From: an uncultured Candidatus Woesearchaeota archaeon
Lineage (GTDB): Archaea; Nanobdellota; Nanobdellia; Woesearchaeales; UBA10107
DNA: 64,000 nucleotides
Direction of reading: 5' to 3'
Assembly (NCBI GenBank): GCA_963835585.1
Contig: CAWIGF010000001.1
Span: forward strand, 226,281 to 290,280
Of the stretch, positions 1-64,000 are shown piece by piece. Position numbers and translations under genes: made by a program. The notes beneath the pieces are model-generated. The model ran no database searches. It had not been told where the DNA came from and saw only the letters and a program-made list of their open reading frames with translations. Within the stretch, counting starts at the first letter, position 1. Every line of letters starts with the position of its first letter.

Positions 1-336
1 AAGGCAAATAGGGAACGCATCAACACCTGCAAATTCCTTGAATAATATCACTTTTCCTTCCATGACAGGCAATGCCGCTTCCGGACCAATGTTTCCAAGG
101 CCAAGCACCGCGCTTCCATCTGTCACTATGGCTACCATATTACCCTTTGAAGTGTAATCGTAAACCAGGTTCTTATCCTTTGCAATAACCATGGACGGCT
201 CTGCGACACCAGGAGTATATGCCAGACTTAAATCTTCCTTAGTTTTTAATTTCGGGAACTTACTAACCACAGCAATCTTTCCTTTGTACTCCTTGTGCAA
301 CGCAAGGGATCTTTTGCCTATTTCATCTGTGCTCAT
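1..336 (-). CDS. malic enzyme (NAD(P)-dependent), N-terminal fragment; gene continues beyond window start
   Basis: Minus-strand translation from an ATG (revcomp of 334-336) reads [47 protein letters not shown]..., the conserved N-terminus of malic enzymes. It is absent from the ORF track because it runs off the window. Confidence 0.6.
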
Positions 337-361
337 TTTTTATCAAATATGATAAGAAATC

Positions 362-586
362 CTACCATTGCTTTTTCTCCATTACAAAATAATCGTCCTT
401 AATTTTCGGAGCGTTCTTGAATATCCGTTTCCTGAATTCAGATGAGCCCTCACATTCCTTTTTAGGAATCCTGACTTGTTTTTCCCGTTTCGCTCCAAAT
501 TTCTCGCTGACCTTGACCTTATCCAAAGCAGAAACGAATTCATCCATTATCTTTTTTGCCTGTCCTATAATTTCAGACTCATTCAT
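362..586 (-). CDS. small protein, possibly GatC-like subunit of Asp/Glu-tRNA amidotransferase
   Basis: 74 aa. The C-terminal FKNAPKIKDDYFVMEK resembles the GatC signature NAPxxxDGYxxVP. It overlaps the translin gene by 4 nt, so it is probably in the same operon. Confidence 0.4.
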   Translation of the reverse strand: MNESEIIGQAKKIMDEFVSALDKVKVSEKFGAKREKQVRIPKKECEGSSEFRKRIFKNAPKIKDDYFVMEKKQW

Positions 587-1155
587 TTTCGCAACTTGAC
601 CTGAGCAACTAATTCTTCTAATTTTTTGAGATCATATTTGATTCCATCATACTTTCTCCGCAAATCCCCATTTCTGAAATCAAACTGAGAAAGTTCCCAA
701 TATAATTCTTCTATGAATTCCTTGACATCCTGCGCGTTTTTGTAATCGCCTTCGATGACGCCATTGACGGCATTCCTCACTAATTCTCCTGACAAATCGC
801 AAAGACCCAATAAAAATGACTCCGCATCGACACCAATTTCTTTATGCGAAGGTATCTTTCCATTTTTGACATACTCATAATAGCAAATCGCCTCAACAAA
901 TTCCTGCAAAGCTATTCTTCTTGAGCCCGAATACTCGAGTTCCGAATCTTCAGAACTTTTGATTATGTTTTTTACCGATTTCTTTATTTCAGCAACAGCA
1001 CTTTCGGCTTCCTTCATATCTTTCCTATGGACAGAATAAATGACTTTTTTCGATAACCGAACGATTTCCCGCGACATTGCTATTATATTTTCGCGGACAG
1101 CGTCAAAAGACTCCATCTCCTTACGCATTTCTTCAAAATCCTTTTTATTTAGCAT
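583..1155 (-). CDS. translin family protein
   Basis: 190 aa. The C-terminal LRRKYDGIKYDLKKLEELV closely matches the eukaryotic translin C-terminal motif LRKRYDGLKYDVKKVEEVV. LLGLCDLSGELVR resembles the translin LxGxADLTGEL segment. Confidence 0.8.
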   Translation of the reverse strand: MLNKKDFEEMRKEMESFDAVRENIIAMSREIVRLSKKVIYSVHRKDMKEAESAVAEIKKSVKNIIKSSEDSELEYSGSRRIALQEFVEAICYYEYVKNGKIPSHKEIGVDAESFLLGLCDLSGELVRNAVNGVIEGDYKNAQDVKEFIEELYWELSQFDFRNGDLRRKYDGIKYDLKKLEELVAQVKLRK

Positions 1156-1228
1156 AGCTTAGATAAAAGCTGAATTTTTTAAAAACTTATGGGTCGAAAT
1201 CACATAACAGAGACGTTTTAAAGGCAAT

Positions 1229-1834
1229 GTGACGAAAGCTTTATATACACAACTTGCCCATTTAAAAACTATGACTGATAGTGTCCTGAGAGGTGTAATA
1301 GACTTCTTTAATAATTTAGGAATCTATGATGTTGTCCTCCCTTTTCTTCTCATATGGACCGTTGTATTTGCAATCCTAGAAAAGACAAAAATATTTGGAA
1401 CTGACAAAATAAATGGCCAGGAATATTCGAAAAAGAGCCTTAATGCAATGATTGCATTTGTCCTTGCACTGATATTTGTTGGTTCATCGCAATTGGTTGC
1501 TATAGCAAATCAAGCGCTTGCGAAAATAGTGCTTCTAATCTTAATCATCATCTGCTTCCTCATTTTGATTGGGACGTTTTTTGGAAAGGAGGAAGTAAAG
1601 TTAGACAAGGGACCATTACGAACTAGCGCAATAGTATTCATTGGAATTGGTGTTTTGCTCATCTTCGCATACCAAGTAGGCTGGTTGACTCCTTCTTGGA
1701 ATTACTTAGTTGACAATTGGAACGGGACGGTAGTCGGTGCGATTGGACTCATCCTTTTCATAATCATATTCATGGCGTTCATAACGAGCGAACCAAAAAA
1801 AAGTGAATCTGAACCAAAAAGAGAGGGAGGCTAA
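1229..1834 (+). CDS. multi-pass membrane protein, paralog family member A (IG-x-D-x-LPF-LI-x-V N-terminal motif)
   Basis: 201 aa with about 4 predicted TM helices. The N-terminal GVIDFFNNLGIYDVVLPFLLIWTVVFAILEKTKIF is shared with the next two genes and with 27549-28295. Confidence 0.55.
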   Translation: MTKALYTQLAHLKTMTDSVLRGVIDFFNNLGIYDVVLPFLLIWTVVFAILEKTKIFGTDKINGQEYSKKSLNAMIAFVLALIFVGSSQLVAIANQALAKIVLLILIIICFLILIGTFFGKEEVKLDKGPLRTSAIVFIGIGVLLIFAYQVGWLTPSWNYLVDNWNGTVVGAIGLILFIIIFMAFITSEPKKSESEPKREGG

Positions 1835-1837
1835 ACA

Positions 1838-2458
1838 ATGGCATTAGAAGATATATTCGTTTCATTGCAGAACATAGGAGTGGCTGATGTGTTTCTCCCA
1901 TTCATTCTCATATTCGCTGTAATCTTTGCGTTATTGCAGAAGATAAATATTTTTTCAGAGAAAGTAACTGTTAGTGGCAGAGAAGAAACAAGAGGAAATA
2001 GAAAAATAAATTCAGTCATTGCATTTGCAATCGCATTGGGAGCAATAATACCTCACGAACTCGGAACTTATCCAGCGGGAGCAGATGTCATCACAATCAT
2101 AAACAGCGCGCTTCCAAATGTTGCACTACTGGTTGTTGCAATAATAGCAATAGTGATATCTGTTGGATTCTTCGGTATAAATTGGGACACAGAAAAAGAA
2201 GGTTTGACTTTTGGCAAGGTTATTTCATATATCTTGGCAATAATAGCAGTAATAATTGTAATTGGTATTTTCTTGAATTCAATCGGCGCATGGAATTTCT
2301 CGGGATACCTTTACTTCATGACTGATCCTAATTTCCAGGCTACAGCACTGATTGTAATAGTTTTCATAGGAATTGTATGGATTATCGTGGGTGGCGGAGA
2401 TAAAGCTGGAACTCCCCCTCCAACGAACGCTGGAAATCCAGGGCAACCACCACACTGA
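1838..2458 (+). CDS. multi-pass membrane protein, paralog family member B
   Basis: 206 aa. LQNIGVADVFLPFILIFAVIFALLQKINIF matches the motif of its tandem neighbours. Gly/Pro-rich C-terminal tail. Confidence 0.55.
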   Translation: MALEDIFVSLQNIGVADVFLPFILIFAVIFALLQKINIFSEKVTVSGREETRGNRKINSVIAFAIALGAIIPHELGTYPAGADVITIINSALPNVALLVVAIIAIVISVGFFGINWDTEKEGLTFGKVISYILAIIAVIIVIGIFLNSIGAWNFSGYLYFMTDPNFQATALIVIVFIGIVWIIVGGGDKAGTPPPTNAGNPGQPPH

Positions 2459-2486
2459 TGAGAAAAACAATTAAATAGGGAGAAAA

Positions 2487-3029
2487 ATGGCAACATTCCT
2501 TGATGCGGGGTTGATAAGTCACTTCAACACACTGTTTGTTTTTATTTTTGTTGTTTTTGTAATGTATGGCATTCTTTCCATGACTCCTTTGTTCAAGAAC
2601 GCTTTCATTAACGCTGTGATTGCGACTATTTTAGGATTATTATCAGCTACATCAGGAACAGTCATCGCGGTATTTTCGTATGCTGCTCCATGGCTTGTGC
2701 TTTTATTCATTATCATAGTAGTGCTACAGCTCATCATGATGTTCCTGGTTCCAGGTGCTCCAACTATATTATCGACAAATCCAAGCGAAGAACCAACTTT
2801 CATTATTATCTTGATTCTTTTAATCTTGATAATATTCATATTCTCCATCGGACAAGTTTCAAACGAGAGTAATCAGACAACGACATCCACAACGGGACAA
2901 ATAGCCCAGCAAGGGACATCATTCGCAGGAAATGTCGGGCAAATAATCAGAGAACCTGCTGTGCTTGGATCACTTTTCGTGCTGTTAATGGCAGTATTTG
3001 CAGTACTTTTGTTGGCTCGTAAAGACTAG
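2487..3029 (+). CDS. multi-pass membrane protein, paralog family member C (diverged)
   Basis: 180 aa, hydrophobic, tandem with members A and B. Weaker N-terminal motif (ISHFNTLFVFIFVVFVMYGIL). Confidence 0.45.
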   Translation: MATFLDAGLISHFNTLFVFIFVVFVMYGILSMTPLFKNAFINAVIATILGLLSATSGTVIAVFSYAAPWLVLLFIIIVVLQLIMMFLVPGAPTILSTNPSEEPTFIIILILLILIIFIFSIGQVSNESNQTTTSTTGQIAQQGTSFAGNVGQIIREPAVLGSLFVLLMAVFAVLLLARKD

Positions 3030-3037
3030 CAAAGAAT

Positions 3038-3622
3038 TCACTTTCTTTTCATCGTTTCAGTAATGCGAGAAAGCTCGTTGACGTTTTCAACAAATCCAGG
3101 CAATATTCTTTTGAAGACTTGCTCCAAAGCCTTAATATCTGTAGACACTTCCCGCATGGTCGTGTCAGAATCGTTGATTCGTCCAAGTATGCTTTTTTGA
3201 AGAACATCAAAATCAGACTTGATTGATTTTATTTGGTCATCCATTGAAGTAAGCTTTGTATCAACTGATGACTTCCATTCAACTATTTTGTTTACATGCT
3301 CTATCAAATCACTCCATTTCTCCTCAATAATTGATTCTGCAATCTCTTCGATTCGGTCGGAAGAGACCGTATTATTTTGCACTTGTTGCGGCGCCATTGT
3401 GGGAGAAGGCATTTGATTGTCGTATGTATAAGACGAGGCTACTCCGTAATCAGCGGCCTGTTGGCCGTCATCAACAGCTGGTGTAATGTCCGCCTGAGAG
3501 ATGGCATCAAAGACCTGCGCGTTGCTATATCCTTGATACAAAAGTCTTTGTGCGATGTCGTCATTGGTTAAGTTCTGAGAACGCAATTGCAAGATTTGAT
3601 TTATGAGTGCTTGGTCAGCCAT
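3038..3622 (-). CDS. coiled-coil protein with N-terminal short helical (SHOCT/UBA-like) motif; possible pilus/archaellum accessory protein
   Basis: 194 aa. The N-terminal LINQILQLRSQNLTNDDIAQRLLYQGYSNAQVFDAI motif is followed by a Gln/Ala/Pro linker and a long heptad-like C-terminal segment. It lies divergent from the FlaI/FlaJ-like genes. Confidence 0.45.
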   Translation of the reverse strand: MADQALINQILQLRSQNLTNDDIAQRLLYQGYSNAQVFDAISQADITPAVDDGQQAADYGVASSYTYDNQMPSPTMAPQQVQNNTVSSDRIEEIAESIIEEKWSDLIEHVNKIVEWKSSVDTKLTSMDDQIKSIKSDFDVLQKSILGRINDSDTTMREVSTDIKALEQVFKRILPGFVENVNELSRITETMKRK

Positions 3623-3663
3623 TGCTTAAGAATAACAAAAAGGACTTTTTAAAGCTTTCTCAT

Positions 3664-4089
3664 TCATGCCTTTCGTTCAGAAAGCATTTTGTTGAGCTCT
3701 TCATGCGTCACAAAGCTAAGCGGCTCCCAATAACTTATGTATTTCTGCAAAACATTAACCTCTTCTTTCGTTGCAGATAATTTCAATTCCTTTACAAACA
3801 TCGTCATCTTCTCCTTAATGTCATTGATGTCTGTTTTCAAATCGAGAATCTCTGAATTGATCAGGCGAATATCGTCAATGATTTTCTTATCATTGGATAT
3901 CATGTTCTGCTCAGAAACTTGGACGGTTTTACGCAGAGTTGTGTAGCGGTCATCCAATGTCTTCAATGATCTGCTCACATTGCTGACTTGCGCGGCAACA
4001 TCAGAAACAATATTGGGGCTTACTTCCTCTTTACCTCCAAAAATATTTTTTTTCTGATCGACTTTTGGAGCTTGCGGTTGATCTGACAT
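3664..4089 (-). CDS. coiled-coil protein (FlaC/D/E-like accessory candidate)
   Basis: 141 aa, predominantly helical/heptad (LKTLDDRYTTLRKTVQVSEQNM...ILDLKTDINDIKEKM). It is co-oriented with 3038-3622 and upstream and divergent from the ATPase gene. Confidence 0.4.
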   Translation of the reverse strand: MSDQPQAPKVDQKKNIFGGKEEVSPNIVSDVAAQVSNVSRSLKTLDDRYTTLRKTVQVSEQNMISNDKKIIDDIRLINSEILDLKTDINDIKEKMTMFVKELKLSATKEEVNVLQKYISYWEPLSFVTHEELNKMLSERKA

Positions 4090-4201
4090 AGTACAATGTA
4101 TTGACCCTAATCTTTATATATGTTGTAATGATTATTTCATTTAAATAGAGGCGACTATATAATAATTTGTTGCTATAAAGTAGTGGTATAAAAAGGGCAG
4201 T

Positions 4202-7200
4202 GTGGCGGACGAAAATCAATACGAAGTTTTACATGAAGGAGAGGAGACTATCCTCCGCATAAATGCGGAAAACTGGCTGACAGTCCCATCGCTGGAAGAT
4301 GATCCCATCACCATGTCTAGGACCATGGATATGCTTCTTGAGATTTCACAGGCAACGAGAATTATATTCACTCAGAAAAGAGATTATGAATATGATTTCC
4401 CCCAGACAAGGATGGTTGCCGAAATTGCATTATTGTACAACAAGCTCATTAAGGAAAAGGACATAATCAATTACGAGCAACTTGACGTAGAGCATGGAGA
4501 AATGTTTCTAGGAGCAAGCTACGTGAAACTAAGAACGTTGCTGTTTACCATGATGAAATCAGATCCTCTTGGATGTTACGTCGAACTAACACGTATGCTA
4601 AGGGAAGAGAGAACGAGTCTTGAAAAAGTCCAGGACATAAGAGCGGCACCGTATCAACAACGCCTAATCAGGGTTCTTGTGTACGCCATTAACCTCTTTG
4701 ACAAAACAAAAATGATAATTCTTGCAAAACCATATCTCCCGGGCTACAAAGTGGGAGACAGGGATGTTTACAAAAAACTATTTTCTCCGTTAATCAAGCC
4801 TGATTTCATGTATACGAAATTGATGGCATCTTATCCTATAGATGGTGAAGAGCTCGACAATTATTCAATGGGAAGCACAGAGGTAACCATATTCAAGACA
4901 CCAGATACGATACAATATCTATACCACATTAGTCCGCCTGAATTCAGGCTAAGCGAAGATAATTATGAATTGTTGGATCTGGCAAGAAGAATCATGGCCG
5001 AGCACCAGCCAGCAAAGGAAGAGTTCGCAGATCCAGAGCATATGAGAGAGGTGTTCTACAATGTTGGAAGGGATCTGCTCGAAGAGCTCGCAAATTATAG
5101 AAACTTACGACTAAGTGATGAAGAGCTTAATGAATTGACAGCTATTCTTGTGCGGTACACCATTGGATTCGGGCTGATAGAGGTGCTATTAAGTGATGAT
5201 AAAATACAAGATGTAACCATCAATAGCCCAATGGGACACGTTCCCATGTTTGTCGTTCATTCCGAATGGGGAGAATGCACCACCAATATAATTCCCACTC
5301 CAGCGGAAGCAGAGAGCTGGGCATCGAAGCTGCGATTAATGTCGGCAAGACCATTGGACGAAGCAAATCCAATCCTTGACACGGAAATTGAGTTCCCGGG
5401 AGCGAGAGCGAGAGTTGGTGTCATCGCACCGCCACTGGATCCATCTGGACTGGGTTATGCATTCAGACGACATAGAGATGAACCATGGACATTGCCCTTG
5501 TTCGTGAAAAACAAAATGATAAATCCGCTTGCCGCAGGACTTCTTAGTTTCATCATCGATGGAAACAGGACAATTCTTGTCGCAGGAACACGAAGTTCGG
5601 GTAAGACATCGTTGCTCGGCGCAATACTCACATCAATATTAAGGAGATTCAGAATAATTACAATAGAGGACAGTGTCACAGGAGATTCTGAGCTACTCAT
5701 TAAAAAAAACAATGAGTTTAGAAGAACAACGATTGGAAAATTGATTGATGAAGCATTCGAAAAATACAAAGGCACAATTGCCACCACAGGCTATGAAGTC
5801 CTGCCAAATATAGAAAATATCGAGGTTCTTGCGATGGATAAGAAAGGAAAGATATGCATTGCGAAGCCAAGCAAACTCATAAGACACAGGGTCTCGAAAC
5901 ATATATACAAAATCAAAACCAGGACTGGAAGAGCTATTAAAGTCACAGGAGATCACTCGCTCTTTTCGATAGGAAAAGATGCTTCAATAGAAGAAGTAAA
6001 AGTGCGTGAACTCGCTATTGGAGATAGAATTGCCATTCCACGAGTGTTACCAATGTTGAACAAAAAAAAGGAGAATATATCGCTGTTTGATAAAGTAGTG
6101 GAAAACAAAGATTCCTTCATTTCTGGAAAAACAACAACAAAAATATTGAACGACGATTTCGACAAGGTTCTTTCTATTGGACTTGCACAAGGCTATTCAA
6201 AGCAAACCGTACGAGGATGGAAAAGAAGAAATGTACTTCCCTCAAGAATAGTCAAAAAAATGATTGTAATGAAACACTCGCTTGATTTTAGGGGTGACTA
6301 TTTCAAATATGGGGAAAATTCCATCAAGAAACTGCCGCTGACGCTTTCATTGAGCCAAGAGCTGTTGACATTTTTCGGACTGTGGATTGCAGACGGTTGC
6401 TATGACAAAAATTCTGTGATCATATCGTGCAATGACCCAGAGGATAGAAGAGTTGTCTCCAATATCGCAAAAAAACTCGGATTGCACATCAAACTGCACT
6501 CAGACGGCATCTCATACATGATAAACTCCAAAACGCTGAAAATTGTGATGCAAGATATTTTGAGATTTACAGGAAATGCCTACACTAAAAGAGTTCCTGA
6601 GTGGATATTCGGGCTGAGCACGGAGCAGATTGCAGCGTTTCTAAAGGGCATATTTAGTGGGGATGGCTGTGCCACAGATAAGGAGATAATGATCAACCTC
6701 GCAGGCGAAGAGCTGCTAAAAGACATGCAAACACTCCTGTTACTATTTAAAATCATGTTGAGAACAGGAAAAAGGATCAAAAGAGATGGAACCATTCGTG
6801 CTGCAATTTCAGCGTTGGACTCATTGCAGAACTTCTCAGAACACATAGGATTTTTGCAACAATATAAAACAAAAAATCTCAGAAAATCTTGCAAGAGAAT
6901 TTCAACTCACGATACTACAGATACTTTCATCTTTAACGAGGATGTCAAAAACAAATTGTCAGAAATGTTCAAAGAACATTTTAGCAGAAGTGATTACATA
7001 ACAAAAGGCAATGCCATAGGAAGAAAAAAACTTTCCGTGCTGTTGCCGAAGAAATCAGGAAGCAGACTACTTGAAAACCTAACTATACTCGTTAATTCGG
7101 ATGTGATTTTCGATGAAATCATCGAAATTAAACGCCTTAAAAAATCGAATGAGTATGTATATGATTTTTCTGTTCCGGGATGCGAGAGTTTCATATGCGA

Positions 7201-8020
7201 AAATATTGTTGCACACAATACGCTCGAACTGCCTGGGAAAGCTATGAGGGACCTTGGCTATAACATACAGCAGATGAAAGTGGCATCTGCATTATCAAAA
7301 GGAAGCTCGGAAGTCTCTGCAGATGAAGGAATCAGAACAACATTGCGTCTTGGAGATTCCGCATTGTTTGTCGGCGAAATCCGTTCCTTAGAGGCAAAGG
7401 CGTTATACGAAGCCATGCGAGTCGGTGCATTGGCAAACGTCGTCGCAGGAACAATCCATGGCGACTCGCCATATGGTGTCTTTGATAGAGTCGTCAACGA
7501 TCTTGAAGTACCGCGGACAAGCTTCAAGGCAACAGACATAATCATCGTCGCAAATCCTATCCGTTCTCCTGATGGATTGCACAAGTGGAGACGGGTAACA
7601 TCAATAACAGAAGTGCGAAAATACTGGACTGATGATCCTGTTGCAGAGCACGGTTTTGCCGAGTTGATGAGATATGATGCCGAAACAGATCAGTTAGTTC
7701 CGACTGATATTTTGATTAATGGTGAGTCTGAAATTATAAAAGCCGTAGCAAGCAATGTGAAGGAGTGGGCAGGGAACTGGGATGCTGTATGGGAAAACAT
7801 TGAGTTGCGGGCTAAAATAAGTGAGGCAATTGTTAAATATGCACGGCAAACTAATGATCCGAACATTCTTGAGGCTGAGTTCTCAATTCTTGCAAACGAT
7901 GAGTTCCACAAGATATCAGAACAGGTGCGTGATGAATTGGGAGAACTTGACACAAAGCAGATATTCTTCAGATGGAATGAATGGATGAAAACAATGATAA
8001 AGAAAAGAGGAAAGGAATGA
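4202..8020 (+). CDS. FlaI/VirB11/GspE-family secretion ATPase (type IV pilus or archaellum assembly ATPase), intein-containing
   Basis: Walker A motif VAGTRSSGKTSLLGAIL. The IITIED / TLELPG split reconstitutes the family-specific IEDTxEL motif once 516 aa are removed. A GTG start is inferred at 4202. The mature extein is about 756 aa and includes a long N-terminal extension. Confidence 0.8.
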   Translation: MADENQYEVLHEGEETILRINAENWLTVPSLEDDPITMSRTMDMLLEISQATRIIFTQKRDYEYDFPQTRMVAEIALLYNKLIKEKDIINYEQLDVEHGEMFLGASYVKLRTLLFTMMKSDPLGCYVELTRMLREERTSLEKVQDIRAAPYQQRLIRVLVYAINLFDKTKMIILAKPYLPGYKVGDRDVYKKLFSPLIKPDFMYTKLMASYPIDGEELDNYSMGSTEVTIFKTPDTIQYLYHISPPEFRLSEDNYELLDLARRIMAEHQPAKEEFADPEHMREVFYNVGRDLLEELANYRNLRLSDEELNELTAILVRYTIGFGLIEVLLSDDKIQDVTINSPMGHVPMFVVHSEWGECTTNIIPTPAEAESWASKLRLMSARPLDEANPILDTEIEFPGARARVGVIAPPLDPSGLGYAFRRHRDEPWTLPLFVKNKMINPLAAGLLSFIIDGNRTILVAGTRSSGKTSLLGAILTSILRRFRIITIEDSVTGDSELLIKKNNEFRRTTIGKLIDEAFEKYKGTIATTGYEVLPNIENIEVLAMDKKGKICIAKPSKLIRHRVSKHIYKIKTRTGRAIKVTGDHSLFSIGKDASIEEVKVRELAIGDRIAIPRVLPMLNKKKENISLFDKVVENKDSFISGKTTTKILNDDFDKVLSIGLAQGYSKQTVRGWKRRNVLPSRIVKKMIVMKHSLDFRGDYFKYGENSIKKLPLTLSLSQELLTFFGLWIADGCYDKNSVIISCNDPEDRRVVSNIAKKLGLHIKLHSDGISYMINSKTLKIVMQDILRFTGNAYTKRVPEWIFGLSTEQIAAFLKGIFSGDGCATDKEIMINLAGEELLKDMQTLLLLFKIMLRTGKRIKRDGTIRAAISALDSLQNFSEHIGFLQQYKTKNLRKSCKRISTHDTTDTFIFNEDVKNKLSEMFKEHFSRSDYITKGNAIGRKKLSVLLPKKSGSRLLENLTILVNSDVIFDEIIEIKRLKKSNEYVYDFSVPGCESFICENIVAHNTLELPGKAMRDLGYNIQQMKVASALSKGSSEVSADEGIRTTLRLGDSALFVGEIRSLEAKALYEAMRVGALANVVAGTIHGDSPYGVFDRVVNDLEVPRTSFKATDIIIVANPIRSPDGLHKWRRVTSITEVRKYWTDDPVAEHGFAELMRYDAETDQLVPTDILINGESEIIKAVASNVKEWAGNWDAVWENIELRAKISEAIVKYARQTNDPNILEAEFSILANDEFHKISEQVRDELGELDTKQIFFRWNEWMKTMIKKRGKE
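5672..7219 (+). mobile_element. intein (516 aa) with LAGLIDADG homing endonuclease domain inserted in the ATPase P-loop/IEDTxEL region
   Basis: It begins SVTGDSELLI (Hint block A, Ser1) and ends IVAHN followed by T+1. Two LAGLIDADG-type motifs are present: LTFFGLWIADGCY and IAAFLKGIFSGDGCA. Confidence 0.8.
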
Positions 8021-10263
8021 CTGAGAACTCTCGAAAAGATGACATAAAGGGTTTAATCGAGAAATATACCAAAAAAGTAGAAGCACAATTGAAGGTTCCT
8101 CTTGGGAGCGTTTCTTCTGGACCAATAACTACCAAGGAATACCAGGAATTCAGAAAGCAATATCTTCCTGGAAACATGAGCTTATATGAGAAATCATGCA
8201 CCTTCTGCGAAAAAATAATCAAGGTAAACCCTGGTCCAAAGGACCTGCCCAAAATCGAGGCTGCACTTAAGATAACTGGGTTGAATATAACACCTGCTGG
8301 GGCGTATAGCTTTGCAATGCTTATTCCCACAGTGATAGCCCTCGTCGGATCATTGCTTAGCTACTCTCTTCCAATCTTAACAAATGCGCTTGGACTTACA
8401 AAGAACGCTGCGCCATCATTCTTCTTTGTATTTTTCTTCATATTCGTGGCTCTTGCATTGTACCTCCCGCTCCAGAAACTTCCAATGACATTTGCAGATT
8501 CTTGGAGACTTAAGGCAAGCAACCAAATGGTGCTCTCTGTTTTCTTCATGGTTACATACATGAGACATACATCGAATCTTGAACGTGCCATTGATTTTGC
8601 GGCGAACCACCTTTCCGCCCCATTATCTCTTGACTTGAAAAAGATTCTTTGGGATGTCCAGACTGATAAGTACGAAAGTGTAAAGGATGCACTTGATGCG
8701 TATCTTGATACATGGAAGGCATACAATCAGGAATTTGTGGAGGCTATGCACCTTATCGAATCATCATTACTCGAAGGTTCTGAAGATAGGCGTATTGAAT
8801 TACTGGAGAAATCATTGGAAGTTATTCTTGAAGAGACATACGAGAAAATGCTTCACTATGCGCAGAACCTCAAGTCGCCAATAGAGACACTTCATATGTT
8901 GGGAATTATTTTACCCATTCTTGGACTAGTCATACTTCCACTTATCGTAAGCTTCATTAGTTTCGTAAAATGGTACCATATTGCCGTTGTCTACAACGTA
9001 GTTCTTCCAATTCTTGTATATTATATGGGCACTAACATACTTTCCAAAAGGCCCACAGGATACGGAAGCGGCGATGCATCGGATACAAATCCCAACCTGA
9101 AAAAATACAAGAAAATAATCCTGAAAATTGCAAACCAGGAGATCTTGATAAGTCCTCTTGCGGTGAGCATTCTTGTTGGTTTTGTTTTTATCATGATTGG
9201 ATTAAGCCCATTGATCATTCATGCAATAAATCCCGGATTTGATGTTATATATGACGGAACGAGCGGTCAAATAGTTACAATCAATACCATAACATCCAAC
9301 TACACTGGAAATATAAAATTCGCGCTTCTAGGTTTCAAGCAAACTGTTGATTCGAACGGCAATCCTATCACACTTGGGCCATATGGACTTGGTGCTACAA
9401 TAATCAGTTTTTTAGTTCCACTAGGTCTTGCCCTAGCGATCGGACTCTATTTCAAATTTAGATCTGAAAATGTCCTGAAAATCAGGGAAAACACAAAAGC
9501 ACTTGAGGAAGAGTTCGCATCCGCTTTATTCCAATTGGGGAACAGGCTGGCGGACGGTCTGCCAGCGGAAATTGCATTTGACAGGGTTGCAAACACCATG
9601 GAAAATACTGTGTCTGGTTCTTTTTTCAAGGCAATATCCGCAAACATACGAAGGCTTGGAATGGGAATCGAGGAAGCAATTTTCAGCCCGAATAAAGGGG
9701 CATTGCTTGCGTTCCCATCAAACATAATCGAGAGTTCTATGAAGGTCATGGTAGAGTCTGCAAAGAAGGGACCAGCAATCGCGTCAAAAGCGGTATTGAG
9801 CGTCTCGAGCTACATCAAGGAAATCCATCGCGTAAATGAAAGGCTGAAGGACCTGATGGAAGACATAATATCCTCTATGAAGATGCAGATATCCGGAATG
9901 ACACCCGCCATCTCAGGAATTGTCATAGGAATCACATCCATGGTAAGCACGATTATAGAGCAATTACGAACGAGACTAAATGGTGCCACATCATCATCGG
10001 TAAGTATCGTTAATCTTTTCGGAGATCCAATCCCGACATTTTATTTCCAGCTTATCGTAGGTATCTATGTCGTCCAAATCATTTACATTATGACTGTGTT
10101 GTCAAATAAGATAGAGAACGGTGAGGATAAATTGAGTGAAGAATATCTGCTTGGAAAAAATCTAATAAAAAGCACAATAATATACATAATAGTTGCCCTA
10201 GCCATTACATTGGTATTCAATACAATCGCTGCTGCAATAATTCCAGCAGTTCCAACATCCTAA
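7981..10263 (+). CDS. FlaJ/TadC-like polytopic membrane protein (type II secretion system F-domain family)
   Basis: 760 aa. It overlaps the ATPase gene by 40 nt. Cytoplasmic helical domains alternate with TM blocks, the typical layout of FlaJ/TadC platform proteins. Immediate synteny with the ATPase gene. Confidence 0.6.
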   Translation: MDENNDKEKRKGMTENSRKDDIKGLIEKYTKKVEAQLKVPLGSVSSGPITTKEYQEFRKQYLPGNMSLYEKSCTFCEKIIKVNPGPKDLPKIEAALKITGLNITPAGAYSFAMLIPTVIALVGSLLSYSLPILTNALGLTKNAAPSFFFVFFFIFVALALYLPLQKLPMTFADSWRLKASNQMVLSVFFMVTYMRHTSNLERAIDFAANHLSAPLSLDLKKILWDVQTDKYESVKDALDAYLDTWKAYNQEFVEAMHLIESSLLEGSEDRRIELLEKSLEVILEETYEKMLHYAQNLKSPIETLHMLGIILPILGLVILPLIVSFISFVKWYHIAVVYNVVLPILVYYMGTNILSKRPTGYGSGDASDTNPNLKKYKKIILKIANQEILISPLAVSILVGFVFIMIGLSPLIIHAINPGFDVIYDGTSGQIVTINTITSNYTGNIKFALLGFKQTVDSNGNPITLGPYGLGATIISFLVPLGLALAIGLYFKFRSENVLKIRENTKALEEEFASALFQLGNRLADGLPAEIAFDRVANTMENTVSGSFFKAISANIRRLGMGIEEAIFSPNKGALLAFPSNIIESSMKVMVESAKKGPAIASKAVLSVSSYIKEIHRVNERLKDLMEDIISSMKMQISGMTPAISGIVIGITSMVSTIIEQLRTRLNGATSSSVSIVNLFGDPIPTFYFQLIVGIYVVQIIYIMTVLSNKIENGEDKLSEEYLLGKNLIKSTIIYIIVALAITLVFNTIAAAIIPAVPTS

Positions 10264-10284
10264 AATTGAAACGACCAAGAAAAA

Positions 10285-10374
10285 TGGGATAGGCCGGATT
10301 TGAACCAGCGACACCACGAGTTCTGCGATTTTATCACTTCAGTCGTGTGCTCTCCCAGGCTGAGCTACTATCCC
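10285..10374 (-). tRNA. tRNA-Phe (GAA) with 16-nt intron at canonical 37/38 position
   Basis: The minus-strand sequence GGGAUAG-UA-GCUC-AGCCUGGGA-GAGC-A-CACGA-CUGAAG-[UGAUAAAAUCGCAGAA]-C-UCGUG-GUGUC-GCUGG-UUCAAAU-CCGGC-CUAUCCC-A folds as a cloverleaf. The T-loop UUCAAAU is canonical. CCA is not encoded. Confidence 0.8.
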
Positions 10375-10434
10375 GTGGGATTTATGCATCAATAAGTTGT
10401 TTAAAAACTTTCGGTTTTATGAAAAAATCAGAAA

Positions 10435-10824
10435 TTAGAAAACGTCTTCTTCTTCAACGTCATCAGAGTCCTCGTCGAGGTCTTCCTCTTCTGCAGGGGG
10501 CGCCGCCTCCTCGAAGTTTTTCATGACGGGTTGCCCTTTTTCAACGACTTCAATCTTTCCGAACTTGCCAGCGGATAATTGCAATTCTCCCTGCCATTCT
10601 CCTACATAGCCCTTCGTGATCTTGATTTTATCACCAACATTGACTGAATCTATCTCATCATTCCACAAAGTAAGCGTGACCGACCCTGTCTCATCTTTTA
10701 TTTTTGCGTTGCAGACCCTTCCTTTCTTGCCGAACTTATCAAATTCCCTTGGCTGTGATTTGTCAATAACTTCTGCAACAACGTCCACATCCCCTTGTCT
10801 TGCGTGTAAATCCTTTATGTTCAT
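10435..10824 (-). CDS. ssb: single-stranded DNA-binding protein (single OB-fold with acidic C-terminal tail)
   Basis: 129 aa. The OB-like core (VDVVAEVIDKS...VCNAKIKDETGSVTLTLWND) plus the acidic tail EEEDLDEDSDDVEEEDVF is typical of cren/DPANN-type SSB. Confidence 0.7.
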   Translation of the reverse strand: MNIKDLHARQGDVDVVAEVIDKSQPREFDKFGKKGRVCNAKIKDETGSVTLTLWNDEIDSVNVGDKIKITKGYVGEWQGELQLSAGKFGKIEVVEKGQPVMKNFEEAAPPAEEEDLDEDSDDVEEEDVF

Positions 10825-10859
10825 AGAAAGACAGGAAAAAACGCCATTTATATAGTTTT

Positions 10860-11690
10860 CTAAGGGCCAGAATTCATGCTTTTAAACGCTTCCTGAATCT
10901 TTTCCTCCGGCCATCCACTGCTGAGCAATGCCTGACGCACTTGCTCCCGCGTAAATCCTTGAGCGACAGATGATTTTATGTATGAAACGATTTCAAGGTT
11001 CTCCTTTATGTCTGGTTTCTTCGAAAATAAGACAATTCCTATGCTAACGACCAAAACCAATGAAACAAGGCCGATGATTATGTAGAATAAGTAAGATGTG
11101 GCTGGAAGAGGTGAACTTGTCTGCGGTTGTGCCGGGTTCAACATCTGGTTGATTTCCTGCTGGGTGAAATATTTATTCAAGATTGTCCCAAACTTGGCCT
11201 TCAATGTTACAGGATCGGCTATCTTCATTCCAGGAAGAATCAACTTGGAAGGGTAGACGTAAAATGCAGTGCCATCCCCTGTATTTTTGAATGTGTCAAA
11301 AGCAGGATTTGAACTAAGCTGTAATTTTAATGCATCGTAGCTTACATAAGATATTATAATGTCTTCATTCTGAGTCCCTTTACACAACAATTGATCCGAT
11401 GAAGTCACGGCAACTGCGCCATTCGTTTTTACAACGTCGAAAGAATATACAGTTATAGGGTCCACATTCACTATGAGGCACATCGAGAAATCGTTCGCAT
11501 CATTGATAAAATCAAGGTTCTGTATTGAAGAATCTATTTCTGAAAGAACGTCATTTTGCGATGGAATGCTCTGTGTCGCGCGCCCTGTGATAGACAAAAG
11601 GCCCGGATTTGTTGACTGGATTATCAACAATGACGAGAAGACAAATATGAAGAGAAGCTCCCATGCAATTATGTGGTCTGTATGCTCCAT
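10860..11690 (-). CDS. membrane protein with N- and C-terminal TM helices and C-terminal cytoplasmic SHOCT-like motif
   Basis: 276 aa. TM segments near residues 10-28 and 215-237. The tail VAQGFTREQVRQALLSSGWPEEKIQEAFKS resembles motifs in 3038-3622 and 53983-55557. Confidence 0.5.
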   Translation of the reverse strand: MEHTDHIIAWELLFIFVFSSLLIIQSTNPGLLSITGRATQSIPSQNDVLSEIDSSIQNLDFINDANDFSMCLIVNVDPITVYSFDVVKTNGAVAVTSSDQLLCKGTQNEDIIISYVSYDALKLQLSSNPAFDTFKNTGDGTAFYVYPSKLILPGMKIADPVTLKAKFGTILNKYFTQQEINQMLNPAQPQTSSPLPATSYLFYIIIGLVSLVLVVSIGIVLFSKKPDIKENLEIVSYIKSSVAQGFTREQVRQALLSSGWPEEKIQEAFKSMNSGP

Positions 11691-11714
11691 GTTCCTCTTT
11701 TTCAGTCTAAATGC

Positions 11715-13202
11715 TTATATGTTTTTAAATTCTATCTCGCCATTAACTAGTTTCCTGATAGTCTCAGGAACATTTTTTATGGGAATCCTTACTTGTTTTG
11801 TCGAATCTCTATCACGGATTGTGACATCTTGTTTTTCCAATGAATCGAAATCTATAGTTATGCAATATGGTGTCCCAATTTCATCCTGTCTTGCATATCT
11901 TCTTCCGATTGAGCCAGACCTGTCGTATTGACAAGTAAATCTTTCTTTCAAATCATAATAAACTTCTTTTGCTTCTTTTTCCAACTTGTTAACCAATGGA
12001 AGAACTGCAATCTTTATTGGGGCCAAATTTGCAGGAATTCTAAACATCTTATTCTCAGGATCCTTCCCGTCGAAAAATATATCCAACAAGGCGAATGTTG
12101 GCCTATCCGTTCCAAATGCAATCTCTAAAATATGCGGAATTTCTCTTTGTTTTGTTTCTTCATTAAATGTTTCTAATTTCTGTTTGCTTTCTTTGCTATG
12201 CTGGCTTAAATCATAATCTGTTCGGTCATGAATTCCACAAACTTCATACCAACCATAACTATTTAAAAGGACTTCAACATCCCAAGCATCATCCGCGTAG
12301 AACGCCTTTTCATTCTCTGCATGCTGCCTCATCCTTATTCTGTTTTTTGGGATGCCCATTGCCAAGAATAACTCATAAGCAAGGTTCAAACACCAGGCAT
12401 ATGCCTGATTTTTCAACTTTCCTTTATTTATTGCATCACCAAGTGTCGTTTCAATCATGGCATCAGCGGCATTAAACCATAGAGGAAGTTTTTTATTTTT
12501 AACTTCTTCAAATTTTGCAAAATTATTCTTTTGATCCTTTAAAATGAACAACTGACCTTCCGCCTGCGTAAACTCCCTGCCCCTCATTACGCTTTGTCTC
12601 GGAGAAATTTCGTTTCTGTATGCTTTTCCTATCTGAAAAACACCGAAAGGATATTTTTTTCTGAAAAATTCATCAAATCTCTTGAATGGAAGGTACGTTG
12701 TTGTCGCTGTTTCCGGTCTGTTGTATGCCTCTAAATCAGTTCCAATTGTTGTTTTCATCATCAAACTGTGTTTTATGATTTCATTCTTCAATTGAGATTT
12801 ACAATTTGTGCAGACAATATTGTTGTCTTTGATGACCTTCAATAACTTTTCATTTGAATAACCGCCGACATTTATATTTGGATTGAATTCTGCAATTAAC
12901 CTATCTACCCTAAACTCCGCATTGCATTTTGAACATTTTATCAGCGGATCAGAAAAACCACCTAGGTGGCCTGATGCTTTCCAAACGATGGCAGGCATAA
13001 TCGTTGGGCACTCGACTTCCCAAAATTCATTTATTTGGAACACTCTTCTTATTGCATTTTCAACATTATTTTTTAATTGCTTGCCCAGAGGGCCATAATC
13101 ATAGAAACCGCCAACCCCTCCGTAAATTTCAGGAGAAGGCCCCCAAATGAACCCATTATCCACAATGAATGCCGCCAACTCCTTTGATTCATTCTCAACC
13201 AT
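11715..13202 (-). CDS. glyS: glycine--tRNA ligase (archaeal/eukaryotic alpha2 type)
   Basis: The N-terminal GFIWGPSPEIYGGVGGFYDYGPLGKQLKNN is the class II GlyRS signature. 495 aa. Confidence 0.85.
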   Translation of the reverse strand: MVENESKELAAFIVDNGFIWGPSPEIYGGVGGFYDYGPLGKQLKNNVENAIRRVFQINEFWEVECPTIMPAIVWKASGHLGGFSDPLIKCSKCNAEFRVDRLIAEFNPNINVGGYSNEKLLKVIKDNNIVCTNCKSQLKNEIIKHSLMMKTTIGTDLEAYNRPETATTTYLPFKRFDEFFRKKYPFGVFQIGKAYRNEISPRQSVMRGREFTQAEGQLFILKDQKNNFAKFEEVKNKKLPLWFNAADAMIETTLGDAINKGKLKNQAYAWCLNLAYELFLAMGIPKNRIRMRQHAENEKAFYADDAWDVEVLLNSYGWYEVCGIHDRTDYDLSQHSKESKQKLETFNEETKQREIPHILEIAFGTDRPTFALLDIFFDGKDPENKMFRIPANLAPIKIAVLPLVNKLEKEAKEVYYDLKERFTCQYDRSGSIGRRYARQDEIGTPYCITIDFDSLEKQDVTIRDRDSTKQVRIPIKNVPETIRKLVNGEIEFKNI

Positions 13203-13327
13203 ACCACGTTATAGTTTAAAGTTTATTTATATACTCTTCGGTGTAAAATGGCTTTAGAAGGCGTATAAACGTCTTGTAGAAGGCTAGTCATCCATTACTA
13301 ATAACTACATAAATAAAGCTTGTTTGG

Positions 13328-14527
13328 CTATTTTTTGAGCCATTCGACTTCTTCTTCATCCAGTCCAAGATCTGAGGAAATCTTCTCTGATTCAATTTTG
13401 TTTTTCCTGAAGATAGTTTGAAGATAAGGAATAGTTGACTTTATTGTTTCTTTTACTGAAGTATGCATCTTTCCATGTATTTTCTCTGCAATTGCTTTTC
13501 GTTTTGCATACTTCTGTTTTGCCATCCATAGTTTGAGGATACGTGTTGTTGGTTTATACTGCACGAAATCTTTGTATTTCTCATCTTTTGAAACTGCGAT
13601 TCCTCCCGACAAGAATGCATTGATATACACCAAAAATCTCCAGTGCTGCCACCGTCTTATTCGCCTGTTGAAAATGTCTGCTTGGGACATATAGTGATAT
13701 GCCATATCTAAATCACTAGCTTTCTTGTATTCATAGGGAAGATTCTCATCAACCCAGAGCAACAATTTGTTCAAGTCTTCGTCAACCGAATCGAATGCCC
13801 TCAATGCAACAGACGTGTCTGTTGTTTTGAAAACCTTGACCAACGCCTGTGGTATGGATTCTTGCCTGTTTCGTGATTCAAGAGAATCCACACCTTCTTT
13901 TGTGATGGAATGCACATTACTAAGAAGCTGCAGATCGGTTATTGCCGCTCTGACATCTCCTCCTTCCTGCCTTGCAAGTTGTTTCAAACTCACCTCATCG
14001 TATTTTATTTTCTCCTTCTCGCAGATCGTACTGAGAACTTCAAACATGGCATCAACAGAAGGGATCTCGAATTCAATCATCAGTGATTTTTTTCGAAGCG
14101 GAGAAAATTTGGAATCAAACACATCAATCGCTGTGCATATAATCTGGAACGGGGATTCATCAATTATTTTTATAAGTTCAGGGATTCCTCCCCTGTCCTG
14201 TGTGCCGCTCAACCCGTCGATTTCGTCAACCAAGATTATCTTTCCCTTTGAGAAAAGGCTTCTCTGCCTTGATGCGTTTCCAATTATGCTTTGCATCCCT
14301 TCCGCATTCCTGAAATCAGACGCATTCATCTCAAGTAGCTCGTAATCAAGCTCATTGGCAACGGCGTAAGCTGCACTTGTCTTTCCGGAACCTGTTGGCC
14401 CGTATAGAATGGCACATTTTTTCTTCTTGTTTTTGATGAAATCCTTTAGAGAAGAAAGCGCCTTGTCCTCTCCCTTTATGTCCGCAAAAGAACGAGGCCG
14501 GTACTTCTTAACGAATAATTCTTGCAT
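13328..14527 (-). CDS. rfc: replication factor C subunit (clamp loader, probably large subunit)
   Basis: KKYRPRSFADIKG RFC box, Walker A LYGPTGSGKTSAAYAVANEL, and ELLEMNASD; 399 aa. Confidence 0.65.
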   Translation of the reverse strand: MQELFVKKYRPRSFADIKGEDKALSSLKDFIKNKKKKCAILYGPTGSGKTSAAYAVANELDYELLEMNASDFRNAEGMQSIIGNASRQRSLFSKGKIILVDEIDGLSGTQDRGGIPELIKIIDESPFQIICTAIDVFDSKFSPLRKKSLMIEFEIPSVDAMFEVLSTICEKEKIKYDEVSLKQLARQEGGDVRAAITDLQLLSNVHSITKEGVDSLESRNRQESIPQALVKVFKTTDTSVALRAFDSVDEDLNKLLLWVDENLPYEYKKASDLDMAYHYMSQADIFNRRIRRWQHWRFLVYINAFLSGGIAVSKDEKYKDFVQYKPTTRILKLWMAKQKYAKRKAIAEKIHGKMHTSVKETIKSTIPYLQTIFRKNKIESEKISSDLGLDEEEVEWLKK

Positions 14528-14551
14528 GAAAATAAGAAAGAAGATATGTAT

Positions 14552-15103
14552 TTAAGGGTTACTCTCTTTTATTCTCATTCTGCATTCGCTCCTTAAATCT
14601 TCGGTCCACATCTGACCGCAAATGTTCGGGTCTTTTCCTGTAAGATTCATATGATCATAGCATGAGCTCCTCATATCGCTTGAGAGTATGCTCGCACATA
14701 AAAGGAATTCCTGCTTTTTTTCAGCAATTGGAAGATAGCACAAATCTCGCTGATTATCATCATGAATGTTTACACAGATGGTTGGATCTTGCAAATCTCT
14801 TGCAATGTCCTGATAACACAAAAAGAAAAGATTGACATCCGGTATTGCAGGGCATAAACTAGCATTTTCTGAATAAAGTGCGTAGTTGTACAGGCAAAGA
14901 TTGTGAGGACCATCGTCAGTAATATTTGCGCAAGGATCGACAGTAGTGTTAACCGTCACATTTTGCTCAGGAAAGTTCATCTGTGATGGGCCAGTGTATT
15001 GTATTTGAATTCCTGGTGTTTGTTTTGGGGAACAACCTACTAAAAGAAGCATTGCACATAAGAAAAAGAGAGTTTTATTCATCATAAAAATGAATATAAT
15101 CAC
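14552..15103 (-). CDS. Cys-rich secreted lipoprotein (hypothetical)
   Basis: Signal peptide with a lipobox-like LLLVGC. About 14 Cys residues in repeated C-x-D...RD-x-CY spacing. Confidence 0.45.
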   Translation of the reverse strand: MIIFIFMMNKTLFFLCAMLLLVGCSPKQTPGIQIQYTGPSQMNFPEQNVTVNTTVDPCANITDDGPHNLCLYNYALYSENASLCPAIPDVNLFFLCYQDIARDLQDPTICVNIHDDNQRDLCYLPIAEKKQEFLLCASILSSDMRSSCYDHMNLTGKDPNICGQMWTEDLRSECRMRIKESNP

Positions 15104-15124
15104 ATATTAAAGCTTTGCCATTAG

Positions 15125-17491
15125 TTAGAAAAATCCATCCAATCCTTTTTGCGTATGCCCCTTCATAAGACTTTCAAAGGTCATTCCATAAAAGCTAAGC
15201 ACAGTGTCTGCCAGCGGTTCGATTTGTTTTTCTATGTAATAATCATAATTAATCTTTTTGCCTTCCATCATCTCAATAGGATATGGCTCGCCATCTTTTG
15301 CATCGCCTTCCTTGACCATGTAGTAATCTATAACGCTACTCGTTATCGCCTTAAGTTTTCGTGCCGCCTTGACATGTGGCGGAGTCGTTTTTGTGTACTC
15401 TATCAAATCCTTCCGTATAGATTTCCTGAGAACTAGCTTGCCATCCATCTTTCCTGCAAGGATATCCTTCACATAGTTCTTTATGAATTTTTTTACTTCA
15501 TCTTCTTTGCCGTGAAAGATCAAGTCAAGGAGTTTGTATTGAAATTCTTTTGCAGCCTCACACCAATCTCCTCTCACGAATTCCATTCCAGTTATATCTA
15601 TTTCTTCCTTTCCATTCTCGATCAGAAGACCGGCATACCTTTTTTTTGATCCGGTTTCGGTGCCCCGTGTTTTTGGCATCATGAATTTCTTGAAGACTTT
15701 GTCGAACTCGAGTTCAAGGTGCGAATCGCGCATATACGTTTCTTTGATGTAATTCTTCAGGAATGTGTTGACCTCATTGACAAGCTCATCTCCTATTTTT
15801 TCCGCCTGCTCAGAAGAGGAAGCATTGGTTTTTATGAACACGGAATCCGTATCACCATAAATGACATCATAGCCTTTCTCCCTTATTTTCTGGGCGCACA
15901 ACTTAATCATGCTCTGACAGGTATGTGTGATTGCATTTCCTATTTCCAACGAGTAATATCGCGATGAACGGTTTGCGATTGCCCCCCACAGCGAATTCAT
16001 CAACGTTTTCAATGCAAAGCTTGCCGTTTCATCTTTTCGGATTTTCGCCAAATCCCTCTGCTTCCATATCCTCTCGATGATTTGCGGCAGGAATCCGAAA
16101 TCATTTGTGAATACTGCACCATTCACGCATACAATATATTTTTTCTTGTCAACTCCTTTCGGGGGACTTTCGACATATGAATAAGGATCTATATTGAACG
16201 TCCTTATGACCGATGGATACAGGCTCTTGAAATCAAGGACAACAATGTTTTCATATATTCCTGGAACAGATTGCATCACAAATCCACCAGTAACCCGTTC
16301 CTCATCATCCTCTGATTTTTTTGCGATATAATTTGCGACAATATTTTTTTTCTTCAGCATTCGTAAATACAAAGAATCCAATGAAGCCACGGATGCAGAA
16401 ACCCTATCCAGGGACATTCCCGTCAGTGCAGAGCGCAGCATTGTCAGAGTTATCAACTGCTTTTTGTCTAAAATCTTGTAAACTAATTCAGAATCGAGAA
16501 GATTGTAATCAACGAGCTTCTGCTGATTGTGCTTGAACGCTTGCTCTATCTCCTCTCCTTTGTTTTCATGCCCGATTAGTTTCCTCTCTCCTAAAATAAC
16601 CTGTGCGGCCGTATCCAGCTTATAATCTGCAAGCCTGATGAACGATGACTTCAGGAGATGAATTCCATCTAAAACCTGCCTGCCCGGAAAATCAGCCTTC
16701 GAATCGATGAAGAACGAGCTTTCTATCCTCAGTTTGCACGGCCATTCCGTCCTTCCAAGGATAAATTGTATCTTGTTCCTTTCAAATGCTCTCTTCAGAT
16801 AATCCAGATCAAAATCGATGACGTTCCAGCCTACGATTATATCAGGGTCAAGTTCAATCACTTTTTTCTTGAACGCCTCGAGCAGCGACTTTTCGTCCGT
16901 AAATGAAACTGCATTCTCTAATTTTTTGTCGCCAATAATGAAGACTTTCTTGTATTTCTCAGAGAACATCGATACCGCATACAACTCTCCTTTCATTCCC
17001 GTTTCAATATCAATCGAGAGTATGCTTATTTTTGGAAGATCCTCTGTATTGATCGTTTCAATTCCTTTTAATCTAGGATTTTCATAAACTCGATTCACAA
17101 AATCTCCTCTTTTGTAATCCCCTTCTATGTCCATCAAGGCAGTTATCTCGTGATCAATAAGGAACCTGTTTATGAAGAGAACATCAGATTCAAATGTCTT
17201 TATGTGCTTGTTTTCCAGAATTTCCCGGTTGTCCTTAAGATTAGAAGGCGTTTTGAATGAAACTTTGGTTAGTTTTTCATTCTTGAAATTAACACAGGAT
17301 GTTTCTTCGAACTCTGCGTTGATAGCATCCGTTGCTCCTTTCTTGTCTGCCGTCTTTATGTAAAAATAAGGCTTGTATTCATTCATTGTGAGGAAGCTCT
17401 CACCGTTTTCCAGCCTGCCGAACAAATAAATCAAGGTACTGTCTTTTTGCTCGTCGATTCTGTACGTGGAATAAACAATGAACCCTTTCAT
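15125..17491 (-). CDS. polB: DNA polymerase, family B
   Basis: Exo I motif LSIDIET. Polymerase motif C DVIYGDTDSVFI. 788 aa with no intein. Confidence 0.9.
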   Translation of the reverse strand: MKGFIVYSTYRIDEQKDSTLIYLFGRLENGESFLTMNEYKPYFYIKTADKKGATDAINAEFEETSCVNFKNEKLTKVSFKTPSNLKDNREILENKHIKTFESDVLFINRFLIDHEITALMDIEGDYKRGDFVNRVYENPRLKGIETINTEDLPKISILSIDIETGMKGELYAVSMFSEKYKKVFIIGDKKLENAVSFTDEKSLLEAFKKKVIELDPDIIVGWNVIDFDLDYLKRAFERNKIQFILGRTEWPCKLRIESSFFIDSKADFPGRQVLDGIHLLKSSFIRLADYKLDTAAQVILGERKLIGHENKGEEIEQAFKHNQQKLVDYNLLDSELVYKILDKKQLITLTMLRSALTGMSLDRVSASVASLDSLYLRMLKKKNIVANYIAKKSEDDEERVTGGFVMQSVPGIYENIVVLDFKSLYPSVIRTFNIDPYSYVESPPKGVDKKKYIVCVNGAVFTNDFGFLPQIIERIWKQRDLAKIRKDETASFALKTLMNSLWGAIANRSSRYYSLEIGNAITHTCQSMIKLCAQKIREKGYDVIYGDTDSVFIKTNASSSEQAEKIGDELVNEVNTFLKNYIKETYMRDSHLELEFDKVFKKFMMPKTRGTETGSKKRYAGLLIENGKEEIDITGMEFVRGDWCEAAKEFQYKLLDLIFHGKEDEVKKFIKNYVKDILAGKMDGKLVLRKSIRKDLIEYTKTTPPHVKAARKLKAITSSVIDYYMVKEGDAKDGEPYPIEMMEGKKINYDYYIEKQIEPLADTVLSFYGMTFESLMKGHTQKGLDGFF

Positions 17492-17612
17492 GAAAATAGA
17501 ATGAATCCGTTCTTTAATAAAACTTACTCTAGATTGTCCTGTGGCCTTTTAAGATAGTTTAAACGCTTTTTAGGGGTAAAGTTTAAATAAGTAGCAAAAC
17601 TGCCAAAACTCA

Positions 17613-20093
17613 ATGGCAGAAACATACAATTTCAAGGAATCCGAGAAGAAATGGAGGGAGTTCTGGGAGAATGAATCTATATTCAAATTTGATAAAAAGA
17701 AAAAGGGAAATTTGTATGTTGTTGACACACCTCCACCCACTGTTTCAGGAAGGATGCACATCGGACACTCGTATTCTTACTCACAACAGGATTTTGTTGT
17801 AAGATTCAGGAGAATGATGGGAGATAATGTATACTATCCCTTCGGCACGGATGACAACGGTCTTCCAACAGAAAGACTTATCGAGAAATTGAAGAACGTA
17901 AAATCAAAAAACATGTCCAGAGATGAATTCGTCAAGCTGTGTCAGAGCACATTGAAGGAAATAACTCCTGAATTCATAAATGACTGGAAGATAATCGGAA
18001 TGAGTTGTGACTTTTCAAACATCTACTCCACAATAGATTCTCACTGTATAAAGACATCCCAGAAATCATTCATTGATTTGATGAAGAAAGGTCTCGTCTA
18101 TCAGCAAACTGCACCCAGCATGTGGTGCGTGAATTGTCAGACAGCAATTGCACAAGCTGAATTGGAGGACAAGGAACTGGATTCGACATTCAATGACGTC
18201 CAGTTCGGAGTTGTTCATGGTGAAAAAGGACGAGACAAAATAACAATAGCCACAACAAGACCTGAATTGATTCCTGCGTGCGTTTTCGTGTACGTCCATC
18301 CCGATGACAAACGGTATAAAAACATTGTTGGAAAGGAAGTTATTGTTCCTTTGTTCAATTACAAGGTCCCTATTTTTGCAGACTCTTCTGCTGATCCTGA
18401 GAAAGGTTCAGGTATTCTTATGGTCTGTTCATATGGTGACAAGTATGATGCGGAAGCAATCGCAAAAAGAAAGGTTGAGCCAAGAATTGTTCTCGCAAAA
18501 GATGGAAGGATGAATCATTTGTCTGGAAAATATGAAAATCTTACCATCAAGGAAGCAAGAAAAGCTATCCTTGATGATTTAGATAAAGAGGGTCTACTGC
18601 TGAATAAAAAACACATAAGACATGCAGTGAACGTTCATGACAAATGCGGAACAGAGATTGAATTTCTTACAACAAAGCAGTGGTTCATAAAAGTACTTGA
18701 AAATAAAAATAAATTCATAGAAGCAGCGGATAAAATAAAATGGTATCCAGAGCATATGAAGTCAAGATACGTGCACTGGGTTGAGGGATTGAATTGGGAT
18801 TGGTGCGTATCAAGGCAAAGGCATTTTGGAGTTCCTTTCCCTATTTGGAGTTGCAAAAAATGCGGAAAGATAGCAATAGCTGATGAAAAATATCTTCCCG
18901 TAGATCCGCTTATATCAAAACCAAAAGTAAAATGCTCCTGTGGTTCAGATGAGTTCCAGGGAGAAATCGATGTCATGGACACATGGGCGACAAGTTCCAT
19001 GAGCCCTCAGATAATCACAAACTGGGTCGGGGACAAAGGATTTGATGATATTGATTTTAAGACCATGTATCCAAATGCGTTAAGGCCACAGGCTCACGAT
19101 ATAATCAGGACATGGGCCTTTTACACAATTGTCAAGGGAATCTACAATAATAATCAGGTTCCATGGAAAGACATAGTCATTTCTGGTTATGTTTTGGATC
19201 CGAAAGGGGAAAAAATGAGCAAATCAAAGGAAAATACTGTTGAGCCTGCGCAAGTCCTTGCAAAATACCCTGCAGATGCCCTCCGATTCGCGGCTGCCGG
19301 AGCAAAACTCGGAGAAGACATCAGATACCAGGAAAAGGATCTACTAACAGGACAGAAAACAATAACTAAATTATGGAACGCATCAAAATTCGCATTCATG
19401 CAGCTAGAAGATTTCAAAGGCAAAAAAGATAACACTTCTGCAATTGATCATTGGATGCTAACCAAGTTGAATAAATTAATAAAGACTGCAACAGAATCAT
19501 TTGATGCCTGCGAATATTCGAAAGTAAGAATGGATGTCGACCAGTTCTTCTGGGGTACCTTGTGCGATAACTATCTCGAGATAATAAAAGACAGGACTTA
19601 TAATCCAGATAAATACAAATCAGGAAAGAATGGAGCACAATATACTCTTCACAAGTCAATCTTGAGCATTCTAAAGATGTTTGCTCCAATTATGCCGTAT
19701 ATAACTGAGGAGATATATCAGATGAAATTTGCGAAAGAAGAGAATAAGAAATCCATACATGTTTCTGACTGGCCTAAATTCGAGCATTCAGAGATTGATG
19801 ACTCGGCGGAACAGGCAGGTGATTTGGCTGTTGTAATAATTTCGGCCGTGAGAAAGTTCAAGTCGGAAAAGGCACTTTCATTGAAAACGGAGATAAAAAA
19901 TCTAACAATTGAATTGCCGAAACTGGACGGAAAAGTGAAGAAGAATTTCGACGAGATGCTTCAGGAAATAAAGGCAACCACTAGATCCCAGAATGTTGAT
20001 TTTGGAATGGGAGAAATTGAAATTTCTAATAAATTGAAAATAAGCATAGAAATGGCTGAAACGAATCAGAACAACAAGCTTTCATCTAATTGA
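17613..20093 (+). CDS. valS: valine--tRNA ligase (class I; IleRS/LeuRS not fully excluded)
   Basis: TPPPTVSGRMHIGH (HIGH motif), KMSKSKENT (KMSKS motif), and the DTWATSS and WCVSRQR motifs. The 826-aa size fits archaeal ValRS. Confidence 0.7.
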   Translation: MAETYNFKESEKKWREFWENESIFKFDKKKKGNLYVVDTPPPTVSGRMHIGHSYSYSQQDFVVRFRRMMGDNVYYPFGTDDNGLPTERLIEKLKNVKSKNMSRDEFVKLCQSTLKEITPEFINDWKIIGMSCDFSNIYSTIDSHCIKTSQKSFIDLMKKGLVYQQTAPSMWCVNCQTAIAQAELEDKELDSTFNDVQFGVVHGEKGRDKITIATTRPELIPACVFVYVHPDDKRYKNIVGKEVIVPLFNYKVPIFADSSADPEKGSGILMVCSYGDKYDAEAIAKRKVEPRIVLAKDGRMNHLSGKYENLTIKEARKAILDDLDKEGLLLNKKHIRHAVNVHDKCGTEIEFLTTKQWFIKVLENKNKFIEAADKIKWYPEHMKSRYVHWVEGLNWDWCVSRQRHFGVPFPIWSCKKCGKIAIADEKYLPVDPLISKPKVKCSCGSDEFQGEIDVMDTWATSSMSPQIITNWVGDKGFDDIDFKTMYPNALRPQAHDIIRTWAFYTIVKGIYNNNQVPWKDIVISGYVLDPKGEKMSKSKENTVEPAQVLAKYPADALRFAAAGAKLGEDIRYQEKDLLTGQKTITKLWNASKFAFMQLEDFKGKKDNTSAIDHWMLTKLNKLIKTATESFDACEYSKVRMDVDQFFWGTLCDNYLEIIKDRTYNPDKYKSGKNGAQYTLHKSILSILKMFAPIMPYITEEIYQMKFAKEENKKSIHVSDWPKFEHSEIDDSAEQAGDLAVVIISAVRKFKSEKALSLKTEIKNLTIELPKLDGKVKKNFDEMLQEIKATTRSQNVDFGMGEIEISNKLKISIEMAETNQNNKLSSN

Positions 20094-21447
20094 CTTTTTT
20101 CCACTTGACTCCATCTTTGGTGTCAAGCAATTCTATTCCTTTTGCTTTCAATTCATCTCTTATTCTATCTGCTGTTTTGAAATCTTTGATTTTCTTCGCT
20201 TCATCTCTCTTTTCAATAAGAGTTTCAATGTCCTTGTTTATGGAACCAGAATCGAACTTCATGAAATCAAATAACTCGTCTAATTCTTTCATGAACGAAA
20301 GCACGTGCTTTCCTGCCTTGCCTTCTTTGTTTATATCCTTTATAAACTTAAATAAAGATGCAATCGCAATCGGCGTATTGATATCATCATTCAACGAGTT
20401 CATCACTGCTTTCCTAGTTTCTGTTATTTTTTTTGTGTTTTGCTTGTCATCATAGGCTTTATCTATGCTGAATATAAAATCATCAATCCTCTGAAGACTT
20501 TGCTTTGCCTGCTCAAGAAGCTCAGAGGCATAATTAAGCGGCATGCGATAATGGTTTGATAGGAAGAAATACCGCAATACACGATAATCATACTGCTTCA
20601 ATGCCTCCCTTACTGTCAAAAAGTTCCCTTTGCTCTTGCTCATTTTTTCAGAGTTTATGTTGAGAAATCCGGTATGCATCCAATACCTGACCAATGGTTT
20701 TTTTCCGGACGCGGACTCCATTTGCGCAATCTCTGCCTCGTGATGCGGAAAGATCAAGTCGACAGAGCCTCCGTGGATGTCATATTGTGGACCGAAGAAC
20801 TCCTCGGTGATTGCAGTATCTTCTATGTGCCAGCCCGGTCTTCCCTTGCCCAATTCGGTATCCCAAAATGGCTCGCCTGGTTTTTCGAATTTCCAAAGGC
20901 AGAAATCTCCCTTGTTTCTTTTTTCCTCGTTTTCATCTATCCTTGAAATTGAGTCCTCTTCCTGCAAAGCGGTTCTTCCAGATAACTTTCCGTACTCACT
21001 GAATTTTCTCAGATCGAAGTAATAGCCGTCGTTTATTTTGTAGGCAAATCCTCTTTCAAGCAGAGTTTTGACTTGCTTCACGATCTGAGGAATATAGTTA
21101 GTAGCCCGCGCATATTTTGAAACAGAGGTATTGTGCAATGCTGCCATGTCTTCTTTGTAGAATGTTTCAAATTCTTTTGCAAGCTCCTTGGGTGTTTTTT
21201 TCTTTTCACTTGCCCTCTTTATTATCTTGTCGTCTATATCTGTTATATTTTGCAGATAAAAGACATCAAACCCAGATTTTCTAAGGAATCTCACGATGAA
21301 ATCAAACTGCGTATAGGTCTTTGCATGGCCCAGGTGAGAATAATCATATACAGTTGGGCCACATACAAAAAGGTTTATTTTCTTATCACTCATAGGCTTG
21401 AATCTTTCTATTTTCCTTCCAAGTGTGTTATAAATTTTCAGTTCCAT
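20086..21447 (-). CDS. cysS: cysteine--tRNA ligase
   Basis: CGPTVYDYSHLGHA (HIGH motif) and KMSKSKGNF; 453 aa. Confidence 0.9.
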   Translation of the reverse strand: MELKIYNTLGRKIERFKPMSDKKINLFVCGPTVYDYSHLGHAKTYTQFDFIVRFLRKSGFDVFYLQNITDIDDKIIKRASEKKKTPKELAKEFETFYKEDMAALHNTSVSKYARATNYIPQIVKQVKTLLERGFAYKINDGYYFDLRKFSEYGKLSGRTALQEEDSISRIDENEEKRNKGDFCLWKFEKPGEPFWDTELGKGRPGWHIEDTAITEEFFGPQYDIHGGSVDLIFPHHEAEIAQMESASGKKPLVRYWMHTGFLNINSEKMSKSKGNFLTVREALKQYDYRVLRYFFLSNHYRMPLNYASELLEQAKQSLQRIDDFIFSIDKAYDDKQNTKKITETRKAVMNSLNDDINTPIAIASLFKFIKDINKEGKAGKHVLSFMKELDELFDFMKFDSGSINKDIETLIEKRDEAKKIKDFKTADRIRDELKAKGIELLDTKDGVKWKKVN

Positions 21448-21450
21448 GAT

Positions 21451-22341
21451 TTACCGTATAAGCTTCACGCTTTTAACCTTTTTTGTTTCGGTATCAATCG
21501 ATATAATGGAACCTTTTCCTTCATACGCGGCCCCGCCATTGACAACGACAGTCCGCCCAATCCTGATAATTCCTTGGTCCTCATGCATATGGCCGCAAAT
21601 CGCAAGAAATGGTTTCCTATCAATTATTATCCTTTTTGCCAGCCAGCTTCCATAGTGTTCTCCGTTCATAGGTCCTTGTTTTATCTTGTCAAGCCTTGTC
21701 ATGTAAGGAGCATTATGTGTTATGAAGACTGTGTTTTTTCCAATCAACTTGCTTAATTTTGAGTAATATCTTTTGTTGTCATTATTCATGCTTTTAACAT
21801 ATCTCCTAGCTTTTCTTCCGTGTTTCTTGATGAGGCTTCTTCTGTATCTTTTTGAAACAAATCCTGGATATGAACTCCTTGGATATCCTGCAAATTCAAC
21901 TCCTTTCTCTTTTTTCGTAGAGAAATCAATTAATATTACGTTTTCGCATGAATTTAGAACACAATAGAATTTTTTGATATAGGCCTTTTCATCCTTATTT
22001 AGTTTGATTTTGCTTCCTATGTCAAACCATTTCGAATAATCCCAATTTCCTGTTGCTATTATGACTGGTTTTCCTAAGCTATCCAGCGTCTTCAACACTT
22101 TACTTCCTGTGTTGAAGCTCCTGTCCTCTATTTTCTTTGCCTTTTTCTTTCCTATGAAATCAGACAATGGCTTGTTTGTCCCATAGACATATTTGAAGTA
22201 CAGTTTGTTAAGCTCATTGTCTCCTGCAAAATCACCAGGACTAACAATCAAATCGATATCCTTTCTTTTCGCTATTTTCAACAATTTATTCGGAAACCTG
22301 CCGTGAAAATCACCTACATCTAGAATCTTTATCTCACTCAT
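21451..22341 (-). CDS. calcineurin-like metallophosphoesterase
   Basis: DVGDFHGR, GDFAGD, GNWD and GHMHEDQG metal-binding motifs. Confidence 0.6.
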   Translation of the reverse strand: MSEIKILDVGDFHGRFPNKLLKIAKRKDIDLIVSPGDFAGDNELNKLYFKYVYGTNKPLSDFIGKKKAKKIEDRSFNTGSKVLKTLDSLGKPVIIATGNWDYSKWFDIGSKIKLNKDEKAYIKKFYCVLNSCENVILIDFSTKKEKGVEFAGYPRSSYPGFVSKRYRRSLIKKHGRKARRYVKSMNNDNKRYYSKLSKLIGKNTVFITHNAPYMTRLDKIKQGPMNGEHYGSWLAKRIIIDRKPFLAICGHMHEDQGIIRIGRTVVVNGGAAYEGKGSIISIDTETKKVKSVKLIR

Positions 22342-23009
22342 CTCTTTTTCACCACGAAAAGAATATGGTCCTTTTCGAATGGATCAAGCTTTTTTTGGTC
22401 AACAATGACCATTTTCTTCTGCAGTTCCGTCTGCACCATCCTGAATATGTCGTCAGGTCTTTTCGTGACATCGACAGATCTTGCTTTTACTGCCAGCAAT
22501 CCAAACCCTCCTTGTTTGAGGAATGTATCGCAGTTCTTAAGGAATATCTCTACCTGGTTTTTCTGCGCGACATCCTGGAAAATCACATCGACATCAGCAA
22601 CAAACTCAGTGTACCTTTCCGGATGATTCGCATCGTCCATTATAGGTAGTATGTTTTCCCTTTTTTCAACGAGGAATATAAAGTCATGCATGACTCTCGG
22701 CGCAAAATCCACTCCATATACAAATCCTTCTTTTTCTACCAAATCCGAAACGTGAGAAACCGTAGTTCCTGAGGCACATCCAAGATAGAGAACTTTCGAA
22801 CCTGGCTTAATCCCTATTTGAGACAGGCCTTTGAATATTCCGGCACCTAATTTTGATTTGAACGGATCCCATACACGATATGTCTCATTTCCTTCAGTAA
22901 TCAGTTCCTCTCCATAAACTGACTCCTTAACGAGCGCCTTTGTTGCAATAAATGGATGTTTCCCGTTTCCAAAATATACTCCTTTAAGTTGTTTATGTGG
23001 CTGAATCAT
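22338..23009 (-). CDS. flpA: fibrillarin-like rRNA/tRNA 2'-O-methyltransferase
   Basis: KVLYLGCASGTTVSHVSDLV SAM-binding motif. 223 aa. A 4-nt overlap with the upstream Nop5 gene. Confidence 0.85.
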   Translation of the reverse strand: MIQPHKQLKGVYFGNGKHPFIATKALVKESVYGEELITEGNETYRVWDPFKSKLGAGIFKGLSQIGIKPGSKVLYLGCASGTTVSHVSDLVEKEGFVYGVDFAPRVMHDFIFLVEKRENILPIMDDANHPERYTEFVADVDVIFQDVAQKNQVEIFLKNCDTFLKQGGFGLLAVKARSVDVTKRPDDIFRMVQTELQKKMVIVDQKKLDPFEKDHILFVVKKR

Positions 23010-23752
23010 TGTTTCAACTCTTTTGCTTTATCTTCTACCTGGGACGATAAAGTATCTCCAAAGAATTTCCCCTTGAAAAAATCTATTTTCGAGGCAATAC
23101 TTATCTTGTCAGCTAACGTTCGTGCCATTTTTCCTTTATTCTTCTGTATAACTTTATTCACAAGCGCGTGCTCATGGAGAATTCCATATTTTGGAGGAAG
23201 ATTTCTTCTGTTTCTCAAGTGTCTGAACAATGCCTTTTCAGCGCCTAATAGTTGTATCGTTGATGCAGGAAATTTGGATAATCTTTCCAATGAACCAGCC
23301 AACGACAATAATTTTGCTCCTATTTGGACTCCTGCAACTGCAGTCACATTCGGACATGTTGCTTTCATCATGTCTTCAAGGTATTTCTCCTGTATGTGCC
23401 TGAAATCAAACAAAGACTTAACTTCATTAGCAAGTCTCATTATTGAATCAATGTCCTTTTGCTTCAAATCAGCTCCCATCGGGTCATTGATCCTGAATTC
23501 TGAAATCAACTCCTTCTTCTGTTTTTGAAGAATTTGATCAGTAAATGTTTCGTGATCCGTGAACAGCTTTGATATTTCCGGATTGTAAAGTTCATAACAT
23601 TCACGCAATCTTTTGGCAAGAAGGTTTACTGCCTTGTCCACTTCATCGATGCTTGAAACAGTCTGGATGATAAGCAAATCGTCCTTTACAGAAACTCTTA
23701 GTTTCGCTTTGACGACCTTTATTGCCTTTTCTCTTAACTTCTGCAGGTCCAT
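23006..23752 (-). CDS. nop5: Nop5/Nop56-family C/D box sRNP protein, compact form (coiled-coil + NOP domain only)
   Basis: NOP domain signature GAEKALFRHLRNRRNLPPKYGILHEH. It is only 248 aa and lacks the usual fibrillarin-binding N-terminal domain of about 120 aa. Confidence 0.75.
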   Translation of the reverse strand: MDLQKLREKAIKVVKAKLRVSVKDDLLIIQTVSSIDEVDKAVNLLAKRLRECYELYNPEISKLFTDHETFTDQILQKQKKELISEFRINDPMGADLKQKDIDSIMRLANEVKSLFDFRHIQEKYLEDMMKATCPNVTAVAGVQIGAKLLSLAGSLERLSKFPASTIQLLGAEKALFRHLRNRRNLPPKYGILHEHALVNKVIQKNKGKMARTLADKISIASKIDFFKGKFFGDTLSSQVEDKAKELKQ

Positions 23753-23783
23753 ATAGAATTAAATAAAAAGGTCATTTATAAAG

Positions 23784-24287
23784 CTAGTGGGATTTGTTTA
23801 AAACCGAATAGTGAAGTTGTATGGTGTTCTTTGACAACTTTGATATGTCGATAAGGTTCAATTTCTTCTCGAAATTTTCTCCTTGAAAGAAAGGTATACC
23901 CTTGCCAAGAATCAAAGGCTCAACATCGATATATAATTCGTCAATAAGTTCTGGTTTTATGAAAGATGAGTTTAATCTGCTGCCTCCCGCGACAAGAACT
24001 GTTTTGAATCCTTTTCTTTTGAGAATAGTAATTGCATCTTTCGGGGATTTAGCTGCAAGAACGTCTCTTATTTTTCGGTGAGTCACGACAATGACAAGAG
24101 GATTCCCAAAATTCTTGAATCCGTCTTCCTTCATAAGTTCATATGTTCTTCTCCCAATTACCAAATTTCCTGTTTTTTTCACAAAACTTGAGAAACTTTT
24201 CCATTCTTCCTTTGACCAAGGAGTTTCATCATTTCTTTTTGCAATGTATCCATTAACACTCATTGCCATATAAAGAATTACTTTCAT
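23784..24287 (-). CDS. dihydrofolate reductase-like / RibD C-terminal domain protein
   Basis: The N-terminal VILYMAMSVNGYIAKRNDETPW and VAGGSRLNSSF motifs are characteristic of the RibD_C/DHFR-like fold. Confidence 0.55.
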   Translation of the reverse strand: MKVILYMAMSVNGYIAKRNDETPWSKEEWKSFSSFVKKTGNLVIGRRTYELMKEDGFKNFGNPLVIVVTHRKIRDVLAAKSPKDAITILKRKGFKTVLVAGGSRLNSSFIKPELIDELYIDVEPLILGKGIPFFQGENFEKKLNLIDISKLSKNTIQLHYSVLNKSH

Positions 24288-24967
24288 TCTATTACCGTTC
24301 CACTGAATTTATTTCCCAGAACTACGTTTTCAAGATTTTTGAGCCCTTTAACGATGATTGTCTTAATTTTTGCCCTCCTGATTATTTTTGCACCAGACTG
24401 GTCAAGAACAAAGTGCTGGCCAGCCTTGAATTTGATCCTTGATACAATTTTCCAGAAGTCATCAAAGGATATTCTCGGGATGAATTTTGCGTTATCATAC
24501 TTATTTGGGTCTTTGTTGAACAATCCAGGAACATCAGTCAAATTGATAAACATTTCCGCATCAAGGTATTCAGCAATCTGCGCTGCTGTGGCATCACTAG
24601 TCATGTCCGGCTGGAATCCCAATGCACCAACTACAACGACATTCTTCCTTTCCAGGTCTTTTTTTATTTCTAGTAATGAATCCGGCATGTCGATGTTGCC
24701 ATGAATCACTAATGATACAAGAGTCGCATTTAATTTTGTGGTCCTTATTCCAACCAAGCATGCCATCGCATCTGAAGTGCTCAAATCTTCCGCAGCTTTG
24801 ATGTAATCCCTTGCTATTTTTCCACCGCCACAAACAAGAACCAACCTGTTGTTTTTCTTTAGTTTGTCGACTGTTTTCCTCAGATTTCTCAGAAAATCAG
24901 TATCAATCTTGCCAGGAACAATCGCACTGCCACCGACCGAGATGACGTAGGTCTTCATAGTAAACAT
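24284..24967 (-). CDS. pyrH: uridylate (UMP) kinase, archaeal type
   Basis: Amino-acid-kinase-family motifs VISVGGSAI, VCGGGKIARDYI, IRTTKLNATLV and VVVGALGFQPDMTSDATAAQ match the pattern of crenarchaeal PyrH. Confidence 0.8.
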   Translation of the reverse strand: MFTMKTYVISVGGSAIVPGKIDTDFLRNLRKTVDKLKKNNRLVLVCGGGKIARDYIKAAEDLSTSDAMACLVGIRTTKLNATLVSLVIHGNIDMPDSLLEIKKDLERKNVVVVGALGFQPDMTSDATAAQIAEYLDAEMFINLTDVPGLFNKDPNKYDNAKFIPRISFDDFWKIVSRIKFKAGQHFVLDQSGAKIIRRAKIKTIIVKGLKNLENVVLGNKFSGTVIE

Positions 24968-25001
24968 AAAAGATGTACTGTTTATAAATTTTACAGAGTG
25001 A

Positions 25002-26561
25002 TCATTCGTCTTTCAACAATTGTTCAACAACAGCGGCAAATGCAGGCCTGGTGATGAAGACACCTATCGTGATTCCAAGCATTGATGTCAATGCGAATCC
25101 CTTTAACAAGCCGGCTCCTGCAAACAAGAGCGGGAACATTGATGCAAGTCCTGTGAAGTATGATGCAAGGATTATGAAGAAGGCATTCTTGATTCGCTTC
25201 AGCCAATTGACTTCTTTGTTTCTATGAGCAGTCGACTCATCAACTATGACAATCTGGGAATCAACACCAGTTCCGACTGCGACAAGAATACCTGCTATTG
25301 CAGGGATATCGATGTTCCACCCTATCAAAGCAGCAACACCCAGAATGATTACTACCTCTGAGATTCCAGTAATCATGATAGGCACTACGACTTGCGCTTT
25401 CCTGTATCTTATGTAAATAATCAGAGTAACAGCAATTATCGCCAAAAACATCATGACAATAGAATCATGAATAAACGTTTTTCCAAGGATAGGAGAAACT
25501 GTATCGACCTCATCTATGTTTAACTTTACTGGAAGGCTTCCCGTAATCAATATGGTTTGTAATTTTTTCATATTATCAAGCGCATTTAGTTCTGATTCCT
25601 GTTCCGTAGTTCCTGTTCCTGGACCAGAGATAGCTATATCAGTTACAGCCTGCCCCCTCAATGACGATGATATCTGAAGCTGATCAACAGGTTGGTCGTC
25701 TAAGAACAGAGAAATTGGCTCCGACAAATACTGACCAGTGACAGTCAAGTCCTTCGTGACATTTGCCATTCTTTGCGCTGCCGCATTGCTCAATGATATC
25801 GAAAACCGGAACTGAGAATCCCATTCGGTTGCAGACGCCTGCGTTGGTGCCTGGTATGGCGACAAACCGGAGCAATCAGCTGACCTGCACACATAAGTTA
25901 TGTCGTTGCCGCCCTTGAAAACAGAGATATTTCCAATTTTGGCTTCAAATTTTCCCTGCTTTGCGATCAAATCTTTTACTTCCTGGTCGTTGCCGCCCGC
26001 AACATCGACCTCAATGAAAGTTTTTCCCTCCAAATCACTTACTTGCTGGATTGTGACATCAGTAAGACCAAACACATTCAATCGCTCGCTTAAGCTAGCT
26101 ATCAAAGATCCCATATCTTGAGTAGAAAGTTTTTCCGCCGGCTCAAGAAGCATCCGAGTCCCGCCCTGCAAATCGAGCCCTTCACGTATATTTGAAGTCG
26201 GTGCATTTACGACGACCAAACCCAGATTTGTTTGGTTAAGTTGAGGTGTTACTTGATAGAGACCTTTGCTTGTTTTTATCTGGACCGGAACACCAGGAGT
26301 CATGTTTGCAACAACTGCATAGAAATCATCGGTATTCTTTATTGGTTCATTATCAATCGCTGTAATTATCTCCTTACTCAATGGAGTTCCCGTCGGCTTT
26401 GGTGTTGGGATCCCAGCAAGATATGCTGAGCTGTTCAATCCAATGGATTGAATGGAAACACCTTTGTTGAAAGGTCGTGGATTTATTGCAAGGAGCGAAA
26501 GGAGAAGGAAAATAATAAGAAGTATTACCCTTCCTTTTGTAAGTATCCTCTTAAGCTCCAT
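25002..26561 (-). CDS. secD: protein-export membrane protein SecD
   Basis: 519 aa. N-terminal TM, a large periplasmic domain, and six C-terminal TM helices. It follows secF with a 10-nt overlap. Confidence 0.75.
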   Translation of the reverse strand: MELKRILTKGRVILLIIFLLLSLLAINPRPFNKGVSIQSIGLNSSAYLAGIPTPKPTGTPLSKEIITAIDNEPIKNTDDFYAVVANMTPGVPVQIKTSKGLYQVTPQLNQTNLGLVVVNAPTSNIREGLDLQGGTRMLLEPAEKLSTQDMGSLIASLSERLNVFGLTDVTIQQVSDLEGKTFIEVDVAGGNDQEVKDLIAKQGKFEAKIGNISVFKGGNDITYVCRSADCSGLSPYQAPTQASATEWDSQFRFSISLSNAAAQRMANVTKDLTVTGQYLSEPISLFLDDQPVDQLQISSSLRGQAVTDIAISGPGTGTTEQESELNALDNMKKLQTILITGSLPVKLNIDEVDTVSPILGKTFIHDSIVMMFLAIIAVTLIIYIRYRKAQVVVPIMITGISEVVIILGVAALIGWNIDIPAIAGILVAVGTGVDSQIVIVDESTAHRNKEVNWLKRIKNAFFIILASYFTGLASMFPLLFAGAGLLKGFALTSMLGITIGVFITRPAFAAVVEQLLKDE

Positions 26562-27453
26562 TGGTTATAGCCTTCTTTTCCTTTCTCTCTACGTACATCC
26601 TCAAAAGCGCCGCGTTGAACAGCCACGTATATATCATGTCACCAACAAGACCCCATCCGAGAATGAACATAATTTGTCTGAGGGATTCTGCGCTTGTTGA
26701 ATAGTATGCGACAATAACAGCTGCCAATGCTGCCAATGACATCGTCAATCCAGTGGGAACTGCCGTCGCCATTCTCTCTGAAACAGTCCCTTCCTTCCTC
26801 TTGAGAACCCTTGTCGTCAATAATATATCGGTATCAACCGAATAACCAATCAACATCAAGAACGCCGCAACGCCCGCAGTCGTCAATCGCATGTTAAACA
26901 AATTGAATACTGTCAACGAGAATAGCGCATCCCCAAATACACAGAATACTGCGTAAAAGCTTGGAAGCGGCTCCCTGAAATAAATGTAAATGACAATTGC
27001 CATAAGAACAAAAGCCACAATTATCGAATAAATTGCTTGCTTGAAAAACGAAGCGCCGAGCGAGGGTCCGGTCGTATCAACAGTATATTCTGTTTCCTGG
27101 AGAGGACCTGTTATGGTCTCAACCCCTGCTACAAGATCATCTGCGGATACTCCAGATGCCTCAACAATGACCCCTCCAGATTGACCTTGACCGAAACTTC
27201 TCACGTTGATATCTGCGTTAGGATACTTTATAGCAAAATAATTACTCAGGTCCTTTACGTTGGCTTGTTTTGATACAGAAAGCGTAGTACCGCCCTTAAG
27301 AGAGACGCCTTTTGACACAAAATCACCGTGCTGTACATAATAGACAGCTAGCAGTGTTAAACACAATATGAGAATAGTGATAGGTATCAAGAAAAGCTTC
27401 TTGTATTGCTTATCATAGACATTAGCGGTCTTCTCAAATAGCCTTTTAAACAT
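26551..27453 (-). CDS. secF: protein-export membrane protein SecF
   Basis: 300 aa. N-terminal TM, a small periplasmic domain, and a C-terminal six-TM bundle with GYSVDTDILL. Paired with secD. Confidence 0.75.
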   Translation of the reverse strand: MFKRLFEKTANVYDKQYKKLFLIPITILILCLTLLAVYYVQHGDFVSKGVSLKGGTTLSVSKQANVKDLSNYFAIKYPNADINVRSFGQGQSGGVIVEASGVSADDLVAGVETITGPLQETEYTVDTTGPSLGASFFKQAIYSIIVAFVLMAIVIYIYFREPLPSFYAVFCVFGDALFSLTVFNLFNMRLTTAGVAAFLMLIGYSVDTDILLTTRVLKRKEGTVSERMATAVPTGLTMSLAALAAVIVAYYSTSAESLRQIMFILGWGLVGDMIYTWLFNAALLRMYVERKEKKAITNGA

Positions 27454-27548
27454 GGATAAAATAAGACTACGATGTTTTTATATATCTTTCGTGGCATCGA
27501 GAATTGCCAAATCGATGACTTTCTAATCAATAAATATCAAGAAATGCA

Positions 27549-28295
27549 TCAAGAAACATCAGGGGGCATTACATCAGGGGGAGAACTTCTCATTTGGCGA
27601 TTAAATTGATTAAATAAGTCATTCCTCTCCTCAGGAGACATTCCCCTAATCGAATTAACAAAGTCATTCCTCCTCTCAGGAGGTATTCTGTTAATCATTT
27701 CATTCATCATATCATCCTGAGTCATTCTCTGCTGCGGCTGGGCGGAACGATTCGATATATTTTGAGAAGGAGAAGGAGTACGTGGCATTGGTCGCGATGT
27801 CTCAGTAACACTTATGGCAACCTCTTTTGAATCAGTAATGTACCAAATTACAAGCCCAAAGAAAACAATACCAATGATTGAATAGAACAACCCAGGATAT
27901 GAGGAAATAAATGAATTCAACAAATCAACACTTATGAATCCTGTGATAATTATGAAAAGTAACACACAAATCAAAAAAAGAACCACATTGTTCTTCTTTT
28001 CGACTTTGAATCCAAATATCCCAGCGACAACGTTAATGGCAAGTATACCTACTATGACAATTATGAATCTAGAGATAAAAAGTGAATAATCAACACCTGC
28101 GACAAACGGAAGCATCATCAACGAAACAATTACGGAAAAAACGGGATTAAGTTTTTTGTTTTTCTCTCCAAGAAGCATCGTCTTCTGTAGAATTCCATAC
28201 AGAACTGCAAAAATAAGTATGAACGGAATCAGATAATCGAAAATACCAATATTGGAGAGTGCCACAAACGAACCCGTGAGGAGATTTGTCGCCAT
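27549..28295 (-). CDS. multi-pass membrane protein, paralog family member D (same family as 1229-3029), with repeat-containing cytoplasmic tail
   Basis: The N-terminal LSNIGIFDYLIPFILIFAVLYGILQKT matches the family motif. The tail has two PPERRNDFVNSIRGM / SPEERNDLFNQFNRQM repeats and a C-terminal PPDVMPPDVS. Confidence 0.55.
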   Translation of the reverse strand: MATNLLTGSFVALSNIGIFDYLIPFILIFAVLYGILQKTMLLGEKNKKLNPVFSVIVSLMMLPFVAGVDYSLFISRFIIVIVGILAINVVAGIFGFKVEKKNNVVLFLICVLLFIIITGFISVDLLNSFISSYPGLFYSIIGIVFFGLVIWYITDSKEVAISVTETSRPMPRTPSPSQNISNRSAQPQQRMTQDDMMNEMINRIPPERRNDFVNSIRGMSPEERNDLFNQFNRQMRSSPPDVMPPDVS

Positions 28296-28477
28296 ACAGT
28301 CAAAATAAATTCCGAGGTATATAAAATAATCTTATGCAAAATTTATTTACTGGTATGTTTTTTTTAGCGCACGAATCATTTAATTATCTTCTATATAGAT
28401 AATAAATAGTCTAAACATAACTAAAACATGGCAACATCCTCAACACATTAAATTCATGGTTTTCCGACCCAGGGATA

Positions 28478-29449
28478 TTATTGAACATCAGGGGGATTGA
28501 TGTCAGGAGGGCCTTTTCTCGTGTAGAAGATCAAGAAGACATTAGCAATTATGATTACCGCTACTGCAATAATCAATAGCAAAAGGGGCGAGCCAAATCC
28601 TTGATTTGTCCCTGTAATCGCATTGCCATTTGTGTTTCCTTTTATAACGGAAAGCGTGTCGGGATTCAGCTGTACTGAGAATGTATTATTCGATGCCTTT
28701 CCATTGTAGTTCAGTGTCGTAATCAAATTATAAACGCCTGGCTGAAGATTTGTAGTATCCCAATATCCTGTCAGCGTCGTAGATGATAGTGAAGGAACAT
28801 CAACTGGCAAAGTCTGGAAATTTCCATATACATTGCTTGCGGAATTCTCCACGATAATGCTGGTGGATACGTTATCAATCTGATCTTGCCAGTGATTGTA
28901 GACATTGATATTCACCCTGTTAATTTTTCCCAATATAAACTGAGGGGAACTGATTGATTCAATCTCAATGAATTTACCCCCTACTGTGAAAGATGATTGA
29001 AGGTTTATTGTTTTATTTCCATACGCAATTGTCGCAAGTGCTACATACTCCCCAGGAGGAACATCCAGAGATATTGAGTTTGTCTCATTTTGCTCTGCAC
29101 CCGGATCCAAGGAATTGTAATTATTTTGGTATGTCAATATCGTGTCTCCACTTGCATTGACAATCTGAACATCCGCGGAAGGCGTTACCGTCTCCAATCC
29201 TTCATTCGAGAACGTGTATATCATCTCAAGTTCATTCGCCTCGGAATCATTTGTGATGAATGTCGCAGTCATGTACTGTTCGGGAACAGAGACATTGGTG
29301 ACTGGCTGATGAACGGTGGTGAATTCTCCTGGGACTGTCATCCCTTGCGCCTGTAAACATGATAGAAGAACAACAATAGAAATCAAGAAAAGATTCTTGC
29401 ATTGCTTGCTATAGATATTAACGATTCTCTCCAGCAGTCTTTCAAACAT
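28478..29449 (-). CDS. cell-surface protein (paralog of 30709-31965) with SecF-derived N-terminal signal anchor and C-terminal TM anchor
   Basis: The N-terminal MFERLLERIVNIYSKQCKNLFLISIVVLLSCL mimics the SecF N-terminus MFKRLFEKTANVYDKQYKKLFLIPITILILCL. The C-terminal 290 aa are about 70 percent identical to 30709-31965 and end with QGFGS, a TM helix, RKGPPDINPPDVQ. Confidence 0.65.
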   Translation of the reverse strand: MFERLLERIVNIYSKQCKNLFLISIVVLLSCLQAQGMTVPGEFTTVHQPVTNVSVPEQYMTATFITNDSEANELEMIYTFSNEGLETVTPSADVQIVNASGDTILTYQNNYNSLDPGAEQNETNSISLDVPPGEYVALATIAYGNKTINLQSSFTVGGKFIEIESISSPQFILGKINRVNINVYNHWQDQIDNVSTSIIVENSASNVYGNFQTLPVDVPSLSSTTLTGYWDTTNLQPGVYNLITTLNYNGKASNNTFSVQLNPDTLSVIKGNTNGNAITGTNQGFGSPLLLLIIAVAVIIIANVFLIFYTRKGPPDINPPDVQ

Positions 29450-29505
29450 AGGTAAAATGGAACTGTAATGCTTTTATATATCTTTCTCGATTTTTGGCGT
29501 GAGAT
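29342..29505. repeat. duplicated secF promoter plus 5' coding segment (partner 27334-27510), about 75 percent identical, fused to the surface protein gene
   Basis: The DNA around both start codons is alignable (…atcaagaaaag[a/c]ttcttg[c/t]attgctt…ttatatatctttc…). Both encode MF(E/K)RL(L/F)E… and a TM helix ending in LLxCL. Confidence 0.65.
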
Positions 29506-29532
29506 ATAATCAAATAGTCTGTTCAGAAAAGT

Positions 29533-30159
29533 TCAAAATAGCAATGAAAACAATCCGGAATAAACCTTAAACCCATCGAATCCGGGAATAGGAAGCATGT
29601 TGAATATGAACAGAACCATATTGATTTTGCTTGTCAGCATCAAGAATATGTAGTACTTCTGGGATAACTTCTTGTTCTTGATAATCCACGCTGAGCCGAG
29701 CCACAGAACAAGATTGACGAAAGGACCTGCAAACGCTATAAGTGTTTGCTGCAGCGCCGTCGCGGTTGCTCCAAAATCTACATAAGCAGGCACAAAAAAC
29801 AGGAACGAGCTGCCAAAGTAAGTCATGATAATTGCTATGATCATAAGAATTGATGCGAAATCGAAGAAAGGCATCCCATGGATAATCTTATTTATTGAAA
29901 TTGCCGAATAAAATGTCGCATTGAAACCGAACGCCATGGCCACGAACTTGTGCCCAAGTTCGTGAAGCAGGATTGCCGGTCCAATCAAACATATCGAGAA
30001 ATAAAAATCATGCCAAGAGAATCTATTTTTATGAATTATGCCGTATTGATCTGGTTTCTTGAATTTGTTGAACTTAGAAAAATAGCCTGAAAAGATATAC
30101 CCTATGCATGCGGACATAATTATGACATCCAGGAATTCAGGGATTGTAAAAATAGCCAT
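29533..30159 (-). CDS. M50/site-2-protease-like intramembrane zinc metalloprotease (minimal form)
   Basis: HELGH within a TM helix plus a downstream NMLPIPGFDG (the LDG motif of S2P); about 6 TM segments; 208 aa. Confidence 0.65.
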   Translation of the reverse strand: MAIFTIPEFLDVIIMSACIGYIFSGYFSKFNKFKKPDQYGIIHKNRFSWHDFYFSICLIGPAILLHELGHKFVAMAFGFNATFYSAISINKIIHGMPFFDFASILMIIAIIMTYFGSSFLFFVPAYVDFGATATALQQTLIAFAGPFVNLVLWLGSAWIIKNKKLSQKYYIFLMLTSKINMVLFIFNMLPIPGFDGFKVYSGLFSLLF

Positions 30160-30266
30160 ATATTATGTTCTCCCATTGTTGTTTAAAAAAGTTGCTAAGA
30201 AATAACTTGCACAAGCAGAAAAATCAAAAGCAAATATTTTTAAACTAATGCTATTCAGCCTTCGGT

Positions 30267-30701
30267 ATGGCAAATAAGACAGCAAAGAAAGGCGATACTG
30301 TTCGCGTGGACTATACAGGCAAGCTCGAGACCGGGGAGGTCTTCGACTCTTCTAAAGGAAAAGAACCCCTTGAATTTGAACTTGGTTCTGGAAAAGTTAT
30401 ACCTGGATTCGATGATGGAATCATAGGAATGAAAGAAGACCAGGAAAAAGACATTACAATCAGCCCTGAAAAAGGGTATGGAAACAGGAGCGATAATTAC
30501 ATCAAAGAAATTCCTAAAAACAGCGTTCCAGAAAAAATAAAGTTGGAAAAAGGAATGATTTTATTATTCAAGCGACAGGATGGGATGACTATGCCATGCA
30601 CAGTAAATGAAATAGGGAAGGATACAATAAAAGTTGACTTTAACCATCCACTCGCAGGAAAGACACTCAAATTCAACGTGAAATTAATTCACATCAAATA
30701 A
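30267..30701 (+). CDS. FKBP-type peptidyl-prolyl cis-trans isomerase
   Basis: GDTVRVDYTGKLETGEVFDSS...LEFELGSGKVIPGFDDGIIGM is the FKBP domain signature; 144 aa. Confidence 0.85.
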   Translation: MANKTAKKGDTVRVDYTGKLETGEVFDSSKGKEPLEFELGSGKVIPGFDDGIIGMKEDQEKDITISPEKGYGNRSDNYIKEIPKNSVPEKIKLEKGMILLFKRQDGMTMPCTVNEIGKDTIKVDFNHPLAGKTLKFNVKLIHIK

Positions 30702-30708
30702 TTCTCTC

Positions 30709-31965
30709 TCAACTTACGTTGCTTGGCTGGTATTCTGGTTGCTGTGGAGGCATAGATGGAGATTTTGGAGGACCCCTTCTCAAATAGAAAATCAGGAATA
30801 TATTTACAATTACAAGAACTGCTACAGCAATTATCAACAAAGAGAGAGATGATCCAAATCCTTGATTTGTCCCAGTTACCGCATTACCATTTATGTTTCC
30901 TTTCGTGACGGAAAGCGTGTCAGGATTTACCTGCATTGAGAATGTATTCTCTGAAGCCTTTCCATTGTAGTTCAATGTCGCAAACAAATTATATGCGCCC
31001 GGTTGTAGATTTGTCGTATCCCAATATCCTGTCAGCGTCGCAGATGATAGTGAAGGAACATCAACTGGTAAAGTTTGGAAATTTCCATATACATTGCTTG
31101 CAGTATCCTTTACGACAATAGTTGCAGATACACTATCAATTTGATCTGACCAATGATTGTAGACATTGACGTCCATCCTGTTAATTCTGCCAAGTATAAA
31201 CTGCGGAGAGCTGATAGACTCGATTTCAATGAATTTACCTCCCACAGTAAAAGATGAATGAAGATCTATTGTTTTGTCCCCGTATATGATTGTCGTAAGG
31301 GCGACATACTCTCCTGGAGGAACTGACAAGAGTATCGATTTTGTTTCCTTTCTCTCTATGCCCGGACCTAAAGGATCATAATCAGTATGATAAGTTGCTA
31401 TTGTATCTCCGTTTTGATTGATAATCTGAACATCCGCGGAAGGCGTTACCGTCTCCGATCCTTCATTCGTGAAAGCGTACGTGAGCTCAAGGTCATTCGT
31501 TTCCGGATCATTTGTAGTAAATGTAGCAGTCATGTACTGTCCAGGGATAGGCACATTGATTACTAATTGATGAACAATGGCCACCTCCCCAAATATAGTA
31601 GTCCCTTGAGGCTGAACAGAGGAAGAAGATTGCGCCGTGACTATTTCAACAGTATTTGCGCCAGGCTGCAACACAGCAAAGGGAATGTCAACTGAATACG
31701 AAATCGTTGCCTGGTCGTCAGTTGGACTAAGATGGATTGAACTGTTCGACAGATTTACATAACTTTGCCATTCCCCTCTTACATATATCGTCAAGTCAAG
31801 ATCTTGGTGTTCCGTGTTCATTATTGTAAAACTATAATCGTGTTTGAAGTCAGCAGTAGTATCTGCGACTATTTTTGCCGGCGTAACACCGAATGCATGC
31901 GCTGAGACAAGCGAACTAAGTAAAAATAACACCCACACAAAAATAAATCCAGTTCGCTTCATCAT
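30709..31965 (-). CDS. cell-surface protein with signal peptide and C-terminal TM anchor; paralog of 28478-29449
   Basis: Signal peptide MMKRTGFIFVWVLFLLSSLVSAHA. The C-terminal GFGSSLSLLIIAVAVLVIVNIFLIFYLRRGPP is followed by a Pro/Gln tail. The start overlaps the stop of the upstream giant-gene segment by 4 nt. Confidence 0.65.
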   Translation of the reverse strand: MMKRTGFIFVWVLFLLSSLVSAHAFGVTPAKIVADTTADFKHDYSFTIMNTEHQDLDLTIYVRGEWQSYVNLSNSSIHLSPTDDQATISYSVDIPFAVLQPGANTVEIVTAQSSSSVQPQGTTIFGEVAIVHQLVINVPIPGQYMTATFTTNDPETNDLELTYAFTNEGSETVTPSADVQIINQNGDTIATYHTDYDPLGPGIERKETKSILLSVPPGEYVALTTIIYGDKTIDLHSSFTVGGKFIEIESISSPQFILGRINRMDVNVYNHWSDQIDSVSATIVVKDTASNVYGNFQTLPVDVPSLSSATLTGYWDTTNLQPGAYNLFATLNYNGKASENTFSMQVNPDTLSVTKGNINGNAVTGTNQGFGSSLSLLIIAVAVLVIVNIFLIFYLRRGPPKSPSMPPQQPEYQPSNVS

Positions 31966-34900
31966 GATTCGACTCCATACACAGTTATTGTTGATACCTT
32001 CAGGCCAGGAGGTTCACCATTTGGAACAGTCACATTGAGATCAATTGCTGCAGTATTGTTGTAAGGAGGGAAATTAAGATAAGCAATGACAGACTTTGGA
32101 GTTGATGTCATAGGCGTCCAAGTCATATTTGAATACGTTGTATTAAATGCGTTAAACGTATTACTTGAATTAGTTGTATTGGCTTTGAACATGAATGTTG
32201 TGTTCCCTAATCCTGAAAGGTTAAACAATGTTGTCGCATTGATTGATACATTCACGAGCACGTTCGAAAGGCTTTGAACTATGAACGGAGGTGGATTGTT
32301 GTTTACTGTTGTGTTGGTTTGTCCAGGAATCATGTTTCCGAAATTAGAGAAGTTCTGCGTCAGGTTTATGTTGACATTTACTTGTATTGAGAAGTTGAAT
32401 GTTGATGAGAATGAGCTGTTCAATGTTCCATCGTTTGCCTCAACGTTCCAGAAATATACTCCACACTTATCATTCGTTGACAGAACAGGAGTTGTGTAAT
32501 TTGTCGCGCTCACTCCTGTGAAGAACTGATTTGCACAGAACTGGCTAGTTAGATTGATGTTGTAAGTCAACGTATCACCGTCAGCGTCAGATGATGCATT
32601 CCACAATAATAAAGGCTGAATTGCAGTTAGCGAACTATTGCCATTGCTTGGAAGGACCAACACTGGAGCAGTAGGTGCTGAGTTAAGAACAACCAAATTA
32701 TTAGAGCAAACAGTTGATCCGTCCTGTGTTCCGTCGTTCGGTGTTATGCATGCAGTCCAATTTTGACCTTTTTTCAACATAGACGAGTCCATGATGTATG
32801 ATTGGTTGTTGTAGATGTTCAGGATTTCCTGTGCAGACAATGTACGATTGAAAATCATTACGTTGTCTATTGAGCCGTTGAAATACGTTGGAAGCTGTGA
32901 AGCTATTCCGATTGTGAAATCTCCTGCATATCCTTGCGTGTTTCCCGCCGACATAGAACTCGAGGTTCTTTGTGATCCATCAACCCATATTTGCGCAGTC
33001 CCGTTTGTATTCCAAGTTCCGACTAAAAAGTGCCACTTACTGTCGTTGTAAGCATCTGTTGAGTCAGTTATTCCTCCTTGCGGGTAAAGATACATAGTTA
33101 TATGTCCGGCTTGTATATACAATTCCTTGTCGTGCGTTCCTCCAGTTGGGAGACCATTGGTAAATCCTAATATACTTCCTGAGTTACTTGTTTTAAACCA
33201 CGCCACGAGTGAAAGATTGTATACTACCTCACTCGCAGTTGTGTTTGACCATATGTAACTATTATTTCCATTAAACTGATAATCTCCGAATCCGTTGTAT
33301 CCACCTGTTGAATTCCATGTTGCATTGATTACAGTTCCATTATTTCCATAAGTTGAGTAATCCCTTGTCCATGTCGAGTTGGAGCCACCTTCGAATGGCA
33401 TGTTCAAGACAGCTATTGAAGTTCCATTCAATTTCCAGTCAGTGATGTTGATGACCGTATAACCACCTGGGCTTGTTGAGTTCCAAGATAGAGTTAGATT
33501 TTCAGAGGAGGTATTTGTTCCAAACGTCGAGTTCAAAAGGACATTTCCAACAATGAAGGGAAGCTGACGCGTCGCGTTCACGAAGAATGTGAAAGTCTTG
33601 TTGTTTGCAGGATTGGATCCATTTACAACGACCGAGACTGTGTATTGGCTACCTGTGCTGAATAATTGGCTGAACATGCTTGTGAATCCTGATGTCAACG
33701 TCTGTACAAATGTCAGGATATTGTTGATGAACCAGTTGAACGTGAGCGCTTCTGGATATAATTCAGTTGCGGTTATGTTGAATGTCAAATTGGTTGACGC
33801 TGAAATATTCGTACTTATCGAAACATTGATCTGATTCGTGATGTTCTGCAATCCTCCTGTCGCGTTAGGATAGAATGACGTCAGACTGATGTTGTTCAGG
33901 ACAAGCAAGGAATTGGAGCAGACAGTACTTCCATCTTGCGTTCCATCATTTGGAGTTATGCAGGATGTCCAGTTCTGGTTTGGTTGAAGCATGGATGAGT
34001 CCATAATATATGATTGGTTTTGATATATGTCTTTAATTTCTTGAGGAGATAATGTGCGATTGAAAATCAGAACATTGTCTATTGAGCCGTTGAAGTATAC
34101 ACCATCACCTCTCTTTCCTATATATGCAATTGACATAGAACTCGTTGAAGTCGCATTAGCAACTAAAACACCATTGACATATAGCAGCTGGGTTGTGGCA
34201 TTCTGCACAGCAGCAAGATAAGTCCAAACTCCCGGCGTTGCTGCATACGCACCATTAGCAGCAGAATCAAATTGCCAAGCCCCACTACCACCCTCCTGAA
34301 GCCAAGAGTTTGTTGCGGTTCCATTATTTATTATAGCTGCACCCACTACTATGCTTGTCGGTTTCGCCCATACACTAAGGGTATACACGCTAATAGCGGA
34401 AGGCAAGCTTGCATTCACAAAGCTGCTGATGCCGTTGAATTGATAATCTCCGAATCCGTTATACCCGTCAGTCGAATTCCACGTCGCATTCATAACAGTC
34501 CCATTATTGCCGTATGTGGAATAGTCTCTTGTCCATGTGGAGTTAGAGCCGCCTTCGAAGGGCATGTTCAAGACAGCAATCGAGGTTCCACTTATTCTCC
34601 AGTCAGTTATGTTGATTAAATTAGATGTATATGATGTTGAGTTCCAAGATACAGTAAGATTGTCAGTAGTGAGGTTATTTCCCGATGTAGAATTCAACAA
34701 CACTACGCTGTTCACAATAAATGGAGGTTGTGATGTCAGATTCAAATAGAAACTGAATGTCTGGTTGTTCGCTGAATTGCTTCCATTGACTGTCACCGAG
34801 ACATTATATAATCCAGATGTGCTGAAAAGCTGGCTGAACATGGATGTGAACCCAGATGTCAGTGTCTGCACAAATTTCAGGACATTATTTATGAACCAGC

Positions 34901-35291
34901 TGAATGTGAGTGCTTCTGGATAAGACTCTGTTGCTGTTATGTTGAATGTCAAATTGGTTGTTGCTGAAGTATTCGTATTTATCGAAACATTGATCTGATT
35001 CGTGATGTTCTGCAATCCTCCTGTCGCGTTAGGATAGAATGACGTCAGACTGATGTTGTTCAGGACAAGCAAGGAATTGGAGCAGACAGTACTTCCATCT
35101 TGCGTTCCATCATTTGGAGTTATGCAGGATGTCCAGTTCTGGCCTGGCATGAGTTCCTGCGAAGCCATGACGTAACTTTGATTATGATAAATATTAAGGA
35201 TTTCTTGAGGGGATAATGCTCGGTTGTATATTTGAACATTATCAATGATTCCCTGTATAATTTGACCAACCAGGACTATGATCCATTCCAA
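31962..35291 (-). CDS. C-terminal segment (1109 aa) of the giant LamG-repeat surface protein locus; out of frame with the upstream segments, so a continuation or pseudogene fragment
   Basis: It starts mid-domain (…IDNVQIYNRALSPQEILNIY) with no signal peptide. It carries LamG_3-like repeats and shares identical blocks of 150-400 nt with 36937-37330. Confidence 0.5.
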   Translation of the reverse strand: MEWIIVLVGQIIQGIIDNVQIYNRALSPQEILNIYHNQSYVMASQELMPGQNWTSCITPNDGTQDGSTVCSNSLLVLNNISLTSFYPNATGGLQNITNQINVSINTNTSATTNLTFNITATESYPEALTFSWFINNVLKFVQTLTSGFTSMFSQLFSTSGLYNVSVTVNGSNSANNQTFSFYLNLTSQPPFIVNSVVLLNSTSGNNLTTDNLTVSWNSTSYTSNLINITDWRISGTSIAVLNMPFEGGSNSTWTRDYSTYGNNGTVMNATWNSTDGYNGFGDYQFNGISSFVNASLPSAISVYTLSVWAKPTSIVVGAAIINNGTATNSWLQEGGSGAWQFDSAANGAYAATPGVWTYLAAVQNATTQLLYVNGVLVANATSTSSMSIAYIGKRGDGVYFNGSIDNVLIFNRTLSPQEIKDIYQNQSYIMDSSMLQPNQNWTSCITPNDGTQDGSTVCSNSLLVLNNISLTSFYPNATGGLQNITNQINVSISTNISASTNLTFNITATELYPEALTFNWFINNILTFVQTLTSGFTSMFSQLFSTGSQYTVSVVVNGSNPANNKTFTFFVNATRQLPFIVGNVLLNSTFGTNTSSENLTLSWNSTSPGGYTVINITDWKLNGTSIAVLNMPFEGGSNSTWTRDYSTYGNNGTVINATWNSTGGYNGFGDYQFNGNNSYIWSNTTASEVVYNLSLVAWFKTSNSGSILGFTNGLPTGGTHDKELYIQAGHITMYLYPQGGITDSTDAYNDSKWHFLVGTWNTNGTAQIWVDGSQRTSSSMSAGNTQGYAGDFTIGIASQLPTYFNGSIDNVMIFNRTLSAQEILNIYNNQSYIMDSSMLKKGQNWTACITPNDGTQDGSTVCSNNLVVLNSAPTAPVLVLPSNGNSSLTAIQPLLLWNASSDADGDTLTYNINLTSQFCANQFFTGVSATNYTTPVLSTNDKCGVYFWNVEANDGTLNSSFSSTFNFSIQVNVNINLTQNFSNFGNMIPGQTNTTVNNNPPPFIVQSLSNVLVNVSINATTLFNLSGLGNTTFMFKANTTNSSNTFNAFNTTYSNMTWTPMTSTPKSVIAYLNFPPYNNTAAIDLNVTVPNGEPPGLKVSTITVYGVES

Positions 35292-35734
35292 GATAAAAAG
35301 GATCTATAAGTTATGGAGATTGGTCCATGTCGCTGCAATACTATTGTGCATCGAGCGCTCCGTTGACAAAATGGATATATTTATGTTGTTGTCATGTGAA
35401 GGCAACATGGTACCATATGTCCTGTGTTCAGGTTCGTGCTCCCTGTGAGTTGGGCTCCTGCCGTTTATTCTCACCATAAGAGTATTTGAGGAGCCAGTAT
35501 AGAACCCGAATGAAATCTCTCCCTGCGAACCTGTTAGAGGTCCTATTGAAAAATAGCCCAGACATTGAAATTACTAACTGGCAGAGTATACCCAAGCCAT
35601 GAAAGTAATATTAAGGTTGAGTTAAGTTGAGACTCTGGCTGAATGGTATTGTAATGTATGATGAATTTACATTATGTGAAATAATATGCGCCGTGACCAT
35701 CATATCCTCACTGTCATATTCCATGTCGCATTGA
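35292..35734 (-). pseudogene. decayed copy of one adhesin repeat unit (homologous to 37590-38160) with multiple indels; no open frame
   Basis: DNA is alignable to 37590-38160 at over 90 percent identity, but several 1-3 nt indels interrupt every frame. Confidence 0.55.
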
Positions 35735-37021
35735 CTACAGTTCCATTATTGCCATATGTAGAATAGTCCTCTGTCCAAGTAGAAGTAGAGCCCCTTCAAA
35801 TGGCATGTTTAGAACTGCAATTGAAGTTCCGTTCAATCTCCAGTCTGTTATATTGATTAAATTAGATGTATACGATGTTGAGTTCCAAGATACTGTTAGA
35901 TTTTCATATGTAAAGTTTGTTCCATAAGTTGAATTTAAGATGACATTATTAACAAAAGGTGGTTGTGATGTCAGATTCAAATAAAATGTGAATGTCTTGT
36001 TGTTCGCTGGATTAGAGCCATTTACAATTACCGAAACATTATATGATCCGGATGTGCTGAACAGCTGGCTGAACATGGATGTGAATCCAGATGTTAGTGT
36101 CTGCACAAATTTCAGGATATTGTTGATGAACCAGTTGAACGTGAGCGATTCCGGATAAGATTCAGTTGCAGTTATGTTGAATGTCAAATTTGTTGCTGCT
36201 GATGTGTTTGTATTTATTGAGACATTGATTTGATTCGTGATGTTCTGCAATCCTCCTGTAGCATTAGGATAGAATGATGTCAGGTTGATTTTGTTAAGGA
36301 CGAATAATGAGTTGGAGCAGGCAGTACTTCCATCTTGGGTTCCATCATTTGGAGTTATGCATGCTGTCCAGTTCTGGCCTGGCTGCAGCATTGATGAGTC
36401 CATGATGTATGATTGGTTTTGGTATATGTTGAGGATTTCTTGCGGCGTTAATGCTACATTGTAGATCTGGACACTGTCAATCGAGCCATTGAAGAATTGA
36501 TTTATTCCAGGATCACCAGAACCAATCCATGTATTCGGACCTACGTAAGTTATAGGACCGGATGCAGCAATCGTTCCATTCTGGCGCCCGTTGAGATATA
36601 CAGTCAGTGCTGAACCGTTATATGTCATTGCGATGTAAGACCATGTTTTAATTGGAATAGCTGTATTTCCACTGAGTGATATCCATGCTGAACCATTGTA
36701 GATGGCGGCGCCGATATTCTGCGCCAGTGTATTAAACTCATCACCGAACGCCAAATAAAATGGTGCATTTTTGGAAATGACCGTCCCTATTTGTGTTGTA
36801 GTTGGATATATCCATGCAGAAAGAGTTACGGCATTTGCTAATGTAGGAACTCCCAATATAGGAATTATATAACTATTATACCCATTGAACATATATGCCC
36901 CATGTCCGTCATATCCTCCAGTCGAATTCCACGTCGCATTCATAACAGTCCCATTATTGCCGTATGTGGAATAGTCTCTTGTCCATGTGGAGTTAGAGCC
37001 GCCTTCGAAGGGCATGTTCAA
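35735..37021 (-). CDS. internal segment (428 aa) of the giant surface protein locus, LamG_3-like repeats; separated from the upstream ORF by a short frameshifted stretch
   Basis: The ORF opens on TTG inside a repeat, and homology continues seamlessly from the 3835-aa ORF. Ends in IDSVQIYNVALTPQEILNIY-type motifs. Confidence 0.5.
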   Translation of the reverse strand: MNMPFEGGSNSTWTRDYSTYGNNGTVMNATWNSTGGYDGHGAYMFNGYNSYIIPILGVPTLANAVTLSAWIYPTTTQIGTVISKNAPFYLAFGDEFNTLAQNIGAAIYNGSAWISLSGNTAIPIKTWSYIAMTYNGSALTVYLNGRQNGTIAASGPITYVGPNTWIGSGDPGINQFFNGSIDSVQIYNVALTPQEILNIYQNQSYIMDSSMLQPGQNWTACITPNDGTQDGSTACSNSLFVLNKINLTSFYPNATGGLQNITNQINVSINTNTSAATNLTFNITATESYPESLTFNWFINNILKFVQTLTSGFTSMFSQLFSTSGSYNVSVIVNGSNPANNKTFTFYLNLTSQPPFVNNVILNSTYGTNFTYENLTVSWNSTSYTSNLINITDWRLNGTSIAVLNMPFEGALLLLGQRTILHMAIMEL

Positions 37022-37330
37022 GACAGCAATCGAGGTTCCACTTCATTCTCCAGTCAGTTATGTTGATTAAATTAGATGTATATGATGTTGAGTTCCAAGA
37101 TACAGTAAGATTTTCAGTATGTGAGGTTATGTTCCCGATGTAGAATTCAACAACACTACGCTGTTCACAATAAATGGAGGTTGTGATGTCAGATTCAAAT
37201 AGAAACTGAATGTCTGGTTGTTCGCTGAATTGCTTCCATTGACTGTCACCGAGACATTATATAATCCAGATGTGCTGAAAAGCTGGCTGAACATGGATGT
37301 GAACCCAGATGTCAGTGTCTGCACAAATTT
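36937..37330. repeat. about 390-bp near-identical intragenic repeat (partner 34477-34867) spanning the frame-disrupted junction of the giant gene
   Basis: Direct comparison shows over 95 percent identity. The 37021-37127 stretch carries three 1-nt insertions relative to the 34570-34680 copy. Confidence 0.7.
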
Positions 37331-40300
37331 CGATACTTGATTCACGAACCAAGTGAATGTCAATGGCTCGCTGCTTGACTCTGATGCAGTAACATTGAAT
37401 GTTAGATTTGTGGTTGAGGAGGTGTTTAAGTTGAGCGAAACATTAATTGCACCATTCGTTGATTGAACTAGTCCTGATTGATTTGGATAGAAAGAAGTGT
37501 AATTGAGCATATTTAATGTGAAAACAGAATTTGAACAGACAGTCGATCCGTCTTGGGACATATCATTCGGTGTTATGCATGCTGTCCAGTTCTGGCCTGG
37601 CATGAGTTCCTGCGAAGCCATGACGTAACTTTGATTATGATAAATATTAAGGATTTCTTGAGGGGATAATGCTCGGTTGTATATTTGCGCATTATCTATC
37701 ATTCCTGTAAATGACCAACCAGGACTATGATATATTCCAAGATAAAAAGGATTATTAGTTATGGAGATTGGTCCATTCGCTGCAATACTATTGTCAAGCG
37801 CTCCGTTGACAAATATGGATATATTTATGTTGTTGTATGTGAAGGCAACATGGTACCATTGTCCTGTGTTCAGGTTCGCGCTCCCTGTGAGTTGGGCTCC
37901 TCCGTTTATTCTCACCATAAGAGTATTTGAGGAGCCAGTATAGAACCCGAATGAAATCTCTCCCTGCGAACCTGTTAGAGGTCCTTTGAAAAATAGCCCA
38001 GCATTGAAATTACTAACTGGCAGGTATACCCAAGCCATGCAAGTAATATTAGGTTGAGTTAAGTTGAGACTCTGGCTGAATGGTATTGTAATGTATGATG
38101 AATTTACATTATTGAAATAATATGCGCCGTGACCATCATATCCTCCTGTCATATTCCATGTCGCATTGACTACAGTTCCATTATTGCCGTATGTAGAATA
38201 GTCCTCTGTCCAAGTAGAAGTAGAGCCCCCTTCAAATGGCATGTTTAGAACTGCAATTGAAGTTCCGTTCAATCTCCAGTCTGTTATGTTGACAATGGAA
38301 ACATTATTTGAGTCGGTTGAGTTCCAATAGACAGTCAAGTTCTCAGCAGTCGTATTCGTCCCATATGTTGAATTGAGTAGTATTGATGTTGCATTCGGCG
38401 GTAAGAAGGAAGTTGCATTCAGAAGGAATGTAAATGTTGCATTATATGGCATGGAACCATTCACAACGACAGTCACATTATACAAGCCACTTTTACTGAA
38501 TAAATTGGAGAACATATCTGTAGATCCTGATGCCAATGTCTGGACGAATGTCGATACTTGGTTCACGAACCATGTGAATGTCAATGAAGGCTGACCGCTT
38601 ATTGCCGTAATATTAAAGACTAGATTAGTAAATGGAGAACTGCTTTCTATAATGCTTACATTTACCTGACCAGAAGTAAGACTCTGCAGCTGTCCCGTTG
38701 CATTTGGATAGAAATTGGTTATCTGAACGTTGTTAATATACAGATTGTTTGAACATACAGTTGTTCCGTCACTTGTTCCATCGTTTGGAGTTATGCAGGA
38801 TGTCCAGTTCTGGCCTGGAGAAAGCATTGATGAGTCTATGACATAGGATTGGTTGTTGTATATGTTCAGGATTTCTTGTGGAGACAATGCCTGATTTAAG
38901 ACAAGAACATTATCAATTGTTCCATTGAACCTATTTCCTGTGTTGTTAGCACCTATGTAGAAACTTGCGTTTGCAACTGCAGGCATCGTCGAAAGATTTA
39001 CAGATAATACTGATTTGCCCATGAAGTACGCAGTATAGTTCCAGACGCTTGTTGCTGTTCTTAACCTGGTGACGGCGACAAAATTCCACCTTTTTGCCGA
39101 AGTCACGTTGATGTTCATGAGAGTATAGGTTGTCGCATTCATGTATCCTGCAATTATCCCACACGTGCTGTTCATGAATATACTTAATTCAGGATGATAC
39201 AAAACTCTTGGATAATTCGAAACAGTATTATTGCAGTTATTTGCATAGAACCAAGCCATAATTGTGTAATTAATCGTTTCGTTGAGATTCATCGTCAATG
39301 TTGTGTTGATAAATCCAGTTCCATTAAACATGTAAGCGCCGAATCCGTTGTATCCACCTGTTGAATTCCATGTTGCATTGATTACAGTTCCATTATTTCC
39401 ATAAGTTGAGTAATCCCTTGTCCATGTCGAGTTGGAGCCACCTTCGAATGGCATGTTCAAGACAGCTATTGAAGTTCCATTCAATTTCCAGTCAGTGATG
39501 TTGATGACTTTTGCGTTAGTTCCAGGCGTGACGCTCCAATAAGTGGTTAAATTTTCAAATGATGTATTATATCCATATGTTGAATTGAGCAGTACGAAGC
39601 TTATGGAAGGAGGCAGATATGTTGCATTGACAAAGAATTTGAAAGTGACATTGTTCGCTGAATTGCTTCCATTGACTGTCACCGAGACATTATATAATCC
39701 AGATTTGCTGAAAAGCTGGCTGAACATGGATGTGAACCCAGATGCTAATGTTTGTACAAATGTTAATACTTGATTGATGAACCATCTGAATGTCAACGGC
39801 TCGTTGCTTGATTCTGAAACAGTAACATTGAATGTTAAATTATTTACTGTTGATGAGGCTCCAGTAATGCTTACATTGATTTGACCAGAGGAAATATTCT
39901 GAACCTGTCCCGTTGCATTCGGGTAGAATGATATGTATTTGATTCTGTTGAGCGTGAAGACTGTGTTGGAACACACCGTACTTCCATCTGTTGTTCCGTC
40001 ATTTGGAGTTATGCAGGCTGTCCAATTCTGGTTTGGCTGAAGTTCTTGCGAAGCCATAATATATGATTGATTATTATAAAGATTGAGGATTTCTTGGGAA
40101 CTCAATGATTTATTGAACACCAATAAGTTGTCGATTGATCCATTAAAGTAACCTCCGTTGCCTCCTCCTAATGCTGCGTAAGGTACTTGACCACCAGTCA
40201 ACGTGTTGCCAGAGTCATACCTGGAAGTATTGTATACTCCATTCACGTACCAGGATATGTTAAGATTATTGTACACAAAAGTAAGCATTACCCAGTTGGT

Positions 40301-43300
40301 TGATATTGGGCTTGTTGTAGCGAGTGGACCCGAAGGATTGTATCCACCATTCTCCAGCGTAGAGGCGTCACATATTCCTGGAGCCTCGATATTGCATCGG
40401 AACAGAACATCATCGTCCTCAAACACAACTTCGTTAGTAATTGCTGCCACCTGATTCTCTTTTATCCATGTACTTATAGTAAATCCGTTCACTATGCCAA
40501 CAACACTCGGTATCAACATATATGCATTAATTCCGTTGAACATATATGCTCCATACCCATTATATCCTCCAGTCGCATTCCAGATAGTATTATAGCCTGT
40601 TCCATTATTACCCCATGTTGAATAATCCCTTGTCCAAGTTGAGTTAGAACCTCCTTCGAATGGCATGTTCAATAAGGCAATTGAATTTCCATTCATACGC
40701 CAGTCTGTTATATTTGTTATATTACGGTTAAGAGGGCTTGAGGAATTATAATAAACAGTAAGATTTTCGTCTGTGTAGTTTGTTCCGAATGTTGAATTCA
40801 AGGTTATATTATTTGCCACTGGCAAACCACTTTTAATTACTACATTATTGCTACATACGGTTGCTCCATCTCGAATTTCGTCAGTTGGAGTTATGCAGGC
40901 TGTCCAATTCTGACCCACTTGCAGCATTGATGAGTCTATGACATAGGATTGGTTGTTGTATATGTTCAGGATTTCTTGCGGAGACAACGCTTGTCTGTAG
41001 ATTTGGACATTATCAATTTGCCCATTTAAATAATCATAGAAATCGTATCTTGTCCCTATTAGAAGAGGATAAGTGTTTGGAACTGGAGCTCCACCCTGTT
41101 GCGCAAAACTTCCTGCCGGAAGACCATTAAGATAGAATGAAACAAGACCACTACCTATTGTAACTACCGCATAATTCCATGAATTTGAAGTCATCGATGT
41201 CGGTGAACTATAGATTGAATAATCGGCACTATTAGTACCATTTTGATAGTAGAGTTGCAATGCTCCTGTTGATGGATTTGGGAAGAACTCAAAGTTTCCT
41301 GCTGAGCTCCCAGGAGAATCTTTAGCCATTATGAAATAATAAGTATTCAAATCATTCAGATAAATCCATGCGGATAGCGTGAAGTTGTCCGTCAGGTTGA
41401 GACTCTGGCTGTTTGAAACATTGATATAACCCCCGCTGAAAGAATAACCTCCGTAACCATCATATCCGCCAGTCGCACTCCATACTAAGTTGTTCAAAGT
41501 TCCGTTATTACCCCATGTTGAATAATCCCTTGTCCAAGTTGAGTTAGAACCTCCTTCGAATGGCATATTTAACGCCATTGTTGAATTGCCGCTGATTCTC
41601 CAGTCTATTATATTGGCAAGAGAATATCCAATAGGGCTTGTTGAATTCCATGAGAAAAGCAAATTCTCAAGAGTGGTGTTAAATCCATATGTTGAATTCA
41701 ACAGTGTTGAGTTTGCGTAAGGAGGTTGATAATTCGTTGCATTTACAAAGAATCTGAACGTCTGGTTTGTTGCCGGATTCGAGGCATTTACCACAACAGT
41801 TACATTATACAATCCAGGCGTACTGAACAAGTTAAAGAATGTGCTTATGAAGCTGGATGTCAATGTCTGCACAAATGTAAGGACTTGGTTCACGAACCAG
41901 CTGAATGTCAATGCCGGCTGATTTGTATTCGCAGTCATGACAAATGTAGCATTTGCTGAAGTAGCGGGCTCTACGCTGCTTGAATTGGTTTGCATATATG
42001 AAATATTCTGGGTTTGACCTGTCTTATTCGGATAGAAACTAATGAGTTGTATGTTGTTGATGTAAATATTATTGGAACAGACAGTATTTCCTTCAAGAGT
42101 GCCGTCATCGGGAGTTACACATGCAGTCCAGTTATCCCCTGGACTGAGCTCCGTGTTCGCCAAAATATATGGCTTATTATTGTACAGATTGTAGATTTCC
42201 TGCGGAGACAATGCTCGGTTGTAGATTTGGACATCGGAAATTGAACCGTTGAAACCATATCCATATCCAGGACCTCCATATCTGCCTATGTCCAACATAC
42301 CTGGAGTTCCTGATGTTATCATACCACTAGAATCATAATTTCCATTCACATATATAGTTAAAATATTATTACTATTTGTAGTGACTGCGACAAAATACCA
42401 CTGAGTTTTATTAATCGGAGTTTGCCCATATATATAAGTAATAGATCCTGCACCTCCAACGACATTTAATTGAGTGTCCCCAGTATTGCCACCATAAAGG
42501 CTTACCCAATAATTATTTCCACCAAAATCGAGCATATATTGATCCGAAGTGGGATCGGTACTTTGTGGGTAAAACCAGAATGTTCTGGTATTAACACTGC
42601 CCATCACCAAATTACTAACGTTGATGTATTCGTCAACATCAGCAGCGTTCCCTGAACCATCAAAATAATATGCTCCGAATCCATTGTATCCTCCAGTTGA
42701 ATTCCATATGGCATTATTGACGGTTCCATTGTTGCCGTATGTAGAATAGTCCTCTGTCCATGTTGAGTTAGAGCCTACTTCGAATGGCATGTTGAGGATT
42801 GCAATGCTTGTTCCGTTGTTTCTCCAGTCTGTGATGTTCTGGACAGGAAGTTTAGCCAGATCAGTCTCATTGTAGTAAGCAGTGATGTTCTCGAAAGTTG
42901 TATTTGTTCTCTTACTGGAGTTGATGAAAACAGAATTCACAATAGGATTTACGTCAGTCACGTTAAGATTGAATGTGAATGAATTGTTCGTATATGAATT
43001 ATTAACTACAACGGTAATGTTGTACTGGCCAGTCGCAGCGAATAACTGAGAAAACATGCTCGTCAATCCTGATGTCAAGGTCTGGACTAATGCAAGTACT
43101 TGGTTCACGAACCAGCTGAACGTGAGAGGGCCGCTTATGGAATAGTCTATGTAATTTCCTGTAGCGTTGAATGTCAGATTTGCTACAGATACATTCTCCG
43201 CTATCGAAATGCTAGTCGTCGTATAGGGAATATTCTGAGTCTGCATAGAACTATTCGGATATATGGCAGAAATGTAAGGTGCATCTAGTATCAATATTTT

Positions 43301-46300
43301 ATTCGAACAAAGCGTAGGACCATCGACCTTGTCATCGTTTGGAGTCACACATGCAGTCCAGTTGTCACTTGCATTAAGCTCCTTGTTTGACATTATATAA
43401 CTTTGACTATCGTTGATGTTCAAAATTTCTTGAGGAGATAATGCTCTGTTGTAGATTTGGACATTGTCGATTGTACCATTAAAGTAATTACCCAGTCCGA
43501 TGCTACCGATATATAGATTATCAGTACCACTCGGCAATGATCCACTAGCTCCTATGGTTTCCGTATTATTGATTCCATCAATATATAATGTTGCGTCTCC
43601 ATTATTATATACTGCTACAAAATAATGCCAGGTGTTATATGAAGGAGCATATGTACTAAGTGTGTCATAAGAGACTGCATTTGTCCATCTGAAGAACACG
43701 AATCCTTCCTCTGCACCATAAGTTGGTCCAAGCAACTGCGCATAGTAAGATGTAGGATATTTGTCTATGAACACAGGATAATCCGTATTTGGTGCAGGAT
43801 ATTTAGCCCACCAAGAAACGGACATTCGTGAAGCGCCATCAAAAACACCTTTGTTAGACATGTTGATATAACTAATTGCCCCGTCAAATTGGTATGCTCC
43901 CTGCCCATTATACCCGCAACTAGAACACCATGTTGCGTTCACAACCGTTCCATTATTGCCGTATGTGGAGTAATCCCTCGTCCAATTGGAAGTAGAACCA
44001 CCTTCAAATGGCATATTCAGGACAGCTATTGAGATATTGTTTAATCTCCAGTCTGTGATGTTGACAATAGGGTCCATATCAGGATCTGATAAATTATAAT
44101 ACACTGTAAGATTCTCTGTTGTGAGATTCGTGCCGAACGTGGAATTTATGAAAACGGATGTTATGTTAGGAGGGGTGTTGTTTGTGATAAAGTATGTGGA
44201 CCAGTGCGTTACCTTGAAAGTTACGAAGATATTATTAGGATTTCCAGAGCATGCGGGATTGAAGCATGAAGTTCCTTCGCAAGTCGTATAATTTTGAAGC
44301 CTTGCCAATGTCACGTTTTTTGTGAAGTTGTTGAGCATCTTTATTGAATAATTCTGGCAACTGAAATCCTTGCTGTTCAGGGTCAGAAAGTTTGTTGAAG
44401 TTATATTCAAAGGATTCTCCGCGCTTGAGTTTAATGAAGCTATTGAATCGTTCAGATAGATGTTTTGTATGCTTGTAAAGTTAATAGGGCCGTGGAAAGA
44501 AAGAGTATTGTTCCTTTCGGAAAGGTTCAGATAGTCATTATTTCCCCCGTTTATTTTAACGTATGAATCTAACGTGTTGTTTGACCAGAAATTATTGAAG
44601 ATGACATTACCAGTTGTCCCAGCAAGAAAAATAATTCCATACGTGTTATTAAATAAACTATTGTTCCCTATAGAGGAGCCAGTGGCCCCACCATCTAAAG
44701 CAATTCCTCCAGTTTGGTTGTACATTATATTGTTAAAAATAATCGCAGTAGTGCCGCCAACTAGCTCAATTCCATAAGGGCTATTACTTGCAATCGTATT
44801 GAATGTTGCATTAACGACAGCTCCAGCAGATGTATAAATGCCATCTTGCATATTAGACACTATAGTATTGTTGAACAGTGGAATTTCACCGCTGCCACCT
44901 GAAAAGTATACCCCATATTCCGAGCCATTCGCGATTGTATTTTGTGTGATTATATTACCAGGATAACCTCCTAGTCCTGCTTCAAGATCAAATCCTTCAA
45001 CAGAAACATTGTTTATTACATTGTTTGAAATAATTGTATAAACTGCAGGAGGGTGTATGTCTATCCCTATACCTTGAGAGAAAGAATTGGTTATTTTGTT
45101 ACTTGTGATTGTTGTCTGGTTAGCTGCCACGTAAATGCTCGTGTTGCATGAAAAGAACGTATTGTTTGCGACTGTAAGGTTAATTGTTGGATAGACTATA
45201 TTCAGACAATCAACTGAGTTGCTGGAAAATGTATTGTTGAGAATATTATCATTGAAGCTTGGATTGGCAGTTCCACCACCACCGAAATATATTCCAGTTG
45301 AATCGTTGATAAAATTATTTTGAAGGATATACGAGCTGTTTACCGAATAGAACTGCATGGCCGTGCTTGCATTTTCTATAGTGCAGCCAATTATGGTTAT
45401 ATTGTTGCTGTTGGAAGAAGACAGATAAGTAAATCCTGCTCCGTTGATTATTGTGTTGTAACAGTTGATATTTACATTGCTTGTGTTATATATCATTGAT
45501 GTGTTCAGGTAATATGTTCCAGGGCATAATGTGATGTTTCCTGTTAGATTAAGTCCGTTCGTTGGTACAGTACATGTTAATACTTGGAATGTGAATGTCT
45601 GGTTGTTTGCCGGATTCGAACCATTTACTACAGCAGTAACGTTGCTCAGACCTATAAGGCTTGATATTGCCTCTGTAAATGAGCTTGTAAATGCCGATGT
45701 CAAAGTCTGGACAAATGTCGATATTTGGTTCACGAACCATGTGAATGTCAACGGCTCGTAGCTTGATTCTGTAGCGGTTACATTGAACGTCATGCTTCCG
45801 GAACTGTTGTAGCTCGCGTTAATGAACACAGTATTTACTCCTGGTGTCGTATTCTGCGTCTGACCCGTAGTGGCATTCGGAGCATAAGATATTATCTGTA
45901 TGTGGTTGAGCATTAAGACTTGGTTGGATATGTTAGTCACTCCGTTAACACCATTTTCTGGAGTTACCGCGACAGTCCAGTTTTCTCCCGGTCTTGTGTT
46001 GTTTGCAATAATGACATTCCTGTTGGATGCGTTGAACATCAAAATTTGCTGAGGGGTGAATGTACGGTTATATATTCCTACGAAGTCCATCTGTCCTATG
46101 AATCCCATTCCAATCAATATAGGATTTCCACTTGAGATATTTACCCAAGATATTGTAGAAGTATTGACTAACACTCCGTTGACATAAAGCTCCATTCTAT
46201 TTCCATCAAATATGTTTACAAATACATCTGACCAATTATTCAAGGATATTGCAGTGCTTGAATTAGCTTTATACAAAAATGTTGATGCAACTGATGATGC

Positions 46301-48634
46301 ATTCATTGTGAAATAAGGCCTTAAACTTCCATCAAAAGCAATTATCCAACCAAGAGTACCTGCCGAAGTAGCTTTTTGCATAATTGTTGTAGCTACAGAA
46401 GCAGTAGGAGCAACCACAACTTCAATAGATACATTTCCTGTAAGATTTAAATAATTCTTATCCGGAACTGATATTGTTCCAGCGCTGGTGAAATTGTAAA
46501 CACAAGGCTGACCTCCCAATCCTGATTTGAGAGATACAGCTCCAGAGACTGATGCAGTATCATTGAAGGTGGAATAATCAGTCGCGTTACTGCCTGAAGT
46601 TGGGAGATATGTCATTGCCAAATTAAGGAAATCCATGGATTGATTATTTATACGCCAATCAGTAACATTATCAATTGTCGAGCCGCCTACGTTGAAGTAA
46701 ACAGTAAGATTCTCGTCAGTATAATTAGTCCCAAGTGTTGAGTTCAAGAATATACTAAGAACAGAAATTGGTGTTGGTAATGTCGTGAAATTATAGATTC
46801 CAGACGTGTTGCATGCTCCTGCAGGAGTACATGATGTCACATTATAGAAATAAATAGTGTTGTTCACCAGTCCTGACACAGAAACATTGTGCACAAGTCC
46901 ATTGTCATTCACGGATATGTTAAATCTCAGCAGATTTGAGCTTTGGTTTCCGTATAACAACGTTGTGTTTGAATTGAGTGAGGTTGTCCAGTTTATCATG
47001 ACGCTCTGGTTTGTTATGCTGTAATTCACAACTCCGGAAATTCCAGGAACCATTGCAGTTCCTGATATGTTGACGTTATCAAGATAGCATCCCCTTCCTA
47101 CGGTAGTGCTAGGAGTGCAATTGAAAGCCAAACGGAAACTTGGATTGTTGCTTGAGTTGCCTGCAGTAAGGAGATAATTATAATTAGTGTAATTAGGAAT
47201 ATTTGTCGTGTTCATCAACAATCCCCAGGCAGTTCCATTCCACCAATTTGCTCCGAAAAATGAGACCACTCCTGTCGTGTTGGCATAGAACGAAATGTTA
47301 ATGTTCTGATAGTAAGCAGTGCTCATATTCAGGTAGAGATATGCTATAGTAGTTCCTGATGAATTGTCCCTTGCCTCATATGTTCCTGCGTAAGGATCTG
47401 TTTTGTTTACTTCCCAACCACTTGATATTGTCCAGGCATTTGACGAGAATAATCCTGTCTCGAAACCATCGAAGAAAGTTCCATTGTTCGCTGTCAGATT
47501 ATTTGGGGCATCATGGATGTAGTCGAATTGTATGAATGGATTCGCATCCGATTCGTTAGGGTCTTGGATCTTGAAGTCAAAAGTATCTTCTGGTTGGTCA
47601 AGGCCGCTAATGCTTACATATTGCTGAGATCCTGAAACAATATCGCTCGTTCCGACCTTCTGATCAGTTCCTGCAACGTATACGTCGAAGTATGCTGAAG
47701 TGTTCGAGCGGGCAACGAAATCAATTACATTGTCATTTGTAAGATTCATCTCATATGTGACCCTGACAAACTCATTTTGGTAGATTGGATCGCTCCAATT
47801 GTTGTCGATTGCCTCTATCTCTGGATATATATCAGAAATGAACGTGTAATTCTCATCCAAATGCTGTGCGTCTATAGCTGCAATAATCTCAGCAAAAGCA
47901 GGGTCATCTTGGGTAAGGGTGAAATTATATTCCTGCCCGGGAATTATCTTCTCGAAAAATTCCCATGTCCCATTGCAAATTCTATTGTCAAAATCCCATT
48001 CCCTGCATTTGTACAATTGGTTGCCAACTGCTATTGCTGTTAATGTTGCATTTGTAAAGTTGACCTGTGTAGGATCAACCGCATATACTTGCTTCCAATC
48101 GGTGTCTTTGTTTAGTCTGGCAATTGAATTGGGAGTGTCATCAACCCTGAGCTTAGAAAGCGTACCTTTATCGACACCATGGAACTCTATACCATGGATT
48201 GGTGTTTTTTTAAGTGTTACAAAAGCAGTTACTTCTGTGTTGTTTCCTATTGTCTCGTTCGAGAAACTAACATTCGCTGAAATCGTGTTGTTATTTGCAT
48301 CAACGACAAAAAATCCTGTTTGAGCTGGCTCCTTTACAAACATGAAAAACCCAAATAAAATAATAATCGCAACCAGACTGACTTTTGCAAAATTAAGATG
48401 AGTTTCCATCTCTATTCTCTTTTTCAGGGAAACTGCCTTTTCCAGATAGCTATTTATTTCATCTTTGAATTCGTGCTCGGATTTACTCTTCAGGATATTT
48501 TGTTTCAGCAGACTATGCTCGAGCTTGCTTATTTTTTTGTTGCTAAGAAGGGAATCTATATAGTCAAGTTTCTTTTCCATGTCCAAGCAAGCTCTTATGC
48601 GTGCATTTATTTCAGCGATATATTCCTTATCCAC
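37127..48634 (-). CDS. giant cell-surface adhesin-like protein (3835 aa): N-terminal cytoplasmic coiled-coil, single TM, parallel beta-helix region, then about 12 or more LamG_3 (concanavalin-A-like) plus Ig-like repeat modules
   Basis: TM helix LVAIIILFGFFMFV at about residue 85. PbH1-like repeats (NNFINDSTGIYFGGGG..., NNTFSSN...). The recurring module ITDWRLNGTSIAVLNMPFEGGSNSTWTRDYSTYGNNGTV...IDNVQIYNRALSPQEILNIY matches the Laminin_G_3 C-terminal signature. Extreme N-x-S/T sequon density. Confidence 0.8.
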   Translation of the reverse strand: MDKEYIAEINARIRACLDMEKKLDYIDSLLSNKKISKLEHSLLKQNILKSKSEHEFKDEINSYLEKAVSLKKRIEMETHLNFAKVSLVAIIILFGFFMFVKEPAQTGFFVVDANNNTISANVSFSNETIGNNTEVTAFVTLKKTPIHGIEFHGVDKGTLSKLRVDDTPNSIARLNKDTDWKQVYAVDPTQVNFTNATLTAIAVGNQLYKCREWDFDNRICNGTWEFFEKIIPGQEYNFTLTQDDPAFAEIIAAIDAQHLDENYTFISDIYPEIEAIDNNWSDPIYQNEFVRVTYEMNLTNDNVIDFVARSNTSAYFDVYVAGTDQKVGTSDIVSGSQQYVSISGLDQPEDTFDFKIQDPNESDANPFIQFDYIHDAPNNLTANNGTFFDGFETGLFSSNAWTISSGWEVNKTDPYAGTYEARDNSSGTTIAYLYLNMSTAYYQNINISFYANTTGVVSFFGANWWNGTAWGLLMNTTNIPNYTNYNYLLTAGNSSNNPSFRLAFNCTPSTTVGRGCYLDNVNISGTAMVPGISGVVNYSITNQSVMINWTTSLNSNTTLLYGNQSSNLLRFNISVNDNGLVHNVSVSGLVNNTIYFYNVTSCTPAGACNTSGIYNFTTLPTPISVLSIFLNSTLGTNYTDENLTVYFNVGGSTIDNVTDWRINNQSMDFLNLAMTYLPTSGSNATDYSTFNDTASVSGAVSLKSGLGGQPCVYNFTSAGTISVPDKNYLNLTGNVSIEVVVAPTASVATTIMQKATSAGTLGWIIAFDGSLRPYFTMNASSVASTFLYKANSSTAISLNNWSDVFVNIFDGNRMELYVNGVLVNTSTISWVNISSGNPILIGMGFIGQMDFVGIYNRTFTPQQILMFNASNRNVIIANNTRPGENWTVAVTPENGVNGVTNISNQVLMLNHIQIISYAPNATTGQTQNTTPGVNTVFINASYNSSGSMTFNVTATESSYEPLTFTWFVNQISTFVQTLTSAFTSSFTEAISSLIGLSNVTAVVNGSNPANNQTFTFQVLTCTVPTNGLNLTGNITLCPGTYYLNTSMIYNTSNVNINCYNTIINGAGFTYLSSSNSNNITIIGCTIENASTAMQFYSVNSSYILQNNFINDSTGIYFGGGGTANPSFNDNILNNTFSSNSVDCLNIVYPTINLTVANNTFFSCNTSIYVAANQTTITSNKITNSFSQGIGIDIHPPAVYTIISNNVINNVSVEGFDLEAGLGGYPGNIITQNTIANGSEYGVYFSGGSGEIPLFNNTIVSNMQDGIYTSAGAVVNATFNTIASNSPYGIELVGGTTAIIFNNIMYNQTGGIALDGGATGSSIGNNSLFNNTYGIIFLAGTTGNVIFNNFWSNNTLDSYVKINGGNNDYLNLSERNNTLSFHGPINFTSIQNIYLNDSIASLNSSAENPLNITSTNFLTLNSKDFSCQNYSIKMLNNFTKNVTLARLQNYTTCEGTSCFNPACSGNPNNIFVTFKVTHWSTYFITNNTPPNITSVFINSTFGTNLTTENLTVYYNLSDPDMDPIVNITDWRLNNISIAVLNMPFEGGSTSNWTRDYSTYGNNGTVVNATWCSSCGYNGQGAYQFDGAISYINMSNKGVFDGASRMSVSWWAKYPAPNTDYPVFIDKYPTSYYAQLLGPTYGAEEGFVFFRWTNAVSYDTLSTYAPSYNTWHYFVAVYNNGDATLYIDGINNTETIGASGSLPSGTDNLYIGSIGLGNYFNGTIDNVQIYNRALSPQEILNINDSQSYIMSNKELNASDNWTACVTPNDDKVDGPTLCSNKILILDAPYISAIYPNSSMQTQNIPYTTTSISIAENVSVANLTFNATGNYIDYSISGPLTFSWFVNQVLALVQTLTSGLTSMFSQLFAATGQYNITVVVNNSYTNNSFTFNLNVTDVNPIVNSVFINSSKRTNTTFENITAYYNETDLAKLPVQNITDWRNNGTSIAILNMPFEVGSNSTWTEDYSTYGNNGTVNNAIWNSTGGYNGFGAYYFDGSGNAADVDEYINVSNLVMGSVNTRTFWFYPQSTDPTSDQYMLDFGGNNYWVSLYGGNTGDTQLNVVGGAGSITYIYGQTPINKTQWYFVAVTTNSNNILTIYVNGNYDSSGMITSGTPGMLDIGRYGGPGYGYGFNGSISDVQIYNRALSPQEIYNLYNNKPYILANTELSPGDNWTACVTPDDGTLEGNTVCSNNIYINNIQLISFYPNKTGQTQNISYMQTNSSSVEPATSANATFVMTANTNQPALTFSWFVNQVLTFVQTLTSSFISTFFNLFSTPGLYNVTVVVNASNPATNQTFRFFVNATNYQPPYANSTLLNSTYGFNTTLENLLFSWNSTSPIGYSLANIIDWRISGNSTMALNMPFEGGSNSTWTRDYSTWGNNGTLNNLVWSATGGYDGYGGYSFSGGYINVSNSQSLNLTDNFTLSAWIYLNDLNTYYFIMAKDSPGSSAGNFEFFPNPSTGALQLYYQNGTNSADYSIYSSPTSMTSNSWNYAVVTIGSGLVSFYLNGLPAGSFAQQGGAPVPNTYPLLIGTRYDFYDYLNGQIDNVQIYRQALSPQEILNIYNNQSYVIDSSMLQVGQNWTACITPTDEIRDGATVCSNNVVIKSGLPVANNITLNSTFGTNYTDENLTVYYNSSSPLNRNITNITDWRMNGNSIALLNMPFEGGSNSTWTRDYSTWGNNGTGYNTIWNATGGYNGYGAYMFNGINAYMLIPSVVGIVNGFTISTWIKENQVAAITNEVVFEDDDVLFRCNIEAPGICDASTLENGGYNPSGPLATTSPISTNWVMLTFVYNNLNISWYVNGVYNTSRYDSGNTLTGGQVPYAALGGGNGGYFNGSIDNLLVFNKSLSSQEILNLYNNQSYIMASQELQPNQNWTACITPNDGTTDGSTVCSNTVFTLNRIKYISFYPNATGQVQNISSGQINVSITGASSTVNNLTFNVTVSESSNEPLTFRWFINQVLTFVQTLASGFTSMFSQLFSKSGLYNVSVTVNGSNSANNVTFKFFVNATYLPPSISFVLLNSTYGYNTSFENLTTYWSVTPGTNAKVINITDWKLNGTSIAVLNMPFEGGSNSTWTRDYSTYGNNGTVINATWNSTGGYNGFGAYMFNGTGFINTTLTMNLNETINYTIMAWFYANNCNNTVSNYPRVLYHPELSIFMNSTCGIIAGYMNATTYTLMNINVTSAKRWNFVAVTRLRTATSVWNYTAYFMGKSVLSVNLSTMPAVANASFYIGANNTGNRFNGTIDNVLVLNQALSPQEILNIYNNQSYVIDSSMLSPGQNWTSCITPNDGTSDGTTVCSNNLYINNVQITNFYPNATGQLQSLTSGQVNVSIIESSSPFTNLVFNITAISGQPSLTFTWFVNQVSTFVQTLASGSTDMFSNLFSKSGLYNVTVVVNGSMPYNATFTFLLNATSFLPPNATSILLNSTYGTNTTAENLTVYWNSTDSNNVSIVNITDWRLNGTSIAVLNMPFEGGSTSTWTEDYSTYGNNGTVVNATWNMTGGYDGHGAYYFNNVNSSYITIPFSQSLNLTQPNITCMAWVYLPVSNFNAGLFFKGPLTGSQGEISFGFYTGSSNTLMVRINGGAQLTGSANLNTGQWYHVAFTYNNINISIFVNGALDNSIAANGPISITNNPFYLGIYHSPGWSFTGMIDNAQIYNRALSPQEILNIYHNQSYVMASQELMPGQNWTACITPNDMSQDGSTVCSNSVFTLNMLNYTSFYPNQSGLVQSTNGAINVSLNLNTSSTTNLTFNVTASESSSEPLTFTWFVNQVSKFVQTLTSGFTSMFSQLFSTSGLYNVSVTVNGSNSANNQTFSFYLNLTSQPPFIVNSVVLLNSTSGT

Positions 48635-48902
48635 CTGCTATTGCCTCTCTTTTTTTCTTTGCCCTGTGATAGCACGTCCATATAGTCCTGTCATCCCTGT
48701 GCAGCAATTCCGCTATTTCATGATACGATAATCCGTAATTTTCTTTCAGAAATTCGACAATTGCTTCCAGGGAAGCAAGAGTCCTGTCTGCGAACACAGA
48801 AATGGGAACAGTGTATTTTTCACTTAATTTTTGAGACAGAACAAAAGCGGTATCAGATGTATTAGTCCTCGATTTAGAATGTTTCTCCACGTCTAACACC
48901 AA
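48627..48902 (-). CDS. small helix-turn-helix DNA-binding regulator (sigma-70 region-4-like HTH)
   Basis: 91 aa; the C-terminal GLSYHEIAELLHRDDRTIWTCYHRAKKK is a classic HTH. Its stop overlaps the giant gene start by 8 nt. Confidence 0.6.
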   Translation of the reverse strand: MVLDVEKHSKSRTNTSDTAFVLSQKLSEKYTVPISVFADRTLASLEAIVEFLKENYGLSYHEIAELLHRDDRTIWTCYHRAKKKREAIAGG

Positions 48903-48906
48903 TTAC

Positions 48907-48990
48907 ACTTACAATGTAAGTTTTTCATATATAAATCTTTTTAAAATAACTTACAATGTAAGTAAGATTTTAAATACTTACAATGTAGGT
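48907..48990. promoter_or_regulatory. three copies of the palindrome ACTTACAaTGTAAGT flanking an A/T-rich TATA-like element upstream of the HTH gene (putative operator array)
   Basis: Copies at 48907-48921, 48949-48963 and 48976-48990 (the third has one mismatch). A TATATAAA sequence at about 48926-48934 lies about 25-30 nt upstream of the ATG at 48902. Confidence 0.55.
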
Positions 48991-49033
48991 ATAAAAGAAT
49001 GTAAACAAAAATGAGAATTTAGTTGGAATAATT

Positions 49034-50491
49034 TTAAGGTTTTCCTTGTCTGTTATAGACGAGAATATAAGGAGTAGTTCCCTCGTTTGCTGCGACGAAT
49101 GCTCTATCTCCATCGTCGATAGCAACATCCGCATATGTGTATGTTGAAGTGGATCCGAACGTAGAGACTGGCGGCAAAAGACTATTCACCAACTGACTTA
49201 GGTCGAATTCTGTGACATCTGTTGTTGTAGCTCCATCAAGTCTGTTGTTAGTAGGATCGTATGACATACCAACAAAAGTGTAAGGACAAGAAATAGTAAC
49301 AGGATTCGTCAAATCAGGATTCGTAACGATAAGGGTATTGTTTGTCAATTTTATAAAATTTTTTAATGATGATGTTGCGATAGTCTCTATGTTTGAACCC
49401 AAATCCGAATTATATGGTTGAGTGTTGCTTGAAGTGAATACTCTAACTACCGAACCATCGCCAGTTACTATATTGCTGTTTCCATCAACGGCAAGTCCTG
49501 TCGGACCTCCATTTGTAAATGTGCCGATATTCGAGGGAGTTGCTTGACTATTATTGACGAAAGAATAAATTGTACCATTATCAGCAACATATTCGTAATT
49601 ACCACCAGAATTTACTGCTATTTTCATTGCAGAAAAAAACGGCGGATTTCTGAGAGCGGTATAGTTGAATGTAGAAGGAGGTGTAAATAACGCAACTTCA
49701 TATTTCCCTTTGTCCAATCCAAATACACTACTACTTCCGGATGCAACCGAGACTATAGGTGAAGAAAATAGTTGTGTTGAAAACCCATTTGTCGTTCCCT
49801 CAGGGCCTACACGAGGTACTGGTGTAAATGTTGGCGTAAATGTAGATGTTGGCGAATTTGTATTGGTCGGAGTGTTTGTTTCCGTAGGTGTTGGCGAATT
49901 TGTTGATGTGTTTGTTGGTGTTGATGTGTTCGTGGAAGTTGGCGTGTAAGTGAAAGTCAGTGAATTGGTAGGCGTTTCTGTGTTAGTTGATGTACTCGTT
50001 GGGGTGGACGTATTTGTACCAGTGAATGTTAGTGTGTTCGTTGGCGTATTTACTGGTGTTAGTGTGTTTGTACCAGTGGATGTGCTTGACGGCGTTGGAG
50101 TGTAAGGAACTGTAGTTAATGTGCTGGTCGGAGTGAAAGATGAGGTGTTCGTTGGAGTGTTTACAGGTGTTAGTGTGTCAGTATCAGTGAATGTTCCGGT
50201 ATTTGATGGTGTTGGAGTGTAAGGAACCGTAGTCAATGTGCTGGTCGGAGTGAAAGATGAGGTGTTTGTTGGAGTGTAAGGAACTGCTGACGTATTCGTT
50301 GGAGTGGCTGTATCCGTGTCAGTAAGCGTTATTGTACTTGTGTATACAGGTGTTGAAGTTTTTCCAATTGATGGTGGTGGCAAGGGCCCTGTAATAAACT
50401 GCCTTGAGCAGCCGCCAATAATGGCTTCCAGGCCAAGTCCGAGAATAATTCCACCTATTTGTATTTTCTTCCTAATGTTCATTTTCATCAC
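49034..50491 (-). CDS. secreted Thr/Pro-rich low-complexity surface protein (likely glycosylated) with C-terminal beta-rich domain
   Basis: Signal peptide, then about 200 aa of TPTNTS/TPS repeats that include a duplicated block of about 40 aa (NTSSFTPTSTLTTVPYTPTPS). The C-terminal 250 aa are not repetitive. Confidence 0.6.
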   Translation of the reverse strand: MMKMNIRKKIQIGGIILGLGLEAIIGGCSRQFITGPLPPPSIGKTSTPVYTSTITLTDTDTATPTNTSAVPYTPTNTSSFTPTSTLTTVPYTPTPSNTGTFTDTDTLTPVNTPTNTSSFTPTSTLTTVPYTPTPSSTSTGTNTLTPVNTPTNTLTFTGTNTSTPTSTSTNTETPTNSLTFTYTPTSTNTSTPTNTSTNSPTPTETNTPTNTNSPTSTFTPTFTPVPRVGPEGTTNGFSTQLFSSPIVSVASGSSSVFGLDKGKYEVALFTPPSTFNYTALRNPPFFSAMKIAVNSGGNYEYVADNGTIYSFVNNSQATPSNIGTFTNGGPTGLAVDGNSNIVTGDGSVVRVFTSSNTQPYNSDLGSNIETIATSSLKNFIKLTNNTLIVTNPDLTNPVTISCPYTFVGMSYDPTNNRLDGATTTDVTEFDLSQLVNSLLPPVSTFGSTSTYTYADVAIDDGDRAFVAANEGTTPYILVYNRQGKP

Positions 50492-50684
50492 TTATTAGTA
50501 ATAACATAGTATATAAATCTTTCTTTTTTAGTCGAATCGGGGTTTGCATATATATTAGTATTTAGTAAAGGAATATTTTAAAATTATTATATAAAAGGGA
50601 ATTGTTGAAAAAAAAACATAAAACAAATGTTTAAATATAAACAAAAATAAGAAAAAAACAATAAAAGGAGTTAAAAAGGCGTTT

Positions 50685-50918
50685 ATGACACAACAGAAAT
50701 CAAACACAGCGTTTCTTGTGTTTCTCGTCATTGCATTGGTCCTGAGCATACTTTTCACGTGGAAGGCACTTGAGGCTAAAAACCCAGTTGAGCAAAGCGC
50801 TCAGGGAAACAGCCAGGCATCGACAAACAATCTTCAGTATCAGCAAACGCCTCTGCAAACCATCGGTCAGGTTGGAATCAACCTAGTGAAACCGGCGCAA
50901 ACAAAAGGGGCACAATAA
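50685..50918 (+). CDS. small secreted/membrane protein, candidate class III (pilin-like) signal peptide
   Basis: MTQQKSNTA followed by a hydrophobic helix FLVFLVIALVLSILF. It is first in a co-directional cluster of secreted proteins. Confidence 0.4.
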   Translation: MTQQKSNTAFLVFLVIALVLSILFTWKALEAKNPVEQSAQGNSQASTNNLQYQQTPLQTIGQVGINLVKPAQTKGAQ

Positions 50919-51556
50919 TGGCGGACATTTCTAACAAGATGCTTGGCATCATAGTAGGTATTGCTCTTGTGATATCGATAATAGGATTATACACTGTATC
51001 GAGTAATTTCGGCTCGATAACCGGGTTCGGAACCACGGGAACTGCACAGATCAACATCACGCAGTCAGCGCAATTGAATGTTACTCAATCTCTAATGGAT
51101 TTCGGGAACGGAACCGTCGCTCAGGGATTTTCCGGCAGCGTAGGTGGTTGCCCTGGTTGTTGCGTGATGTCATCACTTGATGGGTCAAGAGATCCAAATA
51201 GTTGTTTCACTGCGACATGGGGTTTGAAAGATGCTAGTGACAGTTTCCACATACAGAATGTTGGGAATGTACAATTGAATGTAACTGTAAACAGTACTTA
51301 CAACAGTGCGGCTGCTTTCTGGGGCGTAAGCGGTGGAAACTACACATTCAAATGCTTAGGCAATGTGACGAACTATAATGCTATGGCTTATGTAGGTAAC
51401 TGGACAACGCCAAACGGTGTAGCGCAAAATTGCTCGTTCTACTTGAACGCAACAACGTATCAGAATGAGTTCCTGTTGGCCATAAACATCTCGATTCCAC
51501 AGGCAGCATCTGGTTTCAAGAACGATACTTGGACATTCACAGGCACTAAGGCTTAG
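50918..51556 (+). CDS. secreted protein with N-terminal hydrophobic anchor, pilin-like candidate
   Basis: MADISNKMLG followed by IIVGIALVISIIGL, then a sequon-rich beta-type domain. Its start overlaps the previous stop. Confidence 0.45.
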   Translation: MADISNKMLGIIVGIALVISIIGLYTVSSNFGSITGFGTTGTAQINITQSAQLNVTQSLMDFGNGTVAQGFSGSVGGCPGCCVMSSLDGSRDPNSCFTATWGLKDASDSFHIQNVGNVQLNVTVNSTYNSAAAFWGVSGGNYTFKCLGNVTNYNAMAYVGNWTTPNGVAQNCSFYLNATTYQNEFLLAINISIPQAASGFKNDTWTFTGTKA

Positions 51557-51635
51557 AGCCTTTCTTTTTTATTTTTAATTTAGAATAAAAAATAGCGTGT
51601 AGCCCAAAATCTGGCTTTTCAAAAGATTTATTAAA

Positions 51636-52838
51636 GTGCTGAGGGAAATGAATATCATGAAAAAGAGCTGGATAGCACTCATTGTTTTTCAAATTATTCT
51701 TATTCAAGGAATTCATGCCATAGGGTTACGAAGCGACAGTTTATTGGTTGATATCAACTATGTCCCTGGTTTTGAGGGGACATACGGGTATGATGTCATA
51801 CCATTGAACTCGAACCCGACCGATGTTCAGGTTTATGTGAGGGATGATCCAAATGACGGCTACAAAACTCTCCTTGCCAAATATTTCACACTTAGTGATA
51901 CTTATTTCAAACAAATAAAACCTGGAGACATGCCATATTTCACCGTAACTGTAAAACTACCCCCTGGAATAATTGAACCAGGAGGCCACAGGGTAATGGT
52001 GGGAGTTAGAGAATTGGCACCGCCAGGTAGCGGAGGATTTTCAACAGTCACATCCATAGAAGCTATATTTACCATACACGTTCCTTATCAAGGACAGTAC
52101 TTGAAATATTACTTGAGCGCAGATAATGTAAATGAAAATGAATCAATACCCATCAAACTCATCCTTAACAATTTAGGGACAGACAACATAAACAGCTTGT
52201 ATGCGGACATCGACGTTCTTGACCAAAATAATGCAACAGTCGCTTCGACGACAACAGAATCCATTACCTTGGCAACACAGGAAAGCACAACATTGCTCGC
52301 CCAAATTCCCCCGTTTAAAGTCCATCCAGGAAACTATGTCATAAGAGGAACTATCCATTATGATGGGAAAGAGGAAATAGCGTACAACACATTCAAAGTA
52401 GGAAATCTAAATTTTGACATAATCAACGAAACTAATGAGATATATACAGGGAGCATTGATCCTATTTTTGTTACAGTAGCAAGCCAGTGGGCAAATATAA
52501 TAAATAATGTGTACGCAGATATAAAAATAGGAAACGACACACCTGTGCAAACACTTTCAGAAACCGTAAACGGATTTGATACCCAGACACTTACTGCTTA
52601 TTTCGATGCCACAAACGAGACAAAGGGCATAAAACCTATGTCAATCACACTGCATTACCAAGACAAAACAACTACCAAGGATACGCAGATAATGGTCCTT
52701 GAACAAGGCATCACAGAATTTGCCAAGAATATGTCCACGACGAGCATCATATTCATCTTTGTAATACTCACCGTAATAATAATAAACATAACATTATTCA
52801 TATTGTTGATAAAGAAAAAGGATGAAAAAGAAATCTAA
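51636..52838 (+). CDS. secreted protein with signal peptide, Ig/CARDB-like beta domains and C-terminal TM anchor (S-layer/sheath candidate)
   Basis: Signal peptide KKSWIALIVFQIILIQGIHA. C-terminal IIFIFVILTVIIINITLFILLIKKKDEKEI. Confidence 0.5.
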   Translation: MLREMNIMKKSWIALIVFQIILIQGIHAIGLRSDSLLVDINYVPGFEGTYGYDVIPLNSNPTDVQVYVRDDPNDGYKTLLAKYFTLSDTYFKQIKPGDMPYFTVTVKLPPGIIEPGGHRVMVGVRELAPPGSGGFSTVTSIEAIFTIHVPYQGQYLKYYLSADNVNENESIPIKLILNNLGTDNINSLYADIDVLDQNNATVASTTTESITLATQESTTLLAQIPPFKVHPGNYVIRGTIHYDGKEEIAYNTFKVGNLNFDIINETNEIYTGSIDPIFVTVASQWANIINNVYADIKIGNDTPVQTLSETVNGFDTQTLTAYFDATNETKGIKPMSITLHYQDKTTTKDTQIMVLEQGITEFAKNMSTTSIIFIFVILTVIIINITLFILLIKKKDEKEI

Positions 52839-53259
52839 AGCTGGAAAGATTCTGAAATACGCCGCATTCGTGATTGCGGTCATCGTAATAATCATAGTGC
52901 TCGCTCGCGTAGGATATATCACATACCAGGAGTCAAAAATCTATGCCGGCAGAGATATCAATGCTACATTCAGCATAGGCAATAAAGTTGGTTTGTCAGC
53001 TGATGGAGACCGCCTTAATTTCGGAATGGTTTATCCAGGGGGAGACTCAACAAAAGAGATTGTTCTCACCAATGAGTATAAAGAACCGTTGAAGGTAGAG
53101 ATTGAGTATTTCGGAAGCATTACACAAGTCCTCAAACCAGTGGCGCCGTTCTACATCGATCCAAATACAGAGAAAAAAATTGATTTGACAGCGTATGCCA
53201 TCAGCAACAAATATTCCACGTATAACGGAACAGTGCGAATACTTTACATCAAGCAATGA
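52822..53259 (+). CDS. membrane-anchored small extracellular protein
   Basis: N-terminal TM helix AAFVIAVIVIIIVLARV; 145 aa; overlaps neighbours at both ends. Confidence 0.45.
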   Translation: MKKKSKAGKILKYAAFVIAVIVIIIVLARVGYITYQESKIYAGRDINATFSIGNKVGLSADGDRLNFGMVYPGGDSTKEIVLTNEYKEPLKVEIEYFGSITQVLKPVAPFYIDPNTEKKIDLTAYAISNKYSTYNGTVRILYIKQ

Positions 53260-53945
53260 GAATAAAAGAACCAAAAAAAATAATTGCACTTTTCTTCATC
53301 GTTTACATCGTGTTTGCGACAACGACCGTTGTCAAGGATATAATGGAAAGAACGAGCGAGCCACAAAAGGAAATAACTGGTCTGGCGTCAAATGGAGTGG
53401 TTTCAATCAATCTTATCCAGGTTTGCAACATACAACTTCAGGAAGGATATAATTTCATATCGCTGTGCGCAAATACTAGCAACATGTCAATCTTGAAAAT
53501 TCTCGAACCATTGCAAGGGCAGTATGAATTCGTATTGCGATGGAACGCCGCCTCACAGGACTTTGATGCGTTTAGCCCACAGGCAGCATCAAATAGTTTC
53601 ACAGAATTTGAATCGAACCAAAGCTATTTTATCTACATGGATCAGTCAGATACTCTTGATGTATCAGGAACGGAATTTGGAGATATGAACATAAGTCTTA
53701 TTCAGCAATTCAATTCTCCATCATATCCTTATCAGTTCACCGCAAACGTAAGCAAATACATCACGCCAATACAAAATTATGTCTCGTTCGTGCTTGCATG
53801 GAATGTGAGCGGACAGAACTTCATAACATACAGCCCGCAGGCCGCACAACAGGAGTTCGATACGATAGACAAAGGAGAAGGGCAAATGATATACATAACA
53901 TCACCAAGCGCAGTGCTTTCATATCAAAAGAGTGCATTGCAATGA
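53256..53945 (+). CDS. secreted protein with internal tandem duplication
   Basis: N-terminal signal anchor. Two repeats of the YEFVLRWNAASQDFDAFSPQAASNSFTEF / VSFVLAWNVSGQNFITYSPQAAQQEFDTI type. Confidence 0.45.
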   Translation: MRIKEPKKIIALFFIVYIVFATTTVVKDIMERTSEPQKEITGLASNGVVSINLIQVCNIQLQEGYNFISLCANTSNMSILKILEPLQGQYEFVLRWNAASQDFDAFSPQAASNSFTEFESNQSYFIYMDQSDTLDVSGTEFGDMNISLIQQFNSPSYPYQFTANVSKYITPIQNYVSFVLAWNVSGQNFITYSPQAAQQEFDTIDKGEGQMIYITSPSAVLSYQKSALQ

Positions 53946-53982
53946 TAAGGTATATAATAAACAAAAAAGGATGTAAATAAAA

Positions 53983-55557
53983 ATGGAGAAAAAGACAATC
54001 TGTGCAATTTCGATATTATTCATCATAATTCTTATAGGCACGCACGCACTGAATCTTGGAACTGTTAAGGGATATGCACTTAACATTAGTGGAGGAATAT
54101 TGCCTGGCTCGAGCGTCTCGCTTTCTGTCGTCGGATGCACAGGAACAGGATGCACCGCATCGGGAACAACTGATGCGAACGGGTTTTACATAAGGTCCAA
54201 TCTGAATTTAATCCCAGGAAATACAATATTAGGAACAGCTACCAATGGTAATGCGTTTGGGTCTGCTTCAACGACAGCTACGGGAACGGGTAGCACTGGT
54301 GTTGGAACGCTCAACATAACTCTTTGCGCTCCGCCCCAGCAACCTGCACTAAATAATGTCTCGGATACTCATAATAATTCATTAATCACGATGTCATGGA
54401 CCACATACAAGGCAGGATCGCAATACGATGAGTTCGTGTTTGACAGCCAAACATCAAATACAACAGCATTGTCACCTCAAACCCAGAAAAACGTTTCCTA
54501 CCAATACCATACTTGGCAAGTGAGAACATGCAACACGCTCTGCTGCTCAAGTTATTCAACTGACACTTTCAATGTCTATAACAATCCACCTCCGCCACCT
54601 ACTTTGACAATCCAGGGAAGTACAACAGATACTACCATTTCATTCTCATGGGCGAACTACTCAGACCCGCAAAATGAAGCAACAAATAATGACTTTGATT
54701 CTGCTACTGATGACAGCTTCGGAACTACCGTCTTCACAGATTTAAACGCGAATGCTCCTGAAACAGTCAGCAATCTCACTACATTCACGCTATATTATTG
54801 GAGAGTGCGAACATGCGATGACAAGGGATCTTGCAGCAGCTATGCAAACAGCTCTTTCTTCGTATACGAGAGTATATGTACGGGAAATAATACGATTTTC
54901 GTAAATAATACCGTATACAATAACACAATCATATATAATAATACGGTCATAGAGAATAATACAGTAGTGAATAATACGATTTTCGTAAATAATACCATAA
55001 CCACCATAATAGGAGGGAGGGGAAGAACAGAATACGTAACTATCAACAACACACAAATATGCTTGCCGAACTGGCAATGCACCATATGGAACTCCTGCAT
55101 GAATGGTTTAAGCACACGAACATGCACTGATGCCAACAACTGTGCATCACCATATCCACAAACATTCGAATCATGTTCAAACGGAATTTCTCCACCACCT
55201 AGTCAGTCAGCTAGCCCACAAGAAATTTCTCAATCCCAAGTAAATGAAACTCCCTCAGGCCCTGGTCTGATTACTACGACAAGAAGCATATTTGAGAGAA
55301 TAACAATAATACCTTGGATATTGTTAGCGATTATATTGCTTTTGCTTGGATACATCTATTACCAGAACAGCACATATGTTTCACGTGAGAAGAAAGTCGA
55401 CAAATCACTTAGTGATTATATCAGGGTGGCGCAGGATAATGGTTTCTCTGATGAACAAATACAGACAAAACTAACGAATGCAGGATTTGCAAGAGAAGAA
55501 ATCGACTTCGTATTCAAAAAAAGAAAATCAAAGAATTCCGTACCAAATAAACAATAA
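53983..55557 (+). CDS. large secreted protein with FN3-like domains, NNT sequon array, C-terminal TM and cytoplasmic SHOCT-like tail
   Basis: Signal peptide. A repeated 'sw/yW...VRTC' domain pair. NNTxx pentapeptide repeats. C-terminal TM (IIPWILLAIILLLLGYIYY) followed by DYIRVAQDNGFSDEQIQTKLTNAGFAREEIDFVFKK. Confidence 0.5.
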   Translation: MEKKTICAISILFIIILIGTHALNLGTVKGYALNISGGILPGSSVSLSVVGCTGTGCTASGTTDANGFYIRSNLNLIPGNTILGTATNGNAFGSASTTATGTGSTGVGTLNITLCAPPQQPALNNVSDTHNNSLITMSWTTYKAGSQYDEFVFDSQTSNTTALSPQTQKNVSYQYHTWQVRTCNTLCCSSYSTDTFNVYNNPPPPPTLTIQGSTTDTTISFSWANYSDPQNEATNNDFDSATDDSFGTTVFTDLNANAPETVSNLTTFTLYYWRVRTCDDKGSCSSYANSSFFVYESICTGNNTIFVNNTVYNNTIIYNNTVIENNTVVNNTIFVNNTITTIIGGRGRTEYVTINNTQICLPNWQCTIWNSCMNGLSTRTCTDANNCASPYPQTFESCSNGISPPPSQSASPQEISQSQVNETPSGPGLITTTRSIFERITIIPWILLAIILLLLGYIYYQNSTYVSREKKVDKSLSDYIRVAQDNGFSDEQIQTKLTNAGFAREEIDFVFKKRKSKNSVPNKQ

Positions 55558-56181
55558 GCGATCATATGCCTTGACAAGGTCGTTTCCTTCTCCGGAGATA
55601 GTAAGGCAGTTCGCGTCCATCGTAACCATTGGATAAGATGATTCTTCTACTTCAATGACAATTGCCTTGTCTTTTTGATTTTCGCACGTGACGATAGGCC
55701 GTGTGCTGCAAGCATCGGTACTATTTTCCATGCATCCGGCGACAAGGGTTATGCCATTGAACGAGTTTAGGTAGTGTGATACATCGGCGGCTGTGAGTTC
55801 TTCGGCGACCAATGTCGCATTCTGCACATGTTCGCTAAAATTGAACGTTATGTACGCCGCTGTAAGATTGTTAAGCTCGAACAACTTGAAGAACATCCTT
55901 GGGTCGCCATTTACAATCACATCCTTGACCTGGCTTGGAGAATACCTGAACTCAGCCGCTTGTATCGAGCGCGTGTAGCTGTTCTCGATGGACGTGTCCC
56001 AGAAATTTCCGTTTTTCGTGAATACAAACCCGTTTGAAGTCTCGGTAACTGTCTTTGGTTTCATTTCGCTTAAGACAATCAATCCTACAATTACAAAAAA
56101 TAACGCCATGAAGAATATAACCAAGAAAAACCACATGAGGTTGCTCGATTCTTCCTTTTTTTTAGATTTCTCCTCGCTCAT
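55528..56181 (-). CDS. N-terminally anchored extracellular protein, paralog of 56178-56885
   Basis: 217 aa. N-terminal TM helix FLVIFFMALFFVIVGLIVL. 4-nt overlap with the upstream paralog. Confidence 0.45.
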   Translation of the reverse strand: MSEEKSKKKEESSNLMWFFLVIFFMALFFVIVGLIVLSEMKPKTVTETSNGFVFTKNGNFWDTSIENSYTRSIQAAEFRYSPSQVKDVIVNGDPRMFFKLFELNNLTAAYITFNFSEHVQNATLVAEELTAADVSHYLNSFNGITLVAGCMENSTDACSTRPIVTCENQKDKAIVIEVEESSYPMVTMDANCLTISGEGNDLVKAYDRLLFIWYGIL

Positions 56182-56885
56182 ATCACACCATACAAAACAT
56201 ATCTAAGATAATCATCGATCGTGACCATGTCATATTCGCTAGTTGCTGAAATAATTATACAATTATTGTTAAAAGTTATAGATGTTTCATTTGAATAATC
56301 CATTAAAATTACAGGGACCGCGGCAGACGAATTTTCGCACGTGATAACCGAGAGATTGTATAAGGGAGTATTTTGTGTTACTGCCATGTAAACCGGCTTA
56401 GTGTTTTTGTATGTATCAACTACCGCATTGGTAAAGTCAAATCTCAGTAAATCCATTACCTGCAACTGCTCCGTAATATTTTGATTAGGATTGAATGAAA
56501 GAATGAATCCTTGTGCATTCCTGATGGCATCAATCACTTCAGGTGAGGCATTTATTGACTGGACCTGCTGCGGCAGATAGTTGAATGTTATTGTCTTGCC
56601 ATTAATTGATGTCGTAAATTGTCCATTTGATGGCTTGAATGTGTATTTTCCAAACGAATAAGTCTGTGATGTGCCTGGGTTGTCCAAAAGTATGCCCGCA
56701 ACACCACCTACCATGACTACTGTAAGAAAGATGGCAAGATACAGGCCTATTTTGCTCTTTGGTTCTTTCTTGGATTTTTCCTCGACTTGCTTGAACGACC
56801 TGAATTTCTTCATGATAAGAAAGACAATTGAGTCATTTATAAACTTTATTGGAAATTGACTATAAGCCCTCGGTGGGAGTTGCAC
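56178..56885 (-). CDS. N-terminally anchored extracellular protein, paralog of 55528-56181
   Basis: 235 aa; N-terminal TM LYLAIFLTVVMVGGVAGILL. Similar domain layout and a conserved C-terminal Y..YGI(L/I) end. Confidence 0.45.
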   Translation of the reverse strand: MQLPPRAYSQFPIKFINDSIVFLIMKKFRSFKQVEEKSKKEPKSKIGLYLAIFLTVVMVGGVAGILLDNPGTSQTYSFGKYTFKPSNGQFTTSINGKTITFNYLPQQVQSINASPEVIDAIRNAQGFILSFNPNQNITEQLQVMDLLRFDFTNAVVDTYKNTKPVYMAVTQNTPLYNLSVITCENSSAAVPVILMDYSNETSITFNNNCIIISATSEYDMVTIDDYLRYVLYGVI

Positions 56886-56949
56886 CCACGACCTGCTGCT
56901 TTTTCAAGAGATACGAAGCAGCCGCTATAACTAACTAAGCCACGAGGGC
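56865..56949 (-). tRNA. tRNA-Thr (CGU) candidate with 11-nt intron at 37/38; atypical T-loop (G55)
   Basis: The minus-strand sequence GCCCUCG-UG-GCUU...AGC-G-GCUGC-UUCGUA-[UCUCUUGAAAA]-A-GCAGC-AGGUC-GUGGG-UGCAACU-CCCAC-CGAGGGC-U has acceptor, anticodon and T stems that all pair. The T-loop UGCAACU deviates from UUCRAAU, so a pseudo-tRNA is possible. Confidence 0.5.
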
Positions 56950-56982
56950 GATTGCTTAAAGAACTAACGAATGGCCTGTTAT

Positions 56983-57138
56983 TTAAAGCTTTTCCAACAA
57001 TTCTTTCTTGGTCCTGAATTTCTTTTGACATTCAAAACAGACATAGTACTTTTTGCCTTTTTTGTCCTTGACGACTGTTCCGACTAATTTCTTGAGAAAA
57101 GTTTCCTGTATTTGCTTCCCGCATATCCCACATTTCAT
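56983..57138 (-). CDS. small zinc-ribbon protein (51 aa), missed by the ORF track size cut-off
   Basis: Translates as MKCGICGKQIQETFLKKLVGTVVKDKKGKKYYVCFECQKKFRTKKELLEKL. It has a CxxC...CxxC pair, is highly basic, and sits between tRNA-Thr and the ABCE1 gene. Confidence 0.4.
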   Translation of the reverse strand: MKCGICGKQIQETFLKKLVGTVVKDKKGKKYYVCFECQKKFRTKKELLEKL

Positions 57139-57212
57139 GAACAAATAGCCGTATCTTTTCTTATTTAAGTGTTGCCATAATCTTTATTAATGAATCAGGA
57201 GTAATAAGCACT

Positions 57213-58955
57213 ATGAAGAGAATAGCAATCGTGAACAACAACAAACTCAAGGACATGGACAAAAAGATCCATATCCAGAGCATCTGTCCAGTCAACAGAA
57301 GCGGAACAGAATGCATATATTTCGATGGGGCAAATCTCCATATAGATGAGGCATCATGCATTGGATGTGGTATTTGCTCAAACGCAGCCCCGGAAGCAAT
57401 ACAAATCATAAATCTTCCTGAACAGCTAACAACCTCACCAATCCATCGCTATGGCATTAACAAATTCGTGCTCTATTCCTTGCCAACGCCGATATTCGGA
57501 AAAGTCGTTGGCATAGTCGGACGAAACGGTATTGGCAAAAGTACGGCATTGAAAATACTTGCAGGCATATTGAAACCGAATTTCGGTGAAACGAATGAAG
57601 TGAATTACGATGAATTGATCATACGCTTCAAAGGGAGCGAAACCCAGAATTTCTTTGAAAAAATAAAAAAAGGAGAGATAAAAATATCATACAAGCCACA
57701 ATCGATAGATCAGATACCTTCCCAATACAAGGGAACGGTCCAGGAACTCCTGAAAAAAGTCGATGAAACAAACCAATTCGATGAAATAATAAGGAAGTTT
57801 GATCTTGATAAAATACTTGACAGAGAGATACATAATCTTTCAGGAGGGGAGCTACAAAGAACCGCAATTGCAGCAACATTCCTGAAAAAGGCGAACTTCT
57901 ATGTATTTGACGAGCCGACATCATACCTCGACATAAAACAACGATTGTTAGTTGCTGACGCGATCAAAGATCTTGCAAAACCCGATGTCGCCGTCATGGT
58001 CATCGAACATGATCTCATCATTCTTGACCATATGACCGATCTCATTCAAATCATGTACGGCAAGCAGGCAGCATGGGGGACGGTAAGCCAGCCTCGCTCG
58101 ACACGAATAGGCATCAACGTTTATCTTTCAGGATATCTTAAGGAGGAAAACATACGATTCAGGGAAAAAGAAATCAAATTCAACAGCAAACCTCCTTTAG
58201 ACACTTCAAAAAAGATAAAAATAACCACATGGAAGGAGATGCAAAAAAAACTTGACACATTCAAGCTGGACATCACACCAGGTTCAGTTAATCTCAAAGA
58301 GATAGTCGGCATTGTCGGGGAAAACGGCATAGGTAAAACAACGTTTGCCAGAATTATTGCTGGAGAATTAACCCCTGATTCAGGAGAAAGCATAAGCAAG
58401 ACAAAAATAGCGTACAAGGCTCAATATCTCATACCGACAGAAGATATCGTGATGGTATTTCTTGATGAAGCGATAAAAAAACACAGCGCGGAGATTATTG
58501 CACCCCTCAGCCTAGAGCCACTGTTCATGAGCAGACTCGATGAACTATCTGGAGGAGAGCTGCAGCGAGTGATGATAGCAAAGGCATTGGGAGAAAATTC
58601 CGAATTGGTATTGCTTGATGAGCCATCCGCGCATCTTGATGTGGAACAACGCCTGATAGTTTCAAAGGTCATAAAGGATATTGTCGAAAAATACGACAAG
58701 TGCTGCCTAGTTGTTGATCATGACTTGCTGTTCATCGATTATCTTTCAGACAGGTTAATCGTTTGCGACGGAATGCCTGCAATCCATGGCATTGTCGAAG
58801 GACCATTCAGCATGCTTGATGGCATGAATAAATTCCTCGCAAAATTGAAGATAACAATGAGACGTGATTTGGAGTCTCAGAGACCGAGAATAAACAAAAA
58901 AGACTCGCAGCTTGAACGGCAACAAATAAGCGAAGGAAAACTTTACTATACTTAG
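57213..58955 (+). CDS. abcE1: ABCE1 / RNase L inhibitor-like ribosome recycling ATPase
   Basis: N-terminal 4Fe-4S ferredoxin motifs (CPVNRSGTEC, CIGCGICSNAAP). Two ABC domains (GRNGIGKST and GENGIGKTT Walker A; LSGGELQR signatures). Confidence 0.9.
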   Translation: MKRIAIVNNNKLKDMDKKIHIQSICPVNRSGTECIYFDGANLHIDEASCIGCGICSNAAPEAIQIINLPEQLTTSPIHRYGINKFVLYSLPTPIFGKVVGIVGRNGIGKSTALKILAGILKPNFGETNEVNYDELIIRFKGSETQNFFEKIKKGEIKISYKPQSIDQIPSQYKGTVQELLKKVDETNQFDEIIRKFDLDKILDREIHNLSGGELQRTAIAATFLKKANFYVFDEPTSYLDIKQRLLVADAIKDLAKPDVAVMVIEHDLIILDHMTDLIQIMYGKQAAWGTVSQPRSTRIGINVYLSGYLKEENIRFREKEIKFNSKPPLDTSKKIKITTWKEMQKKLDTFKLDITPGSVNLKEIVGIVGENGIGKTTFARIIAGELTPDSGESISKTKIAYKAQYLIPTEDIVMVFLDEAIKKHSAEIIAPLSLEPLFMSRLDELSGGELQRVMIAKALGENSELVLLDEPSAHLDVEQRLIVSKVIKDIVEKYDKCCLVVDHDLLFIDYLSDRLIVCDGMPAIHGIVEGPFSMLDGMNKFLAKLKITMRRDLESQRPRINKKDSQLERQQISEGKLYYT

Positions 58956-59692
58956 TTCTTGATTTTGCGCGCAATGGTAAGAAACCCTGAGTGTAGTCTC
59001 TCCGATATCGGCTTGATCTTCTTTCCAAAAACATCCCACTGTTGCTCTATGATTTCCATGGTCTTGATTATGGAAAAACGTTTTTCCTTGTCAAGAACGT
59101 TCACAAAATCACTGACGGATGTCAAATTTGGAGAATATGATACCAAGAAACCTCCCATTTTGAGAGATTTAAACACTGAAGCAATGGCGTTCCATGGTTC
59201 TGGAACATCCAGAAAGAACGTATCAATGTCTTTTATCTCAAGCGGCTCGTAAAGACTTTGCTTTTTTATCTCGACATTCGAAAGGCCAAGATCAGAGACA
59301 TTCTCCTTTACAATCTTTATGTGCTCGTCTTCCACATCGAAAGAATAAATCTTCTTGACGATATTGGCAAGGAAGCAGCAGACTCCTCCAGAACCAGAAC
59401 CTCCTTCCGCGACAACAGAATCTTTTCCAAGACCACATTCAGTTATAAGAAAACCTATGTCTTTTAGGAGAGGAATCTGTGCTAATCTCTTTATTTTCCG
59501 GTATTCGTCAATAAATGAAGGGGAATAAACTGCGCATTCTTCATGATGATCTGAGAAGATTATATCGCCGTCCTTTGCATTTTTTATCAGGTCAGCTTTT
59601 ATAACGCCATATTTTGTGTGAAAGTCCTTGGACACGTCTTTGACGAAATATAATTCACCTTGCCTCGTTTCGAGAATCTTCTTGATTTTCAT
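58952..59692 (-). CDS. trmI: tRNA (adenine57/58-N1)-methyltransferase TrmI/Gcd14 family
   Basis: DFHTKYGVIKADLI, EGGSGSGGVCCFLANIV (SAM motif) and the C-terminal GFLTIARKI match the archaeal TrmI pattern. The start was moved to the ATG at 59692 (MKIKKILETRQGELYF); the ORF track's longer 59788 start is probably spurious. Confidence 0.8.
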   Translation of the reverse strand: MKIKKILETRQGELYFVKDVSKDFHTKYGVIKADLIKNAKDGDIIFSDHHEECAVYSPSFIDEYRKIKRLAQIPLLKDIGFLITECGLGKDSVVAEGGSGSGGVCCFLANIVKKIYSFDVEDEHIKIVKENVSDLGLSNVEIKKQSLYEPLEIKDIDTFFLDVPEPWNAIASVFKSLKMGGFLVSYSPNLTSVSDFVNVLDKEKRFSIIKTMEIIEQQWDVFGKKIKPISERLHSGFLTIARKIKN

Positions 59693-59774
59693 ACGCAAAT
59701 AAAAATGAGAAATAGTTATATACCTTTCTATCGGCGGCAATAGGTTTATAATAGCATATATCTTTGATTTTTTC

Positions 59775-60221
59775 ATGAAAACTATCATTGTAACCGGAAC
59801 TCCGGGAACGGGAAAAACAGTTGTCGCAAAAAAACTCGCAAAGAAAAATGATTACAAATACATTGATGTGAAGAGACTTGTGAAAAATTTCAAGCTGGGC
59901 ACACGATATGACAGGAAAAGAAAAAGCGTTGTTGTTGATATCAATAAATTAAACAAAGTTCTGATAGGCATAATAAAACTGGCCAAAAGACAGAAAATAA
60001 AAGGAATCGTAATAGATTCTCATCTTGCGCATTACTTGCCAAAAGAATATGTCGATGTGTGCATTGTCACAAGAACTGATCCAAAGAAGCTATACGTGCG
60101 CCTCAAGAAACGAGATTATTCAAAAGCAAAAATTGATGAGAACATGGAAGCCGAAATAATGCAGGTAATTCTCGAGGAAGCACGGCAAAAAAAGCACAAA
60201 ATAAAGATAGTAAACACCTGA
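59775..60221 (+). CDS. Fap7/adenylate kinase isoenzyme 6-like P-loop NTPase
   Basis: IIVTGTPGTGKTVVAKKLA P-loop, and VIDSHLAHYLP...RDYSKAKIDENMEAEIMQVILEEA, matching archaeal AK6/Fap7. Confidence 0.75.
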   Translation: MKTIIVTGTPGTGKTVVAKKLAKKNDYKYIDVKRLVKNFKLGTRYDRKRKSVVVDINKLNKVLIGIIKLAKRQKIKGIVIDSHLAHYLPKEYVDVCIVTRTDPKKLYVRLKKRDYSKAKIDENMEAEIMQVILEEARQKKHKIKIVNT

Positions 60222-60259
60222 ATCATGAGTAAGATTTATATACCGTTAAGTAAATAATA

Positions 60260-60478
60260 ATGGTAGAGCCATTTGGCTTCAAGGAGGATACTATGAAAGG
60301 ACATTGTGGAAAAGGTAAGGGAGTAAAAGCACTCATCTTGGGTCTGTTGGTACTGGCTAACGTCCAATGGAGCATTGTGTCATGGGGAGCATTCGTTGGT
60401 ATAATCTTAATACTTGCAGGATTGGTAAAATTAATGAGTTCATCCTGTGAATGCGAAGCATGCATGAAGAAGAAGTAA
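60260..60478 (+). CDS. small membrane protein, DUF378-like
   Basis: KALILGLLVLANVQWSIVSWGAFVGIILILAGLVKL fits the DUF378 two-helix pattern (xALxxIALILLIIGGLNWGLVG). C-terminal CECEAC. Confidence 0.45.
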   Translation: MVEPFGFKEDTMKGHCGKGKGVKALILGLLVLANVQWSIVSWGAFVGIILILAGLVKLMSSSCECEACMKKK

Positions 60479-60584
60479 ACTTCTTCATTTTCTTTTTTTT
60501 ATTAATTTCTCAGAAAGAGTTTACGAGGTTGCCAAGAAGGTTCCGAAGGGAAAGATTTCTACGTACAAGGAAATAGGGAGGATA

Positions 60585-60812
60585 TTGAATACAAAAGCAT
60601 ACAGAGCGATTGGAACTGCACTGTCCAAAAATTATCATGCTTCTGTTCCATGCCATCGTATTGTAAAATCAAATGGTGAAATTGGTGGTTTCTTTGGGAA
60701 GACAAAAGGAAAAGAAGTTAAAAGAAAAATAAATCTGTTGAAAAAAGAAGGAATCAAGATACGAAAGAATAAGGTTGTCGACTTCAATAATAGATTATTT
60801 AGAAGTCTTTAG
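60585..60812 (+). CDS. ogt: methylated-DNA--protein-cysteine methyltransferase (Ogt/MGMT) C-terminal catalytic domain; homology extends in frame upstream to about 60510 without a canonical start
   Basis: PCHRIV active-site motif and an HTH-like VYEVAKKVPKGKISTYKEIG upstream in the same frame. The frame is open back to a stop at 60465-60467 but contains no ATG, GTG or TTG before 60585. Confidence 0.6.
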   Translation: MNTKAYRAIGTALSKNYHASVPCHRIVKSNGEIGGFFGKTKGKEVKRKINLLKKEGIKIRKNKVVDFNNRLFRSL

Positions 60813-61677
60813 TCGGAACATTCTGCAGGAATCCAGCTAAGTATGTTGTGTTTAACATTGCCATAACTGTTGTCAATGAACCTATTTTGCTTTTTGGGCC
60901 TATCAGATAGTCAACTTTATGCTTCATCTTTTCAGGATCATAATTTCCTTCATATGAACAATCAATGAGCGCTTTTTTAGATTCAATCATTGAGGGAGTG
61001 ATTATTTCCAATTTACTTGGAACTGCAGTAACAATGATATCTGCATCCCTTGCCAAATTAGAAATCTGCGATTTGCGCGAGTATTTATGGCAGATAGTTG
61101 TGGTTTGATTAAGATTTTGCAGCATGTGATGCAAAGGCCCTCCGACCCTGTGGGAATTGTTGATGATGACGAAATTATCCCCGAAATCTTCGTCATTAGA
61201 CGGTATGTGAAGAAGTTTATAGAAATCAAGAAGCTTTACCACGGCTTTTGCCGTGCATGGAACAACCGCCTTGTATTCTCCTTCTTTGTCAAAAAATTTC
61301 TCATAATAGACCAATCTTTTTACATTTGGTCCAGAAACTCCTTCGATATCCTTATGTTCATTGATCAAAGACATGAAATATTCATCAGGAACATTAAAGT
61401 GAGTAGGAAATAATGTGAAAATGCCCATTATTTCCTTTGCATCGTTTGCTGATTTAATCTTCTTCTCTAACTGCTCAGGTGATGAGGTATCTTCTGATTT
61501 TGCATTAATTCCTAAACTCATAAACTTATTCAATAGTATATATTTATATTGCTCATTTGCATCTGATTTTTCTCCGGAGAGAATTAAAACAGAAACAGAA
61601 GACAATTTCTTGAGATTATCCTTAACCTTATTAAGATGGTATTCGGCTACTCTTTTGCAATCAAAAAATTCTCCCAT
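60799..61677 (-). CDS. folD: bifunctional methylenetetrahydrofolate dehydrogenase/cyclohydrolase FolD
   Basis: VVPCTAKAVVKLL, VIINNSHRVGGPLHHML, TICHKYSRKSQ and ADIIVTAVPS follow the FolD motif order (PCTP…G.S.IVG.P…T.cHs.T…ADI.v.A.G). Confidence 0.7.
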   Translation of the reverse strand: MGEFFDCKRVAEYHLNKVKDNLKKLSSVSVLILSGEKSDANEQYKYILLNKFMSLGINAKSEDTSSPEQLEKKIKSANDAKEIMGIFTLFPTHFNVPDEYFMSLINEHKDIEGVSGPNVKRLVYYEKFFDKEGEYKAVVPCTAKAVVKLLDFYKLLHIPSNDEDFGDNFVIINNSHRVGGPLHHMLQNLNQTTTICHKYSRKSQISNLARDADIIVTAVPSKLEIITPSMIESKKALIDCSYEGNYDPEKMKHKVDYLIGPKSKIGSLTTVMAMLNTTYLAGFLQNVPTKDF

Positions 61678-61750
61678 TTCAGCTCTTAAAACAATGACTT
61701 CAAACTGAACTAATTAATAAAGATTTGGTAGAATAAAAAAAGAAAAGACC

Positions 61751-63016
61751 TTAAACAAGGTCCTTTTCTGTCAAAATAGTAACATGTGCATTGACTGGTC
61801 TGACTTTTGAGTCCATTGCGATGAGATATTTCACATGAGCCTTTTCGGCCGCTTCTGCTACATCCCTATCAACAACTCCGTCAAATACGATTGCGTGGAT
61901 TCCTGAGTTCAAGCTTTTGATTGTTGAAACAAGCTCAGTTACAGGAATTTTCCCAAGCACATTCATCTCGGCGTCCAATATTGAAGCGCCTCGCGTTCCG
62001 ACTTGAGCACTCAACAATGCCTTGAATGTCTCTTTTTCATCGTCAGAGATTCTTGGCTTTGGAGCTGGTCTTCCTCGCGGTGCCATTTCCTCGCTTCGTT
62101 CCTCTCGTTGAGGTCGCTCTTCTCTCATTGGCTTTCTTTCCGCTGAAAGATTGCTCAAATGAGTCTTTGGCAATGGTTTTGAATGAGTTAATTCTTCCTT
62201 TGCCTGCTCAGCGGATATCTTCGAGCGCAATGCCTTGTGGATCTCCTTCATTTGGAGCTCTTCGACTTCCTTTCCGTCGGGTGCTTTTGTCACGAAATCT
62301 ATTTCAGCGACAGCGAGCAATTCCTTAAGGATCAAATCTCCTCCTCTGTCCCCATCAACAAATGCAATCGCTTCTTTGCCCTTGCATAAATCGATGATTC
62401 CCTGAGGGACTGAAGTTCCATTCATTGCAACCGAATTTTTTATTCCGTGCTTCAATAAATTGATGACATCTGCTCTTCCCTCGACGATTATGATTTCATC
62501 AGAATCTGTAACGCCAGGTCCTGCTGGAAGTCTGTCCGAAGTAAGTTCAGTAATTTCCATTACTCTTACCGAGTCCGCGACTTCCTGTGCCAATTCAGCC
62601 GAATCGGGCATTGAATTGTCCATAAGTTGTCTTAGCAATTCTTTTGCTCGAGTGATTACTTGGTTTCTTTTTGAAACTCGTACATCTTCTATCTTTGTCA
62701 CCTTGATTTTCGCATTACAAGGGCCTATTCTCTGGATGACTTCAAGAGCCGCTCCAACGATGGCTGTCTCTGCTTTGTCAAGGCTCGAAGGGATTGTGAT
62801 TTCACCGAATGTCTTTCCGCCCTTTATTTCGTGCGTGACCTCGATTCTTCCTATCCTTCCGCTTCTCTGTAGCTCTCTAAGTTCCAATTCGGAACCCAAG
62901 AGTCCTTCTGTCTGACCGAATATTGCTCCGATCATATCTGGCTTGTCAACCGTTCCATCAATTTCTATCGATGCGTTGACAAGGTATTTTGCTGCAACTT
63001 GTGCAATTTTTGCCAT
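61751..63016 (-). CDS. dnaG: archaeal DnaG-type primase (Toprim domain)
   Basis: The N-terminal IEIDGTVDKPDMIGAIFGQTEGLLGSELELRELQRSGRIGRI matches archaeal DnaG. Toprim IIIVEGRADVINLL...FVDGDRGG. Confidence 0.85.
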   Translation of the reverse strand: MAKIAQVAAKYLVNASIEIDGTVDKPDMIGAIFGQTEGLLGSELELRELQRSGRIGRIEVTHEIKGGKTFGEITIPSSLDKAETAIVGAALEVIQRIGPCNAKIKVTKIEDVRVSKRNQVITRAKELLRQLMDNSMPDSAELAQEVADSVRVMEITELTSDRLPAGPGVTDSDEIIIVEGRADVINLLKHGIKNSVAMNGTSVPQGIIDLCKGKEAIAFVDGDRGGDLILKELLAVAEIDFVTKAPDGKEVEELQMKEIHKALRSKISAEQAKEELTHSKPLPKTHLSNLSAERKPMREERPQREERSEEMAPRGRPAPKPRISDDEKETFKALLSAQVGTRGASILDAEMNVLGKIPVTELVSTIKSLNSGIHAIVFDGVVDRDVAEAAEKAHVKYLIAMDSKVRPVNAHVTILTEKDLV

Positions 63017-63437
63017 AATTTCCTCCTATGGTTACTTTAGAATAATCTTACATGCATGATATGCGAATGTGATAATTCCTAAAGTTCGTTTGTTTTATTT
63101 ATTTCTGTAGAACCAAATTCACTTTCTCAGATATCCTATTAATAACGTAAAATACTTTGTGTTTACTTAATCAGGATTATTATGAAATCGTGAATTCAGT
63201 TCCTTTGAACATGTATGAACATGTTGCCCACACACTAACCCCCAAGTTCAACGCCTGGTTTTACCGTAGCTCAATTGGGTACTCTCGTGATGGGCTGAAT
63301 TGCGTAAGAGTGTCTTTGTTTCATCGGTCGTCAACAAGACGAGCCTCGAAAAGGACCCATTTACACAATTGAATATTATTGTTTTGTCTTCTTTTATAAA
63401 TATTGTGTATTATAATATTTATAATTATTATATTTTT

Positions 63438-63506
63438 TATTAAGAAACTAGGTTTCTTAATAAGAGGTTTGATTCAACCTCATCACAGGACGTTTGCACG
63501 TCCTGC
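63438..63506. promoter_or_regulatory. cluster of three consecutive perfect inverted repeats following a ~100-bp >85 percent A/T tract in a 670-bp gene-free region
   Basis: ATTAAGAAAC-tag-GTTTCTTAAT (63438-63460), GAGGTT-tgattc-AACCTC (63463-63480) and CAGGACG-tttgca-CGTCCTG (63487-63506). The upstream 63361-63437 is almost pure A/T. Confidence 0.4.
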
Positions 63507-63684
63507 GCTGAGGAAAAGAGGTGTTTAGACAATGAATGTATGATGTGATATCGTTATTGATTGTAAATCCCTTTTACCTATATCCTACAGTATATATGTT
63601 CTACTATATAAATATTTCGTTTCATATCTACTCAATAGTAGTGATATAAGCAAAATTTAAATATAGATTGAATTTGAAGCGAGT

Positions 63685-64000
63685 ATGCCAAAATTCATTG
63701 AACCAAAAATCAGCAAGAAAAATTATATGAAATTAAGTGGTCCTGAATTCGATGATTTATGCAACGATGCTTTGCAATGCAACAAAGAATGGTTCAGAGA
63801 AACGACTGGAAAGAATCCACATGCAGTGTGGATTCTTGTTCTCGGAAACAAGGCCATTGAGGTCGGTTACAAGAATATTGTTCCATCGGTAACCACCGTC
63901 AGAGAGCACAGTCAAGGGAACAAAAAAGCGTATCTTCTCGTGAGACCACAACGACAATACCAGGATCTTATGCTTTTTTTCAGAGAAAAAACTGAAGGTC
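63685..64000 (+). CDS. hypothetical protein, N-terminal fragment (runs off window end)
   Basis: ATG at 63685 followed by 105 stop-free codons (MPKFIEPKISKKNYMKLSGPEFDDLCNDALQCNKEWF...). TATA-like elements at about 63610-63640. It is not in the ORF track because no stop falls in the window. Confidence 0.45.
   Translation, partial: MPKFIEPKISKKNYMKLSGPEFDDLCNDALQCNKEWFRETTGKNPHAVWILVLGNKAIEVGYKNIVPSVTTVREHSQGNKKAYLLVRPQRQYQDLMLFFREKTEG

Follow-up and report, generated by a model that had tools for sequence, protein, structure and literature searches.

In a stretch of 64,000 nucleotides (here called the window) from an uncultured “Candidatus Woesearchaeota” archaeon, a small open reading frame (ORF) encoding a putative HTH protein runs into the start of a giant surface-protein gene and is itself preceded by a palindrome in three copies. 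This locus raises the question of whether the small protein controls its own operon, and with it the giant gene, through the palindromes, and if so, with which sign. An autoregulated dimeric repressor or activator had been proposed from the sequence alone (the original prediction). This proposal is supported by comparative data, while binding and the sign of regulation are inferred. The entire basis of the analysis is comparative; no binding, expression, or transcription-start data exist.

A small HTH protein of a DPANN family

The ORF of 91 amino acids (aa) occupies positions 48627 to 48902 of the minus strand and begins with a TTG codon; in-frame alternatives are GTG 48899, which gives the 90-aa form found in public data (P0001), and GTG 48890. 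The protein matches Pfam Sigma70_r4_2 (PF08281) with 26.8 bits (gathering score, 25.7). Its AF2 model has a pLDDT of 80 (core, >88), and the best Foldseek matches in the PDB are region 4 domains of ECF sigma factors (SigR, sigmaE, SigD, and SigW). The Foldseek E values for this small domain are weak (≥0.04), and searching the PDB sequences with a profile returned nothing. NCBIfam sigma models match the protein only via their C-terminal ~40 residues and far under their cutoffs, no region 2 match was obtained in Pfam or NCBIfam, and GerE (PF00196) is absent among the Pfam families reported at E values up to 10. We regard the fold as established and consider the ORF product likely to be a stand-alone HTH protein of the sigma-70-region-4 type. 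The Pfam match clears its threshold by only ~1 bit. An obvious ligand-binding domain is lacking, and hence no input signal is evident.

The conserved portion is a module of ~55 aa (residues ~31 to 88; 48639 to 48812, minus strand) with the signature IPxxIFxDRxLxxLE...SYHEIAELLxRDDRTIWTCYHRAKKKR. In our alignment A1, 15 of its residues are invariant (P33, R40, L45, E46, H61, E62, A64, R69, D71, R72, T73, W75, T76, R80, and K84), and the recognition helix, RDDRTIWTCYHRAKKK, is nearly so across loci. The window protein meets the definition of what we call here the DPANN sigma-4-like HTH module family. All 64 homologues collected are from DPANN archaea, 208 stretches were found in species-representative genomes, and the family comprises 2,174 representatives (clusters at 50% identity), with the module profile recovering 1,945 representatives at E values up to 1e-10. 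The family therefore appears to be large and specific to DPANN archaea (Woesearchaeota/Nanoarchaeota). Some homologues are tandem duplicated and carry two canonical modules; these probably act as covalent dimers, an inference made without binding data.

Coupling to a giant surface-protein gene

As predicted, the HTH ORF overlaps the giant gene by 8 nt (GTGGATAA; 48627 to 48634, minus strand), an arrangement suggestive of translational coupling, its TAA stop (48629 to 48627) lying inside the start of the giant ORF. The GTG start codon of the latter (48634 to 48632) is supported by homologues that align from residue 2. A Shine-Dalgarno-like GAGAGG (48644 to 48649, minus strand) sits 9 nt upstream of this GTG, within the 3' end of the HTH gene; it was read from the sequence, and its function is inferred. 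The intact giant ORF of 11.5 kb (37127 to 48634, minus strand) encodes 3,835 aa with 7 Laminin_G_3 (LamG_3) repeats and an NxS/T-rich ectodomain. Its repeats run on for another ~5 kb, to position 31962, across at least 3 frameshifts or stops (frameshifted continuation at 31962 to 37126, minus strand, with ORFs at 35735 to 37021 and 31962 to 35291, both LamG_3). The gene is broken in the present assembly, and the predicted length of 12 to 17 kb was a fair estimate.

The giant protein begins with a cytoplasmic helical domain (residues 1 to 81; 48392 to 48634, minus strand) containing a SHOCT-like motif, LDYIDSLLSNKKISKLEHSLLKQNIL, followed by a single transmembrane helix recognized by hydropathy (residues ~82 to 105; 48320 to 48391, minus strand). 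Related giant N-domains gave weak SHOCT/DUF1707 matches in Pfam, along with coiled-coil noise. Anti-sigma families (e.g., zf-HC2, RseA_N, and RsdA) were not found in a Pfam scan of 19 giant N-domains at E values up to 10, nor did a PDB profile search with the giant N-domain return anything relevant.

The pairing would have been discredited had it not recurred in relatives. It is conserved: in most of 79 species-level loci, the HTH gene overlaps a gene for a large LamG-type membrane protein by 1 to 14 nt (recurring overlaps, -1, -4, -8, and -14 nt). The large ORFs overlapping HTH genes downstream carry an N-terminal transmembrane segment, and giant proteins of other species likewise have LamG_3 repeats. 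We take this giant-gene association as shown.

Palindrome array in the promoter

Within the 131-bp promoter region upstream of the HTH gene, the three predicted copies of the ACTTACAWTGTAAGT palindrome were confirmed at 48907, 48949, and 48976, the third with one mismatch. The proximal operator O1 (48907 to 48921) is an exact palindrome that would span about -17 to -3, downstream of the TATA box and ahead of the predicted transcription start, a position inferred from the usual archaeal TATA-to-start distance. O2 (48949 to 48963), also exact, is centered 42 bp (4 helical turns) from the center of O1, just upstream of the putative BRE. The distal O3 (48976 to 48990; ACCTACATTGTAAGT on the gene strand, with AGGT for AAGT) is centered 27 bp from O2. 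No further ACTTACAWTGTAAGT match with up to 2 mismatches exists anywhere in the 64 kb. In 128 kb (both strands), a given 15-mer should occur exactly only ~1e-4 times; therefore, a chance origin of the palindromes is excluded.

The TATA box, TTTATATA (48928 to 48935, minus strand), is 6 nt upstream of O1 and is adjoined by a purine-rich BRE-like element (TAAAAAGA on the gene strand; 48936 to 48943, minus strand), which was read from the sequence and whose function is inferred from archaeal promoter architecture. The transcription start is predicted at 48903 to 48905 (minus strand) by inference only, placing the center of TATA near -26/-27. The mRNA is thus likely to be leaderless or to have a leader of at most ~15 nt, although the start is inferred from the TATA position. 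An oligo-T tract, TTTTTGTTT (49003 to 49011, minus strand), just after the stop codon of the upstream gene (49034 to 49036), probably represents an archaeal terminator that isolates the HTH promoter, a function again inferred from what was read in the sequence.

Two details of the original prediction need amendment. The first palindrome was said to lie between a promoter box and the ATG; this holds only in part, because the gene does not begin with ATG but with TTG or GTG, and the ATG within TTTATATATG is out of frame. The second palindrome, placed immediately upstream of TATA/BRE, in fact ends 5 nt upstream of the BRE-like stretch.

Conservation of the operators in related loci

If the palindrome were a common genomic repeat, its link to the promoter would be void. 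It is not a common repeat: of the 135 motif sites in 1.19 Mb of related loci, 125 fall within 700 nt upstream of an HTH module, while shuffled sequence yields 1 to 10 sites; these counts are not phylogenetically independent. The site closest to the gene is at a fixed distance downstream of a TATA box. In 22 of 30 loci, the proximal site is preceded by a TATA 8-mer (up to 1 mismatch) that ends 3 to 10 nt before it; 49 of 73 distal sites lack one. The layout in relatives is fixed, with BRE/TATA, a gap of ~6 nt, the proximal site, and the start codon, which in many of them is 1 to 17 nt past that site; a second site often lies 42 bp upstream. The O1-O2 spacing of 42 ± 1 bp recurs in loci L002, L003, L006, L016, L017, L018, L009, and others. 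When the promoters of 11 species are aligned (alignment A3), only O2, BRE/TATA, O1, and a distal site are conserved, with an invariant TATA and a conserved column block, GAAAAC/AAAAGA, in the BRE region. In the closest relatives, the distal site is found at a variable distance (19 to 37 bp) from O2. Several loci have the proximal site only (L023, L028, L030, and L044), and elsewhere arrays of 3 to 9 sites reach far upstream. Dozens of related species thus keep the palindrome at the same place in the promoter, and both the operator footprint and its geometry are shown.

Because identical palindromes flank the core promoter, they could alternatively be recombination sites, with inversion or deletion of the O1-O2 segment carrying BRE/TATA causing phase variation of the giant gene. 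Surface-protein genes of bacteria are often phase variable. This explanation is all but excluded: the orientation of BRE/TATA is identical in all aligned species, a separation of 27 bp leaves very little room for synapsis, the locus is not adjoined by a recombinase gene, and the asymmetric, unidirectional sites of the divergent-module class (see below) do not fit inversion.

HTH genes with upstream sites are mostly followed by a large membrane-protein gene (25 with, 4 without), while those lacking sites are mostly not (6 with, 16 without; p = 3e-5). About half of the relatives' HTH genes have no upstream site even though the recognition helix is identical; therefore, autoregulation is not universal in the family.

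Covariation of HTH modules and sites

Proteins with a single module or with two canonical modules are associated with 69 symmetric sites and 13 lone half-sites, whereas divergent-canonical proteins are associated with 0 symmetric sites and 45 lone half-sites, 44 of which have one orientation (Fisher p = 6e-23 for module class versus site symmetry). This protein-DNA covariation is shown. Together with the tandem-duplicated homologues, it provides independent support for a dimer, which we consider likely in the absence of binding data.

In some relatives, the giant protein itself ends in a cytoplasmic tail of four HTH modules, which follow a C-terminal anchor, and arrays of variant sites abut its own ATG; where the helices of fused proteins are variant, so are the sites in the promoters of these proteins. 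P0073, P0095, and P0096 are fused relatives in which the DNA-binding region, the membrane anchor, and the outside domain form one polypeptide. Such fusions are shown for relatives only: the giant gene of the window has neither a C-terminal anchor nor an HTH at its end, and its regulator is encoded separately.

Another factor might bind the palindrome, with the HTH protein being otherwise employed, e.g., as a partner of the cytoplasmic domain of the giant protein. In favor of this possibility, many HTH genes have no sites, direct evidence of binding is lacking, and about half of the arrays found independently of HTH have no adjoining HTH gene. In our motif-first metagenome search, arrays were upstream of HTH genes in 23 of 47 cases; others were directly upstream of large membrane/surface-protein genes without a nearby HTH gene or upstream of TBP and TFS genes. 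However, the covariation of module composition with site symmetry is categorical, the variant helices of the fused proteins are matched by variant sites, and motif sites cluster strongly ahead of HTH genes. We therefore judge this explanation very unlikely.

A putative negative-feedback operon

We propose that the HTH protein represses its own leaderless operon via O1, O2, and O3. This is the likely reading, in which physical binding, the stoichiometry of the dimer, the position of the transcription start, and a repressive rather than an activating effect are all inferred. An HTH dimer would bind the palindrome (AT)ACTTACAWTGTAAGT(AT), with one module per ACTTACA half-site. The promoter would drive a (nearly) leaderless operon consisting of the regulator gene and then the gene of the giant, N-terminally anchored LamG surface protein, the latter translationally coupled through the 8-nt overlap. 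Occupancy of O1 would keep RNA polymerase from joining the TBP/TFB complex, and O2 and O3 would add cooperativity. The outcome would be a negative feedback loop that sets a ceiling on the transcription of this very long, costly gene. Other genes for large surface proteins, along with a few further promoters, may also be controlled in trans by the same HTH family and operator.

O2 occupies the position usual for archaeal activators, and the sign of regulation could thus be positive or dual. As an activator or dual regulator, the protein would recruit or stabilize TBP/TFB from O2/O3 in a positive autoregulation and occupy O1 only at high concentration. Archaeal activator sites usually lie just upstream of BRE. 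This alternative is consistent with O2 being directly upstream of BRE at a conserved 42 bp from O1, with the far-upstream arrays of 3 to 9 sites, and with the positive autoregulation of bacterial ECF sigma operons, whose products are relatives by fold. We nevertheless regard it as unlikely, since the site between TATA and the start codon is the most conserved feature and the sole site in several loci, and since this position blocks RNA polymerase recruitment in known archaeal systems. Repression remains our preferred reading.

A bolder interpretation is possible, namely, that giant surface proteins and sigma-4-like modules constitute one signaling unit in Woesearchaeota-type DPANN archaea, the surface protein being more than regulated cargo. 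In some lineages, the unit would have its four modules as a cytoplasmic C-terminal tail; elsewhere, including the window, the free module made from the same leaderless mRNA may dock on the cytoplasmic part of the giant protein. The amount of regulator reaching the operators would then be set by the surface protein's state (insertion, contact with a host, or cleavage). If true, such a route from contact to transcription would parallel ECF sigma/anti-sigma, ToxR, or Notch signaling and would operate in organisms that rely on attachment to a host.

Comparison with known systems

No published description of the HTH/operator/giant-gene module was found in the literature searched, and the prediction that it is undescribed holds to that extent. 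Castelle et al. 2021 (PMC8204110) reported a “sigma-70” family, fam00359, that is prevalent in Woesearchaeota, for which no anti-sigma factor was found and whose control was unclear. It likely consists of the same proteins as the present family, though the identity is not confirmed; that study described no domain truncation, operator, promoter geometry, giant-gene link, or fusions.

With bacterial ECF sigma factors, the HTH protein shares the region 4 fold. Its gene also resembles ECF sigma/anti-sigma operons in overlapping a downstream gene for a single-pass membrane protein (helical N-domain in the cytoplasm, large domain outside) and in having target sites in the regulator's own promoter. 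Unlike ECF sigma factors, the protein has no region 2 and hence no means of core RNA polymerase binding or -10 recognition, its host uses BRE/TATA promoters, and it targets, instead of a -35 element, a dyad-symmetric site located between TATA and the transcription start. The giant N-domain has no similarity to anti-sigma domains; the topology alone is similar. Action with a bacterial-type RNA polymerase at -35/-10 is argued against by the DPANN host, BRE/TATA, and the flanking palindromes, as inferred from sequence alone.

The closest precedent for the promoter architecture is Ss-LrpB of Sulfolobus solfataricus, which is autoregulated through three 15-bp palindromic boxes; the window promoter likewise has several similar palindromic sites of ~15 bp in the regulator's own control region. 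However, Ss-LrpB is of the unrelated Lrp/AsnC fold, carries a RAM domain for ligand binding, and has the consensus TTGCAAAATTTGCAA, and no surface-protein gene is coupled to it; the window instead has one site between TATA and the start. The archaeal repressors MDR1, Phr, and LrpA bind between TATA and the start site. The inferred mechanism is alike, with an operator overlapping the RNA polymerase recruitment zone downstream of TATA, but they belong to other protein families with sensor or ligand domains, while the window protein is an HTH module only. Stand-alone regulators of the GerE/LuxR type are small tetrahelical HTH proteins related to sigma region 4 that bind inverted repeats as dimers; the present family differs in its archaeal host, its distinct RDDRTIWT signature, and the absence of a Pfam GerE match. 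ToxR and CadC are membrane-tethered one-component regulators, and the fused relatives resemble them in uniting a DNA-binding region, an anchor, and an extracytoplasmic domain in one chain. In these relatives, however, the HTH is sigma-4-like rather than an OmpR-type winged helix, is C-terminal, and is present in 4 copies, and the outside domain comprises thousands of residues, whereas the window encodes regulator and surface protein separately.

Promoter of the HTH gene and its palindromic sites

The HTH gene (48627..48902, minus strand) encodes a 91-aa protein from a TTG start; in-frame GTG codons at 48899 and 48890 are alternative starts, the former being used in public gene calls (protein P0001). 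The giant gene (37127..48634, minus strand; 3,835 aa) contains the HTH stop codon in its own start, the overlap being GTGGATAA, and a GAGAGG motif read from the sequence lies 9 nt upstream of its GTG on the same strand. The control region, comprising 131 bp from the stop of the upstream gene (49034) to the HTH ORF, holds two exact copies of ACTTACAWTGTAAGT, the proximal O1 (48907-48921) and O2 (48949-48963), and the distal O3 (48976-48990) with one mismatch. A TATA box, TTTATATA (48935..48928, minus strand), is located 6 nt upstream of O1. A BRE-like, purine-rich stretch directly precedes the box, and the end of O2 lies a further 5 nt upstream. From the usual archaeal TATA-to-start distance, transcription is inferred to start at about 48905-48903, which would place O1 at approximately -17 to -3 and give a leaderless or almost leaderless mRNA.

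The original prediction regarded the three palindromes as an operator array belonging to this promoter. This part is supported: no further copy of ACTTACAWTGTAAGT with up to two mismatches exists elsewhere in the 64-kb window, and sites in related loci are concentrated upstream of HTH genes. That the palindrome instead forms an RNA hairpin was rejected, since a 1-nt loop on a 7-bp stem is implausible; no RNA family was found in 48000-49600 (Rfam, E up to 1). An oligo-T tract follows the upstream gene, whose product (49034-50491) has no Pfam match and no match in the public assemblies that were looked up. Elsewhere in the window, ARAGORN called a 90-nt tRNA-Ser (10285-10374, minus strand) with an unusual ACT anticodon at position 32, possibly an intron-containing or miscalled archaeal tRNA.

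The operator across species

We collected 79 related loci from different species, many of them from metagenome bins, which together with the window comprise 1.19 Mb. In this set, ACTTACNNNGTAAGT (up to one mismatch) occurs 135 times, and 125 of the 135 sites have an HTH module no more than 700 nt downstream; shuffling the sequences left 1 to 10 sites. In an alignment of 11 promoters, conservation is confined to the palindromic sites and the BRE/TATA elements, and the site consensus widens to a 19-bp palindrome, ATACTTACAWTGTAAGTAT. In 22 of 30 loci, a TATA 8-mer is found 3 to 10 nt ahead of the proximal site, whereas most distal sites lack such a box; start codons in many loci lie 1 to 17 nt past the proximal site. 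A second site 42 ± 1 bp upstream of the proximal one, with BRE/TATA in between, recurs among loci. The spacings, which peak at 36-37, 42, 45-46, and 56-57 bp, led us to reject helical phasing as a general rule for all sites; constraint is limited to the 42-bp distance between O1 and O2. Three two-module loci (L019 at ~9680-9900, L027, and L031) have strictly long-period site arrays (69, 69, and 69 bp in L019), which suggests that a larger unit containing the promoter was duplicated in tandem and that the sites are not independent.

About half of the HTH genes lack an upstream site although their recognition helix is identical, and most of these do not precede a giant gene (loci L008, L010-L015, L024-L026, L041, L052, L053, L058, and L066). 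In L011, L013, and L014, the HTH gene is followed by a gene whose ~389-aa product has a TM helix close to residue 157.

A second search, for palindrome pairs in JGI metagenomes, ignored proteins altogether. Among the 47 loci retrieved, an HTH gene lies just downstream in 23 (three with slightly variant helices) and 7 are at contig edges; in most of the remainder the arrays directly precede large N-anchored membrane proteins of the same type, and a few stand ahead of a TBP, TFS, or nucleotidyltransferase-type gene. Thus, the motif marks a regulon that is centered on large surface proteins and extends beyond the regulator's own gene. In L079 (4314-4695) and L075 (4675-4709), arrays precede an operon encoding RIO kinase, a KH-domain protein, and topoisomerase VI B and A; they sit in a ~1.1-kb gap, far from any HTH gene, and that of L079 has 7 copies with a 53-bp period.

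Among the metagenome arrays (L122, 468-545; L085, 474-589; and L084/L103/L106), we observed positions upstream of a TBP gene, beside a TFS-like gene, and upstream of a gene for a conserved 350-aa protein without a Pfam match. Arrays at TBP and TFS-like genes suggest that the regulon may extend to basal transcription genes.

Link to giant surface proteins

The HTH gene overlaps a very large ORF by 1 to 14 nt in most loci; accordingly, the predicted pairing of HTH gene and giant gene holds in related genomes. These large ORFs often exceed the 10-kb flank (>3,300 aa). Having a site and having a large downstream gene go together: such a gene is present at 25 and absent at 4 of the HTH genes with sites, versus 6 and 16 of those without (p = 3e-5). 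The giant proteins share a topology consisting of a charged helical cytoplasmic N-domain (30 to 115 aa), one TM helix, a TG[FY] motif, and an ectodomain that bears LamG_3 repeats and, in some, beta-helix, subtilase, or disaggregatase domains.

An alignment of the N-termini (window 48392-48634) showed a common helical domain of ~70 aa with a SHOCT-like motif, G.IS..EY...L.GK[TS]..EW..Y, and TG[FY] after the TM helix. Pfam and PDB searches revealed no anti-sigma similarity in the N-domain, which looks SHOCT-like or coiled-coil rather than like an anti-sigma domain. The window's giant ORF halts in mid-repeat at 37127, and the LamG repeat unit runs on in other frames (31962-37127, minus strand) with at least three frameshifts or stops; ORF 35735-37021 shares 54-57% identity with the repeats before it. 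Real decay and assembly indels in the repeats are both possible. The last LamG ORF is overlapped by 4 nt by a 418-aa gene (30709-31965, minus strand) whose product combines a signal-peptide-like N-terminus with a C-terminal TM helix and matches the host-binding domain of WxL-interacting proteins only below threshold.

In some relatives, regulator and giant protein are one polypeptide. Among the best 150 family representatives, 16 are large proteins (655 to 5,919 aa) with two to four C-terminal modules. Four of them (P0073, P0095, P0096, and P0067) are LamG-type giants that end in the motif …YFCL…YST…WTIRI, a short hydrophobic stretch, a run of at least four K/R residues, and four modules. The hydrophobic stretch is the top 13-mer by hydrophobicity or second only to the N-terminal TM helix, and such K/R runs are rare (one each in P0095 and P0067, two each in P0073 and P0096). 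P0095 and P0096 additionally carry the N-terminal cytoplasmic domain and TM helix; therefore, both ends would be cytoplasmic with the giant part outside. Upstream of the genes for fused giants (L128, 3001-12681; L129, 3001-20760), as assessed by half-site counts, are arrays of four related variant sites, the last abutting the ATG, with a TATA box ~7 nt upstream. The window's giant gene has no C-terminal HTH tail, and we infer from sequence alone that HTH gene and giant gene here are a split version of the fused form.

The HTH family and site recognition

The 91-aa protein matches Pfam Sigma70_r4_2 barely above the gathering score, and all matching NCBIfam sigma models do so solely via their C-terminal ~40 residues. 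An AlphaFold model (26 homologues used) is confident over residues ~30-88. Among PDB structures, the model most closely resembles ECF sigma region 4 domains, some of them in complex with -35 DNA or with anti-sigma factors; the small size of the domain makes for weak E-values. When the HTH alignment was run as a profile against PDB sequences (E up to 1), no solved relative emerged. The region-4-only matches and the fold indicate a region-4-only HTH protein, not a sigma factor.

The 64 database homologues are all DPANN (Nanoarchaeota/Woesearchaeota) wherever named, and relatives are encoded in 208 stretches of species-representative genomes. Of 1.84 billion representatives searched with a profile, 2,174 matched, including 1,945 at E up to 1e-10. 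Family members share a conserved module of ~55 aa, which has 15 invariant residues and contains the recognition helix RDDRTIWTxYxRAKKK; a protein carries one, two, three, or four copies of the module. No relatives were found on viral contigs, so that nothing points to a viral or mobile origin. The title “uncultured Methanosarcinales archaeon” is carried by many public MAGs with a DPANN-type locus (L002, L005, L006, L008, and others), among them a complete chromosome of 774 kb (OZ246410.1), and is likely a taxonomic mislabel.

Co-variation within canonical modules was not usable as evidence of recognition, the helix being nearly invariant even in site-less loci; it was seen only once a divergent-module class was recognized. 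In homologues of ~170 aa, a divergent module (helix RNEIALAVTYRNAKKK) precedes a canonical one, and the sites upstream of their genes are asymmetric, ACTTACAWARTATRT, keeping one canonical half-site and all oriented toward the gene. Single-module and canonical-canonical proteins are associated with 69 symmetric sites and 13 lone half-sites, versus 0 and 45 for divergent-canonical proteins (Fisher p = 6e-23; the sites are not phylogenetically independent). In the absence of binding data, we infer that tandem canonical modules act as covalent dimers, consistent with one module per half-site.

Proposed mechanism

The evidence for this model is computational throughout. The best-supported reading, which we consider likely, is an autoregulated dimeric regulator that, bound at the proximal site, would block RNA polymerase recruitment; both binding and repression are inferred. 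Upstream sites would add cooperativity, and the circuit as a whole would restrain initiation at a gene of 11.5-17 kb. We infer that, with the regulator as the mRNA's first product, feedback could set in before the long transcript is complete. The sign of regulation is not established, since O2 occupies the usual activator position. Both the fusions and a gene layout resembling that of ECF sigma/anti-sigma pairs raise the possibility that the giant protein also governs regulator availability; this remains a hypothesis because its N-domain looks SHOCT-like and lacks anti-sigma similarity.

Significance and comparison with known systems

A large part of archaeal diversity belongs to DPANN, whose members are believed to live attached to hosts. 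To our knowledge, nothing is known of the control of their giant surface proteins, the main candidates for host attachment. Woesearchaeota “sigma-70” genes have been reported without an anti-sigma factor and with an unclear mechanism (Castelle et al. 2021, PMC8204110). Our analysis offers these genes a concrete role, predicts their DNA target to the base pair, places that target in promoters of giant surface-protein genes over many species, and reveals natural fusions of regulator and giant protein. The operator sequence further allows regulon prediction straight from thousands of uncultured genomes.

The literature searched and one further preprint contain no description of the operator, the giant-gene coupling, or the fusions. 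We propose, without binding data, an archaeal operator-binding autoregulator that is made of a sigma-4-only module and dedicated to giant surface proteins. Its nearest fold relatives are ECF sigma region 4 domains, and its nearest archaeal architectural precedent is Ss-LrpB, whose own control region contains three 15-bp boxes (PMC1802622).
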